A DNA stretch of 64,000 nt. Origin: Eledone cirrhosa. Taxonomy: Eukaryota. Position 1 is the first letter of the stretch. The number at the start of each line of letters is the position of its first letter. The position numbers and the translations under genes are program-made. The notes beneath the pieces are model-generated. The model searched no databases. It saw nothing but the letters and a program-made list of their open reading frames with translations, and was not told the origin of the DNA. The stretch lies in NCBI GenBank assembly GCA_964016885.1, contig OZ024745.1, positions 76,694,001 to 76,758,000 on the forward strand, given 5' to 3'. Positions 1-64,000 of the stretch are shown one piece after another.

Positions 1-324
1 TTTTAAATTTGACTCTTCCCTTTTTTATTATTCATCATCTATTTAGTTTTCTACCATTAGGCTATTGATATCTAACGCCGGCACAATCAATTGTGAGGGA
101 GGGCAATCATTGTTTAATTAGGTCCATGATAGGTACTTATTTTACCGATCGCTGCTGGAGGAAAAGTTTACATAAGCAGATTTTGAACTGAGGGCTTTAA
201 AACAGACCTAACAAAATACTAGAAGACATTACAGGCACCCTTTTGTACAATTAAAATATTGATTTAATTTGTATACTTTAGTGGCCAGTTTTTGTTTATT
301 TCGAAGTCAACAAATTGAATCAAT

Positions 325-720
325 GATTTCTAATTTAAGCACAAGGCCAGCAAGATTGTGCAAAGTTGATTAAATCAACCTCAGTACTTGACTGGTACTT
401 TTATATAATCAACCTCTGAAGGATGAAAGGCAAAGTTGACCACGGTGGGATTTGAACTTATACCACAAAAGCATTTCATTTGACGCTCTACCATTTTAGC
501 CAAACCAACACCCTCCCCAGAAGCAATAATAATGATTTCTACTATAGGCACAAGGCCAGCAATTTTTTTTTGGGGGGGGGAGGGGAAAGTAGATTAAATT
601 AATCCCAGTGCATTACTGTTGCTTTATTTTATCGACCTCGACAGGATTTGAACTCTGAACGCAAAGGTTGTTAACTCTATGTTGCAAAGCATGTTTTCCG
701 ACGTTCAACCGTTACAATAC
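325..720 (-). mobile_element. Two degenerate copies of tRNA-derived SINE family 1 (octopus-type)
   Basis: Both share the recurrent motif ggcacaaggccagcaa...ccagt..actggtactt..ttttatcgacc...ggatgaaaggcaaagttgacc...gatttgaact, found about 20 times in the window. Confidence 0.75.
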
Positions 721-1399
721 GTTTTATATGAAATAAACAACGTTACTGTTGATTTTTCAGTGAAAAATATATAGCTAATTAAATTTACTTCAAAGTTTTA
801 ATATACGTATTTATATAACATTGAAAGATGGAAAGGGAATATCGATTCCTGGCGAGATTAGAACTGCTATCAGTAAATGACTGAATTAGATAATATTAAA
901 AGACACTTGAGCTAGCTCTGTTTCTTCTGATTTGTGAATTTCCGATCTCTTCTTTTTAATGTGTGAATTTACACCAATCAGTTATTTGATGTGTGAATTT
1001 ACACCAATTAGTTATTTAAAACGTGTAAATTACCCAAAGAGATTATTGAAAGTAGAATTAAATTATGTTGAAACAATTTTATATGGACAACCCGTTATAT
1101 TCCTGTTAATCTTGATCTGTAGATTTCCTTCATGGGAATTCTATAATTTTAAACAATATGTTTACAGCTGTAAGCTTTTAACATCGCTATGTTCTTTAAT
1201 TCGCAAATAACATTATAGCATCTAATTAAATGTGAAGTACAGAAAACAGATTTTAGATCTTACATCTATCCAACAGTTTTCTGAGAAGAACTATACTTCC
1301 AACACCAGTTAGCAATATGCAGTTGAAATGCTTTTGCTTATTTTATTGTATAGTTAGAAGAACAGAGGCGTTAACTATAGCCGATTCCATCTCTAACAA

Positions 1400-1690
1400 T
1401 GTTGAGGTGGATATAGTTGGTATTTCACCTGAACGTCTGTAGGACGATGCCAGAATGGTAAATGTGGCCTCGACATCTATTCCAATGGGCTTCAGTGATG
1501 AGAAGGACGGGCTGAGTAAAGGTTTGTGAAGTGAAAATAGAATAAGTAAAGCAATGGAAGGAGAGTGGAGGACGTTGGGTGGACTCGAGTTGGGATGATA
1601 CAAGTAGCTCAGAGGAGCAAAAACTGTTGTAGTTATGGGAGATGAGAGAGTAAAAGAGAAAGAAATTAGTATGGAAGGAGTGGGAATGTG
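1400..1690 (-). mobile_element. Highly degenerate CR1/Jockey-like LINE 3' relic
   Basis: Minus-strand translation SLISHNYNSFCSSELL resembles the C-terminal 'YRYY.G.CSSEL' segment of CR1-group ORF2. Weak. Confidence 0.3.
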
Positions 1691-2373
1691 TGTGAGTGAG
1701 TGAGTGAGTGAGTGAGTGAGTGAGAGAGTACAAATCATATCGGTAGGTTAGGGAGAACAGTTCGTTTGGCACGTGAATGTTTACTTAACACGAAGCCTAA
1801 TTTCACAACAACCCTAAATACATATAAACATGACTCTGCATTTGCAGCACTAAACTAGTTTATATCACTGATAAAGTATCCTAGATGTTGAGGTGCTACT
1901 TTGGAAATATTAATGCGTGGCCATCAATAAAGGTCATCAGTTTTGTAAAGTTTGGTATCTTAGAATTTGGGAAAGTTTAAGTTGCGTGTTATTTCATGAA
2001 TAAAAAAGGTATATTTTCGGAGGCGTTCCCTTGATATGTATATTTATTGTTTATTGATACTATTTCTTTTTACTGTCTCCATTGGAGGGCGTTTTCAGGG
2101 TATCTGCTTATATAAGTGTAAACAGTATCTTTGTTGATAAAACCACAACTTGATTTGCTGTATGCGCTTCATAGCCACAACAAAATACCCCTGAGGCTTC
2201 CTTCTTGGCCCAACCTACATCATCCTGAAATCTTTATTCACACCAGGAACAGAGCATAATGGTGCTCTTGCTATCGTTAACAACCAATGTGAACGATAAC
2301 AAGAACCTACTTAGAGCCCTATATTGAATCTATACTCATCAAGCTATTAAATCTCTCTCTCTCTCTCTGTATT

Positions 2374-2404
<31 letters not shown>

Positions 2405-2589
2405 TCTAGGTTATATATGGAAATATAAAACACATTATCCAATTTGAAGAAGGTTAACAACTATGAACTACTAACCTATGGCTGTCAGTGTGAAGTACAC
2501 AGATTGCGAGTAGGCATGCCTACATGGTAATGGATATACTGTTGTGATGTGTGTTATCTATGTAGGTGTGTATTTGGTTAGATATGACA

Positions 2590-2800
2590 AAGATATAGTT
2601 TATGTCAAGAAGAAAGTATTTGGAAGACAGTAATGAATATTGCAGTAATACAGAGATATACAATTATAGTCAAAGAGAGCCTCGTTAGCACTTGTTGCGG
2701 TGGAATGTTCTGACAAGAAGTTTTCGATCAAAGCGATGGATGAAATATTTTTTCTGATATTAAGGACAACATCAAAGCTTTCCACAAGTGTCCCTAGAAT
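2590..2800 (-). mobile_element. Degenerate LINE reverse-transcriptase relic
   Basis: ESFDVV...IALIENFLSEHSTATSANEALFD resembles the RT segment 'KAFD.V...I..FL..RS..V..NG'. Confidence 0.35.
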
Positions 2801-3369
2801 TAGAGACCAATAATGTGTTTAAGTATGATACAGTTGGCTCTATGAAAACCACACTACTGTTCAGTGAAGAGGAACACATTTTTCAAGTTGTAAATACAAT
2901 GTGATAGGTCAGTAGTTGGAAGATCCAGAGGGGGTGCCGTATTTGAAGTTGGGAGAAAATATTTTGTGCGTCAATAAATCTCCATAGAATGAGCGATTGA
3001 CACTGAATAGCTTAGCGAGAACGTAACCTCATTCGAAACATAATGTTCGTGCATGATCGCAACAACACCATCATGTTCTATCACTTTGAAGGTTTAGGTG
3101 ACAGGAGTAGATTTCCTGATGGGTAATTGTCTGCATGTCGAAATCAAATCATTATGATTGAAAAGATGTTTAGATGAGTTTTACTGTGTCTATGGACAGC
3201 AAAAGAAGTGAGCTTTTCGACAAGGATATCTTGATTGCGGAAGAGAAGAGATCAGTGAATTTTACAATTTGAAGAGAATCTGTAGGCAAAGGAACTGAGT
3301 TCCAGCTACAGATTGGAAAAAAGAATCAGTTATTTCTTCTTCTTCTGAAGAGGAGGAGGAAGAGGAAAC

Positions 3370-3760
3370 CTCGTTTTGGCTGCTTGTATTTGTGATCGTA
3401 TTCATTCGGTTATTACCCAAGATTCATGATCATAGGTAAGGGTTGGCACGAATACTATATTGAAGATAGCGAGTTTGGTTTTTACACCTATATCTCTTCT
3501 GATCATCGCATGCTGAAGCTGGTGCATTGCTGCATGAGATCCTGCAATTCCTTTAGTTTATCGCGGTTGGTCAGGAGTTGCTTATTCATACGACAGGAGC
3601 CTAATTATATCGCAATTAACCATTATATCTGGTGACTGCATCACTATCCCCGCCACTTGCGACCTGTTCTCTGGCGGAACCTCATAGGAACAAATTAGAT
3701 GAAGCATTAAAATAATTGGGATTAAACTTTTGCCATTGAAGGCACCATATTGTAATGTTA
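3370..3760 (-). mobile_element. Degenerate RTE-like LINE relic
   Basis: Shares gtattcattcg.t.attacccaagattc.tg with the relic near 39115-39150. Confidence 0.4.
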
Positions 3761-4441
3761 CAAGAAGAAGAAGAAGAAGAAGAAGAAGAAGAAGAAGAAT
3801 TTCAATGTACCATAGAAACGACAAAAGCTGAAAAGTTATTTCAGTCGAAAAGAAAACTGGAGCTTTCCAATGACAAAGCTTTTATTAAAATTTAATTGAA
3901 TATTATTGACACACTTTATATTAGAACTTATTTGAATGATGATCTGTAGGAATTTTTATATTTCGCTGACAAAATTCTTACATTTTTTTCTTATTCCTAA
4001 TAGGTTTTATTATTCAAAAAGACATATTCAGAATATGAAATGCACCGGATATTTTAACGATATGGTTATTACTGTACATACTTGTTCTGTTGTGTTTTTG
4101 TGTGCTTCATTCTTCACCATGTTATATATGTACATGACAGTCTAAAAAACAGTACTTGTCAGTAACAATTTTTTCAGAAGATAAACATCCATTGTATATA
4201 TGCCTGTATGTATATAATATATATAATGTATGTATGTATGAATGTATGTATGTACGTAGTATGTACGCATGTATGCATGCAGGCATGCATGTATGTATGT
4301 ATTGTTTTTCCTGCTAAGTTACTACGTATCCTTTATGTAAGTTCAAAATAAGTATTCTGCAAACAAGCTAGCTGAGGGTCTTCGAAGAAATATGTCCAGT
4401 ATGGGAATCAAATTATTTTATAACAACAATCGTATCATCAA

Positions 4442-4443
<2 letters not shown>

Positions 4444-4472
<29 letters not shown>

Positions 4473-4533
4473 TGTATGTATGTATGTATGTATGTATGTA
4501 TGTATGTATGTATGTATGTATGTATGTATGTAT
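4444..4533. repeat. (TATG)n microsatellite
   Basis: Directly visible perfect tetranucleotide run. Confidence 0.95.
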
Positions 4534-4680
4534 GTTCTTCTGGTTTTATAATTTCACAAATTTTTGCCAACACAGAGAGAGTCGGTTTCTAATATAGATA
4601 CAATACTCTTTCATTGGAATTTACACATCAACTAAGTAGATATGTATGCATGCATGCATGTGTGTGCAGGTATGGATGTT

Positions 4681-4724
<44 letters not shown>

Positions 4725-4826
4725 CGCATACATAAACTTACATACCCGCACGTTCGTGTGTTATCTATTTCGAACTGTAATTCTACTGTGAAGTTTCAAT
4801 TTTGATTCGAGGTCGGCGGAATTGAA

Positions 4827-6174
4827 TTAGTTTCGATTTGCTCGGCAATAAATTGAGAATACATATCGATCATGGCGGACAGTCGGTTGAGCTTGGTTGC
4901 CATTTGGAACATATTCATAAATATTGAGCTGAGCTTCGGCTAATGTTGTTTTTATTCGGGGATCCTCTTCAGAAATTAAAACACCATCATTGTTCTCCAA
5001 ACGGATTTTATGGCCAGCATTGTCGACGAGATAAATGTCACACAAATTACCATATTCATCAGCAGCATTTAGAAAGAAACGACTAACAGGGGCTCGCCTT
5101 ACTGCAAGGTAGACCTGGGAGTGACTGGTAGCCAACCGTGTATCAATGAACGCGTTTTCCCTATAGAGCCACAGATCACCATCATTACTCGTCGTTTGGA
5201 TATTAACCCTTTCAACTGGTTTGCAACAACCGGCCGGACGCCCACACATATCTGATGGATTACTTGTGTATTTATCCTGGTGTATTAACATTGCGCTTTC
5301 TCTGTAGATATCCATGGATTTATCAGCAACCTGCTGCCTAACAGGAAAGTTGCCTATATCACACTCATTTTCAAGACGTTCGTGGATGACTTCAACTGCG
5401 AAGAAAGAGAACTGATCAATGTCACACACTTTGTTGATACAGTAGTTGTTCTGCATGGAAGACAATATGTCACATGAATTAGCATCATTTGTCATTGATA
5501 TACAGGTGTTATTGACACATTGATAATATGGAGACTGACAAGGGTTCTGAAGACCACATTCAAGCTGGGCGTCTTCGTAATCAACAAGATTCATGTAGAC
5601 AACGGACTCTGCCACAGATTCTGCATTGGACATTCCTTCAATTAAACCAATCGGTGCGTTTGCTTCAAATGCAGTGCCTTGTATTTCAGAGTGGGTCATG
5701 GGGTAATCCGTTACGATATTAATACCATCTCTTAATTGTTTTTCTTGAAAACGTTGCCAAATATAATCAACATAGCCATGAATCAGTAAAAATGCTGGAT
5801 CAAAAGAAGCCCATGCTTGGATAGAAATCGTGCCCCCAATCCAGTCATGGATATTATTATGGTAGATTTCGAAAACATAGCGGATATGCTCGGCTGTAAT
5901 TTGAGAAATTTGAGTTAATGTATCCTGTGTAAAAACTAAAGTGATATCTCTGAATACTGGAAGATGAGTAAAAATACCGTAACTTCTGAGTAAAGGACCA
6001 TAAGCAGTTGGAAAATCTGCGAATGCACCATCAGTCACCAATCCAGCCGAGTTACCCTGGAATGTTGAGCTCCAGATTATAGAGGTTCTTGGGTCTTCTA
6101 AAGCACTATCTCTGCCAACATCCCAATACGGTACAACAACAGATGGGATCATTTCACGAAGTGCTTCTTCCCAA
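4827..6174 (-). CDS. tyr: Tyrosinase-like protein, coding exon 3 (CuB site and Cys-rich C-terminal region)
   Basis: Acceptor ttctttttcag|T TGG GAA gives WEEALR...VPYWD. CuB motif FEIYHNNIHDWIGG...DPAFLLIHGYVDYIW. The spliced CDS is 384+113+1348=1845 nt, i.e. 614 aa plus stop. Confidence 0.93.
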
Positions 6175-6559
6175 CTGAAAAAGAAGAATAAGATATACAC
6201 ACGTCATTGAAGTACAATTGCTAATTATATTTATATTAACAATCCATGCTGCCAAGAAAATCGGCTTTGTTTAACCCTATATTTTTCTGACATTTGACTT
6301 GTTTTCCTTTTGGAATGATACATGTAATCTGTAATTTTTGTTTTCATTCTTATGAAGTTATATTGAAGATATTGAATGATTAATATTCGGTCCTTAGGTT
6401 ATCATTAACATTTTCTTTTAAGAATGTTAAGAATGTTAAGAATGTTAATTTCAAAACGTCTTGTTTAAACGTCTTGTCAAAACGTCTTGTCTAAACACAA
6501 CTCTGCATCAAACTGGAAGTATTATTACATACGTACTAACCCTTGTAGTCAATAAAGAA

Positions 6560-8290
6560 ATAATCATTACATACGTATTTTAGGTAAATTATGTATGTGT
6601 CTTTCTTCGGGGTTGCACATGCGGGACACGTTTCTCATCACCCGTACCAAATCCGCAATCAGTATGTTGATTTTGGTATGGTCCGAAACAGCCGAGTTTC
6701 GGTGGATCAGATGTTTGGAAGTCATGGGTTTGGCATAATGGGAATGGAGGATTTGTTTTTTGTTATTAATGGTATCTAACCAGAGCTCTGTGTCTAGTAC
6801 AGGTAATCGATGGTTGGGGTGTTTACTTGGGTAGTCTATAGTAACTCTAATACTCTGGTGGATGGAGTTAACTATTTGCTGGATGCTTTCCATTGTTTTT
6901 CTCTAGTTCCTGACTGTTCTCTAGTGGGGGTGTCTTAACTACGATGTTTATATCATCAACGTAGCGGGAGTACATTATCAGGGTTAAGGGGTCTTCTAAT
7001 TGTTCTTTAAGTTTAAGTTTAAGTCTACTGTCCCACCATACCATGAATAAGTTAGCTATGTCGCCTGCAATGCTAACACCAATGGCTGCTCCTTCCTCTT
7101 GGGCATATGTTTTTCCATTAAATTTGAACATATGTTCCTTAAGGGTTAGTTTTATGCTGGCCCCTACCGCATGTGCAATCATTTTCTTCAGTTCATCGTG
7201 GTTTTCGGGTGTTCGTATGGCTCTGGTCCAGCCGTTCCATCTATCTGTGTGGGTTTTCTTGGCCATTGAGGTAATGGTAGGGGGTCTGCCTCTTGCTGGT
7301 CTTGTAGGGCACAGGTTGCTAAGGTCATATGTGTCTAGGTAATTATTACTATAGGTAAGTTTAAGTAGGAGTCCCAGCTCACTGGTATCAATCCCACGGA
7401 ACTCAACATTGCTCTCACTGATCATTTCTACGCATTTCTCCACAGCAAAATCCACGTCAATAGATGGATACAGGGACACAACATCCATACTACCTATTAT
7501 GCAGTTTGTTAGGTCTCTAGATCGGTTACTCTCGCCGATTCTGCTGAGGAGGTCCTCCGTGCTGTCACATACATCTGGGGACATTTCAATGATGGGGCGT
7601 ATGATCAGGGAGAGGAAGTAGGACAGTCTGTAGTTACTAGCAATGTTAGCTCCACAGACTGGCCGTGTTGGTGGTCCCGTGACAGGGTCACTGGTCGCTT
7701 TATGGTCTTTTCGAAGCCCATACAACGCCGGCACGTCATTGTTCCAGGCCTGGAAGTTGTTGGCAGTCCTTTTGTTGGGCTGCATTATATTCGTCCACAT
7801 CACCATATGGGCATTGAGGGCTTTTTCTCTATCCTCATGCTCCTGTGGTGTTACCTCTCTTGTGTTAGTGATGTGGGGTTGCATTGCCTGGATGTAGTTT
7901 GGCAGGCTGTCAACCGACATTCTGCCAGACTTGTCTGTTGGAAAGCATGCTATCTCTCCATTACGCGAGCGCTGCATGAGCTTACGCAAGCCATTTGCAG
8001 ATTTTCTCCCAGTTGCTGGGCCTCCATTCTATTATGCTTCTTGCTATACTGTTCTATAATATTTCTAAGTTCGGATCTAGCTATACTAAATTGTGCTTCT
8101 GTTTGTTCATCGACCTGCGACGGCAATATATAAACAACTACCTGGTTGTGGAACCAACCAACCAACCAGAAATTTGTAAATTCCTAAATTTATAAATTTA
8201 TTATAATAAATTGAAGTGAAAGCAACTGGTGCGTGTGTTTCTTATTGGCAACATGACCCTCCCAAAGTACAACAATAAATATAAATTTGT
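6560..8290 (-). mobile_element. Penelope-like element fragment (RT, frameshifted, 3'-truncated) in tyrosinase intron 2
   Basis: ORFs 6868-7989 and 6567-6893 contain PLE RT motifs: TDKSG, LYGLRKDHK, PTRPV, SMDVVSLYPSI, QEEGAAIG, YSRYVDD, LPVLD. No GIY-YIG domain remains. Confidence 0.88.
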
Positions 8291-8343
8291 CTTTCTAACT
8301 CACAACTAATAGAGGGTGCTCATGGACTAGGAAATACTTCCAG

Positions 8344-8376
<33 letters not shown>

Positions 8377-8430
8377 GTAAAGGGTGCAATTGGATTGCGT
8401 TCACAGGCTGTATGCCAAGATGAGTACTCG

Positions 8431-8515
<85 letters not shown>

Positions 8516-8696
8516 TACATATATAAATTTCACGCTAGTGATCCATAGAGTCAATCAATTACTTCACTTTCCATAATAGATGATTTGCTTTATTGACTAG
8601 AGAGTAGAATGATCTTTGTGTTTATCCTCTACTCTATGACATCTGTCTGAAGCCGACGGCAAATATATATATATACCTTTACGAGAGCTTACTTAC

Positions 8697-8809
8697 ATCA
8701 TCATATATATTCTGTGCCAAGGTAGAAACGCAGGACCACCATGAGCTGAGTCGGTTACTTGACCGTTATGGAGGTCAGCAATAACTTCAAATTTATTAGG
8801 TAGAACAGT
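8697..8809 (-). CDS. tyr: Tyrosinase-like protein, coding exon 2 (CuA site)
   Basis: Not in the ORF track. Acceptor ccttttag| and donor AT|GTAAGT bound 113 nt translating TVLPNKFEVIADLHNGQVTDSAHGGPAFLPWHRIYMM, which carries the three CuA histidines. Phases (0 in, 2 out) join correctly to both flanking exons. Confidence 0.92.
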
Positions 8810-8994
8810 CTAAAAGGAACGACAGTTAACATTCATCGGTTAGTGTTTACAGAGTAAGAGGCAAGTTAATGTTATGTCTGAAATGTTATTTCCATTCTTG
8901 GTTAAAGTGACTTTTTTTTCAATCTCACCATTAATACCCATGAAAAATCATGAACATCACATCATCTTCTTCTCATTCAAAAATCCGTTAGCAT

Positions 8995-9049
<55 letters not shown>

Positions 9050-9934
9050 GGGAAAAATCGACAGTGTTCAGACCTGGAGAGAGATGGGCTCCACCATGTT
9101 ATAATGTCCTGGGCACTTCACCGCATGTCACAATAGTGCAGGTGCGACTCCAGCAAAAGTTAAAGGCTCACATATATGTATGTAATACCTCAATACAATT
9201 ACAGTGGTGAGTGTCATATAATTCGATTTTTCAATTCTTGATTGAAACCATTGCACATTATTTACGTTCAAATCCCGCCGAGATTGACTTTGCCTTTCAT
9301 CCTTACGGGGTCGATAAAATAAAGTACCAGTAATGCACTGGATAATTGCTGACCTTGTGCCTAAAGTAGAAACAATTATTTACGTCATAAAAGGGCGGTG
9401 AATTGGCAGAATCGGTAGAACGTCGGACACCCTGCTTCCGGAATTTGAAATCAGAACATAAAGGGGCGTAACTCTATGTCGCAAACCATGATGTCCGATG
9501 CTCTACCATGTAATTTGATTGTTTGTATTGTTGCGGTGAGGGCACGTATGCAATGTGTTGAGCCTCATATGTATATGTGTATGCGAGCGTTTGTTTGATT
9601 ATGTCTTTGCTATATTTTCTTTTCATTTATATTTTATTACTTGGTCAACGGTATTGAATTTAATATATAGTGGTGGCAACAGTGTGTGGATGACATTGAC
9701 GTGCGTCAATTGACATTTCATTTCTTTGGAGGTTTCTGATTTCCCTTGTGGTGATATCATTGTTAGTTTGTCTCTTTATCTTAATGCAAGTTATGTATTA
9801 TATATTCGATACTGTATATTTATTGTTTAAATACATTTTGTCGATTTTATATACATATACACACACATGTATGTATGTATGTATGTATGTATGTATGTAT
9901 GTATGTATGTATGTATGTATGTATGTATGTATGT

Positions 9935-10800
9935 TATCTCTTTCTCTTAATTTCGAGTATATTTTTTTGACCGGCCACCTTCCTGGTGGCAAGGTTGTAA
10001 AAGAAAAGAAATTGTCATCCCTTGAATCGCAAGAATGTTTTGCAAATTTTGAAGGTGCCAGCTATCGCAGCCATTTGTAGACTATGAATTAGGGAGCTGC
10101 GCTTTTTGTCCGCAAATCCAAGTTCAGTCATACTTTGGTTCAAGCGGGTTGGTATATAACCCATAGCTCCAATAATGATGGGTATGAAGCTAAAGGTGTA
10201 TCTTGGATACTGGATTTGTAAACTCCTCATCAATGGTCCGTAGATGTGCTCCTTCTCCTGTATTTTTCTGACAACGTTTACATCAAGTGGGCAGCTGATC
10301 TCCACAACAGAACACGTTTTCAATGTGTGGTCCCAAACAACAATATCAGGCCGGTTGTGTTTTAATTTGGTGGCAGTTTTTATTTTCAGGTTCCACCAGT
10401 ATTCCTTAGTGCCATCTGTCTCAATATATTCCTCCTCGTTTGTTGTTAATTTTGTTTTCCGAAGTGCGTTCCAGATGGTTCTAGCTATCCCATCGTGTCT
10501 CATGGGGAGGTAGTAGCGAGATGACATTCTTTCGCAGGTGGCAACAATGTGGCTTACATCCTCGATCTTTGTTTTACATAGCCTACATTTATTGTCAGCT
10601 GCTGTCCCTCCTCTTTTGTGCAGCAGATATTTGGTAGGGAATTCTTGTTCCTGTATTGCATAGAGATATCCCTGAAGGTGTGATGTCATAAACTTGTCGG
10701 AACTCCATGCCAGGCTTTTTGAGTGGTTTATCCCCTCTATGGTCTGTGTATTACGTCTCAAGTATCCATGCACAACTTTTTCTGTAAATTGGTCAATTGT
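9935..10800 (-). mobile_element. 5'-truncated RLE-type (R4/Dong-like) non-LTR retrotransposon in tyrosinase intron 1
   Basis: ORF 10015-10773 has the CCHC knuckle CRLC..HIVATC, then RHD and RPDIVV..VVEISCP (PD-(D/E)xK restriction-like endonuclease). A short 3'UTR with the hairpin gccacc-aggaa-ggtggc is followed by (CATA)n. Confidence 0.88.
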
Positions 10801-10819
10801 TTGTGTTTGTTTGTTTGTG

Positions 10820-10894
<75 letters not shown>

Positions 10895-11054
10895 TAATTC
10901 TATCTTACTCCGGTGAGTGGCAGGAGCTCAAAAGGGGCGAAATACAAAACCTCAATGGAATTTGACCTCCGGGTGTAAGGGGCCATAACGAAACACAGCA
11001 ATGCATTTTGTCTGATGTTCTAACGATTTCTGGTCATTCAGAATAAGCTGATAA

Positions 11055-11480
11055 ATAATGATTTCTAGTATAGGCACAAGGCCAGTAATTTTGGGGAAGG
11101 GAAAGTCGATTAAATCGACCCCAGTACGTTACTGGTGCTTTATTTTATCGACCTCGTAAGGATGAAAGGCAAAGTTAACCTCGGCGGGATTTAAACTCAG
11201 ACTGTAAATGGCCGTAACTCTATGTTGCAAAGCATAGTGCCCGACTCTCTACCGATACTGCAAATCCACCGCCCTTAAGCTGATAAATAATTGTTACTAC
11301 ATTTGGCACAAGGCCAGCAATTACCCAGTGCATTACTGGTACTTTATTTTATCGACCCCTTAAGGATGAAAGGCAAAGTTAACCTCAGCGGATTTGAACT
11401 CTGATCGTAAAGGGCCGTAACTCTATGCTGCAAAGCATGGCGTCCGACCCTCTACCGATACTTCCAATCCGCTGCCCTCT
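11055..11480 (-). mobile_element. Two tandem copies of SINE family 1
   Basis: On the minus strand the head carries A-box-like (tg/tt)gcagtatcgg and B-box-like gagttt/caaatcc motifs. The core is ctttgcctttcatccttacg.ggtcgataaaataaag and the tail is ggccttgtgcc. Confidence 0.85.
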
Positions 11481-12038
11481 TAAGCTGATAAATAATAAAA
11501 ACTATCACTATAGCACAAAAACCAAACCATGAATTCCTACTCGACTATTGATTCGTATAATAACTTACCTCTGAATATCCTAATCATTTATACCGCTTCG
11601 GCAAACTGATAATAGACTAATTCTTTTTATTGTTTCTTTCTTTTGTTTTGTTGTTTCAGTTAAAGAACCAGAAAAATTCTTCAACGCTCCAATACAAATT
11701 TCGACCATTGTCACGTTCTCCCGGCTATAAATGCTTTATTCGCTACCTTTGTCTCTTTATACATTGTAATTTTCTGTTATTTTGTAATGGAAATAAATGA
11801 ACTGAATTGAAATCCAGCATATTAAATCACTCACAAGCCAACATGGGATTCTTTATGTGGTCGCTCGATCAACTACAAATAGCAAATTTGCTTAAAATCT
11901 CACCGTATCATATTTTAAAAGAAAGTAAGAAGCCTCGAAATAATATTAGTTGGACTGAGGCAAACAATACCAACAACAATGTCTTGTCATGATTGGCAAG
12001 AAATAAAACGATAAAATTCGAAACTAAAATTTACTCAC

Positions 12039-12422
12039 AGTATCTTCTCTAAGCATCCAAATAGCGCGGTGGTAATTCTGCCTTTCTTCGGCAGTCAACA
12101 TTCTATATTCTTTACGAATTCTTTTTGAAGAAACATTTCGCGCCTCGGCTGTGAATCGATCAATCAACATGTTAATATATTCTCCTCTTCCCACCGTGGC
12201 CCAAAGATTAATTTTAGTTTCAGAGCTGTGAGCTTCATCAAACTTTTTCTTTAAGTAATATTTCAGACACAATGATAACCATTCTTGTTCAGTAAATTGT
12301 GCTTCGCTTATGTTTTTCTTCAAGCATGCTTCAAGTTCTTTGGAAGAACTAACAGATACCTCAGCTGAGATAATATTAAAAGTAATACCAAACAGCAGTA
12401 GGAATGCAGTATAGCATACCAT
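12039..12422 (-). CDS. tyr: Tyrosinase-like (type-3 copper) protein, coding exon 1 (signal peptide and pro-region)
   Basis: ATG at 12422 begins the hydrophobic signal MVCYTAFLLLFGITFNIISA. The tyrosinase N-terminal motif RIRKEYRMLTAEERQNYHRAI follows. The exon ends at a phase-0 donor ACT|GTGAGT (12039/12038). An upstream acceptor ttttatttttcag| at 12452 implies a 5'UTR exon further upstream. Confidence 0.88.
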
Positions 12423-13289
12423 TGTGTTGTTTATATAAATTCTGTTATCCCCTGAAAAATAAAAACAAAGTTTTATGAGTAATTTTGAGTAATTTTTTAA
12501 CATGTAGTTCGTGAGTTTGGGCACGTTTGTATGCCATTTGAGGTAGAGAAATCTGGCGTGTCAAGGCTATATTTCAGACCTGCCAATCTCGAAAAATCCA
12601 AACGAAGAGTACCATGAAATAAAGTACGCCAAAATAGGAAAAAATGGGGAGAGTTTACATAATGAAAGCTATACCGATTTTCACAAAAGAAGACATCTCG
12701 CATAGTGGGTGGGAGATCTCGTCGGACAGGGAGAGTTGACAGGTCTGATATTTTGTCTGAGAGAAAGAAATGTTTCAAACTAAGAAGGGATGCATAATAC
12801 CTGCATAGATAATCTCAGACGATCGAAGGTTTTCAATGCAGTATAATGAATATGTGAAAACCTACCGAACTTTTATTTAGTACACAGAAAGCTCTATAGA
12901 AGTATTCCCCTCAGTTGATATCACTAATCAGTCTCACAGCATTTTCTCTATTTCTATTTGTACTGATCGTTATTAATCTTGCCATACGAGTAGAATATGC
13001 TTCGCCGAGAGCGTCAAGTTAAAACAACATATGTCCTTGTTTCTATTGTATTAATAATACATAATATGCGTGCAGTACCTTATAGTACAATATTTTGTAT
13101 GCTGTATATCTTGGGGTTTGGTTGTGTATTCTGTCTGTGTGTTTTTTTATCATTTCCAGAACACCTATTATAGGTATTGTTTCCGGTTTCGTCATCAACA
13201 TTCAGGTTATTTCTATTTCCAGATCTTTATACTTGAATAATTTCTTCATTTCCTTGCTCTTTAGAGATAGATATGTCAATGATAAGACA

Positions 13290-13950
13290 GTTTTTATTTA
13301 TCGTTATTGACTATAATATCCAGTCGGGTGGCTTTGATCTCCCTATAAGTGTATATTGACATATCCCAGAGTATGCTTGCTTTGTCATTCTCTGACGCCT
13401 TTTCTGGTGTAGGGTTGTACCCCCATTTTTTCTGATGTAATTTTAGTGTTAACATAACTTCTTGTGTATGTAAATTACAACTCTATCATATCTGTAGATA
13501 CATTCCCTTTTCGCTAAGACTGGGCAGCCACAGGTAGTGTGGCTAATTGTTCCGTTCCCGCCTCACATATTCTGCAGTTACTTACTGTGTTCATTGTGTA
13601 TTTTTTATGGTTTTTGGTGGGGAGGCTTTGAAATTGTGCTGCAATTAGAAATCCTCCAGTTTCTGCTTTTCGTCCGGCACTTATATTTTGCTTGTCCACG
13701 TCCTGCCTATTCAGCTTTTGAGGATATTGGCTATGTAAGGCTTATTTTTCTATCATCATTTGGCATCCTGAAGGCCTATTTTCAATTGAGATTTTATTTT
13801 TCTCAATTTCTGTTATTTTTTCTTTGTTTCGAATTTTTTGTTGTTCATATTTCATGGCTATTTTTGTTAACTTTCCATTATTCTTCATTAGATACGTTGT
13901 ATACAACAGGGTTTATTTTATAAATAGTTTTCAAGGTAGCAAAGTAAGTT
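13290..13950 (-). mobile_element. Degenerate RLE-type LINE relic
   Basis: FLIAAQFQSLPTKNHKK...CRICEAGTE matches the pre-knuckle and knuckle region of R4-like elements. Confidence 0.6.
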
Positions 13951-15563
13951 TTTTATGACTGCTTCCATTACTTTGCGATACCGAAAGTATGAATATACTT
14001 TGCTTTTTTAAAGGTAGTCTTACAGATGTAAGCAAATTCTTCCAGTTCGTAATAGTGCTGGCTTTCTCAAGATTAAACCACCCCTGTTTATTCTAGGTTA
14101 TAGTAGAACTTTGTTGTGTGGGTGATGTGGAGACATATATCTGGAGAAATGGTTTAGTTAACCACTTATTTCAGCTGAAGTTGTCCTAGAACTGGTGAAG
14201 CTTTGACCAGTTACCAAGTTTAACATACTAGAAGGTTCGTGGCAGGGAGTGTCGTGTGGTAGAAGTAAAATAGTAATAAGGTTCTAGTGAGCTAATTTCA
14301 AACATAATTCCAGTTCCAGTTTGGAGTAATTTCCCTTTCTTCCTACTTAAAGTAGATGTAGAAACTAGTATGAATGACAAACCTTCCTACTTCCATGTTC
14401 TAAAATTGTGTCTCACCTTTAGGATTTCCCCATAGCCCTTGAAGATGCATGAACTTCATCGGCATAACTTATCTTTCTAACTCTGCAAATTCTCAATAAC
14501 TGGACACATTACAGCACTTTACTTTTACTTCCATCATGGGTTAGTACCATTAGGGAGAGTATTAAACAATAAAATATCACTTCTAGTAATTCTTACATTT
14601 TTTTCACAGATCTGGTGAAACTATACTAAGATTGAAATATGATATAAAATGTTTACGAAAATATATGTACATTCATGTACTCAGTTCTGATTGGACATAA
14701 TGATTAAATTGTGTCCAAATAAATACTAGGACTTGTTAAAGAATTGTTCATCAACCTACCATGTTTCCGTTTCATTTTATTCTCTTCTTATCTTTTCACT
14801 TTAATCCCCTAAGTATGACAGGATCAAAAGAGCAATCTCATACCCTTCTTTATTAAGTAAACTGAATACAAGCTTTGCATCAATAAAACAGACACGTTTC
14901 AACATACAGCCATTTGCTTGATTACTTCGATTCTTAGTTATTGTGTGTCAATCTCAGCTGAAAACTTTGAGAATAATGCATGCATCTAAAATACTAGTGA
15001 TTCAACTAGAGATTAAAACTGCCTTATAATTATGGTTTACTAAAGCTTACTTCTTGTTTTATAGTACCCTCCCTTAAAATTTAAAATATTGGTTTCTTTT
15101 CACAAAACACTAGATTCATGTTATTTCCATATAGATTATTGATGTAAGAAAATGAAAATAATTTTGTGAGAGTTATGAATAGATAACTTGAGTGGTAAGT
15201 GGATCCTCATATGTATTTTATTATATACGTGGAATAAAATGCAAATTTCGTCTTGGTATGGTTTAGACTTTGAATATAAAAAGATGAAATCAGTTACTAT
15301 AGGGTGTACAGTCCGACAAGTTTGATATTTTTACCATTCCACTGATCTTCCTAAATTTGAAGTATTTATGTCAAGAAAATATATATATTTCAATTGAATT
15401 TGTAGACAAAAGGATTTGATGTAAAAAGTAGTTCAAAACCAACTTACCCGACTGTGAGACTGGACAATGTTAATAATTCCAAATGTGAAATCCAGGTACA
15501 CAAGGATAGCTTTTATAGCAGAGTTGTATCTGCAAACGTTCTCAGAAGAGATTAAAAGATTGT

Positions 15564-15606
<43 letters not shown>

Positions 15607-16264
15607 GAGAGAGAGGGGGAAATTAACTGAGTGACTTGCAGAAAGTTCTTTTGTAGAGTGGCAACTTCAAATTCACATAAGTGTTTAGAGCAAATGTTGT
15701 AAATAAATACATTTTATTTGCTTTCTGCATGGTATTGTTATAATGATCAACAAATTTCGATTGACCTAAGAATTAGCTGTCTCAAGATACAGAAACTTGT
15801 ATCCTTATGTTTAAATTATAATGGCTGTAATAATAACAAATAATAAACACAGCAAAACGTGACGTAAGGAAATCGATAACGAGAGAATAAAATTAATAAT
15901 ACATACATCTTATTTAAAAATATTTTTTTTATTATTAGGATTATTAATACAATAAGTGTTTCATTCTCCTTGAGTAAAGACATTTGGGACTTTACCCTGT
16001 TCACTTCATAAAGTTGTCATATGTAAAGATGGTGGTAGGTTATAAATCGGATATAAAGGTTCATAAATTTCAACATGAAATTGTACTTGAACTCAAGTGA
16101 TTCATAAAAAAGGTTTATAGCCTTTGTACAGACGTGTAGCCAAAGAAAAAAAAAAGAGGAAACATCGAGGTATTAAATGTTTTATAACTTTTAAAAGCAG
16201 ATTATATTATCAAAATTATATCGTGAAATATGTATATATATTCAATATATATATATATTCGAAA

Positions 16265-16820
16265 CACCCTACAGACAGAAATCAGGAACAGCCATGGCAA
16301 CCATGACGCCAAGATATGCCAACTTAGTCATGGGATACCATGAACTAAAAAATCTACGAAAAAGCTTCAAACATTTATGAGAATACCTTCCGTTGCTATA
16401 TAAAAGAAAACTGGAAAAGATATCTGGATGACATTCCACTTAACCTAGCTAAACAAATCTGCACAATAGTTTCAAACACAACAAGGGACCACAGACTAGA
16501 GGAGATGAAAGATATACTCATCAAGAGAAAATACCCTTTAATATAATCAACGATAGCATTCAAAAAGCAAGAAAAAAAAAAATTAATATTCAAGTCCCCC
16601 TAAAAACAAAACCCAAAATGGAAGAAAAAGTCATACCATACATCTCAATCTTTAACCCCCAAAATACAGAACTCTATACACACATACAACTAAACATGCC
16701 TATACTACAAAAAAGACAAACAAAATGAAAAATCTCTTACAAAAATATATTATTGTTAAGAGTAAACGACAGCCGAAATCATAAAAAAAAAAAATACTGA
16801 CAAGGGCAGATCTGCAAACC
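16265..16820 (+). mobile_element. Degenerate Penelope-like RT relic
   Basis: ggaacagccatgg...gccaagatatgccaacttagtcatgggatacc (GTAM..P.YANLVMGY) and tggaaaagatatctggatgacatt (WKRYLDDI), with many frameshifts. Confidence 0.7.
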
Positions 16821-17241
16821 CCAAATATGGTGTGTTTTTACACCAATTGGTACGGTTATTAGCGACTGTAGTGTACAGAGGGTTAATAATAAGCAGGCTG
16901 AAACAAAGTATCAACATTGCATATACATATTTTATTCAAACATGACACGTGGTTCATTGTCGATCAACTCGAGGTACGGTCGATCACGATCTAACCCGAC
17001 TCTGTAATCGATAGCTCCTCGGGTATGTGAGACGTTATGTGTAAATACTTACATCCAAATGGGATTGAAAATTGTAGGCAACCTTTTTATAAATGTGGCT
17101 TAGAGTGGAGGTGTTATTTGCCTATTTAGCCACAACCACACCAAGAGGAAGAACAACATTAACAGTAAGTAGAGCAGAGGCGAAGGGTGCGTGCATGCAA
17201 CGCATGCAGTGCATGCGTTATAGAATCTTTAGTTGATTAAT

Positions 17242-17306
17242 TGCGTCGGTTGAAGCAAGCAGAATTTTGGCTGCTTACTAAATCGTAGACACATAAAAAG
17301 ATAACA

Positions 17307-17347
<41 letters not shown>

Positions 17348-17445
17348 ACACACATACACGCAAACACACGACAGCGTCGGTTGAAGCAAGCAGAATGTTG
17401 GCTGCTTACTAAACCGTAGACACATAAAAAGATAACACACGCACA
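17242..17445. repeat. ~70-bp direct repeat (2 copies) separated by a CA microsatellite
   Basis: gcgtcggttgaagcaagcagaat.ttggctgcttactaaa.cgtagacacataaaaagataacac occurs at about 17242 and 17374. Confidence 0.85.
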
Positions 17446-17611
17446 CACTAGATAACACTACATGCGGCTTTGACCAAGAGGGTCATTTAGAGGGAATTGG
17501 CGGGGGGCGGGGGTAAGACTGCACACAGCCCCACTTTCCGCCATAGCGATTGGACTGCATGCCCTGCTTTCCAGGTTACCCTTCGCCACTGAAGTAGAGA
17601 TAAGTAGATTT

Positions 17612-18885
17612 AATAAATGAAAGAGAGCCGAGCGGACTAGTCGGGTGTATTGATAAACTGGCCATAGAAACCATACATCGTCATAGGGTGGCGTAAGAGA
17701 TGAAAGAGAGGCGAGCGAACTAGTCGGGCGGTTTGATAAACTGACGATAGAAACCATAGTCATAGGGTGGTGTAAGAGATGAAAGAGAGCCGAGCGGACT
17801 AGTCAGGCGTGTGGATAAACTGACCATAGAAACCATAGTCATAGGGTGGTGTAAGAGATGAAAGAAAGCCGAGCGGACTAGTCGGGCGGTTTGATAAACT
17901 GACCATAGAAACCATAGTCATAGGGTGGCGTAAGAGATGAAAGAGAGTCGAGCGGACTAGTCGGGCGGTTTGATAAACTGACGATAGAAACCATAGTCAT
18001 AGGGTGGTGTAAGAGATGAAAGAGAGCCGAGCGGACTAGTCGGGCGGTTTGATAAACTGACGATAGAAACCATAGTCATAGGGTGGTGTAAGAGATGAAA
18101 GAGAGCCGAGCGGACTAGTCGGGCGGTTTGATAAACTGACGATAGAAACCATAGTCATAGGGTGGTGTAAGAGATGAAAGAGAGCCGAGCGGACTAGTCG
18201 GGCGGTTTGATAAACTGACCATAGAAACCATAGTCATAGGGTGGTGTAAGAGATGAAAGAGAGGCGAGCGAACTAGACGGTCGGTTTGATAAACTGACCA
18301 TAGAAACCATAGTCATAGGGTGGCGTAAGAGATGAAAGAGAGCCGAGCCGACTAGTCGGGCGGTTTGATAAACTGACGATAGAAACCATAGTCATAGGGT
18401 GGTGTAAGAGATTAAAGAGAGCCGAGCCGACTCGTCGGGCGGTTTGATAAACTGACCATAGAAACCATAGTCATAGGGTGGTGTAAGAGATGAAAGAGAG
18501 CCGAGCGGACTAGTCGGGCGGTTTGATAAACTGACGATAGAAACCATAGTCATAGGGTGGTGTAAGAGATGAAAGAGAGCCGAGCGGACTAGTCGGGCGG
18601 TTTGATAAACTGACGATAGAAACCATAGTCATAGGGTGGCGTAAGAGATGAAAGAGAGCCGAGCGGACTAGTCGGGCGGTTTGATAAACTAACCATAGAA
18701 ACCAGACATAGGGTGGCGTAAGAGGTGAAAGAGAGCCGAGCGGACTAGTCGGGCGGTTTGATAAACTGACCATAGAAACCAGACATAGGGTGGCGTAAGA
18801 GGTGAAAGAGAGCCGAGCGGACTAGTCGGGCGGTTTGATAAACTGACCATAGAAACCAGACATAGTCATAGGGTGGCGTAAGAGT
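17612..18885. repeat. 79-bp tandem repeat array (~16 copies)
   Basis: Unit gagatgaaagagagccgagcggactagtcgggcggtttgataaactgac(g/c)atagaaaccatagtcatagggtgg(t/c)gtaa. The anchor gagatgaaag occurs at 18013 and 18171, two units of 79 bp apart. Confidence 0.95.
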
Positions 18886-19595
18886 TGTTGGAAGTGTTTT
18901 ATTATCAGGTCCATTTGTGTCGATTATCTATGTGTTGCCAAGACCACCACACCTTGTTTAGGTTTAGTGGTGAGATAGTAACTACAGCAACAACATCAAA
19001 CAGGGCACCGACCACAGGTCTGTGTTACCGAAGACAACATCAATACCAACATTGACAACATCAGCACCACCGTCACCAACAGCAAGAGCAACAAGAACAA
19101 CGACAATAGATGGGACAAGGGTATTGCTAATTGCCGGAATAAGGAGCAGAGCATTTAGCTGGTGGAGATGTTGACGGCGGACCCATCAACAACAAACACC
19201 AACAAACCAGCAACCCAGACCACTACCACAACATCAACAAGAGCAACAACTACAACTGCCCCGACACCATTGCCACGCTTCCCATCAGGTTGTTGGTTGC
19301 ACAACAGCACCATCTCTGACCATGTTAGTAGACGTGCTGAAGCACTGGACGTGTGTTACAATAAAGAAATTCATTAAAAAGATTAAATTAAAATAAAATA
19401 CGGACAGTGATAGGTTGTGTTGGATGCACCGGTTGTTATGCGCATGACCAGATTTAGACATTTGGGGGCCCGGGGCAGTTCAGGTGTGGTGGGTCCTTCA
19501 TATAACATCATACACAGTTACACACACACACATACATACGTGCGCACACGCACACACACACACACACACGCACTCACACACACTCACTCACTCAC

Positions 19596-19629
<34 letters not shown>

Positions 19630-19734
19630 TGGGGAGCTCCAAGCCTCCAGGCAAGAGATATAAACAGAGATAGAGAGAGAAAAGATAAGGCTCTGTGTTT
19701 TCGATGTGACAGAAAGAGGTCGGATAGTATAATA

Positions 19735-19925
19735 ATTGTTTCTACTTTTGGCACAAGGCCAGCAATTACCCAGTGTATTACTGGTACTTTATTTTATCGA
19801 CCCCATAAAGATGAAAGGCAAAGTTAACCTCGGCGGGATTTGAACTCAGAATGGCAAGGGCCGTAACTCTATGCGTCAAAGCATGGCGTCCGACCCTCTA
19901 CCGATACTGCCAATCCACCATCAGA
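19735..19925 (-). mobile_element. SINE family 1 copy
   Basis: Near-identical to the copies at 34000-34185, 41130-41320 and 46685-46860. Confidence 0.85.
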
Positions 19926-20114
19926 TAGTATAATAATAATTGTGTGTGTGTGTAAATCCGGTTCATCCGAAGCGTTTTGGAAATTTGATATTTGAAAATG
20001 CAGTGGCTCCATGCAGTTAACTGAAAGAAATGGACCTCCGTCTGTTTCGACGATGAATGCTCCATTTGTTCCATCAACGGTACATCCCACTCATGAAATC
20101 AACGTGTAAATGTC

Positions 20115-20380
20115 TGATCATTCCACAGACACGTGTACCATAAACGCAATTTCCAAAGAGATTTAGAGTGATACACTCTATGACAAGGCTGGTCCTTTTA
20201 ATTTACGCGTACCGTTCAATCGACAAGCTTCCAAACAGGTTTCGTCTATTCAGTTTCACATGGCATGGGTCGACCTGAGGCCATGGTAAATAAAACTTAC
20301 CCAAGATGCCACGCATTGGGAACGAATACGAGATCAAATGATTGAGAAGCGAACTTCTTAACCATTCTGCCATGCTCCCT
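20115..20380 (-). mobile_element. Degenerate tRNA-derived SINE family 3
   Basis: Minus-strand head ggagcatggcagaatggttaagaagttcgcttctcaa... is tRNA A-box-like. A related copy lies at about 52160-52292. Confidence 0.55.
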
Positions 20381-20439
20381 CTAGTAGATAACTATAATGA
20401 TAGTTTTTGACCAAAAATAGTAATTGATAGATCGGGTAA

Positions 20440-20470
<31 letters not shown>

Positions 20471-20600
20471 ACCCCATGAGTTAGAAGTCTCCGTCCATAT
20501 TTTTTCCGTCTTCGGGGGTGCTTTGCCCGATTATTTTTGAACAATTATTTCTGGCAATCAACTAGCATACACACATACACACACACGCACGCACGCACGC

Positions 20601-20631
<31 letters not shown>

Positions 20632-21194
20632 CTTACATATATATTTATATTTCGTACTTGTGTATCTAACACGTTTATATATATATATGCATACAGTTTA
20701 ACGTAGCTACTTGACCAGATATAGACACTTATGCATTCTAATGTCCAACATAACAGAAAGCAGCACGATCACCACCATTACTCACACACAGAAGCACACA
20801 TATATATACCTGTATGTGCGTATGTGTCTGTATGTATACGACCATATATGCACACTCTCACAAAACGCTGCAGTGATTGTTAACATCAATAAGAAAGAAT
20901 ATAGCTAAATCTGGCAAATGACTTGATATGTGAAAATATCTCACTTTTCCTGTATCTCTATGATACCTGACATTCGTCTTCTATTTATAAATAACATTTC
21001 CTGAATTATTAGAATTCATGCCATCCTGAGATTTACCCTTCATTTAGTAATAATACTTGTAACTGCTTTATTGCATCGAACATTTCGATTTAGTTCACTT
21101 TTGGTGTTCTGCCATTCCATATACCCAAACTAACAGATCAAAATACAGCCATATCCTCCCACCGTAACCCTTAGATTGAAATAAGGAATGTAAT

Positions 21195-22050
21195 AATGGT
21201 TTCTAGTTTAGGCACAAGGCCAGCAATTTTAAGGGAGGGAAAAATCCATTAAATTGACCCCAGTGCATTACTGGTGCTTTATTTTATCGACCCCATAACG
21301 ATGAAAAGCAAAGCCAACCTCGGCAGGATTTGAACTCAGGACGTAAAGGGCCGTAACTCTATGCCACTCAGTATGGTGTCCAACACTCTACCGATACTGA
21401 CAATCCGCCGCCCTCGATAAGGAATTTAGTAATACATGTTAGCAATGACATAAGACCTCAGATTTGTAATACATATTTGAAGTTATTCACAACAGCCCAG
21501 TACTTGGCTATTAAGTATATACCTTAGAAAGATGAGCGGCAAATATTAAATATTGTACTCTGCACAATTTAAAAGAAAAATTGCAAAGGAATGTAACTAA
21601 ATAACACCAGATATTTTTCTGTTGCTCCACCGATTGTAATATTTATTAATCTCTCTTGAATTTAGTAAGGGTTTCTAATTTAAGCAAAAGAGTAACAGTT
21701 TGTGAGGGAAGGGAACGCCTATAATATCGACACCAGCACTTGACTGATACTTTAAGTTACTGACCCTAAAAGGATCAGAGGCAAAGTTGATCTTGGCAGG
21801 ATTTGAACTGAGAACGTAAAGGGTCGGAATCTGAAGGTTGATAATAAAATCTCACCTATGAACAATGTCAGAAATTTCAGGAGAGGGGTACAGCCGATTA
21901 TATCATCACATGTATATAACTGCTACTTTATTTATTGATCCTGAAAGGATGAAAGGCAAAGTTAACTTTGCTGAGATTTAAACTCTGAATGTAACGAGCG
22001 AAAATAAATAATGTGAGGCATTTTGTACCAAATTCTAACGTTTCTATCAA
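21195..22050 (-). mobile_element. Cluster of three SINE family 1 copies of differing age
   Basis: Repeated aaggcaaagt..ac.t.g...gatttgaact cores at about 21300, 21780 and 21955. Confidence 0.7.
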
Positions 22051-22156
22051 TCTAATATCCTTCTGGTACGATTAATGATAGCAGAACAGATTTAACTAGA
22101 TAACTAGATACAGAAATATAGATTTATAAGTCAAATAGAAGTAATATCTCTATTTG

Positions 22157-22200
<44 letters not shown>

Positions 22201-22414
22201 TTCTTTATTTACCATAAAGGCATAAAAAGAAGGGACAAATACAAAGGGGGAGTTTACATATAATCGAGTAAAAAGGGTGTAACATGAAAATAATCGAAAA
22301 TAACCTCAAAAGGGAGGGGACGTGATGGGGGTTGCACACACCCCCGAAAAAGTGTGCAATCCTTTGCCCGGGGAGCACATGGAGAAGGTGCTCCCCTCTC
22401 CTTTACTTCTTTAC

Positions 22415-25400
22415 CTACAGGATGGTATACAGAGAAGGCCCATTTACACGAGCCATTCTCGCCACTATCACCCACCTTTCATAAAACTGCCTGTGGCCAA
22501 GCACCTCTCTCTCCATTCTTATCCTTCTTCCGAAGTGATATCGGAAGAAGTAGACCAGACTATGGCTAGAGAGGAAGTTGCCTGACCTCAGACCTTTCAA
22601 TCGTGTCCACCAAACAACCTCTTTCAACATGGCTATTACGCACAGAAAAACCGCCTTTGCTTCCTTTGTGAAGAGGGGAGGCGGTTTGATTGTCATCACG
22701 GACTCGGCGGTCAATTTAATCGGCGCCACCCGCGACAGCAGTTGTTCGGCGTAGCCCCACAGATCAGCCACGCCCGGACATTGCACCAATGCGTGCGCCA
22801 CGGTTTCTTCGTGACGCACGCATCTAGGGCAAATCTTTTTTGAGGGATCCCTGCCCGGGCGCCCGTGTCTGTAGAGCCTCTCTCGAACGGGTAGAGCCCC
22901 TCGGTAGCACTGCCAGGCCAGTGACTTCTGGAAGTTGTCCATTGGTCCTGGGCCGAAAGTCCTACCGAACAGGCTGGCCAGTTCGTCTTCTTCCATGTCC
23001 AGCGACTCTCCAAGGGTGTCATCGCCCCTGCTAGCCACCAGCCCTCTATAGAATGATGAGGTGGATTCTCCACCGATGGCCCGGCCCGCTTGCCAGAGAG
23101 CCCTGAGCGCCTGAGCACACTCAGTGTGCCAGTCTCCCAGTTTTCCGGATCTTTGTTTGACCCAGGACTGTAGCTCGGTGAGTGAGACGAGTCTCGGAAA
23201 GGCTCGTTTCACGAACGGGGCCCACACCGGTTGACCAGTGAGGAATACCTGTAGGTGCCGTAGCCTTAATGCGTGCCTACGCATCATCAACCACGGCATC
23301 CCCAGCCCTCCTTTCGAAGGTTGTTGGCAGCAGATGGATCTTCTCACCATAGGAGGACGCTTCTTCCAAAGAAATTGGAAGAGCATGCGTTCCATGGTGG
23401 TGAGTGTTTCCTTAGGGCAAGGCACGACAGTCAGGCGGTAGTAAGTGACGGACGCTATGTAAATGTTCGCCACCTCCGCCCGGCCTTTTAGGGACAGCTT
23501 ACACTTGGCCCATTTCTGGGTTAGTGCAAACACCTTGTTCGTAACCTCGTTCCAGTTCTTTTCCACCTGGAGGTCCGGTCCAAACCAGACCCCAAGCAAC
23601 TTTACCGGGCCCTCCGTCCAGTGTCCGACGACACCGTCAGGAGGCATCGGTTTGCCTCTCCACGTTCCGAGTTGCAGCCCGATGGATTTTTCCCGGTTCA
23701 GTTTCGCTCCTGACAACCTTTCGTACTCCTCCAGTAAGGTACCGATCGCCTCGATCTCCGAGTCGGTTGATACCATTACTGTTACGTCATCGGCGTAGGC
23801 CGACACCGCTTTGCTCAATCCTGGTTCCAGGGGGATACCCTGCAACAACTCCAACTTCCTCAGTAAAGGCTCGAGAGTCAATACGTACAGAAGGGAGGAG
23901 AGAGGGCACCCCTGTCGAATGGATCGTGTGATTTCGAACGGCTTCGAAAGGTAGCCGTTCACCTTGATCCTAGAACAGATGTGGTTGCTATGTAGGGCAG
24001 TGATCCAGCCTCTGAAAACAGGACCGAACCCAGCCGCCGCTAGCACCGCATCCAGGTAACCATGGTCGACCCTATCGAAGGCCTTAGACTGATCCAAGTT
24101 GATCAGGGCCCCACCGAAGCCGGGTTTGTTGCCAACCCTCTCTATGATGTATCGCATGAGGTGGAGGTTATCGTGAATGGACCTGGATGGGATAGCACAT
24201 GTCTGCGCATCTCCCACCAGGCCACCCACGACAAGCGCCAACCTCTTTGCTAACACCTTGGCCAAAATCTTTAACTCTGTGTTTAGCAGGGTTATGGGCC
24301 GAAAATTATTTATACTATCCCCCTTTTTCTCGTCCTTCCTCACCAGCGTGACTACGCCCTTGGCTACAGAACAAGGAATTCTCCCGTTCTGCTGCCAATT
24401 GCAGTAGACCGCTTCGAGGAGTTCGGAGAAGAAGACCGGCATTGCTAAATAAAGTTCGTAAGGTATACCATCGAGACCTGGAGATTTGTGTCTGCTGCAT
24501 TGGCTCAGCGCATCTCCGATCTCATCAGCCGAGATTGGTCCCTCGCAGGACTCTGCCTCTTTGTTCGAGAGACGCGGCAGGCCGTCGAGGTATGGACCGA
24601 AATCCACGCCCCGGCCCGGACCCTCGCCTCCCCCGAACAATCGGGCAAAGTGCTTTTGAAAGGCCTCGCACATCTGCTTAGGCTCCCGGATCACTCGTCC
24701 ATCTTCGTCTTGCAACGACCGGATGGTGGATCGATTTCCACTTTTAGCTTCTGTCACGCGGGCCCATCCAACGGCTTTGGCCCCCTCATTACCTAGAGCA
24801 CGTATTTTACTTCGAATGACGCAGCCTTCATGCTTTGCATCGAAAAACTGGTTCAAGGCCGTCCTCGATGCCAGCACTCTGGCCACATCTTCGCTCTTGA
24901 TTGCCTCTTCTAATTTACCTGTTAATTCTTTCTCGTTTCTATTCCTATTGGCAGCTAACATCTTGCTATAACTTATTGATTCTGTTCTAATCTCTCTTTT
25001 GAGAGATGCCCACCATCGGTTGTTGACGATTGCACCCGTCAACCTCTCCTTAACTAATCTGCTAATCCGGTTTCTGTAAGCCTCTTTTGCCGGTAAAGAC
25101 AAATTAAGTTTCCAGTAACCGGGACCCTGTCTATGTGTTTTCTCGAGATTGACCACGCAGGTCACTAATTTGTGATCCGTGTAGCCAACCGTGCGCATTT
25201 CTGGACAGCTTAATATGTCCCTATCCTTACTTCTAACTAAGAATCTATCTAAGTACGATCTAGATTGACCACTGTGGTTTCTCCAAGTCCAGGTAGGCAC
25301 AGTTGGAAAATCTAGTCGATATCTATCGACCAAGTTAAAACGGTCGAGTAACCCCTTGAGGCTGTTACACCCCCCTCTATTAGGACATGCTCCTGCATAG

Positions 25401-25852
25401 TCCCAACGTGCATCTAGGATGTCATTCCAATCCCCCGCTAGAAGCAGGGAACGCGACGTTCCCAGAAAAGTCTCCAAACGCTGGAAGAAGTCGGGCCGTT
25501 CAGCTCCGAAAGGGGAGTAGACGGCGACCAGTCTCAAGGCCGCACTTTCACTACTGCCAACGTCTAGCACCAACAAACGACCCTCCGGGTCCGAGTGCAC
25601 AACCTGTACGGCAAGACCCAGGTGTTTTTGCAGCAGCACGACAACCCCACCCCCACCTCCAGGTTGACAGAGAGATGCATGCACCTCAAAGTCATCGAAG
25701 GTGGGGGCCAGCTGCCGCATGACGCTGATTCGAGTCTCACAGATAACCATTACATTTATACTACATGACCTGAGGTCATTTAGAAGCTTTGCTTGCTTCC
25801 AAGTTGAGCCCAGGCCACGTGCATTCAAACATCCTACTCTTAACACATCCAT
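22415..25852 (-). CDS. Tx1-like ORF2: APE endonuclease + reverse transcriptase + C-terminal zinc finger
   Basis: APE motifs LNARGL, ICET, GDWN, YLDRFL, TDHK. Linker GPGYWKLN. RT motifs SPGLDG, FRPITLLN, LDQSKAFDRV, RQGCPLS, YADD. C-terminal CPRC..EETVAHALVQC. Confidence 0.95.
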   Translation of the reverse strand: MDVLRVGCLNARGLGSTWKQAKLLNDLRSCSINVMVICETRISVMRQLAPTFDDFEVHASLCQPGGGGGVVVLLQKHLGLAVQVVHSDPEGRLLVLDVGSSESAALRLVAVYSPFGAERPDFFQRLETFLGTSRSLLLAGDWNDILDARWDYAGACPNRGGCNSLKGLLDRFNLVDRYRLDFPTVPTWTWRNHSGQSRSYLDRFLVRSKDRDILSCPEMRTVGYTDHKLVTCVVNLEKTHRQGPGYWKLNLSLPAKEAYRNRISRLVKERLTGAIVNNRWWASLKREIRTESISYSKMLAANRNRNEKELTGKLEEAIKSEDVARVLASRTALNQFFDAKHEGCVIRSKIRALGNEGAKAVGWARVTEAKSGNRSTIRSLQDEDGRVIREPKQMCEAFQKHFARLFGGGEGPGRGVDFGPYLDGLPRLSNKEAESCEGPISADEIGDALSQCSRHKSPGLDGIPYELYLAMPVFFSELLEAVYCNWQQNGRIPCSVAKGVVTLVRKDEKKGDSINNFRPITLLNTELKILAKVLAKRLALVVGGLVGDAQTCAIPSRSIHDNLHLMRYIIERVGNKPGFGGALINLDQSKAFDRVDHGYLDAVLAAAGFGPVFRGWITALHSNHICSRIKVNGYLSKPFEITRSIRQGCPLSSLLYVLTLEPLLRKLELLQGIPLEPGLSKAVSAYADDVTVMVSTDSEIEAIGTLLEEYERLSGAKLNREKSIGLQLGTWRGKPMPPDGVVGHWTEGPVKLLGVWFGPDLQVEKNWNEVTNKVFALTQKWAKCKLSLKGRAEVANIYIASVTYYRLTVVPCPKETLTTMERMLFQFLWKKRPPMVRRSICCQQPSKGGLGMPWLMMRRHALRLRHLQVFLTGQPVWAPFVKRAFPRLVSLTELQSWVKQRSGKLGDWHTECAQALRALWQAGRAIGGESTSSFYRGLVASRGDDTLGESLDMEEDELASLFGRTFGPGPMDNFQKSLAWQCYRGALPVRERLYRHGRPGRDPSKKICPRCVRHEETVAHALVQCPGVADLWGYAEQLLSRVAPIKLTAESVMTIKPPPLFTKEAKAVFLCVIAMLKEVVWWTRLKGLRSGNFLSSHSLVYFFRYHFGRRIRMEREVLGHRQFYERWVIVARMARVNGPSLYTIL

Positions 25853-25885
25853 GTGGGCGGCAGAGCCAAAGGAGAGTGTAAAGAC

Positions 25886-27763
25886 CTACCTTTCCGCTTC
25901 CCGGGGTTCGGGTTGCACGACTTCCATGGGGTCGGGGTTGTTGGGTGAAGGGGTGTCTTGTGGTGGTGTGGGGTCGTCGGTGTGTGGTGGGGTTGGGGTG
26001 TTTGGAGTTGTGTTGGGGAGGGGAAGGGGAGGGGGAAAGCTTTTTAGTAGGACGCGGTTTATGGGTTTGACAGAGGGTGGTCCTACGTCCTCCTTAAAAT
26101 CCTTTTTTAGTTTTTGGTAGAGGTTCATTGGGATTTTTATTAGTTTTAAATGTGGGTGGTTTTCTGATGAAACAAAGTTTACACCTTCGGTTTGTACCGA
26201 AGGATTATTGTATATGAGTTCATTTAATTTATTATTGTTTCTGTTGATGTAAGTATAGTGTAATGTCTTTTTTTCCGATGGTGTGAGTGTTTCGAAGAGG
26301 GGAGGGGCAGGTTTGGTTTTGTTTGTTGCTGGAGGGGTGTTTTCTGTTTTGTTAGATTGTGTTGCGATTTGGGTGGGGGTTGTTTGTCCTTGTGTGTTTT
26401 GCACATGTTTTCTTTTTTTCCTTTTAATCTGTCTGAAGGACTCCGTTTCTTCCTCCGAATTCGTTGGGTTATCTTCAGTGTTGGAGGGAAGAGGTATGTT
26501 TGCTGGTAATGTTTCCGTGTTGGTTTTCTTTGTGGGGGAGATGGATGTCACTATGTTAGACTGTGTTGTGTGTTGTGTCTGCGGTGGTTGTGTTGTTTTA
26601 TTGAGTGAGAGGTTGGGTGGGCCTGTATTTTGTTTTGGGGTAATGTGTTGTGACTGTTTGTGTTGTGGTGGTGTTGTGGTGTTACTGAGGGACGGGTTGG
26701 GTGGGACTGAGTTTTGTTGTTTGTTTATCTGTTGTGGTGGTGGTGGTGGAGCTGGTGTTGGTAGCAGGGTTTTCTTTTTGTTGAGTTGGGGACAAGCGGC
26801 CTTCAGGTGCCCTCTGCCTGCACAGATATGGCAGGACGGCCTTCTCCCCTCCACGCTAATGTTTATATACCCGTGGTCCTCTAATAGGATTCTGTCGGGT
26901 ATTTGGGCGATGCGTTCAGGCTTCATTTGTACTACCAGCTCTATACCTGTTCCACTGAACGCATTGCCTGTGGTTTTCCCAATGGAAATCACGTTGTCAT
27001 TCACTGGATCGATGAAGCCAGCTATGAGCCAGCAGTAGTCCACATCTGGCATCATTGCATCCAGCCATATGCGTTGAGTTTTTTTTCCCATATAAGATGG
27101 ATAAAAGGTGAAATTTTTCGAACGAATCGGTGACAAAGCACATTTTTTTGCCGCCGATTCGTTCTTCATGATGATTGCTAGGCTTCCATACAGTCTGTCT
27201 TTTCTTATGAAAGTTGTTTCATTCAGTACTTCTGCGAGTACTGTTTTGATATCTGCTTGAGAAGGCTGTTCAGGTTTTTTTGTACTGTTGTTGATGGTCC
27301 GAAACTTGACCGTTCGGCTTTCAATGTCTTTCGTGAATTCTTGAGGCATTTTTACCAATAAAATACCATTCTCACCTTCACTTATGTATTGTTTTGCGTC
27401 CGTGATCCTTCGTACCACATCTGAAATGTTTTCCGCTATATAAGTCAAAGATTTCTTTGTTTTCTGTGCAAATGAAATCTTGTCGTCTGCTTTGTTTTCT
27501 GATATGATGTTATTTTCAACTGTTATTTTTTTGTTTGTTGTGTCTTTGTTTGTGTTATTAGTATTGTCATGCAATTTTTCAAATTTTTTTTTCCCGTTGT
27601 TTTCGTCATTTAATTTTTCCTCCGCAGATTCGTCCGTTTTTATTTTCATTTTTCCTTCCTTCTCTATGACGTTAGTTGGGAAGGAAGGGAGGACTAAAGC
27701 GTGCGAGCTTACAACTCTTACCGCTGTCCCCCCACCACTATTTTCGTTCGCTGCGTTTAACAT
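25886..27763 (-). CDS. Tx1-like ORF1 (gag-like RNA-binding protein with one CCHC zinc knuckle and a Pro/Thr-rich region)
   Basis: VEGRRPSCHICAGRGHLKAAC fits C-x2-C-x4-H-x4-C. It lies directly upstream of ORF2. Confidence 0.88.
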   Translation of the reverse strand: MLNAANENSGGGTAVRVVSSHALVLPSFPTNVIEKEGKMKIKTDESAEEKLNDENNGKKKFEKLHDNTNNTNKDTTNKKITVENNIISENKADDKISFAQKTKKSLTYIAENISDVVRRITDAKQYISEGENGILLVKMPQEFTKDIESRTVKFRTINNSTKKPEQPSQADIKTVLAEVLNETTFIRKDRLYGSLAIIMKNESAAKKCALSPIRSKNFTFYPSYMGKKTQRIWLDAMMPDVDYCWLIAGFIDPVNDNVISIGKTTGNAFSGTGIELVVQMKPERIAQIPDRILLEDHGYINISVEGRRPSCHICAGRGHLKAACPQLNKKKTLLPTPAPPPPPQQINKQQNSVPPNPSLSNTTTPPQHKQSQHITPKQNTGPPNLSLNKTTQPPQTQHTTQSNIVTSISPTKKTNTETLPANIPLPSNTEDNPTNSEEETESFRQIKRKKRKHVQNTQGQTTPTQIATQSNKTENTPPATNKTKPAPPLFETLTPSEKKTLHYTYINRNNNKLNELIYNNPSVQTEGVNFVSSENHPHLKLIKIPMNLYQKLKKDFKEDVGPPSVKPINRVLLKSFPPPLPLPNTTPNTPTPPHTDDPTPPQDTPSPNNPDPMEVVQPEPREAER

Positions 27764-27995
27764 TTCTGTTAGACGATTGAAATTTTTTACACAAAATTTT
27801 TTTTAAAACAGGTTATTTCACCTCTAGGAGGGGTAAAGATGAGCTGACCCACCGCCTGACAGTTCAGACGGAGGGTCAAGCTACACAATTGTATCAAAAT
27901 TAAGTTTGAACTCACAAAATTTCCTCAATAAATTTGAACAAAACTTCTGTGCGAAGTGAATGACATCCACACTGTAGAACAGACGACAGCTAGAT

Positions 27996-28037
<42 letters not shown>

Positions 28038-28080
28038 GAGCGAGAGAGAGAGAGGTGGGTAGATAGATAGATAGATAGAT

Positions 28081-31000
28081 TGATTTATTATTAGCCACAA
28101 GGGCGCACAAGAAAGGGAGACAAAACAAAGACATGCCGGGGATTTTACATACAATCGTGTAAAAAAAAAATAAAACAAACAATTATAACAATCGAAATCC
28201 CCAATAGGGGGGAGGCACCACAAATGGGTTGTTTAATACCCCGTCGATAGAACAACCCTCAACTTCAGGAGCGTGTTGTACAAGTGATCCTTTCTTCCTT
28301 TTGCTCTCTTCTTTAACCTACAGGCTATAAACAGAGAAGGCCCAATCACTCGGCCATTTTCGCTTCATTCACCCACCTTTCAGTAAATTTACTGGAGTGC
28401 AGTGCCTCTCTCTCCACTCTGATTCTCCTTCTAAAGTGATACTTAAAGAAGAGAATCAATTGTTGTCCGGAGAGAAAGGCATCTGTCCTCAGTCCTCTCA
28501 ATCTCGTCCACCATATAACCTCTTTCACCATAGCCACTGTACAGAGGAAAACCGCCTCTCTTTCATTTTTGAAAGAGGCTGGCGGTTTGATCCTTACTAT
28601 GGACTAGGCAGTCAACTGGATTTGTCCCATACGCGACAGCAGTTGTTCTGCATAGTTCCACAGCTCGGTTACGCCCGGGCAGTGTACAATTGCGTGCAAG
28701 ACGGTTTTAATGTCCTGCTCGCATCTTGGACACGTCCTCTTGGAAAGATCCCTGCCGGGGCGTCCGTGCCTGCAGATCTTGTCTCGAACGGGCAGAGTTC
28801 CTCGGTAGCACTGCCAGGCCAGAGACCTCTGGAAGTTGTCCATAGGTCCCGGGCGGAAAGTCCTACAGAACAGACTGGTGAGCTCATCGTCTTCGACGCC
28901 CAGAGTCTCTCCGAGCACGTCGTCGCTCTTGTAACGTACAATCCCTCTATAGAATGCTGAAGTGGAGTCTCCACTGATTGCTGTGCCCGCTTGACAGAGG
29001 ACAGTGAACGCCTGGGCGCATTCAATGTGCCAGGCGCCCATCTTCTTCGTTCTTCGCTTGACAGAGGACAGTGAACGCCTGGGCGCATTCAATGTGCCAG
29101 GCGCCCATCTTCTTCGTTCTTCGCTTGACCCAGGACTGCAGCTCCGTCAGCGAGACAAGTTGTGGGAAGGCCTGTCTCACAAATGGTGCCCACACCGGTT
29201 GGTCGGTGAGGAATACCTGGAGATGCTGTAGCTTCAGCGCATGTTTGCGCATCATTAGCCAGGGCATGCCCAGCCCTCCGTTGGAAGGGTGTTGACAGCA
29301 GAGGCATCTCCTCACCAGTGGAGCCTGCTTCTTCCACAGGAACTGGAAAAGCATTCGTTCCATCTTGGTGAGGTATTCACGGGGACAAGGCACGACAGTC
29401 AAGCGGTAGTAGATGACGGACGCTATGAAAGTGTTCACCACCTCCGCTCGACCTTTCAAAGACAGTTTGCACTCTGCCCACTCTGGGTGAGCACAAATAC
29501 CTTGGCCATGACCTCGTTCCAGTTTTTCTCCACCTGGAGGTCTGGACCGAACCAGACCCCGAGCAATTTCACCGGTCCTTCCGTCCAGCGTCCAACGACG
29601 CTGTCGGAGGGCATCGGTTTGCCTCTCCACGTTCCGAGTTGCAAACCGACAGACTTGTCCGGGTTCAGTTTTGCTCCTGTGAACCTTTCGTATTCCTGTA
29701 GTAGGTTGCCAATTACCTCGATTTCCGAGGTTTTCGACACCATTACTGTCACGTCATCGGCATAAACCGACGCCGCTTTTCGCAGTCCCTAAAGGGATGC
29801 CCTGCAAAAGCTCCAACTTCCTCAGTAGTGGCTCTAGGGTCAATACGTACAGAATGGAGGAGAGAGGGCATCCCTGTCGAATGGAACGCATTATTGCGAA
29901 CGGCTCTGATAGGTAGCCGTTCACCTTGACCTTCGAGCAGAAGCTGGTGAACATCGCCTTGATCCAGCCTCTGAAAACGGGACCGAAACCGGCCGCCTTG
30001 AGAACCGCTTCCAAATATCAATGGTCGACCCTATCGAATGCCTTAGACTGATCTAAATTGATCAGAGCCCCACCGAAGCCGGGTTTACACCCCATCCGCT
30101 CTATAATGTATCGCACGAGGTGGAGGTTGTCGTGTATGGACCTGGTCGGGATTGCACACGTTTGCGCTTTCCCTACCAGGTTTTCGACGACAAGCGCCAG
30201 CCTCGTTACTGGCACCTTGGCCAAAACTTTTAACTCTGTGTTGAGCAGAGTTATGGGCCTGAAATTGTTTATTTCGTCCCCTTGTTCTCGTCTTTCCTGA
30301 TCAGCGTTACTACGCCCTTGCCTGCAGAACTGGGAATTGTCCCGTATCTCAGTGGCTGTGATCGGTCTTTCGCAGAACTCGGCGTCCATGCTCGGGAGAC
30401 GCGGCAGGGCGTCGAGATATGAACCAAAGTCCATTTCCCCGTTCGGTGCACCGTCGTTCTGCTCAAACAGTTGCGCAAAGTGCCACTGAAAGGCCGCGCA
30501 CATCTGCCTGGGGTCAAGTAGCACGCGTCCGTTTTGGTCTTTCAAAGACCGAATCGTGGACTTGTTGCCACTTTTCGCTTCCGCCACTCGGGCCTAGCTA
30601 ACAGCTTTTGCTCCATCGTTTCCTAGAGCACGTGATTTACATCTGACCACGCAGCCTTCGTGTTTCGCGTCCAAGAACTGGTCCAGTGCCGTTCTCGATG
30701 CTAACACTCTAGCTGCGTTGCCACTCCTAAGCGCCTCTTCTACCTTGGCTACTAGTTCTGTTTCTGATTTGTTTTTCTCTAAAGCTAATTCTCTGCTAAA
30801 CCCTATCGATTCTACTCTAAATGCTCTCTTGAGAGAGTACCACCATCTATTGTTGACGATGGCTCCCGTCAACTCTTGCTTAACTAATCTACTTATCCGT
30901 TCACTATAGGCTTTTCGTGCCGGCAACGACACGTTCAGCTTCCAGTATCCGGGTCCTTGTTTATGTATTCTATCACGGCTGACTATGCAGACGACTAGTT

Positions 31001-32849
31001 TGTGATCTGAATAGGCAACCATGTGCATTTGTGGACAGCTTAACATCTTGTCCTTCTCTCTAATGGAAACCCTATCTAGATACGATCTAGATGTCCCGCT
31101 GCGGTTTGCCCACGTCCACTGTGGTGCAGTCGGGAAATCTAGTCGATATCTATCGGCCAGTTGGAATTGGCCATTTAGATTTTTGAGGCTGTTGCACCCC
31201 GCTCTACTGGGACATGCTCCCACATAGTCCCATCTTGCATATAGGATAACATTCGGGTCCCCCACTAAAAGCAAGGAGTGAGACCTTCCCAGAAAAGACT
31301 CTAGCCGCTTAAAGAAATCTGGCCGCGATTGTGATTGCCCGGTCGGGGCATAAACGGCCACCAGTCTGAAGGCTCCACCTCCGATACTGTTCACGTCTAG
31401 GACTACCAGTCTACCCTCCGGGTCCAAGTGTACTTGCTGTACTCCGACGTTCAGGTTCTTCCGAAACATAACAGCCACTCCACCTTCACCTCCCGGCTGA
31501 CAGAGAGATGCGTAGTCATTGAAGATGGGGGTTAGTTACTGCCTGTTGTGGATCGTGGACTCGGTGATGGCTATTACATCTATACCGTGTGACCTAAGGT
31601 CGTTTAAAAGTTGGCCCTGTTTCCAGGGCATCCCTACGCACGCACATTCACGCTTCCAACTCGTAAGTCAGCCATGTTGGTGGAGAAGAGTTGGCGAAAA
31701 GGACGAAAGGTGCTCTTACCTTTTCGTTTCCTGGAGATCGGGTTGTTTAATCTCTATTTCAGTTCTTGTGGGGTGGGGAAACATTTCAACAGGACATGGT
31801 TTATTGGTTTTTGGCAGGGGTTGCCAACGTCCTGTGAAAACTGTTCTTTCAATTTCTGATAGGTTTCTATCGAAACCCTTATTAGTTTTAGGTGTGGTTG
31901 AGAGTCTGCTTTGACAAAAAATTCCCCCTCAGTTTCCACTTTGGGGTCCTGTGAGATGACCTCAATCAAATTTTTGTTGTTGGTGTTGATGTATGTATAT
32001 TGTTGTTTTTGTTTTGGTTGTGTTGTTTTAGTTTGTTGTTCGTCTGCGAGTTTTCATTTTTGTGTTTGGGGTGGTGTTGGTGTTTGTTTTGTTGGTAGGG
32101 AGGTTTGGTTGTGGTGTTGTTTGTGTTGTTGTTTGTGTCTGTGGTTGTGTGTTGGTGTTGGTGATTGGAGTTTTGTGGTGTCTCTTTTTTTGTTTTGGGG
32201 ATTTCCGAGGCTCTTCTTCTTCTTCACTTAAAGAAGGAGGAGCAGCCTCATCTGTTGAATAATCATCATCAGGAGTGTCGGGTAGGGGTATGTTGTGTGG
32301 TGATGGTGTTTCGGTGTGTATGTTTGTGGTAGTGTTGGATTGAGTGGGGTGGGGTGGGGTGGGGCTGTGTTCTTCAGGGTTGCTGTCTGTGTTTTTACTG
32401 TAGTTTGTGGTTGAGTGGTTGTTTGTTTGGGTGTGTTTGCTTGTTTTGTGTGTTGTTGTTGTTGTGGTGGTGGTGGTGATTGTTTTGGTGTTGGTGTTGG
32501 TAAAAGTACTTTTCAAAAAAATTTGTTTGTAAAGGGCAGGAGGCTTTTAGGTGTGATGTGCCTTGCACATCAAAAACAGTGTGGCTTTCTAGTTTCAGTT
32601 ACAATGTTAATGTAGTATTGGTTGTTGACCAACACTCTTTCGGGGATTTTGGAAATTCTTTCTGGTTTCATTTGTATCAGAATTTCCAAATTTGTCCCTG
32701 CCCACCCTTGTCTGGTCGATTTCCTGACCGAAAGATTTGTGTCACTTTCTGGCTCTATGAACCCTGCTAAGATCCACCAAATGTTGATGTTTGGTGGTAT
32801 GTTATTTATTTAATTTTTGTGTTCTTTTTCCCATGTAAGTAGGGAAAAG
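28081..32849 (-). mobile_element. Tx1-like copy B, 5'-truncated in ORF1, with frameshifts, deletions and a 67-bp internal duplication
   Basis: Fragmented ORFs 28346-31478 align by eye with copy A ORF2. ORF1 remnants lie at 31716-32849. gatagatagatag marks the truncation junction (32850-32862). Confidence 0.9.
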
Positions 32850-33680
32850 GATAGATAGATAGTATTCAATGTAGCTATATTTTTTATGATTTAGTTTGAA
32901 TGTGTCCATTGCTCATGCAGTGCTGTGACAGTGGTTAGATTGATGCGGCTGAGGTTCCGATTCAAAATTTATCTTTATGTCTACTAATAAAAAATATGAA
33001 TAGCATGGGATTTCCAAGCTGTTACTCAAACTGGAGGATAAGTAATTGTTTCTACTTTTGGCACAAGGCCAGCAATTACCCAGTGCATTACTGGTAAGGA
33101 TAAGTAATGAGCACTGGGGTTAGTCTGGTGCCTGTAGAGAGAAATATGGTATGAATTACAACAGGAGAGAATGAAAATACGCCATGCTGGCTTGACTAAC
33201 GTTATGACAACGATAGAAAGAGAATACTGAGAGGATGTCGTATCTGTGAGCCAGGGGTTGAACTGCGAGAGAGTTTATAATTATCTGGGTGAGTTGCTTT
33301 TAGAAGGACTCATAAATAAATGTATGTGTAACAGCAACATTGTCCTAAATCTAGGTGTTATCTGGTCTCGACGGGGAAAGATAATCATTAACATGAAGTT
33401 TTTGTTATGTTATGATGTTATGAATGCGAGAGTGGCAGGTTAGATTCTCAGAGATGCTAATACTTTATATATATATATATAAAAAGCAAAAGGGATATTT
33501 AATTTGTTGGTAATTCAACAAATATATATGTTTATAACTGATTCGAAGCACTCAACGGATTTTCTGGAGTATAATATTCAATGATATTAAATAAATGGAA
33601 ATTATATTTCCTATCCAGGAAAAACTTGAACTGTTAAGATTTTCTTCCTGGATATGTCAATATTTATAAAACAAACTTTG

Positions 33681-33741
33681 TATTTTATCTGATGAGAGCA
33701 TACCAAAGTTTTGGTACCCTTGAAATATATATAATAGAATA
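33681..33741 (+). ncRNA. Type I hammerhead ribozyme motif (Penelope-type, palindromic helix III)
   Basis: TATTTTAT-CTGATGA-[GAG..TACCAA agtt TTGGTA..CTT]-GAAA-TATATA-TA-ATAGAATA. Helix I is 8 bp with one G-U pair and the core is intact. Confidence 0.75.
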
Positions 33742-33780
33742 AATATGATTTTATAAATATAATTTCCATTTATTTAATAT

Positions 33781-33827
<47 letters not shown>

Positions 33828-34288
33828 TGGATGAATACCTCAACAGGTACTATGTACTTGTAGAAATATGCAAGTTGTTTATAATATTTGTGGTTCAATG
33901 GTACTAATTCGAGACACCAGAACAATATAAAAAGTAGCGGAGCAAGCGGTTATCAAACAATTCTCTAAATAAATTAAAAAATGACAGGTCATTTACATAA
34001 TTATTTCTACTTTAGGCACAAGGCCAACAATTACCAGTATATTACTAGTACTTTATTTTATCGACCCCGTAAGGATGAAAGGCAAAGTTAACCTCGGCGG
34101 GATTTGAACTCAGAATGGCAAGGGCCGTAACTCTATGCGTCAAAGCAAGGCGTCCGACCCTCTACCAATACTGCCAATCCACCGACCTGTTCTGTTGCTG
34201 TTACCGACGGTTTCATCATTCCAAAAGATTGGAAATCCAGAGAATTTCCAATGGAAAGAAATTAATCTTCAGACAGCCTATTTCCACA

Positions 34289-35020
<732 letters not shown>

Positions 35021-35186
35021 TTGTTTCGACACACGATTTCAAATCAAAAACTTCGCAAAACAAATATATATATAATAATAATAATAAATGTGAAGACTAA
35101 AAGCCAAAGAGAGCTCGATAAGGATAATATATATATAAATACATATAAAAACCGTAGAACAAATATTTATTCAAATAACAGATTAA

Positions 35187-35237
35187 AGTTTAAGCAAAGA
35201 ATCGCTGCTTTCACCCTTAACGGGATCTTCCGAAACT
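35187..35237 (-). ncRNA. Degenerate type I hammerhead motif
   Basis: Minus strand reads AGTTT-CGGAAGA-TCCC gttaa GGGT-GAAA-GCA...TGC-TT-AAACT. Helices I-III form, but core U4 is replaced by G. A partial copy lies at about 45340-45388. Confidence 0.55.
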
Positions 35238-35384
35238 AAAAAGAGATTGATTTTTTTTTTTCGTTTCAGAAGACACCGTTTTGGGTGAACTTTGCTTAGG
35301 GGGAGTTTGGTGGTAATTGATATAGAGAGGAAGGTTGGCAGAGTGTGTTGTATATTAGATATAAATTTCTATTTATTTGCCACC

Positions 35385-37532
35385 AGGGCATCAAAGATTG
35401 GGACAAATACAAAAGGGGGAGTTTACATACATTTAAAAAGACGTGTAAAAAACATATAACAAATTAAATTTAACAATCGATGTCCTTAATAGGGAGGGGC
35501 GTTGACATGGGTCGCCCCCTCCCCCCGAAAAAATGTGCAACCCTCCTCACAAAGAGCGGGTGCTTCCTTCCTCTTCTCATTCTTCTCCTCTCTCACCTAC
35601 AGGCTGATATAGAGAGAGGGCCCATTCACTCGGGCCATTCTCGTTACTTTCAACCACCTTTCATAAAACTTGCTGGGGTAGAGCACCTCTCTCTCCATTC
35701 TAATCCTTCTTCTAAAGTGGTACTTGAAAAAAAGGACCAGTTGTTGGCCGGAGAGAAAGGTGTCTGACCTCAGCCCTTTCAACCTTGTCCACCATACAAC
35801 TTCTTTCGCCATGGCTATCACACAGAGGAAAACCGCCTCTCCTTCGTTTTTGAAAGGGGGAGGCGGTTTGATCGTGACAATGTTCTCGGTGGTCAACCGG
35901 ATTGGTCCCACCCGCGACAGTAGTCGTTCCACATAGCCCCACAGGTCAGCAACGCCCGGGCAGTGTACGAATGCGTGTGCGACGGTTTCTTCGTCACGTA
36001 CGCATCTCGGACAGATCTTCTTCGAGGGGTCCCTACCCGGGCGCCCGTGTCTGTAGAGCTTGTCCCGAACGGGTAGAGCTCCTCAGTAACATTGCCAAGC
36101 TAGGGACTTTTGGAAGTTGTCCATCGGTCCTGGGCCAAACGTCCTACCGAACAGACTGGCCAGCTCATCTTCCTCCATGCCCAGAGCCTCTCCGAGAGCG
36201 TCGTCGCACTTACTGCGCACCAACCCTCTATAGAATGTTGAGGTTGAGTCTCCACTGATTGCCGGATCCGCTTGCCAGAGGGCCGTGAGCGCCTGGGCAC
36301 ATTCAATGTGCCAGACGCCCACTTTTCTCGGTCTTTGCTTGACCCAGGATTGCAGCTCGGTGAGTGAGCCGAGTCTCGGAAAGGCTCGCCTCACAAACAG
36401 GGCCCACACCGGCTGACCGGTGAGGAATACCTGGAGGTGCCGTAGCCTTAATGCGTGTCTACGCATCTTCAGCCACGGCACCACCAGCCCTCCGTTCGAA
36501 GGGTGTTGACAGCAGATGGATCTTCTCACCAAAGGAGCCCGCTTCTTCCAAAGAAATCGGAAGAGCGCGCGCTCCATTTTGGCGAGTGTTTTCTCTGGGC
36601 AAGGCACGACGGTCAAGCGGTAGTAGATGACGGACGCTATATAAGCGTTCGCCACCTCCGCTCGACCTTTCAGGAATAGTTTGCAATCGGCCCACTTCTG
36701 TGCGAGTGCAAACACCTTGCCCGTTACCTCGTCCCAGTTTTTCTCCACCTGGAGGTCCGGTCCGAACCAGACCCCGAGCAGCTTCACCGGTCCTTCCGTC
36801 CAGCGTCCGACGATGCCGTCGGAGGGCATCGTTTTGCCCCTCCACGTCCCGAGTTGCAAACTGACGGACTTGTCCCGGTTCAGCTTGGCTCCTATGAACC
36901 TTTCATATTCCTCCAGTAAGGTGCCGATCTGCCCGATTTCCGAGGCGCACGACACCATTACTGTCACGTCATCGGCGTAGACCGACACCGCTTCCGTAGT
37001 AGTGGCTCGAGAGCCAGCACATACAGGAGGGAGGAGAGAGGGCATCCCTGTCGGATGGATCGCGTGATTTGGAACGGCTCCGAGAAGTAGCCGTTCACCT
37101 TGACCCTCGAGCAGGTGTTGCACCTGTGCATTGCAGCAATCCAGCCTCTGAAAACGGGTCCGAAGCCTGCCGCCGCGAGCACCGCATCCAGGTACCGATG
37201 GTCAACTCTATTGAACGTCTTAGATTGATCCAATGTGATCAGGGCCCCACCAAAGCCGAGTTCGTTCCCTACCCTCTCTACGATATATCGCATGAGGTGG
37301 AGGTTGTCGTGTATGGACCTGGACGGGATTGCGCATGTCTGCGCTTCTCCCACCAGGTTCCCGACGACAAGCGCCAACCTCTTCGCTAACACCTTGGCCA
37401 AAATCTTTAACTCTGTGTTTAGCAGAATTATGGGCCTGAAGTTATCTATGTCATCCCCCTTGTTCTCGTCCTTCCTCACCAGCGTGACTACGCCCTTGAT
37501 CACAGAACTGGGAATTCTCCCGTTCTGTTGCT
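35385..37532 (-). mobile_element. Tx1-like copy C, 5'-truncated within RT
   Basis: ORFs 36964-37503, 36083-37123 and 35597-35932 are homologous to the C-terminal half of copy A ORF2. The 3'UTR resembles that of copy A. Confidence 0.92.
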
Positions 37533-37890
37533 GGTGTTATTGATATAGAAAGGGGTATTGAAAGAGAGTTCCGTGTATTAGATATAGAGATGGGGAGAAT
37601 TTGGTGTTAATTGATATAGAGAGGGGGATTGGAAGAGAGTACGGTGTAGTAGATATAGAGAGTGTGAGAGTTTAGCGGTGAGTGATATACAGAGAGGGAT
37701 TGGGAGAGGTAAGTATAGATATTTATAGGGAGTGAGAGAGTGTATTAGTCTTAGATATAGAGAGTGGAATAAGAGAGGCGGTGTCGTGGTAGATTTAGAG
37801 AGGGGTAGAGTTTGGTTTTAGTAGATACAGAGAAGGGGATTAAAAGAGAGTTTTGTGTGGTAGACATAGAGAGGAAGAGAGTTTGATGGC
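37533..37890. repeat. Degenerate ~30-bp minisatellite with GATATAGAGAG core, continuing at 35300-35384 on the other side of copy C
   Basis: Repeated (t/a)gatatagag(a/g)gggg motifs on both sides of copy C. Confidence 0.65.
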
Positions 37891-38280
37891 ACTCTCGGGT
37901 CCCAAATAAAAAGAGGGGTGGCAATAATGGGGGCTGGGGGGCTTGGGAAATATGGGATTTCTTGTAATGTTCTTCTTTTGTCACATACAATGTTTTTTTA
38001 ATGTAAAATAAATGTAAAATGATTATTAGATTCTCCAGCTGCTGTATGAATCACTGAGAATAACATTTCTCGGGGCATAGAGTAGCAAAATTTAATAAGC
38101 GGGTAGTGGTGGTGGTGGGTGGGGGGGGGGGGGGGGGGATAGAATAAAACAGGGGGTGGGGCGTGGAAAAAATCTGACAAATTAATAAGCGAAAGGTGGG
38201 GCGATTATTCAAGACCTGAGAGTACGAGAATTATCGACGGACATAAGAATGAATACTCAATACCACAGTAGAGTTTAAAT

Positions 38281-38422
38281 ATTCATTTATTATGGCTAAG
38301 CCTTGTTACTCTGGAGTCTCACCTGCGTACTCACAGGATCATCAGATAAGACTGCTGATCCTGTGAGTGCGCAGGTGAAACTTTAGTGTAACAAAGCTCA
38401 TCAATAGCCATAATAAATGAAT
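38281..38422. repeat. ~140-bp imperfect palindrome made of two inverted degenerate hammerhead motifs
   Basis: Ends attcatttattatggcta / tagccataataaatgaat. Minus: CTGATGA-TCCTG..CAGGT-GAGAC-TCCAGA-GTA. Plus: CTGCTGA-TCCTG..CAGGT-GAAAC-TTTAGT-GTA. Confidence 0.75.
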
Positions 38423-38509
38423 GTATATATATATATAGGGGATGAATAAATAAATTGGGTATAATATTAGTTTCTTACAAAATGGGAAGAAGCTCGATAT
38501 ATTAACCCC

Positions 38510-38715
38510 TTAGTATCGGTAGAGCATCAGACACCATGCTTTGCAGCATAGAGTTATGACCCTTTACGTTCTGTGTTTAAATCCCGCCGAAGTTAACTTT
38601 GCCTTTCATCCTTACGGGGTCAATAAAATAAAACACCAGTAATGCACTGAGGTCGATTTAATCGATTTTTCCCCTCTCCCAAAATTGCTGGCCTTGTGAC
38701 TATAGTAGAAATCAT
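38510..38715 (+). mobile_element. SINE family 1 copy
   Basis: Same core and tail motifs as the other copies. Confidence 0.8.
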
Positions 38716-38759
38716 TATTATTCACTTTTGAATGCATTTGCGTATCCGTTATAGTAGAG

Positions 38760-39270
38760 CGAAAACAATTTTTGTTTTTAATTTTCGGCCAAGCCGAAAT
38801 CTCCAGATGATCAATTGGATCCTCAATCCAGACCAACTTATAACACCCGGCTTATGGATGTTAGCCAATTATTTTACTTTTGGTCTACCTCTGGTTCTCC
38901 CACCGTTTAACTTTACTAGTACAATCTTTCCAGCGATTCTTTCCTTAGACATTCTAGAAACATGGTCGTTGTACCGGAGCTATGATCTCTCGATACTGAG
39001 AATTAACGGCTCTAACTAGAGCGACTCGCTGTTCTTTGAGCTACAGACTCTGTGGAGTAAATTTACTCCAAAGACTCTTCGGGGGAACCCCATTTCGTCC
39101 ACTTGTATTCGCAATTGTATTCATTCGATCATTACCCAAGATTCGTGTTAAGTGTAGGCATGAACACTGAATTGAAAATAGTGAATTTCACTTTTACATT
39201 TACACTTCTTCTGATGACCGAGTACTGAAGCTGGTACATTACTGCTCCAGCTCAAGCAGTTCTTGCATAT
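38760..39270 (-). mobile_element. Degenerate RTE-like LINE 3' relic
   Basis: Minus-strand translation includes HVSRMSKERIAGKIVLVKLNGGRTRGRPK, typical of the RTE C-terminus. Confidence 0.6.
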
Positions 39271-39754
39271 AATTTAACCTCCTGCTTTCAAATGGTTTTA
39301 ATTCATTACTTTCATGGAATATATTCTTACGACTTCATAACTTAAAATGTTAGCTTAAATAAATATTGCTGTTTTAAAGCTAAAAGTATGAAGAAAATTT
39401 AATATATTATGTACAACTTATGCAATTTGACAGCAGATGACAAAAGTGAAAACGTTTAGAAAGTCGCCTTTGATTTGCTATCGCTAGCACAAGTAGAAAT
39501 AATTTAAGAGACATACAAAAAAAAAAAAAAATTATATATATATATATTCACATATATTTTTATTTGTTTGACCCGAATTACTTGGTCGTTCTTTTGGCTG
39601 TGCGGATGATTGTTTAACCATCGTCTCAGTGTGTTTGGCCTTTAACGTATGTTGTAGCTCTGGTTCATCTGAATCATTGAGCGCTTGCCACACATCTCGG
39701 AAGTTGTTTTTCGTTAATTCCTAAGCCGAAATACGATTCTCGCTAATTTATATT

Positions 39755-39813
<59 letters not shown>

Positions 39814-40814
39814 GGAATAGAATGAAACGAAATTTCATTTCTCACTCTTAGTACGGCACTTACTTAAATGTAAGTATGTATGTATGTATACGTACATACA
39901 CATATGTATACAGACGTACAATAGTATGTATATATATATACATACATGCACACATATATATATGCACGTATCGGTTTATCGAACATTTATTATAATGCTC
40001 GGTTTGTTTGTTTGTAAACAAACAAACAGCCCGAATTACGCCGTACAGTGTTTAGGCAACCACTGACACAGGAACGATGTACTAGTTTGAAGCTTATTAG
40101 CTATCGTCAGCATCGTATACCTTCCTGCCAGATGGTTGAAGGTCTGAAAGTATATACTGTGCTTAAGTAAACCTAAGTACAATGGTAAATCCGGCACTGT
40201 TTACACTCACCACCTGATTTTGTTTCCTAGCTATCTTAATAATGTATAGTTGACAGAGAAACATTTTTGAAGCCTAAGATTAGGATTATCTCAATGAAAA
40301 TATCATTTTAGATTATACAAAATCCTATGTTGCTATAGACAATCGATGTCATTATCCTGACTGATATTTTTCATTACAAACATGAAATTGGAGAGCAACC
40401 TTTTAAGATTTTCGAGTTTACATTTACCTTGATTACAGATAATGAACGAAAACATACAATAATGAAAACATTAATGAATAGAAATATGCAATAATAAAAC
40501 TCCTTAAAATATTTGTTTATATTTTTCATCTGTAAAATCGTTATCTACATTTTTAAAAATGTATTTCTGCAATATTTCATTTTAAAATATGCATTATTAA
40601 GAAAGCTATGAAAAAAACAAATATTGGTGGAAGTTGGAGGCACTAAACAGCCCTATGGTAATGTAAAAAAACATATTCAAAATAACTGAACAAATCATTG
40701 AGAATCATTTGCGGAGATTGTCTTCTGCTTCAGTTAAATACAAGACAGAGTGTTAAAAAATAGTTTGGATGAATTGTCAAATCCCAAAGCCCTGGCCAAG
40801 AAGCATTATTTCTC

Positions 40815-41320
40815 GGTGGATTGGCAGTATCGGTAGAGGGTCGGACGCCATGCTTTCCAGCAGAGTTACGTCCCTTTACGATCTGAGTTCAAATCCTGCC
40901 GAGGTTGACTTTGCCTTTCATCCTTACGGGGTCGATAAAATAAAGTACCAGTGATGCACTGGGTAATTGCTGGCCTTGTGCCTAAAGTAGAAACAATTTT
41001 TTCTCCTGCCGAGGTTAACTTTACCTTTCATCCTTACGGGGTCGATAAAATAAAGTACCAGTAATGCACTGGGTAATTGCTGGCCTTGTGCCAAAAGTAG
41101 AAACAATTATTTCTTTTAATTCTTTTAAAAGTCGGTGGATTGGCAGTATCGGTAGAGGGTCGGACGCCATGCTTTGACGCATAGAGTTACGGCCCTTGCC
41201 ATTCTGAGTTCAAATCCCGTCGAGGTTAACTTTGCCTTTCATCCTTACGGGGTCGATAAAATAAAGTACCAGTAATGAACTGGGTAATTGCTGGCCTTGT
41301 GCAAAAAGTAGAAACAATTA
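40815..41320 (+). mobile_element. Three tandem SINE family 1 copies (middle copy 5'-truncated)
   Basis: Repeated ggtggattggcagtatcggtagagggtcggacgcc...gagttcaaatcc...ggccttgtgc. Confidence 0.88.
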
Positions 41321-41719
41321 TTTCTTTTAATTCTTCTGATAAAAACGATGGTCTTCGTACAATGATCAGATATTGAGTAAGCACAATACATGAACACAAT
41401 TTTTTCTTCAATTATAATCAAATTAGGTTATAATTAGATGCTTAAATGCTCCTATGGTATATGATACTGTAAATTGTATGTTTACTAAATTTTGCAAAAG
41501 ATTACACAAAAAAAACCCCCAAAAAACAAAAATTTTATTTCTATCGTAATCAAGTGTGCTAAACCTATATTGTTTACATTCTGTGTTTTTCTACGGATGG
41601 TCAGAAATAACAAAATTGCCATGGTGATATCCATGGATGAAGTATGCGACAAAACTGGTCGATGTTCCAAAATAGAACATTGCCCAGAAAATCACACCTG
41701 CCATATTTGTACGGAACCC

Positions 41720-42976
41720 GAAAACTCGTTGTTTACCTTGACTTTGCTAAGGCTTTTAATTCTGTGCCACACAAAAGACTTATGGTGAAACTCTCTACAA
41801 TGGGTGTGAAGGATGGTCTTTTTAACTGGTTGAAATCCTTCATTCTCAGCCGAAAAGAGGTAGTCACAGTTCTAGGACAGCATTCTTCACCATATGAGAT
41901 GTCATCTGGTGTGCCACAGGGGTCTGTTCTTGGTCCCCTTTTGTTTGTTGCATACATTAATGACATAGATGCCAACTTAAAGAATGCCACAGTACTTAAA
42001 TATGCAGATGACATCAAGCTGTACCTTGAAATCAAAAGGACAGATCCTGAAATCTATAACTCTTTCCTACAATCAGACCTGGACACAATGCAGCAATGGA
42101 TCACAGACTGGCAACTGAAGCTGGCTGTGGACAAGTGTACCACCATGCATTTTGGGAGGAAAAATCCAGCGTCCACATACTCCCTCCACAATACTGATAT
42201 CAAGAAGTCCTCTTGTGAACGTGACCTGAGCATTACTGTCAGCAGCGATTTGCGTTGGACAAAGCACATCTCTAAAATTGTCAAGAAGACCGAGGGTGTC
42301 TTGGCATCACTCAGAAAGACCTTTGTTAGCCGCTCTCCAGCCATCTATTTAAAGCTGTATACAGCTATGGTACGACCACACTTGGAATTCGCATCATCAG
42401 TCTGGAACCTCTATTTTGCTCAGAACATTGACCTCCTGGAAACTGTTCAGAGACGTGCAACCAAGCGCATACCCTCCATCAGACACCTACCATACTTTGA
42501 GCGCCTTGCTTCCCTGGGCATGGATTCATTGAAGCTCCGACGTCTGGCAATGGACTTGGTAAACACCCACAAAGTTATTAACCATTTCGCCAACAACCCT
42601 GAGCACTTTTTGATCTCCATGTGTCTAACACACGTGGACATGCCTACAAAGTCAGAAAACAGCACAGCTCCCATGACTTTCGGAAACATTTTTTCACACT
42701 TAAAGTTGCTGAAGCATGGAACAAACTGCCTGCGTCAGTTGTTAGCTGCCGAGACACTGCATCCTTTAAAACTCTCATGCTTCCCGAAATTTGCCAAAAC
42801 TACACCTGACGTTCCCCTTCCATACACATGCACACATGTGTATATCATGACTCATGCTCTGTTCATTTTCCTGACGTTTGTACATTACCCTATGTACTAT
42901 ACATACACTTTTGATGAGTTGTAGTGCACCTGAGCACTGTACACAATATTTTCATTATTATCATTATTATTATTAT
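41720..42976 (+). mobile_element. 5'-truncated CR1-like LINE (RT C-terminal half)
   Basis: VYLDFAKAFNSVPH, SGVPQGSVLGPLLF, YADD, VRPHLEFA, VQRRATK, and TRGHAYK after a frameshift. Ends in a (TTA)n tail at about 42955-42976. Confidence 0.9.
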
Positions 42977-43024
42977 GCTAAGCCAGAGTAACATAAATTA
43001 ACTCCCCTTCTCATGTTCTAATAT

Positions 43025-43447
43025 ATCATCATCATCATCGTCATTTTACATCCGCTTTTCCCTGCTTGTAAGGGTGGACGGGAACTGATTCTGGCTTGAT
43101 TTCTACAGCTGGATGCCCTTCCTAACACCAACCTCATTTACAGTGAGTGCTGGGTGCTTTTTTACCGTGGCGCCTACACGTCCACTTTACAGTGTGGGCT
43201 GGGTACTTTTTTGCCGTGGCACCTCCACATCCACTTTACAGTGTAGGCTGGGTGCACCTCCACGACCACTTTGCAGTGGAATGATATGGACCCCGGTCCC
43301 TATCATCTCATTTCTACAGCTGAGTAAACTGGAGCAATGTGAAATAAAGTGTCTTGCTCAAGGAAACAACACATCACCCGGTCTGAGAATTGAACTCACA
43401 ACCTTTCGATTGCAAGGCCAATGCTCTAACCACTAAGTCATGTGCCT
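43025..43447 (-). mobile_element. tRNA-derived SINE family 2 with RTE-derived tail
   Basis: Minus-strand head gaggcacatgacttagtggttagagc...gtgagttcaattc, core tgtttccttgagcaagacactt, tail cagggaaaagcggatgtaaaatgacgatgatgatg. Confidence 0.85.
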
Positions 43448-43459
43448 CCATATACATAT

Positions 43460-45205
43460 ATCATCATCATCGTCATTTTACGTCCGCTTTTCCCTGCTTG
43501 CAAGGGTTGTACGGATCCTATTCAGCACAGCATCTCTCCACTTGTCACGGTCCTTCGTCATCTCCTCGGTGAGTTTCAGCAATCTGAGGTCTGCTCTCAC
43601 CACCTCCGCCCATGTTTTTCGTGGTCTACCTCTACTGTGTCTTCCTTCTACTGGGATTTCTTGGCACTTCTTTACCCAGCGGTCATCCTCCATCCTCCAT
43701 GTCCATACCATCTCAGCCTTCTCTCCTGCACACCACAACTTATCCCTCTTATACACAGTTTCTTTCTCAACTCGTCTATGCTTGGTCGTTCACGCACATT
43801 GGCATTACACATCCAACGGAGCATACTTGCTTCATTTCTCTCCAGCCGTCTCATATCTTCTGCAGTTGCTGCCCATGTCTCACTACCATGCAGCATCGCG
43901 CATCTCACGCAGGCATCATATAACCTTCCTTTTGTACGCAAGGAGAAACCCTTCTTAGTCAACAGAGGAAGCAGCTCCCTAAACTTCTTCCAACCCGTCC
44001 TTATTCTAGATACTATGACCTAGGTACCGGAAGCTATCAACCACTTCTATAGAACTCACCTGCATTGGAAAAATGTGTCTATCACTGCGATTACTACTGC
44101 CAAATTTCCCTGTACATCTACTGCATACGTAGTTTTCCCTACCTGTTAGTTTGCCTGCTATTCCACTACATCTCTTGTGTACCCAAGATCTGCATTGTGT
44201 AAATTTTATGGAATTTATGCCAGTTCCTTTCCTACTTATCGAACATGGCCATTTCCCTGATGGAATCAGAGTATTGTCCTCTCTTCTACTTATCAACACT
44301 TTTGTTTTAGCTATGTTCACTCTCAGGCCTCTTGATTCCAACTGCTGTTTCCATAGCCAGAATTTATTCTCTAGCTCCTTTACTGATTCTGCTATAAGAA
44401 CCAGATCATCAGCATAGAGAAGTTCCCATGGGCAGCCAGTCTTAAACTCCTCTTGAAGGACTATAATGAACAAGAGCGGGCTGAGGACCGAACCCTGATG
44501 TATTCCTACTTGTATCTGGAATTCCTCACGAAACTCCATTCCTATTCTCACTTTACTGACAGCACCCCTGTACATAGCTTGCACTGTCCTCACAAGCCAT
44601 TCCTTTACACCTAGTTTCCTTAGGGACCACCAGATGATAGATCGGGGTACCCTATCAAAGGCCTTCTCTAGGTCAACAAAAGCTAAGTATAGTGGCTTAT
44701 TCTTCTCTAAGAACCTCTCTTGTAGTTACCTCACTAAGAAGAGGGCATCTGTTGTACTTTTCGAGGCACAAAACCAAACTGCATCTCATCTAATTTGAGC
44801 CTTTCTCTAATCAGTTGCGCTAATATTCTCTCTGCCACTTTCATAACCTGATCCATCAGCTTTATGCCCATATAATTGCTCCTCTCTAGAGCATCCCCTT
44901 TACCTTTGTAGCAATTTATGAGAATACTGCTGCACCAGTCTTTGGGTATGACACCACCATATATACCTTGATTAATGATGCGTGCAACCAGTTTAGTTCC
45001 TACTTCTCCTGATGCCTTCAGCATCTCAGCAACTATCCCAGACGGTCCAGCAGCCTTACCATTTTTCATTTCCTTAATTGCTTCTTTGACCCTATATTTG
45101 TCAATCTCAATAGCTGGTCCCTCTGTCGGGTCTACTGGGGGTAATTCCTCTCTGTCCCATTCGTTCTCCACATCATTCATCAGTCTCTCATAATGACATT
45201 TCCAA
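43460..45205 (-). mobile_element. 5'-truncated, frameshifted RTE-clade LINE
   Basis: GKAAGPSG, QFGFVP, GIHQGSVLSPLLF, ELLYADD, MLHGSETW, RRLRWYGH and RGRPRKTW motifs; (GAT)n tail. Confidence 0.92.
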
Positions 45206-45230
45206 TATATATATAATTGTGTGTATATAT

Positions 45231-45330
<100 letters not shown>

Positions 45331-46404
45331 ATATTTATTAAAATAACAGATTAAAGTTTAAGCAAAGAATCGCTGCTTTCACCCTTATATATTTTCCTTA
45401 TCGAGCCCTCTTTGGATTTTAGTCTTCAATTTTATTATTATCACTATATATATGTATATATATATATATAAATCAAGATGGATTCAGTAAGAAACTGGTT
45501 AGAGCATTACTCACCAGAGTACTTGATACTTGGTGTATTAGTGTATGGCTATATGAATGAGTCAGGACTCTGTATTACCATCCAGTTGTGATGCCAGCAG
45601 ACATATGAACCTTTGCAACATCCTTTGTATTTTCAAGCAGGTTGTATTTTCTAGGTGCTTGGTCAGTTTCTGCAATACTATTGCAGTTAAACTTTTGTAT
45701 GTAGTAGGCAGGCATGTTATTGGCCTGTGGTTTTGAGGGTTTAATGTGTCATTATTCTTAGAGATCAGAGTGGTTTTCCCATTTGTGACACAGTCATGTA
45801 TTTTTCTGGCTCTGTCTGCATCTTGTCAAATTTTTTTTTGCCAGTACCAATACACCATGTGTTAAATATTTCAATTTCAACCAAAGGTTTGGGATCTTAT
45901 CATGCCCCATTGCTTTCCAGTTGCAATTTGAGAATGAAGGCATGATGGTTGACTAGTGTTGATGCTATATCACAATGACCCATAACAAGTTCCTAAGAAA
46001 AAAAACTCATTCACAACACTTTAAAAAACATCTATAATACATATTCTTCCATTTCATATGTATCTCATGTGATATAAAAAATCATTAAAATAAATTAAGT
46101 GTTGTGCATTTCAGTTGAAGCAAAAAATAAATTTTGTATAAAATATCATTTAATACACTTATTGAGAAAAATAAAAACTGTCATATTTCAAAACGTAGAT
46201 GTGCTAGGGGAAAACAAAAGACAAATTTTGAATCAATATCCAAATCACATTTGGAAAAGACTAATTTTGTCACATATATAATAGAAAAAGATCTATTTTG
46301 TTTGCCAGAGTAACTGCTTTAGAAATATTCAGAAATGAGAAAGTAGTGTGGGTTTCTGTTAGTGGAATGATTACGGAAATAGCAAGTGAATAACCTAATG
46401 GTAA

Positions 46405-46860
46405 TAATTATTTCTTCTTTTGGTACAAGGCCAGCAATTATCCCAGTACATTACTGCTGCTTTATCTTATCGACCCCGTAAGGATGAAAGGCAAAGTTTA
46501 CCTCGGCTGAATTTGAACTCAGACCATAAAGGGGCGTAACTCTATGCTGCAACGCATGGCTTCTGACCCTCTACCGGTACAGCCAATCCCCCATGATCTA
46601 ATTACAGAAGCCTTGTTTAACTTCAAATATTTCTATGAAAAAATACATTATATTTTTATCTTTCTGGAAAGACTTATTACTAAATTGTTTCTACTTTTGG
46701 CACAAGGCCAGCAATTACCCAGTACATTACTGGTACTTTATTTTATCGACCCCGTAAGAATGAAAGGCAAAGTTAACCTCGGCGAGATTTGAACTCAGGT
46801 CGTAAAGGGACGTAACTCTTTGCGTCAAAGCATGGCGTCCGACCCTCTACGGCCAATCAC
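46405..46860 (-). mobile_element. Two SINE family 1 copies
   Basis: Same diagnostic core at about 46470 and 46750. Confidence 0.8.
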
Positions 46861-47288
46861 TAAATGCTAATCTTTTCTACATCACGAAGCTCCATGGGAA
46901 CTGGTTTTTAACTATGCCTTTCAATATCATTAGTAGATGCAGAGAAGTTTGTTCCTACTATATCTTATTTTCCTAGGTACTGTGCACCCAAATGACATTA
47001 TCCAATGTGTTCTACAGTGTGATCTAAATGAAATTTGGCTGCTATTTATAAAGAAAATGAATAACCATATAGGGTCTCTCATTGGCTCATTGCAAGTATT
47101 TTTTTCTTGCAAGAAAAATTTAAAGGTTAAAGTGATTTGTTGGTGTTAAATTGTATAGTGTAATACTGTTTTGCTTACTTTGATGAATTGCCACATAGTT
47201 CCTACTGACAGTCTTCAACTGGATTGCTTCAGTCCATCTGATTTCAGACTGGTTCAGCCTAATGACAACAATGATATATATATATATA

Positions 47289-48174
47289 CAGGGTGCGCAC
47301 GATATTTGTTCACAATTTTCAACTGTTAATTTTATGCAAATTTTTTTTACTTCCGTTGTCACTCTTGTTTTCATAAAAACAGTCACTATATTTCCATTAT
47401 TTATTTTCAGAATAATTGATTATGAATAATTTTGAACCTCCAAATTTGTGGAAGAGACACTGAGTTTTTCTTGGAATCCGCGCCGGGAGGACAAATAAGG
47501 CCAGAAGATCAACTCCCAGAACAACAGGTGGCCCACTGTCTCATCCAAAGACGTGCCCAGAGTCATGCAGACAAAGTTTCCAGCGATAACATTGGTCTTA
47601 GGTGTCGTCAGCTGTCAAGGTGGCGTCATGCCACCTCACATCTTCCCTGAGGGCCTCAAGCTGAACACCGATGGCTACATCCACATTCTGAGCGAAGTAG
47701 TAAAGCCCTAGATCGACCAGATAGCTGCAGGTAGGCCGTACGTGTGGCAGCAAGACTCAGCGCCCTGCCATACCAGCCAAAAGACCCAAGCCTGGCTGTC
47801 AGAGAATTTCGTCGGCCACACTTCACCTGACATCTGGCCTCCCAGCTCGTCTGACTGCAACTCCCTTGACTTCTTTGTGTAGGGCGCAGTGGAACAAGAC
47901 ACCAACAGATCTAGCTGCAATACGAAAGACGATCTGAAGGCCAGGATCACAAGTGCCTTTAGGTGCCTAAGTCGGGGAACAGTGACGAAGGCCTGTAGCC
48001 GGTTCCGAGGCCGCCTTGAAGCCGTCATTAAAGCCAATGGCGGGTTTATTGAGTGAGATCGAAAGAAGTCATGAAGACAAACTGACCCAAGTTTGATAAA
48101 TAAATCTTAAAAAATAAAACTAGTGTGTTATCTTTTCCTAGACAGTAATCTTGCGAACAAATATCGTCCGCACC

Positions 48175-48177
<3 letters not shown>
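47289..48177 (+). mobile_element. Internally deleted Tc1/mariner-superfamily DNA transposon, DD37D (maT) type
   Basis: TIRs cagggtgcgcacgatatttgttcacaa / ttgcgaacaaatatcgtccgcaccctg with TA flanks. The remnant WQQDSAPCH...WPPSSSDCNSLDFFV* has 37 residues between the last two catalytic Asp and an in-frame stop. Confidence 0.9.
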
Positions 48178-48217
<40 letters not shown>

Positions 48218-48537
48218 GAAACACACAGATACATATGTGTGTGTCCGCATGTATCTGTGTGTTTCTAAATATATTAATAACTCCCTCTGGTCGAGCAATC
48301 TTTGAAGTGTGGGGACAACTGGAAAGCTTCCATTACTCATACTTCTCGCCTTCTTCACTACCTCTTCTGCGGCCTCGATATGAATGCCCCCTCCGCCTCC
48401 GTGGTATTTTCTTCGTGGTTATAGGAGGCTTAGCTCTGTTTCTCGACCGTTATATCGCGTGACTATCTCCCCCTCCGCCTTTTGGGATTCTTTCTCACGT
48501 CGTGTAGACGCGTTCTTGAGACTAGTAAAATGAGGTA

Positions 48538-48625
48538 TCCTCTTGATAAGTCGGCAGACCTCGCAAGGACTCTATATCTTTGATATATTGTTTTTGTTTA
48601 TGCCACGAAACTACGTAGTCGAGGA
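48538..48625 (+). ncRNA. Type I hammerhead ribozyme motif, U3-A8 core variant, copy 1
   Basis: TCCTC-TTGATAA-GTCGGCA...TGCCAC-GAAAC-TACGTA-GTC-GAGGA. Helix I is TCCTC/GAGGA, helix II base is GT(C)GGCA/TGCCAC, and the cleavage triplet is GUC. Confidence 0.7.
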
Positions 48626-49128
48626 ATTTAGGAACAGTTTAGGTATGATACATTTTATTACTAATTATATCTAAATGTTTCTTCTCTCTTCATAATGTAT
48701 TTTTAACTCTGATACTGGTTCAGTCTGGTTCAAACTGAATTGGTCTGTCCCAGTCATTCATTGAGCAACATCGGTGAAGTTGGCACCCTTAACTCACAGT
48801 TGGGTGCGGATGCATTCATGTATATATGTGTGTGTCCGCATGTATCTGTGTGTTTCTAAATATATTAATAACTCCCTCTGGTCGAGCAATCTTTGAAGTG
48901 TGGGGACAACTGGAAAGCTTCCATTACTCATACTTCTCGCCTTCTTCACTACCTCTTCTGCGGCCTCGATATGAATGCCCCCTCCGCCTCCGTGGTATTT
49001 TCTTCGTGGTTATAGGAGGCTTAGCTCTGTTTCTCGACCGTTATATCGCGTGACTATCTCCCCCTCCGCCTTTTGGGATTCTTTCTCACGTCGTGTAGAC
49101 GCGTTCTTGAGACTAGTAAAATGAGGTA

Positions 49129-49216
49129 TCCTCTTGATAAGTCGGCAGACCTCGCAAGGACTCTATATCTTTGATATATTGTTTTTGTTTATGCCACGAA
49201 ACTACGTAGTCGAGGA
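49129..49216 (+). ncRNA. Type I hammerhead ribozyme motif, U3-A8 core variant, copy 2
   Basis: Identical to copy 1, 591 nt downstream. Confidence 0.7.
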
Positions 49217-49285
49217 ATTTAGGAACAGTTTAGGTATGATACATTTTATTACTAATTATATCTAAATGTTTCTTCTCTCTTCATA

Positions 49286-49343
<58 letters not shown>

Positions 49344-50852
49344 TTTGTTTTGGTATCTATGTTCATGTTACATAATTTACCAGTTTGACAAAAAAAAAAG
49401 ATGGATAAACTGGATAGCAGATTTGAAGAAATAAGTACTGATGTCTATATGATTGAGTATATCAAGGTAGCACCCTACCAAAACTGCACTGAAATAACTG
49501 AAACCACTATATGATTTTAAAATATATAAAAAAGTAAACAATAGTACTATGACAAGTGAGTAAAAGTCATTATAATTCATTAGTCTTCTAGCTGGAATAC
49601 ACCATTATAAATATGCACAGCAGTGAGAAATTCAATTTGTAGGCACAAAAGTTTTCTTGGAAATATCTTTCAGCAATTTAAGGGATTAAAGATATGTTTT
49701 TTAGATTAATTATCTGTATTTATAAGTTCTTTAAAGATGAATCTTTGCTGGCAGGGAAAATAGCCATTACACGATGATGATGATGATGATTATGATGATG
49801 CTGATGATGAAAATGAAAATGAAAATGAAAATGAAATTGAAAATGAAGATGATGATGATGATGATGATGATGATGAAAGGTTGGTGCTTCATATCATGTT
49901 ACTATTATTGCATTATGTCCTTGATCAGGATACTGAACTGAGTTGTGTATGTGTATTAAGGCGATAAATATGGCTGATATAAGCAGTGACGACATTTAAA
50001 ATTAATGATTGTTTCATTAGCTTGTAATATATAATTCAAGTGATAATGTAAGGGCTGGAAAATGTAAAGGATAAATCACTACAGTTTTTGTTGGTATTAT
50101 TATTTATTGTTGATTAAGTCCAGCCCTGGCCTAATTGAGCAGATTCACAACTAAAGACGTTTCTGTCAGCCTTGCAGTCTTTTTGTATATTTAGAATCAA
50201 GGCAGTGAATTGGCAAAGTCATTAGAATGTCAGATAGAATGCATTCCAGCTCCCTGTTCAAATCCCAATGAGGCCAACTTAGGCTTTCATAATTTTGAGG
50301 TTGATAAAAAAAAGGAACAGTCAAGTACTAGAGTCGATTCTTCCTCCTCTGTATCCCCACTTCCTGGCAGAAATCAACTGTGTTCACACCTGAAGGGAGA
50401 TGCACTCCACTGGGTTTAAAATGCCCTGGACACATTGTATACTATGATGACCCCCCTTACAATATCTAAAACTACATTATCCAATGCACCCTTCCATCTT
50501 TTAAGTTAAAAGAATGTGATTTGAGAAAATTCAGGCATTATTTCTAGTAATTCAAGCGATCATATCTTGCTTCAGTGATTTCTTCCTATGAAGGCAAAGT
50601 CTTCAGTGATATATCAATACAAAGTTGAGTTATGTAACTAATTACTGAGGCAGCTAATTGGCAGAGTCATTAGAATGTTGGATAGAAAGCTTTGCAATAT
50701 TTATTCTGGCTATCATTTCTCTCAGTTCACATCCCACCAAGATCAACTTTGCTTTTCATCTTTTCTTCAAGGTCAATAAAAACATAAAAAAGTACCAATC
50801 CAATACTGGATAGATTATTTCTCTATATTTCTCACTTCTTTTCTATCAGCCT

Positions 50853-50890
<38 letters not shown>

Positions 50891-51589
50891 GAAGAACTAG
50901 GCTGTGTTCAGATTTGGGCAGGGATGGATTCCTCCAGGATTCAAATATCCAACATACATTGTATGTTGGCACCCCTACAATTCTATCAGTAGTTTTGGGT
51001 TCATCCATACATAACTAACTACTTCTACTACCATTATCCCCATTAACACCAGCAGCACAATCTAAAGCAGAGGCAACAATCAGAGCATTAAGTTCACATG
51101 GATTGCAATGTTGATAGTGCTTGATGATAAAAGTGAGCAGGAAAGAGGAAGAAGAGAAATGTGGTTTAAGAGAAAATATATAGAAGGATTGATAGGAAGT
51201 GGAGAGGTGCATAGATTGTGTCAGATTAGGTGTAAATGACAAGAAGTTAGCAAATACAGAGGAGGCTGTTGTAATAGAAGAGACAAACAAAATATACATC
51301 ATATGAATGGGTTATTTCTCATAGTACCAAAAAGGATATCCTGTTCAGCATCTTTATGCTTGCTTTGCCATTCTGGCATCAGTTGGAAGGGATATTTCGA
51401 GACTGTATTCTATGGTGAGATGTTCTTCCTGATGCCAACCTTTACATATTTTTTGAAGTTAGAGACTGATATTTGCATGTCTAACTGCTGAGCTGCAGAC
51501 AACTTGTGGGACATAAATAAATAGCACCATTAGCACAAGTGGTGACAAATTCAAAGTGAATATACAGATGGAAACACACACACATATAT

Positions 51590-51925
51590 ATATGTATGAA
51601 CAAGTTGAAGGGGAATATAGGCTTAAGAGGAATCCCAGGTTGTGTGCAGGAGAAAAGACTGAATTGGTTTGGACATGTGATGTGCATTGACAAAGATTGT
51701 TGGGGGATTAAGTGCTAGGAAATGTCAGTGGAAGGAAGCTGCAGTAGAGGCAAACCAAGAAAGACCTGGGCAAAGGTTGTGAGAGCTGACCTCAAATCCC
51801 CGAGACTCACAGACGAGATGACAAAGCATCGCAACGTAGGGAGAGATGCCGTGCTGAGAAGGGCCCATCCAACCCATACAAGCATGAAAATGCAGATGTA
51901 AAAACGATGATGACGATAATGATAT
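51590..51925 (+). mobile_element. RTE LINE 3' relic
   Basis: Encodes VQEKRLNWFGHV..SRGKPRKTWAKVVRADL; tail gcagatgtaaaaacgatgatgacg. Confidence 0.8.
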
Positions 51926-52654
51926 ATATAGTCCTGTTCAGGACTCTATGCTATAATGGAAAGTATGTGTGTGTTGAATGGCACAGACAACTGACCACTT
52001 TAAACAAATAATTTGTGCAGGTTATTTGGTAAATCAACTGTGTACCTTGATATCTTGTTTGCCTTATAAATTGTAAGATACACACGAGATGTCATAACAT
52101 AATATTTGCTGAAACCTCATCTGACATTTACAATAGAGGAGTAATCCATACATAATCTATCAAATTCACTCATAAAGCATTGGTTATCCTGAGGCTATAA
52201 TAGAAGGTGCCTAAGGTGCAACCCAGTAAGATAGAACCTGAATCCATATGGCTGCAAAGTGAACTTTTAACCACACAGTCAAGCCTGTGCCACTAAAATA
52301 TCTTACAGCATTTTGTTTCAATGCCTCCAAATTTAAATCCTGCCAGCACTTTCATTGGTTTTTATGTCTTAAAGGGGGCACTAAAATAAAATATACTTCC
52401 TTTACAAAATTTACCAATACAATATTTATTCAAACATTTTGTTGGTTGCATATTTTTTATTGCTAACTTGTTTACTAATATATGTTAAGTTATATTAGTT
52501 TAGTTAATTATCTTTTATTGTTATAATGCTGTAAATAAGCTAGCTGGAAAAAGGATCCATAAACCTGTAGTAATTGAAATTGAACTAATTTATAGCTTTG
52601 TATTATTTTATTATCAGCTAGTAGCTTTATGGGAATCTTATAATGTATGGTGTG

Positions 52655-52925
52655 TCATCATCATCATCATCATCACCGTTTTACGTCCGTTCTTCCACGC
52701 TAGCATGGGTTAGACGGGTTGTCCTGTTGTGGGCAGTGTCTGGTCGGCTGACCATGCCTTGCTCATACAGGAACTGATCTGGCTTGATTTCTACAGCTGG
52801 ATGCCCTTCCTAACACCAACCTCATTTACAGTGAGTGCTGGGTGCTTTTTCGTGGCGCCTACACGTCCACTTTACAGTGTGGGCTGGGTGCTTTTTTGCC
52901 GTGGCACCTCCACGACCACCTTGCG
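52655..52925 (-). mobile_element. 5'-truncated SINE family 2 copy
   Basis: Reverse complement of 55000-55264. Confidence 0.8.
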
Positions 52926-52957
52926 GTGGGGGGGGGGGGGCATATTGTTTATATGCT

Positions 52958-54095
52958 TCAGCATGTACCCATGGGAGGTCGGGTACCCTGTATTACTGCG
53001 TGACGCCAGAAGTCACGGTCGTGTGTCATTGACTTTGAGAGGTGTAGTTGGGTAAGGTCGGCTTTTATCACCTCATCCCAAGTCATCTTGGGTCTCCCCA
53101 CTCCGCGGTTTCCATCAACTTCTAGTGCTCTGCACCTTTTTATGCAGCTGTCATCCTTCATACGCATCACATGTCCATACCAGCGTAACCGCCTCTCCTG
53201 CACGCAGCATTTGATTCCTCTTATGCTCAGTCTCTCTCTCAATTCATTTATGCTTTGTCGTTCACGTATATTACTGTTACACATCCATCGGAGCATGCAG
53301 GCTTCGTTTCTCTCTAATCTACGTAAGTCTTCCACCTTCAGCGCCCAGGTCTCACTACCATGCAACATCGCTGTTCGGATACACGCATCATACAGTCTGC
53401 CTTTCATTCTGAGGGAGAAGCCTTTTGCAGCTAGCAGTGGTAGTAGTTCCCTAAACTTCTTCCATCCCGTTCTTACCCTAGTTATTGTACTTTCTGAGCA
53501 CCCACCTCCGTTGCTAATTCGGTCACCTAGGTAGCAGAAGCTGTCTACTGTTTCTACAGGGCCCTCCCAGAGATTGGTGGTACTTGTTTCCTGTGGCTGT
53601 TTGCTTGCTGTTTCAGCACAGCTGCTGCATGTGAATCCTACATTCTTAATTAAGCTTCCTGAGATCCCGCTACATCTCTTGTGTACCCATTGTTTGCATT
53701 TGGGGCAAAGAATGGAGTTCCTACCTACACCTTTCCTACATACTGAGCAAGGCCATTTCCCTGAGGGGATCTGGGTTCTGTTTTCTCGTCTACTTATAAG
53801 GACCTTAGTCTTTGTCATGTTGACTTTGAGGCCCTTTCTCTCTAGTCCCTGCTTCCAGGTTTGGAATTTATTCTCTAGTTCTACCATAGATTCAGCTATG
53901 AGTGCGAGGTCATCAGCATACAGGAGTTCCCATGGGCATCCGGTCTTAAACTCCTCCGTTATTGCCTGCAGGACTATGATGAACAGGAGAGGGCTAAGAA
54001 CAGAGCCCTGGTGGACCCCAACCTGTACGCTAAATTCCTCGCTATACTCATTGCCAATCCTAACTTTGCTGACTGCTCCCCTATACATGGCTTGT
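52958..54095 (-). mobile_element. 5'-truncated RTE-clade LINE with open RT C-terminal frame
   Basis: 376-aa ORF with GVHQGSVLSPLLF, YADD, an inserted Cys-rich segment CSVC..CPKC..HKRC, and RRLRWYGHVMR. Confidence 0.92.
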
Positions 54096-54869
54096 GTAAT
54101 TGTGTCAAAAGCCTTTTACAACAATATATGCATTGGTTCATAAGCATTATGAATCTTCTGCTTACTTCGATCAAAATTATGGTGTATATGAGTTGTGATA
54201 TGGAAATACCTATTTGTAGTAAATTAAAAATCTGCCACTTGAAACAAGGAAATTAAATTTGTGAGGTGGATTTGATGCTATGGAGATTTGGGTTAGGTAA
54301 ATGCTAGTAACATTATTATAGATTTTACTTCTACAGCTGTTGCAGCTGCTACTAATGGTGAAGATGACAAGAGATAATGTTAATGATGACAATGATAACA
54401 TGAGAATGTTTGTTTATGAAAATGAGGAAGACATTAAGAGTGCTGGCAATGAGAAAGAGAACTGCTAAATAATACTGGAAATGATAATAATGATTATTGT
54501 TGTTTTGTAACTTCAGTCTACCCTGATTGAGCAGACTAAGAGCATCTATGTAGTCAGATGGATACCTAGGTATGATCCAAAGATATATTGATTAATATGT
54601 AACAAGCTTTCACCTGGATGATGACCATATAGCACATTTTGATCTGTAGTGGTTTATTGAATGGAGTACAGTGAGCACATTGGATTTCCTTCATTCTTCA
54701 GTTAGTTTTGAGCCATAGACATACACCCTCACATATCTTGATTCAAGTAGTTTGTCAGTAAGCAGCCTATTTTAGTCAAAACAATCACTATCAGTGTGTA
54801 ATATACTTTCAACTACACTAAAATGTACCACTTTCGACTTATACTTGGACTTTAGTTTTCTAATCTATG

Positions 54870-55264
54870 AAGGCGCATGGCTTAGTGGTTAGAGCATTGG
54901 GCTTGCAATTGAAAGGTTGTGAGTTCAATTCTCAGACCGGGTGATGTGTTGTTTCCTTGAGCAAGACACTTATTTTCACATTGCTCCAGTTTACTCAGCT
55001 GCAAAGTGGTGTGGAGGTGCCATGGCAAAAAAGCACCCAGCCCACACTGTAAAGTGAATATGTAGGCGCCATGGGAAAAAAGCGCCCAGCACTCACTGTA
55101 AATGAGGTTGGTGTTAGGAAGGGCATCCAGCTGTAGAAATCAAGCCAGAATCAGTTTCCGTATGAGCAAGACAAGGTCAGCCGACCGGACACTGCCCGCA
55201 ACAGGACAACCCGTCTAACCCATGCTAGCGTGGAAGAACGGACGTAAAACGGTGATGATGATGA
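54870..55264 (+). mobile_element. Full-length SINE family 2 copy
   Basis: tRNA-like head ggcgcatggcttagtggttagagc (A box) ... gtgagttcaattctc (B box). Tail aacccatgctagcgtggaagaacggacgtaaaacggtgatgatgatg. Confidence 0.88.
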
Positions 55265-55569
55265 ATCTACTCTTCTTGCCACTCCATGTACACAGTACCA
55301 TCCAAAACACCAAACTGTCGTTTCCACCAACCTTATTTAGAAAATATTTCTTTATCCCATGCACTGATGTGGTAAACAAAGTGAATTCTTTGACTTTTCA
55401 TGATCCTGACTGTTAGATAAGACGAAGAAATGTAAAATAACATGTTTGGACAAGAAACACAATTAAAGGCTTGCTGTAAAGTTAATTTCCCTGTGCTGGT
55501 AATCTAATACATTTTTCCAAATAGTCATTTTCTTTCTGAATAAAAAATATATATAAAAAAAAAAACATA

Positions 55570-55668
55570 CAGGTTGTCCCCAAAAATGTATACACACTTT
55601 GATTACCTGTACAGGCAATATTTATTAGAATGCTGTTGAAGTGTGTATACATTTTGGGGGACACCCTG
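55570..55668. mobile_element. 99-bp Tc1/mariner-type MITE
   Basis: TA-flanked ~30-bp TIRs caggttgtccccaaaaatgtatacacactt / aagtgtgtatacattttgggggacaccctg. Confidence 0.85.
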
Positions 55669-56894
55669 TATTTGAATTATTTTGCCAGCAGGGAAAAGCG
55701 GACGTAAAATGATGATGATAAAATGAAAACAGTTTTATTGTGATAAAATAGCCATAATGTAATAAAAACAAATATGTTTCTCATGTAAATCTTCACTTAC
55801 CCACGCTCTACAACTACATTTTCACTATTGAACCTTCTTTTTCAGATTAAGTAATAAACACTTATGACAACTATATCATTTTGTCTTTTATAAGTATTTA
55901 TGTAAGAAATCATTATTCTACAATAAATTAGTTCAGTACCAATGTATTCAAAAGAACATTTGAATTTAATATCAATATAAATAAGCTGATAAAATTTTCC
56001 CAGCTGTCTCTCCCTGTATAGCATTTTAATCTATTTGATACACATAAAATATTTTTAGACACTAAAACAATGATTGTGGCTTCATAGAAAGCTGTGCAAC
56101 ATTTATGACTAATTTTCTTTAATTGTTAATGTAAAGGTAGCACACTGGCAGAGTCACTAGATCATTAGATAAAATGCTTTGTGGTATTTTTCCAGCTCTC
56201 TGAGTTCAAGTCCCACCCAGGTCAACTTTGCCTTTTATCCTATTGGGGGTCAATAAACAAAGTACATATCCAGTGTAATAGATTAGTTGAATTGTTAGGG
56301 CTTCAGATGAGATGCTTTGTAGCATCTATACTGGATCTGTGTGTTCTGAATTCAGATACTGCTTCAACTTATTTTTTAACACACAATTTCATATTAGAAA
56401 TCTTTCAAAACAAATATATCACCATCACATTAAAATAAATGTTCTCTATATATACTTTAGGCCTGGTGAGGGATGGACTTCACAAGGTTAAATGCCTAAG
56501 AAACGCTATATGTCAATACAGTGCTCCTATGACTCCTTTAGGAGTTATGGGACCATACCATACATACTTTATAAATGACTATCAGAAATGACTGAGACAA
56601 CTGGAAGACAAGCTCAATGTTGTTCAGTATCTTGTAATGGGCGTCCTTATTCTTAAATCAGACATTAACAGGTCATACTTTTCCCTTCTGAGATTGATAA
56701 AATATATAAATTAATTGTTAATTCTTGGTATAAATTCAATTGACTTTATGCATATATTCAAAATATTTGGTATAATAAAAGAAAGTTTACTATATTTAAA
56801 AAAGAATACAATCTTGCTATGGAATGAAACTTGGGGGAGATATATTTCAAATTTTCAGCAGCATTGTGCAACTATTGTAAACAAACAACTGATC

Positions 56895-57150
56895 TGAACT
56901 GTCAACTGATTACCATCTAGTTATATTCAACCTGAGACTGCCTAAAGTCAAGAAAGCTCATAAAACTTGAAGGTCCAACTCCGCCTACAGGATAAACTGG
57001 GAAGTACTGACAGATAAGGAGGTCAGGCCCAGGTGTGCAGACTCTATTGCATTTAGATTCAGAAACGTCCATTAGAAAACTAAGGATGTTGAAACAGAGA
57101 AGGGACTGTTCAGCTCGACAGTTTCAGCTTCAATTGTTAAAGGCTTTTCT
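56895..57150 (+). mobile_element. Old RTE-like (APE end) relic
   Basis: Translates ELSTDYHLVIFNLRL...YRINWEVLTDKEVR...KDVETE with in-frame stops. This matches the 'ELSTDHHLV' end of the APE domain. Confidence 0.6.
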
Positions 57151-57352
57151 TGGAGATCTGGCCAGATCGATTGGAGGCAGTAGCTTCTGACAGAACCTAC
57201 TGGAAGGTCTGCTGGAGGACTTTGCCCTCACAATCTTCCCAGGAATAAGTGGGAAAAGAAGAAGAAGAAGAAGAAGAAGAAGAAGAAGAAGAAGAAGAAG
57301 AAGAAGAAGAAGAAGAAGAAAAAAATAATAATAATGATGTTAAAATTTTATA

Positions 57353-57386
<34 letters not shown>

Positions 57387-57601
57387 GAATGCTATGGTTG
57401 ACGGAGGCTCGGCTCTGTAAGGTATTGTAAATTTTGACCGCTATAACAATTGTAAATTGTTTAAAACTTTAACCAACTTGTAGACAAAAACACCCTCCTC
57501 CTCGTGAGAGGGGTCTTTCTGCCCGTTATTTGGCCCTTCGGGGTTAAATAACAGCTTATTGGGGTTTTGTGACCAATATTTATTTTAAACAAAAAAACAA
57601 C

Positions 57602-59704
57602 ATGGCTACGAAAAAGAATTTTCATAGGTCACTCCCACTCTTTCCGTCTTCTTCTTCCTCAATCGTCACTACAGCAGAGAGAAGATTGTCTCCCCCCCCC
57701 TTCTTTAAATGTGTCTCTCTCCCTCCCTTCTCTTTCGCAAGCAACGACAGAAAAGAAAAGTCTCGTGCAAAGCGTGCAAGATTTCTCCACGACGACGACG
57801 ACAACGACGAAACAGGTGTGCGGGAAATACGAAAACCCATTTCATTCGTCTGACGTCAGGAATAATAGCAGTAGCAGCCGTAATAACAACAGCAACAGTG
57901 ACAATGAAAACAACAGTAGCAGCCGCAACAGCATCACCAGCAGCATAAACAACAACAGCATTAGCAGCAGCAACACCAACAACAACCACAGCAACAGCGG
58001 CGGAGGCAGTAGTCGTAGTACCTGCAGCAACAACAAAAGTAACAGCAGCTCTGACGACAACAACAACAACAGCAGCAAAGAAAAACCAATCTCGTTTGCA
58101 GGTATCGCGAAGAACCTGGAAACAATCCTCATAACAAATGAGGAATTAGAGGAAGCGAAGAAAATGGTGACAAAGACTGGACACCGAGCAATCTGCAAGG
58201 CAGCGGAAAAATTTTTCGAAACCCAACAGCACTGTACGGTCACATACCGTACAGTAAGTACAAAATCCCGTAGGGTTGAAAGAGCCACAGAGGCTCAAAT
58301 ACAAAAAGCCTTGGGGTCTGTGTGGCAGCGGAAAACGCACATCACCCGAGGCAAAAAAAATATGCCACCGTAGACGTACTTTTTGCCACACCCCCAGGAG
58401 GCAAAGGCTCAATCCGTAGTGACCCTAAGGAGCGAGGAAATGGTGTTGGTGCCCTCCTACTGCGGGCAAAAAATTGTGAGGGTCAAACTGACCCACGTCC
58501 CCCCGGGATGGCCCCTTCTTGGCTGGCCGCGTCTGTCCTCGTCGGAATCGAGGACAAAACAACTGTACTGCAAGTACAGAAAAAAGTAAGAGAAGATTGG
58601 GTCGGCACCTCCATTGAGATGTTAATCCAAACCAACCAGGAGTGCATCGAAGCTATCCCGGATGTGATAGACTTCGATAACGGCACTCAACTTCCCATAA
58701 GTGTTGAGGGCAAACGCCCGAAATGCTTTCGCTGTGGATCGAAGACTCACCTCAGGGCCTTCTGCAACGAGAAGAGCCTGAGAAAGGAGAAAACCACCCT
58801 CCTTCCGAAACCGGCTCCACGGCTACCAGCAACAGGACAAGCGGCAACCAGGAACGATAGGTCCGTGGCACCCATACCCACGCCACGGAAATCAAAAACA
58901 GCAGCAGCAGTGGAAATATTAACAACAACAACCGCAATACCAAATGCAGCTGCAACAGTGACTCCAGTGCAAACATCACCAACAACAACAAGTGAAAGAG
59001 TGGAGCTGGTACCCCTCCCCAACCTCACAGAATCAGACATGGAGTGTGAGGTGGGAGAGGGATGGCAAAAGGTCGTAAGAAGGCACAAACGCAGAAGCAG
59101 CGCATCGTCACCTTTGAAAAGGGAGGAAAGAAATGAGAAAAGGGTAAAGTCTACTGCAAAGAGACTCACAGCAGCAACACCACCAACACCATCACCACCC
59201 ACACTAGCACCACCATCACCACCGGCGACAACCCCACCGCCAACAACACCTTCAACACCACCACCACAAGCACCAACATCGCAAACACAACAACAAAACA
59301 CACACACACAGCAACAACGACAAGAAAATAGCAGAACCACACCCCACACCCAGAAAAACAAATGCACGGCAATAAATACACACAACAAGAAACTAATGAC
59401 TTACATAATTGAACACACAGACATTTCACAACACGACTACATAATACCAGCACCAATCAAAACGCCAACTAACATAAGACTGCTAAAAATAGCACAGAAA
59501 CAATACACAAACATTAAAACGAAATTCCCCAACGCAGTTGGTGATTTCAGGGACCTAGGAGGAACTATCAATCGAAGAGTATATTCGGACATACTCATAG
59601 AAGAGCTGACGACCAGCTGAAGGGACGATTCAACGATCCCTTCACCAGACGATCAAGTGAAAAGGGATGGAAAAACCATCCCTCCTCTACGAAAAGTACG
59701 GTAA
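57602..59704 (+). pseudogene. Copy D ORF1, disrupted by frameshifts and a premature TGA at 59618
   Basis: ORF pieces 57711-58373 and 58322-59620 are homologous to copy A ORF1 (VEGKRPKC knuckle). The frame stays open past the TGA to CGG TAA at 59699-59704. Confidence 0.75.
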
Positions 59705-59739
59705 GTGGACTTTCCCATCTTTTCCACTCTATTTTAAAC

Positions 59740-62700
59740 ATGACCTCACTCAGAATAGGCAGCATAAATGCGCGTGGCTTGGAGTCGTCATGGAAGCAGG
59801 GTCACCTGCTCAACGACCTCAGGTCACTAAACATAGATGTAGTGGCCATCAGCGAGACCAGAATCTCCGAAGCACGGGCCTTCGCACCGATCTTCGGCGG
59901 CTACGATGTGTACGCATCTCCCAGCCGTCCTGGATCGGGGAGAGGAGTTGCTGTGCTTTTTCGGAGAGGTTTGGATCTCGCCATACGGGCCATCTTCCTG
60001 GACCCAGAGGGTAAGCTGGTGGTGCTGGACGTGACCAGCGGAGACGGGCAAGCTTTCAGGCTAGTGGCCGTCTATGCCCCGACAGGAGCAGGGCGGCCTG
60101 ATTTCTTCCGGCGTCTGGAGACCTTTCTTGGAACGTCCCGCTCTTTAGTGTTAGAGGGCGACTGGAACGGGATCTTAGATGCACGCTGGGACTGTGTGGG
60201 TTTAGCGGATAGGGGTGGAGGGTGCAAGAGCGTCACCAACCTGCTCAGGCGTTTTGAACTGTCTGACAGGTACCGATTGGATTTCCCGAATGTGCCAATG
60301 TGGACTTGGACAAATCGCATAGGGTCATCCAGATCATATCTAGATAGAGTATTTTGTAGGGAAATAGATAGGTCTAGCATAGGCTGTCCACAATTCAAGA
60401 TAGTCAGCTACACGGACCACAAATTCGTGATCTGTGTGGTTGACTTAGATAGGCTTCATAGACGAGGACCCGGCTACTGGAAGCTAAACGCGTCCTTACC
60501 AGCGCGCAAGGCCTACAGAGACCGGATTAGCGAACTAGTTAAGCGGGCGTTGACGGGGGCCATCGTCAACAATAAGTGGTGGTTTGCTCTGAAAAGAGCG
60601 ATTAGAATAGAATCGATTAGGTTTAGTAAGGCTTTAGCAATAGAGAAAAATAGAGCAGAGGGAGAACTAGTTAGAAAATTAGACGAGGCGCTTAGCAAAG
60701 GCATTGCGACCGACGTGCTTGCGGCGAAATTAGCCCTTGACCAATTCTTCAATGCAAAGCACGAAGGCTGCGTTGTCAGAGCAAGGGTGCGTGCTCTCAG
60801 ACACGAGGGGACGAAAGCCGTTCAATGGGCCCGAGTGGCGGAAGCGCGTCGTGGCAACAAAGCCACGATCCGGTCTTTGGTGGACCACGACGGGCGCATG
60901 CTACTCGATCCCGGGCAAATGTGTGAAGCTTTTCAGCGACACTTCGCTCGCTGTTCGGGGGCAGCGGTGGGCCGGGTCGAGGGATGAACTTTAGTGTCTA
61001 CCTCGACGGACTGCCGCGGCTCTCGGCCACTGAGGCGAAGTGTTGCGAAAAGCCGATAACAGCCGCTGAAGTAAGGGAGGCAATGACTGGCTGCACAAGA
61101 GGTAAATCGCCTGGTCTGGATGGTCTTCCCTATGAACTTTACGTACAGATGCCAGACTTGTTCGGAGGCCTCTTGGCGGACGTCTACTGCCACTGGCAAC
61201 AGAACGGGAGAATTCCCAGTTCTGTAAGCCGAGGAGCGGTGGCACTGCTGAGAAAGGATCCGAACAAGGGGGATAACATAGATAATTTCCGGCCCATAAC
61301 TCTGCTAAACACAGAGTTCAAGATTTTGGCCAAGGTGCTAGCAAAGAGGTTGGCGCTTGTCGTTGGTGGTCTGGTGGGAGAGGCGCAAGACATCCCGGAC
61401 AGATCCATCCACGACAACCTCCACCTCATGCGATACATCGTAGAGAGGGTAGCTAGGGAACCTGGCACGGGTGGGTCCTTGATCAATTTAGATCAGTCGA
61501 AAGCTTTCGATAGGGTCGACCATCGTTACCTAGCGGCAGTCCTGAGGGCGGCTGGCTTTGGGCCCGTCTTCAGAGGCTGGATCGCTGCCATGCACAGCGA
61601 CATCTGCTCTGTGGTGAGAGTGAACGGTCACCTGTCGGAACCGTTCAACATCATGCGCTCGGTCCGCCAAGGATGTCCTCTCTCGTCCCTCTTGTACGTA
61701 TTGACTCTCGAGCCATTACTACACAAACTGGAGACGTTGAGGGGCGTCCCGCGCGAACTAGGATGCGGAAGATCCGTGTCAGCATATGCGGACGATGTCA
61801 CCGTAGTGGTGTCGAACGCCAAACACATCCAGGCGATCGGCACTACACTAAGAGAATACGAAGCGGTGACAGGAGCAATGATCAACCAGGAAAAGTCAGT
61901 GGGCCTGCAGCTCGGCACCTGGAGAGGCAGGTCCATGCCGTCCAACAGCGGACGCTGGACGGACGGACCGGTTAAATTGCTAGGGGTCTGGTTCGGTCCG
62001 GACCTCCAGACGGACAAAAACTGGGATGAGGTGACGAGCAGGGTGGCTTCTCTCACCCAGAAATGGGCGCAGAGGAAGCTATCCCTGAAAGGTCGAGCGG
62101 AGGTGGCTAACGCGTACATCGCGTCTGTCATCTGCTACCGCCTGACCGTCGTACCTTGTCCTAAGCCTCGCCTGACTGCGCTGGAGCGTTTGCTCTTTCG
62201 CTTTTTGTGGAAGGGACGTGCTCCGATGGTCAGGCGGTCCATCTGTTGTCAACACCCGCTACGTGGAGGGCTGGGCATGCCGTGGCTGATGATGCGCAGG
62301 CACGCGCTCAGGCTACGACATCTCCACCTCTTCCTCGACGGTGATCAGGTGTGGTCGCCGTTTGCTAGACACGTATTTCCCCAGCTCGTTTCCTTGGCGG
62401 AGCTGCAGTCCTGGGTCAAGCGAAGACCGAGAGGGAGCGCCTGGAGACTGGAATGTCTTCAGGCGCTCACAGCCCTCGACCAATCAGGCAATGTGATCGG
62501 TGGAAACTCCACCTCGGCGTTCTATAGAGGATTAGTGGAGGGGAAGAGCGACGACGTACTTGGGGAAACTCTAGGCGTCGACGAAAATCAACTAGCCAAT
62601 CTCTTCGGAAGAACTTTCGGGCCGGGGCCTATGGACAACTTCCAGAAATCTCTGGCCTGGCAGTGCTACCGAGGAGCCTTGCCAGTTCGGGATAAACTCT

Positions 62701-63146
62701 ACAGGCATGGAGGTGCCGTCAGCCGGGCATGTCCGAGATGCGCGCAGGGCGACGAAACCGTCCTGCACGCACTCGTCCAGTGTCCGAAAATTGCTGACTT
62801 GTGGGTTTATGTCGAACACCTGCTGTCGCGTTTAGGACGGATCCAGCTATCATCTGAGTCCATCGTGAGGATTGCCCCACCCTCCTCCTTTAGCCGAGAA
62901 GGGCAGGCAGTTTTTATCTGTCTGGTGGCCATGGCGAAAGAGATAGTATGGTGGACACGTTTGAAAGGGCTGAAGACGAGCACTTACCTCTTCGGTGATG
63001 CTCTGATTGACTTTTTCAAATTTCATTTGAAAAGAAAAATCAGAGTAGAGAGGGAAGTGCTCTCTTCCCAGCATTTTGTTGAAAGATGGGTGAGAGAAGC
63101 AAGAATGGCCCGAGTGAATGGGCCTACTCTGAGTATATATCTGTAA
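59740..63146 (+). pseudogene. Copy D ORF2 (APE-RT-ZnF) with one frameshift near 60950-60985
   Basis: The 415-aa and 720-aa pieces are colinear with copy A ORF2. Confidence 0.9.
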
Positions 63147-63422
63147 ATTAAAGGTGGAAAACTGGGAGAGGGCACTTGCCTTGGTGGTCAGGGTCATTGT
63201 GGCCTTTTACTGGGCTTTCTCCACAAACTTTCTCCACAAATCTGGGCTTTCTCCCCCTATTGGGGAATTTTTCATTGTTATTTTTTGTTACATCCTCTGT
63301 TTTTGTTTTTTACACGCAGAAATGCCCATTTGTACCGTCCTGTATTGTCCTGCACTGTCCTTAATGTCTACTTTATGTAAACCCTTGTGGTTAATAAAGA
63401 AATCATTATTATTATTATTATT

Positions 63423-63930
63423 TGCATTTATCTTGCTTTATGTTCATATGAGTTATCACCAAGTCACAACCAGTGACCTCAAGAGACAACAAGGTCCGCC
63501 ATGTTCAAGAAAGAACATACATATTCACACATGCATCCTTAGTGTCTAGACTTGTGATGTACTTATATTGACAGGATCTTCCTTAGTATATGGGCAGTTC
63601 CCATTAGTACTATCTTTTGTATTTCTCCTATACGCGGGTTTCCTGGGATTTGCGATAAGTAGTCGTTAGACCCCTTAGGTATCATTCCCAGAGCGCCTAC
63701 AACCACTGGTATTGTTTTAGTTCTCAATTTCCACATTTTTCCAATTTCTATCTCCAGGTCCTTATACTTGCTCAATTTTTCAAATGTTTTTATAGATACA
63801 TTCTTGTCTATTGGAACAGACATATCAATTAGTAGGCATACCCTCCTTTGAAAGTCCTTCAATATTATATCAGGTCTATTTGCATCTATTTTTCGGTCTG
63901 TTTGGATGCTAAAGTTCCACAAGATTGAGA
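63423..63930 (-). mobile_element. 5'-truncated RLE-type (Dong/R4-like) retrotransposon flanked by (TAA)n
   Basis: ORF WNFSIQTDRKIDANRPDII..LIDMSVP..KLSKYKDL..PVVVGALG is a PD-(D/E)xK endonuclease. TAA repeats lie at both junctions. Confidence 0.9.
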
Positions 63931-64000
63931 TATTATTATTATTATTATTGTTATTGTTATTCCTTGAATCTCAGTCATTGATGTTGGTTAACTGGAAAGT

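Follow-up and report, generated by a model that had tools for sequence, protein, structure and literature searches.

Insertion into microsatellites is already known for Tx1 retrotransposons. In teleosts Kibi occupies (TC)n and Koshi (TTC)n, and crocodilian Tx1 elements lie in (TTCC)n and (TTTC)n (PMC4494074, PMC3812793); a preference is called when more than 20% of flanks are of one type (PMC4494074). The five elements described here (A–E), from a 64-kb stretch of mollusc DNA (the window), resemble them, as those reports portray them, in being APE-type LINEs with two ORFs that sit in microsatellites, and are related families with different repeat units. They differ in having a cephalopod host, in inserting outside arrays too, and in their targets, TATC-like and ATT sequences that are not pure-pyrimidine and match none of (TC)n, (TTC)n, (TTCC)n and (TTTC)n. 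TATC and ATT represent a variation on a known targeting strategy. The Octopus vulgaris annotation comprises 80 L1-Tx1 families, 13 of them recently active, and no target analysis was found in its available text (PMC13282606). If the host is an octopus, A–E are probably among the annotated octopus L1-Tx1 families. A search of the literature outside Repbase found neither TATC and ATT targets nor a cephalopod SINE partner.

Two elements in a compound microsatellite

Element A (22198..27995, minus strand; 5,798 bp) is apparently full length and intact, with its 5' end inferred from the repeat edge only. It consists of a 232-bp 5' UTR, ORF1, a 33-bp spacer, ORF2 and a 217-bp 3' UTR, without poly(A). 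A CCHC knuckle in ORF1 is a feature of the Tx1 clade, and A ORF1 (25886..27763, minus strand; 625 aa) has one at residue 311, with a weak Pfam match to zf-CCHC (E 0.089), followed by a long T/P/N-rich C-terminus. Its Atlas look-alikes fall in CCHC and ZCCHC3-RBD clusters (0.90–0.92), which we treat as a lead only. ORF2 (22415..25852, minus strand; 1,145 aa) contains an APE endonuclease, a reverse transcriptase (RT) with a YADD motif and a C-terminal zinc motif, recognized in Pfam as Exo_endo_phos, RVT_1 and zf-RVT. The catalytic motifs of the endonuclease are intact in sequence, and its model (pLDDT 94.8) finds its best fold matches in LINE-1 endonuclease, with a TM of about 0.8. The conserved 3' terminus (22198..22224, minus strand) forms a small hairpin with a 5-nt loop, followed by AATAAA and then GAAATC.

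Element B (28082..32849, minus strand; 4,768 bp) starts inside ORF1 and is decayed, with frameshifts, stops, a 131-bp deletion and a 67-bp duplication. The 64-kb window holds just four (GATA)n runs of at least 12 nt (22157-22200, 27996-28037, 28060-28080 and 32850-32862), each of them on the plus strand, and dinucleotide shuffles gave 0 matches. As A and B both lie on the minus strand, the sense strand shows (TATC)n at 4/4 junctions. A first-pass annotation had described (GATA)n at each end of A, at the 3' end of B and at the truncation point of B within ORF1, in one orientation relative to the repeat, and all of this holds: the first two runs flank A, and the homology of B to A ORF1 starts at 32849, next to the last run. 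The 3' flank of A is a (TATC)n block (22157..22197, minus strand), and a compound microsatellite (27996..28081, minus strand) is at once the 5' flank of A and the 3' flank of B. The annotation had also seen the two elements as stacked; the head-to-tail order stands, and they do not abut directly, being separated by 86 bp composed of (GATA)10, a GA-rich/GGTGGG segment and (TAGA)5. The 3' junction of B begins with AATC, not TATC. The arrangement reflects separate insertions of A and B, each into its own block of one compound microsatellite.

In ORF2, A and B share 75.2% of nucleotides and 70.5% of amino acids, which makes them different families and not copies of a single one as had been proposed. 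The region is repeat-rich and holds other near-identical duplicates. Such surroundings lend something to the idea of an assembly artefact or local duplication, which we nevertheless regard as extremely improbable, because 75% identity and unequal decay do not allow A and B to be one collapsed or duplicated segment.

Relatives at TATATC and ATT sites

A and B had been treated as the only relevant members, whereas the window holds three more. Element C (35364..37531, minus strand) is 5'-truncated in the RT, groups with A and B, and has no TATC tail. At its 3' junction lies a TATATC core belonging to a minisatellite (37532..37885, minus strand) with units of about 35/71 bp and CTATATC cores, which continues across C at about 35280-35363. 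The array, with a period of 32–39 bp, is present on both sides of C, and the flank-to-flank score is 76, compared to a maximum of 32 in 1,889 random windows. There is no clean target-site duplication (TSD) at C; the register fits a target deletion of ~15 bp or a scrambled duplication. The site of C is a minisatellite, not a microsatellite, and non-GATA.

Element D (57387..63404, plus strand) is near full length, with about 70% nucleotide identity to A (66% protein identity in ORF2), an ORF1 that is split and an ORF2 with a single frameshift. It is flanked on both sides by (ATT)n (57354-57386 and 63405-63422). Other clades also target microsatellites: Dong belongs to the R4 clade, with a restriction-like endonuclease, and Waldo and Mino to the R1 clade, so their likeness to D is convergent. 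Dong, found in a snail, targets (TAA)n, the same repeat class as the ATT array of D, while Waldo and Mino target (ACAY)n and (AC)n, respectively (PMC3812793). Element E (6536..6562, plus strand) is a 27-bp 3'-terminal stub with 22/27 nt identical to the end of D. It lies between 15-bp direct repeats (14/15 identical) starting ATTATT/ATCATT, which are a TSD. E therefore sets the element end at GAAAT(C/A), and the sequence after that end is target. A nick before the 'TC' was considered and dropped, as the TSDs of E and of the SINE-like repeats described below put those two bases inside the element. In A, D and E, AATAAA sits just 6 nt from the element end.

A, B and C form a clade in 4/4 trees (protein trees and a D-rooted DNA tree), in which A and B are never exclusive; an AU test rejects their exclusivity for DNA (p 0.013) and not for protein (p 0.12). 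The architecture, with an N-terminal APE endonuclease and RT in ORF2 and ORF1 upstream, is that of the APE-type L1 group, as are 5' truncation (B, C and E) and TSDs of about 10–20 bp (15 bp in E, the 13-bp run in B). ORF2 searches matched no Kibi, Koshi or Tx1L record, and in an RT tree without named Tx1 or animal L1 references the elements fall in a polytomy with turtle and fish proteins (38–41% identity), outside plant L1s. Human L1 ORF2p scores lower, with 174 bits over 848 aa; the turtle and fish matches reach 280–381 bits over no more than 461 aa. A–E probably belong to an octopod L1/Tx1-group LINE clade and are Tx1-like. The original identification of an APE-type, Tx1-like LINE in a mollusc is borne out; the host is a coleoid, probably an octopod.

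A SINE-like repeat with the LINE 3' hairpin

A dispersed SINE-like repeat of about 190–230 bp has 15 3' ends in the window; one example (19737..19920, minus strand) carries the LINE 3' hairpin terminus and TSDs starting ATT. Neither ARAGORN nor Rfam detected anything in the window that would mark the repeat as a Pol III, tRNA-derived SINE, and the name SINE is a putative one. ATT directly follows the 3' end in 15/15 copies. TSDs of 10–21 bp are present at 8/15 ends, against a null of 4.8% at random ATT sites (n=600). Four of these eight ends fall in two tandem stacks; the remaining seven ends lack a TSD of at least 10 nt.

The SINE-like repeat and the LINEs (D) match over their last about 22 nt, which form a covarying hairpin. 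Three of its four pairs change on both sides and 0/500 shuffles reach the score, in an alignment where the SINE rows are related to each other and 8/14 rows leave the outermost pair open. Whole-end folding energies are unremarkable for most ends (z 0.03 to –2.85), so we claim only the inner hairpin. The SINE also has a longer gapped match to a distant sister lineage, equalled by 1/300 shuffles. In a SINE 3' profile, the end of D ranks 17th of 127,956 positions, preceded by one SINE-like end and the 15 ends used for training, and other LINE ends in the window rank below 3,300. The low ranks rule out as SINE partners these other LINEs, which we take from their motifs to be CR1-like, RTE-like and R4-like and for which Pfam gives only RT or zinc domains. 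The repeat and D share a 3' terminus with a conserved stem-loop, as in stringent SINE/LINE pairs, though the match is short. This common end suggests that the D/E branch probably mobilises the abundant SINE-like repeat.

Two described pairs are comparable, as far as their reports go. Crocodilian Tx1-Mar and SINEU are likewise a Tx1-type LINE and a SINE with a common target, where tandem insertions sandwich the TSD; there the link is the target only, with no common 3' terminus for SINEU-1 (PMC4494074), whereas here both hairpin terminus and target are shared. In LINE1-1_ZM and ZmSINE2, an L1-group LINE and a SINE have a 3' stem-loop in common with compensatory changes, as here (PMC3472496, PMC3747384), but microsatellite targeting is not described in the available text (PMC3472496). 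The stringent L1-clade pairs in Table 1 of PMC3747384 are plant and algal, with no mollusc and no Tx1-named partner.

Target choice and its consequences

The 5' junction of B carries a 13-bp TATC run (32850..32862, minus strand), which we read as a TSD; it fits the 10–21 bp range of TSDs at E and 8/15 SINE ends. A 13-nt TATC run was found at 0/88,834 positions of background (44,417 bases, both strands, with the elements and their arrays masked). None of the 30 best profile hits places a family-type 3' end upstream of this run. A family without site preference, whose copies encode a (TATC)n tail and whose 5' repeats reflect insertion into, or persistence in, DNA rich in microsatellites, is very unlikely. 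Elements of other LINE clades often carry microsatellites as 3' tails and about 4% of the window background is pure 2–4-nt microsatellite, but C lacks such a tail, the 5' run of B cannot be one, TATC runs of at least 12 nt occur nowhere else in the window, and at E and the SINEs the first bases past the end are duplicated target. The TSD-sized run at B, the tail-less C and the duplicated target after E and SINE ends thus identify the TATC repeat as target, not tail, as the first-pass annotation had argued from B.

Its further proposal of a single, strictly (TATC)n-specific family is not borne out in that form: A and B represent separate families, C lies at a TATATC core, and the ~70%-identical D and E lie at ATT. 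It is highly improbable that A and B are strictly specific in the sense of Kibi and Koshi, with C as a rare off-target insertion. Pure (TATC)n is found at 2/3 of the A/B/C sites (n=3, two of these in one array), and Kojima's working threshold, as given, is just >20% of flanks (PMC4494074). However, the third site, that of C, is no microsatellite, the trees place C within the A/B branch, and among the relatives both short motifs (E, SINEs) and arrays (D, in (ATT)n) serve as targets. The distinction from our preferred explanation is a matter of degree.

The distant sister lineage has the same hairpin at 37/37 loci and an ORF1 homologous to that of A (E 2e-11), and 36/37 of its loci are in head-to-tail arrays with subfamily-specific spacers that are not microsatellites. 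This behaviour, seen even in junctions ahead of 5'-truncated copies (3/47), raises the possibility that the lineage prefers to insert beside 3' ends of related copies and that TATC was the chance site of a founder, B; stacked SINE ends in the window point the same way. We consider this unlikely, as A lies 86 bp from the end of B across a GA-rich spacer and is only 75% identical to it, C is solitary yet on a TATATC core, and D and E each stand alone at an ATT site.

We think it probable instead that the A/B/C branch uses target-primed reverse transcription to insert at TATC-like sites, and the D/E sister branch at ATTATT. ORF2p would bind the conserved 3' hairpin of its own RNA (stringent recognition), nick the GATA strand, prime there and duplicate roughly 12–20 bp of target. 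The A/B/C target would read TAT(C/A)T on the sense strand, with (TATC)n microsatellites preferred and not the sole target; an apparent choice of TATC-like sites would explain why A and B lie inside the GATA repeat. Since duplication regenerates the site, later elements could stack in the same orientation, with the decayed B presumably inserted first and the intact A later. D and E would follow the same process at ATTATT. Normal 3' cleavage falls 10–30 nt downstream of AATAAA. With AATAAA 6 nt from the end, we propose that cleavage would occur within the flanking repeat and the RNA would gain a few target units, which would also account for the missing poly(A). The endonuclease hairpin loops (NHSGQS in A, NRSGTS in B, NRIGSS in D) are equal in length and differ only slightly, so the protein determinant of the target switch was not found there; this loop has been argued not to be a modular specificity determinant (PMC1950540). 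Site choice would most likely combine endonuclease preference and RNA-end pairing.

More tentatively, and as something less likely than not, one may picture a Tx1-like clade of octopods, stringent in its recognition of the 3' hairpin, that split into TATC and ATT branches at only about 30% divergence. In this picture the ATT branch drives the dominant octopus SINE, and the donor site passes on part of the target choice via read-through RNA. Switches would then need little endonuclease change, as targets would partly pass on through that RNA. Target switching by site-specific LINEs is poorly understood, and the intact TATC-type ORF2 of A and the near-intact ATT-type D form a natural pair to separate endonuclease preference from RNA-target pairing. 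In Octopus vulgaris, SINEs as a whole account for about 12% of the genome (PMC13282606). If the SINE link holds, it would name a LINE partner for this repeat class and supply a case from animals of stringent 3' recognition by an L1-group LINE. Octopod GATA and ATT microsatellite markers may often adjoin these elements.

Elements A and B in the GATA array

Five members (A–E) of one Tx1-like group of APE-type LINEs were found in the window, two of them in a GATA array that reads (TATC)n on their sense strand. GATA runs of at least 12 nt occur only at 22157–22200, 27996–28037, 28060–28080 and 32850–32862, and the runs that the first-pass annotation placed at the A and B junctions are real. Element A (22198–27995, minus strand) has an uninterrupted ORF1 of 625 aa with a single CCHC knuckle and an ORF2 of 1,145 aa with APE, RT and zinc domains; its endonuclease is modeled with a pLDDT of 94.8, and the top structural match is the LINE-1 endonuclease. 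Element B (28082–32849), separated from A by an 86-bp compound microsatellite, is decayed and begins within ORF1. The suggested truncation of B at a GATA run is borne out, since a 13-bp repeat ends exactly at its first base; a 13-nt TATC run occurs at 0 of 88,834 background positions. The TATC/GATA repeat is the target and not an element tail. To this extent the proposed TATC-targeting lineage stands, but its strict single-family reading is too tight: A and B, described as copies of one family, belong to separate families because their ORF2 DNA is only 75% identical.

Further members and their target sites

Self-comparison of the window revealed C (35364–37531) and D (57387–63404), and a profile scan revealed E (6536–6562). 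All four trees group A, B and C against D, and none has an exclusive A+B clade; the AU test rejects that grouping with DNA (p = 0.013) and does not reject it with protein (p = 0.12). C has no TATC tail. It splits a minisatellite with a period of 32–39 bp that is found on either side, with a flank-to-flank score of 76, whereas none of 1,889 random windows scores above 32. The 3′ junction of C falls on the TATATC core of the minisatellite, and C shows no clean target-site duplication (TSD). D is flanked on both sides by (ATT)n. E is a 27-bp stub, identical to the D end at 22 of 27 positions and bracketed by 15-bp direct repeats starting ATTATT/ATCATT, the like of which occur at 0.9% of random positions. 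E sets the element end at GAAAT(C/A), without poly(A), and in this register the target begins with TATC in A, AATCTATC in B, TATATC in C, ATTATT in D and ATCATT in E. The 5′ run of B is thus as long as a TSD would be.

A tyrosinase exon (4827–6203, minus strand) shares 73% identity with a protein of Argonauta hians and 61% with one of Illex; a putative upstream exon of the same gene is at 12024–12560 (minus strand), with E and several repeats in between. An RT fragment with a weak RVT_1 match (6868–8028, minus strand) is presumably Penelope-like, judging by its motifs. The LINE fragment at 9935–10800 (minus strand), which we take to be R4/Dong-like, combines a zinc motif at the C terminus with a restriction-like nuclease motif. 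It is bordered by (ACAT)n at the 3′ end and by (CA)n where it breaks off on the 5′ side, and is possibly another microsatellite-associated family. Other LINE remnants (41641–42924, 44006–45357 and 52958–54115), presumably CR1-like and RTE-like by motifs, end in ATT-type or TGA repeats. The window also holds a 79-bp satellite (17617–18884; 16 copies, 94% identical) and almost identical direct duplications with (TA)n runs at their borders, at 48230–48700 and 48821–49291 (471 bp, 99.8%) and at 34489–35020 (264-bp period).

A SINE-like repeat with the LINE 3′ end

An abundant repeat of ~200 bp, which we infer to be a SINE, gave no match in Rfam or ARAGORN. All 15 of its 3′ ends found are followed by ATT, and eight have a 10–21-nt TSD starting at ATT (4.8% of 600 random ATT sites do), four of these eight coming from two tandem stacks. 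Copies lie head-to-tail at 11059–11470 and 40813–41325, with common TSDs that start with ATT. A profile of its last 22 nt ranks the D end 17th, B 30th, A 32nd and C 66th among 127,956 positions, and the other three LINE ends examined all fall below rank 3,300. Reciprocally, the best non-training match of the LINE-end profile is a SINE-like end. The common end forms a hairpin with a 4-bp stem and a 5-nt loop, in which three of four pairs change on both sides across 14 related rows (five LINE ends and nine of the 15 SINE-like ends). With related rows and a weak outer pair, this covariation counts as support rather than proof. The repeat is a probable partner of the LINE group.

Target choice and wider relationships

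ORF2p would recognize the 3′ hairpin and carry out target-primed reverse transcription, nicking the GATA strand or, for D, the AAT strand. A 10–20-bp target duplication would then regenerate the site; B would have inserted first and A later. Beyond the observed anatomy, junctions, TSDs, relationships and hairpin covariation, we consider this full explanation, combining TATC-like target choice, 3′-hairpin recognition and site-regenerating duplication, likely. The endonuclease is taken as the main determinant of Tx1 target choice in the accessible part of PMC4494074. The endonuclease hairpin loops of A/B and D are almost alike. In A, D and E, 6 nt separate a poly(A) signal from the element end; transcripts therefore probably carry some flanking repeat, which could pair with the nicked strand. 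Endonuclease preference and RNA pairing are thus two candidate contributions to target choice.

The nearest named ORF2 match is from Argonauta (67%) and, like the tyrosinase exon, suggests that the window comes from a coleoid cephalopod, probably an octopod. A scan of a prokaryotic genome collection gave 43 loci, 37 of them from one record set titled bacterial MAG, evidently mis-binned eukaryotic DNA made up of retrotransposon contigs. These encode a sister lineage with 42–44% identity, the two-ORF layout and a homologous ORF1 (E = 2e-11). The hairpin is present in 37/37, with the SINE-like stem variant followed by AATAAA, and 36 lie in long head-to-tail arrays of intact LINEs (L002–L036 and L043) with a period of about 6.4–6.8 kb. 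At 47 distinct 3′ ends, the next ~16 nt are specific to the subfamily and are no microsatellite, and at three junctions this spacer precedes a 5′-truncated copy; one reference unit was used, to which the next copy is unmatched in several subfamilies. A 35%-identical relative at a single locus (L038) lies within a U1 snRNA gene (2757–2920 and 9682–9858), with a full U1 copy 5′ of it. From the sister arrays and the U1 insertion, site-selective stacking seems to be characteristic of the wider clade, whose targets would change.

Microsatellite-targeting Tx1 elements include Kibi at (TC)n, Koshi at (TTC)n and crocodilian families at (TTCC)n/(TTTC)n, according to the accessible parts of PMC4494074 and PMC3812793. 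The window elements work like these but are candidate rather than established members of the Tx1 clade, in a tree that holds no named reference, and their targets are not those of the Kibi/Koshi lineage. The accessible part of an Octopus vulgaris study lists 80 annotated L1-Tx1 families and contains no target analysis (PMC13282606), and the SINE/LINE table of PMC3747384, as far as accessible, has no mollusc and no Tx1-named partner. Our literature search found no TATC- or ATT-targeting Tx1 and no cephalopod Tx1–SINE pair, though Repbase, subscription journals, Kojima and Fujiwara (2004) or the PMC4494074 supplement may record such cases. The more valuable parts of the finding are the apparent change of target among closely related elements and the probable partnership with a SINE.

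Follow-up and report, generated by a model that had tools for sequence, protein, structure and literature searches.

Two-ORF elements in the window

The window, the whole stretch of 64,000 nucleotides analyzed here, contained three two-ORF LINEs with a retained ORF1 end (elements A, B, and D) and a 5'-truncated element C. The features are listed below, with a slash marking each predicted splice position.

22157..22200, minus strand: element A, (ATCT)n repeat run, tail or target microsatellite
22201..22414, minus strand: element A, 3'UTR and predicted last exon, with G TAA and purines at its start and AATAAA at 22209-22204
22414..22437, minus strand: element A, putative acceptor, pyrimidine tract plus CTGTAG/G (TAG is the ORF2 stop; rank 1/256 AG by our own score)
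22415..25852, minus strand: element A, ORF2 with APE endonuclease, RT, and zf-RVT, forming the main part of a predicted 3475-nt intron
25853..25883, minus strand: element A, pyrimidine-rich spacer from the donor to the ORF2 ATG
25884..25892, minus strand: element A, putative donor AAG/GTAGGT, overlapping the ORF1 stop (predicted intron start 25889; rank 1/278 GT, one tie)
25886..27763, minus strand: element A, ORF1 (Met to TAG, ~625 aa, CCHC knuckle, C-terminus ...REAER)
28317..28340, minus strand: element B, putative acceptor CTGTAG/G at the ORF2 stop
31714..31722, minus strand: element B, putative donor AAG/GTAAGA (GTAAGT in other B-family copies)
35596..35619, minus strand: element C (5'-truncated), putative acceptor CTGTAG/G at the ORF2 stop
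59698..59706, plus strand: element D, putative donor ACG/GTAAGT at the ORF1 stop
63141..63146, plus strand: element D, ORF2 end CTGTAA, without AG (common to all 17 D-type ends)
63295..63320, plus strand: element D, T-tract followed by ACACGCAG/A in the 3'UTR, a candidate replacement acceptor (CAG at 63317-63319)

The preliminary description had placed donors in A, B, and D at 25889, 31719, and 59701, each made of an Arg codon plus stop, and CTGTAG/G at the ORF2 ends of A, B, and C (22415, 28318, and 35597); all were confirmed. The sequence it gave for a join in element A also holds: the bases after the acceptor would finish the Arg codon and give TAA.

ORF2 matched the domains PF03372, PF00078, and PF13966 (the last with 26.9 bits in A against a cut-off of 27.5, and 34.2 in D). 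Its best relative of solved structure was human L1 ORF2p (E 3e-50), with R2 behind (E 2e-20). ORF1 had no Pfam match, and its C-x2-C-x4-H-x4-C motif was invariant across seven aligned ORF1s. A separate ORF1 with a CCHC knuckle is a feature of the Tx1 clade. By domain layout, an APE-RT-zinc finger ORF2 and a CCHC ORF1, we class the elements as Tx1-like LINEs of the L1 group; no named Tx1 reference was present among the 120 matches listed. Of the two clades, one had (ATCT)n 3' flanks and the other (ATT)n; in the L094 family the 3' flank was a single fixed sequence. Element A had ATCT runs on both sides, at 22157-22200 and, between B and A, at 27991-28084; such repeats may be tail or target. Two ORFs, the same ORF2 domain order, and microsatellite association are also known from the Tx1 elements Kibi, Koshi, and Keno, whereas splice sites at the ORF ends are not described for them in the accessible part of that report (PMC4494074). 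L1-Tx1 families were reported to be recently active in Octopus vulgaris (PMC13282606).

Splice-site motifs at the ORF ends

Conservation was assessed in 100 genomic copies chosen to span families, with ORF2 nucleotide identity of 68-97%. A strict donor was found at the ORF1 end in 90/100 junction windows compared to 0.4% of shuffled windows, and a looser donor pattern in 94/100 compared to 3.3%. Among the 260-308 sense GTs of each element, this donor was top-ranked in 19/19 representatives (seven with one tie), using splice-site scores that were ad hoc and not trained on the host genome. The donor motifs are not due to chance, and the conservation across families on which the earlier proposal depended was strong for the donor. 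Pyrimidine content at +7..+26 past the donor averaged 82% in 18 representatives.

The donor was present in three codon phases: phase 2, ending ORF1 with R-stop; phase 1, with GK-stop or GE-stop; and phase 0, in which ORF1 continues 12 codons beyond it (613 open codons in L229). The Arg-plus-stop arrangement described for A, B, and D represents only one of these three phases across families. The ORF1 stop, which could be TAA, TAG, or TGA, lay inside the predicted intron in all phases. The donor persisted with the ORF1 stop shifted to +5 or +36 and with an ATG distance of 25 to 51 nt; the positions flanking it diverged while it was kept, and between-family changes at donor +3 and +4 obeyed the donor consensus. 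Because the donor was kept through all three phases and with any stop codon, the RNA motif at the ORF1 end is the likely target of selection. Of eight distant LINEs whose two ORFs are arranged alike, seven lacked the motif. At the protein level, two of the three closest full-length matches to ORF1 from other sources carried the phase-1 signature at the C-terminus (P0124, ...DQGK; P0125 of Argonauta hians, ...PEGKS); protein searches with the ORF1 C-terminus yielded no match, as did the first metagenome scan.

The evidence for the acceptor was weaker than that for the donor. YAG formed the ORF2 end at 51/68 loci, the remaining 17 being lineage D, and purines made up 88% of the sequence after it. 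The stop AG was within the top 8 of ~260 AGs in 12/17 representatives and ranked 12-44 in the other five; conservation of the acceptor was moderate. By our own score it was joint-top of 132 conserved AG columns, tied with two coding-sequence sites. Since 34% of four-fold sites were at least 85% conserved, a kept TAG alone is unremarkable.

Lineage D had been noted as an exception, with ORF2 ending in CTGTAA and a nearby AAAG as the closest candidate. The ending was confirmed at 63146, but the AAAG is not a likely acceptor. Instead, a T-tract CAG in the 3'UTR was found in 17/17 TAA-ending copies versus 0/52 TAG-ending copies, and sister families had CAC or TAC at this position. The CAG is likely a replacement acceptor and, as it occurs in every TAA-ending copy, the caveat on the missing acceptor of D is resolved; the swap was a single evolutionary event. 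Across families, a stop was regained within three codons of the predicted join in 12/16 pairings (p=0.007 in a permutation that ignores shared ancestry, with a 3-codon cut-off set after the data were seen). The other four pairings, family B included, read through for 4-95 codons, and the join in lineage D would add ~19 codons.

ORF2 as a putative intron and alternative explanations

The motifs suggest that a fraction of transcripts is likely spliced from the ORF1-end donor to the ORF2-stop acceptor, or to the 3'UTR acceptor in lineage D. U1 would bind the donor; unspliced RNA would be the source of ORF2p and the template, and spliced RNA, whose stop would fall in the final exon, would be the source of extra ORF1p. 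The ORF1-only RNA would not be retrotransposed, since no ORF2p is made from it and ORF2p prefers its own RNA. We give this reading, in which ORF2 is removed as an intron in a regulated way to produce an ORF1-only mRNA that is not mobilized, a probability of about 0.5. Splicing and any effect on ORF1:ORF2 stoichiometry are here inferred from sequence. Two other structures were rejected: a mini-intron of 39-53 nt that would fuse the two ORFs, which B lacks and which would be expected to leave mobile copies, and a hairpin formed by codons of the ORF2 C-terminus (95% paired, no compensatory change, equaled by 500/500 shuffles).

Retroposed copies precisely lacking ORF2 had been proposed as a test of the idea, and none was found in any family searched, the searches covering precise junctions. 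The exact spliced junction of family A had 0 genome copies, against 598 counts of the unspliced form at the donor and 931 at the acceptor. The predicted exon start followed the donor in 0/85 copies without the +5 G (2182 copies have it), as judged from 34 inspected flanks and, for the rest, from five letters. Four further family searches gave 8, 14, 24, and 4 matches, all with flanks inspected and none spliced; one search gave 37 matches, of which 28 inspected flanks were not spliced and the other nine were unlike the predicted exon start. Two more junction searches in other families had 0 matches, and another had one match, not spliced. The single match L365 in one junction search was an unspliced point mutant. 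One additional genome search counted 572 unspliced copies. At one searched site the window copy carried a minority base, and its own sequence matched three copies. The 22414-25890 joint was not among 15 contig joints listed, with 181 more outside the listing, over 22200-27900 in four contig sets of unrecorded molecule type, in which rare forms are dropped; one contig of run X1, also of unrecorded molecule type, spanned the acceptor unspliced (22200-22684). These contigs and their depth figures weigh neither for nor against splicing. The earlier proposal is partly supported: the donor is strongly and the acceptor moderately conserved, but no spliced molecule was seen and no precise ORF2-less copy was found in the families searched.

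The main rival, which we consider rather unlikely, is that the donor binds U1 snRNP and is seldom spliced; U1 would keep the full-length RNA from being cleaved and polyadenylated too early, or affect its export, and the YAG would be merely Leu plus stop. This accounts for a strong donor, a weaker acceptor, and absent retrocopies. In 13/18 representatives an AATAAA preceded the donor by 225-435 nt, but AAT-AAA encoded only 8/42 Asn-Lys pairs in seven ORF1s. The HIV-1 major donor suppresses premature termination at an upstream site. U1 suppression of premature termination was also reported in Evade (PMC5580714). However, AATAAA occurred within ORF2 in only 4/18 representatives, leaving little downstream for U1 to protect, and the gain of CAG in lineage D and the stop matching across phases are left unexplained.

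It is distinctly unlikely that the donor is spliced mainly elsewhere, to acceptors inside ORF2 or in flanking host sequence, where the message would still be ORF1-only and ORF2-dead. At nt 415 of ORF2 (window 25437), in the endonuclease region, 17/18 representatives kept an AG that scored equal to the stop AG, but its codons immediately precede those of the catalytic GDWN motif, and its conservation may therefore be explained by coding. In the B-family copy L198, the donor was joined within one base of an AG/G in the endonuclease region; this is a single case, one base off and with microhomology, and the flanks inspected held no recurrent join to any acceptor. The least probable of the three rivals is that the motif serves translation, as a signal to terminate ORF1 and reinitiate at ORF2, or was inherited without function, its likeness to a splice site being incidental. 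The families are related (ORF2 median nucleotide identity 73%), Arg plus stop readily yields AG-G-TAA, and no splice product was seen. Against this stand the survival of the motif through the shifts in stop and ATG distance, the between-family changes that track the donor consensus, and the distant LINEs without it.

Relation to known systems and meaning

HAL1 (half-L1) elements are genomic, non-autonomous, and ORF1-only; they resemble the predicted product in joining ORF1 to the 3' end without ORF2, but precise ORF2-less genomic copies were not found here. In the Ty1/copia elements Evade and BARE1, a conserved intron yields a dedicated short GAG mRNA for the abundant structural protein (PMC5580714), as predicted here for ORF1. 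Both belong to the LTR elements and have a single gag-pol ORF with a short intron, whose splicing generates the stop and is linked to early termination (PMC5580714), whereas the octopod elements are non-LTR with two ORFs, the stop pre-exists unspliced, the predicted intron comprises the whole of ORF2, and the usual 3' end would be retained. Human L1, also an L1-group LINE with usable donor and acceptor sites, gives rise to SpIREs and SpORF2, whose splices start in the 5'UTR with ORF2 retained; retrocopies of such splices occur (131/6609 full-length L1s), and the splices were termed detrimental dead ends (PMC5860796, PMC2896524). In contrast, the octopod donor lies at the ORF1 end, is apparently selected, would remove ORF2, and has left no retrocopy. 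In our literature search, splice-made GAG mRNA was known for Ty1/copia and ORF2-removing splicing was not found for LINEs; supplements, Repbase/Dfam entries, and subscription papers may describe such sites.

The excess of ORF1p over ORF2p is usually ascribed to inefficient translation of one bicistronic RNA (PMC9115989), and splicing, if it occurs, would be an alternative route to it. We see roughly even odds that an octopod LINE lineage keeps its whole reverse-transcriptase ORF as a facultative spliceosomal intron, under selection across phase shifts and an acceptor replacement. Such a LINE would need splicing to balance ORF1p and ORF2p, would be convergent with Ty1/copia, and would run counter to the idea of splicing as purely harmful to LINEs. 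If the U1 explanation were true instead, the LINE would depend on a U1 site, which was likewise not found in the literature search. The donor-bearing element type has ~13,000 copies (14,264 endonuclease-start matches minus ~800 control matches), and thousands of near-consensus donors could influence host transcripts.

LINE copies in the window and their group

The window contained four related non-LTR elements: A was intact, B and D were broken, and C was 5'-truncated. ORF2 carried APE endonuclease, RT and zf-RVT domains, with human L1 ORF2p as its best solved relative; the closest named relative of ORF2 was from Argonauta hians (68%), and those of ORF1 were from Octopus species, so the host is likely an octopod. 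The elements are provisionally called Tx1-like. The group is large in the 3.0-Gb genome around the window, in which two endonuclease-start patterns yielded 4768 and 9496 matches, compared with 383 and 403 control matches. In family A, 598 donor versus 931 acceptor junctions genome-wide indicated that approximately 64% of copies extend to ORF1; for a LINE, this is a large share of near-full-length copies.

Elements often of different families lay head to tail approximately 5.8 kb apart, both in the window (22157–37530) and on contigs C1 and C4 of the searched genome (G000), and the ATCT tail of B directly preceded A. One fixed non-microsatellite sequence followed the 3' end of seven copies of one family (loci L094–L096, L120, L121, L144, L151), likely representing a specific target, e.g., another repeat; a target preference of Tx1 elements is reported in the available text of PMC4494074.

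Features in the window:
17617–18884: tandem repeat of 79 bp, 16 copies, 94% matches
22300–22400, minus strand: two apparent hairpins in the 3'UTR of A, spotted on visual inspection; other families contain look-alikes
22415, minus strand: acceptor of A, ending on the ORF2 stop
25889, minus strand: donor of A, overlapping the ORF1 stop
41641–42924, plus strand: open frame of 427 codons with weak similarity (E 3e-5) to the RT of element A; it likely belongs to another LINE family

The splice donor motif at the end of ORF1

All six splice motifs listed in the preliminary description were present at the positions given there, and in A the bases past the acceptor finish an Arg codon, followed by TAA. 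One hundred loci of 6.7 kb were hand-picked, non-randomly, for differing motif variants among the first 100 listed matches per endonuclease-start pattern (contig C1) and one further match list. A strict donor pattern was found in 90 of the 100 junction windows and 0.4% of shuffled windows, and a loose pattern in 94 and 3.3%, respectively; the six misses were five damaged copies and one chance match outside any element. Scored by pairing to a U1 consensus, the ORF1-end donor was the top of 260–308 sense GTs in 19/19 representatives (one tie in 7). Conservation of the donor across families, a check proposed in the preliminary description, was strong. ORF2 identity among 18 representatives was 68–97% (median 73%), and they split into two well-supported clades.

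The strongest point on the donor is its variation in phase. It lies in phase 2 (Arg plus TAG, TAA or TGA) in families A, B, D, L094 and L101, in phase 1 (Gly-Lys-stop or Gly-Glu-stop) in L100, L104, L112 and L124, and in phase 0 in L223–L229, where ORF1 continues 12 codons past it. Because it is kept across phases, neither the last codons nor the stop can account for the donor, and it is very probably a selected RNA-level site. Among full-length ORF1 relatives from elsewhere, two of the closest three, one from Argonauta, ended at the protein level in GK or GKS, as the motif would read when translated in phase 1. The donor was absent from seven of eight distant LINEs checked; the exception, metagenome locus L374 (26% to the query), carried GGG/GTGAGT and then the ORF1 stop (~1925–1940), resembling phase-1 families, and as one in eight may be a chance match.

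In L223 and L226–L229, ATA replaced the ORF2-start ATG and overlapped the ORF1 TAG, and ORF2 of L228 was open for 1140 codons despite this start, which suggests non-AUG initiation coupled to termination.

Acceptors, reading frame and genomic copies

The ORF2 end was found in 68 of the 100 loci (CTGTAG 47, CTATAG 4, CTGTAA 17). The proposed acceptor conservation held in part: an ad hoc score placed the stop AG at rank 1–8 among ~260 AGs in 12/17 representatives, but at 12–44 in five. The stop AG was joint-top of 132 conserved AG columns, level with two sites within coding sequence. Conservation was as high at 34% of four-fold sites, so the TAG by itself is weak evidence. More telling is a T-tract CAG located 158–178 nt into the 3'UTR in all 17 TAA-ending copies (D lineage) and 0/52 TAG-ending copies, where sister families had CAC or TAC. 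It ranked 1 and 2 as acceptor in the two D representatives and looks like a replacement of a lost acceptor, but counts as a single event.

The spacer of L109, L124 and L238 contained a branch-point-like TTTTAAC, a pyrimidine tract and, just 5' of the ORF2 ATG, a CAG that was the highest-scoring acceptor in these loci. At 34–38 nt past the ORF1-end donor it is too near that site; an upstream donor joined to it could give an ORF2-only RNA.

When each family's donor phase was paired with its own acceptor, a stop returned within three codons of the join in 12/16 pairings (permutation p = 0.007), among them all seven with a donor in phase 1 or phase 0; the pairings are related by descent, each phase was set by a rule applied to intact copies, L100 was entered by hand, and the three-codon cut-off was chosen after the data. 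The frame would continue for 4–95 codons in B, L109-type, L101-type and L231, and the D join would add 19 codons in 10/12 copies.

Retrocopies precisely lacking ORF2, suggested as a check in the preliminary description, were found in none of the families searched. In family A, no spliced junction was found genome-wide, against 598 donor and 931 acceptor junctions in unspliced form; of the copies matched by a multi-family pattern, 2182 had +5 G and 85 lacked it, and none of the latter ran on into the 3'UTR; and the remaining families yielded only point mutants, small deletions and unrelated sequence. In B-family locus L198 (~1500–1530), a deletion extended from the donor to one base beyond AG/G in the endonuclease region, and would be either a spliced retrocopy with one base lost or a microhomology deletion. 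Human L1 mobilises spliced RNAs (131 of 6609 full-length copies; available text of PMC5860796), whereas no such copies were seen here, which argues against a frequent splice leaving ORF2 translatable. An ORF2-less RNA would have to be mobilised in trans, so the lack of copies does not refute the model of an ORF1-only mRNA, but obliges it to include a strict cis preference.

Proposed splicing and its alternatives

On the most likely reading, with a probability of about 0.5, some of the transcripts undergo splicing that joins the ORF1-end donor to an acceptor at the ORF2 end or in the 3'UTR, giving an ORF1-only mRNA. The removable-intron proposal was partly supported, by the motifs and donor conservation, but no spliced genomic copy was recovered and the splicing itself is inferred. 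Motifs, phases, the D-lineage swap and the missing retrocopies were established; U1 binding, extra ORF1p and exclusion in cis would complete the model.

U1 might instead bind the donor without a splice that removes ORF2, an appreciably less probable reading. AATAAA occurred 225–435 nt upstream of the donor in 13/18 representatives, but inside ORF2 in only 4/18. It is rather unlikely that the donor is spliced to other acceptors, and slightly more so that the motif is a translation signal or mere inheritance.

Human L1 splices retain ORF2 and are regarded as harmful, as far as the available texts go (PMC5860796, PMC2896524), whereas the splice predicted here would remove it. An ORF2-removing LINE splice was not found in the partly accessible literature searched, which covered few subscription papers and few repeat databases, and 'splic' did not occur in the available main text of two octopus repeat papers (PMC13282606, PMC9115989). 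In Ty1/copia, a GAG-only mRNA is spliced, and U1 prevents early termination as well as driving the splicing (available text of PMC5580714). The LINEs are no member of the copia strategy and their spliced mRNA is predicted, but the strategy would work alike: the ORF1-only mRNA would have its stop in the last exon, and the unspliced RNA would make ORF2p and serve as the copied template.
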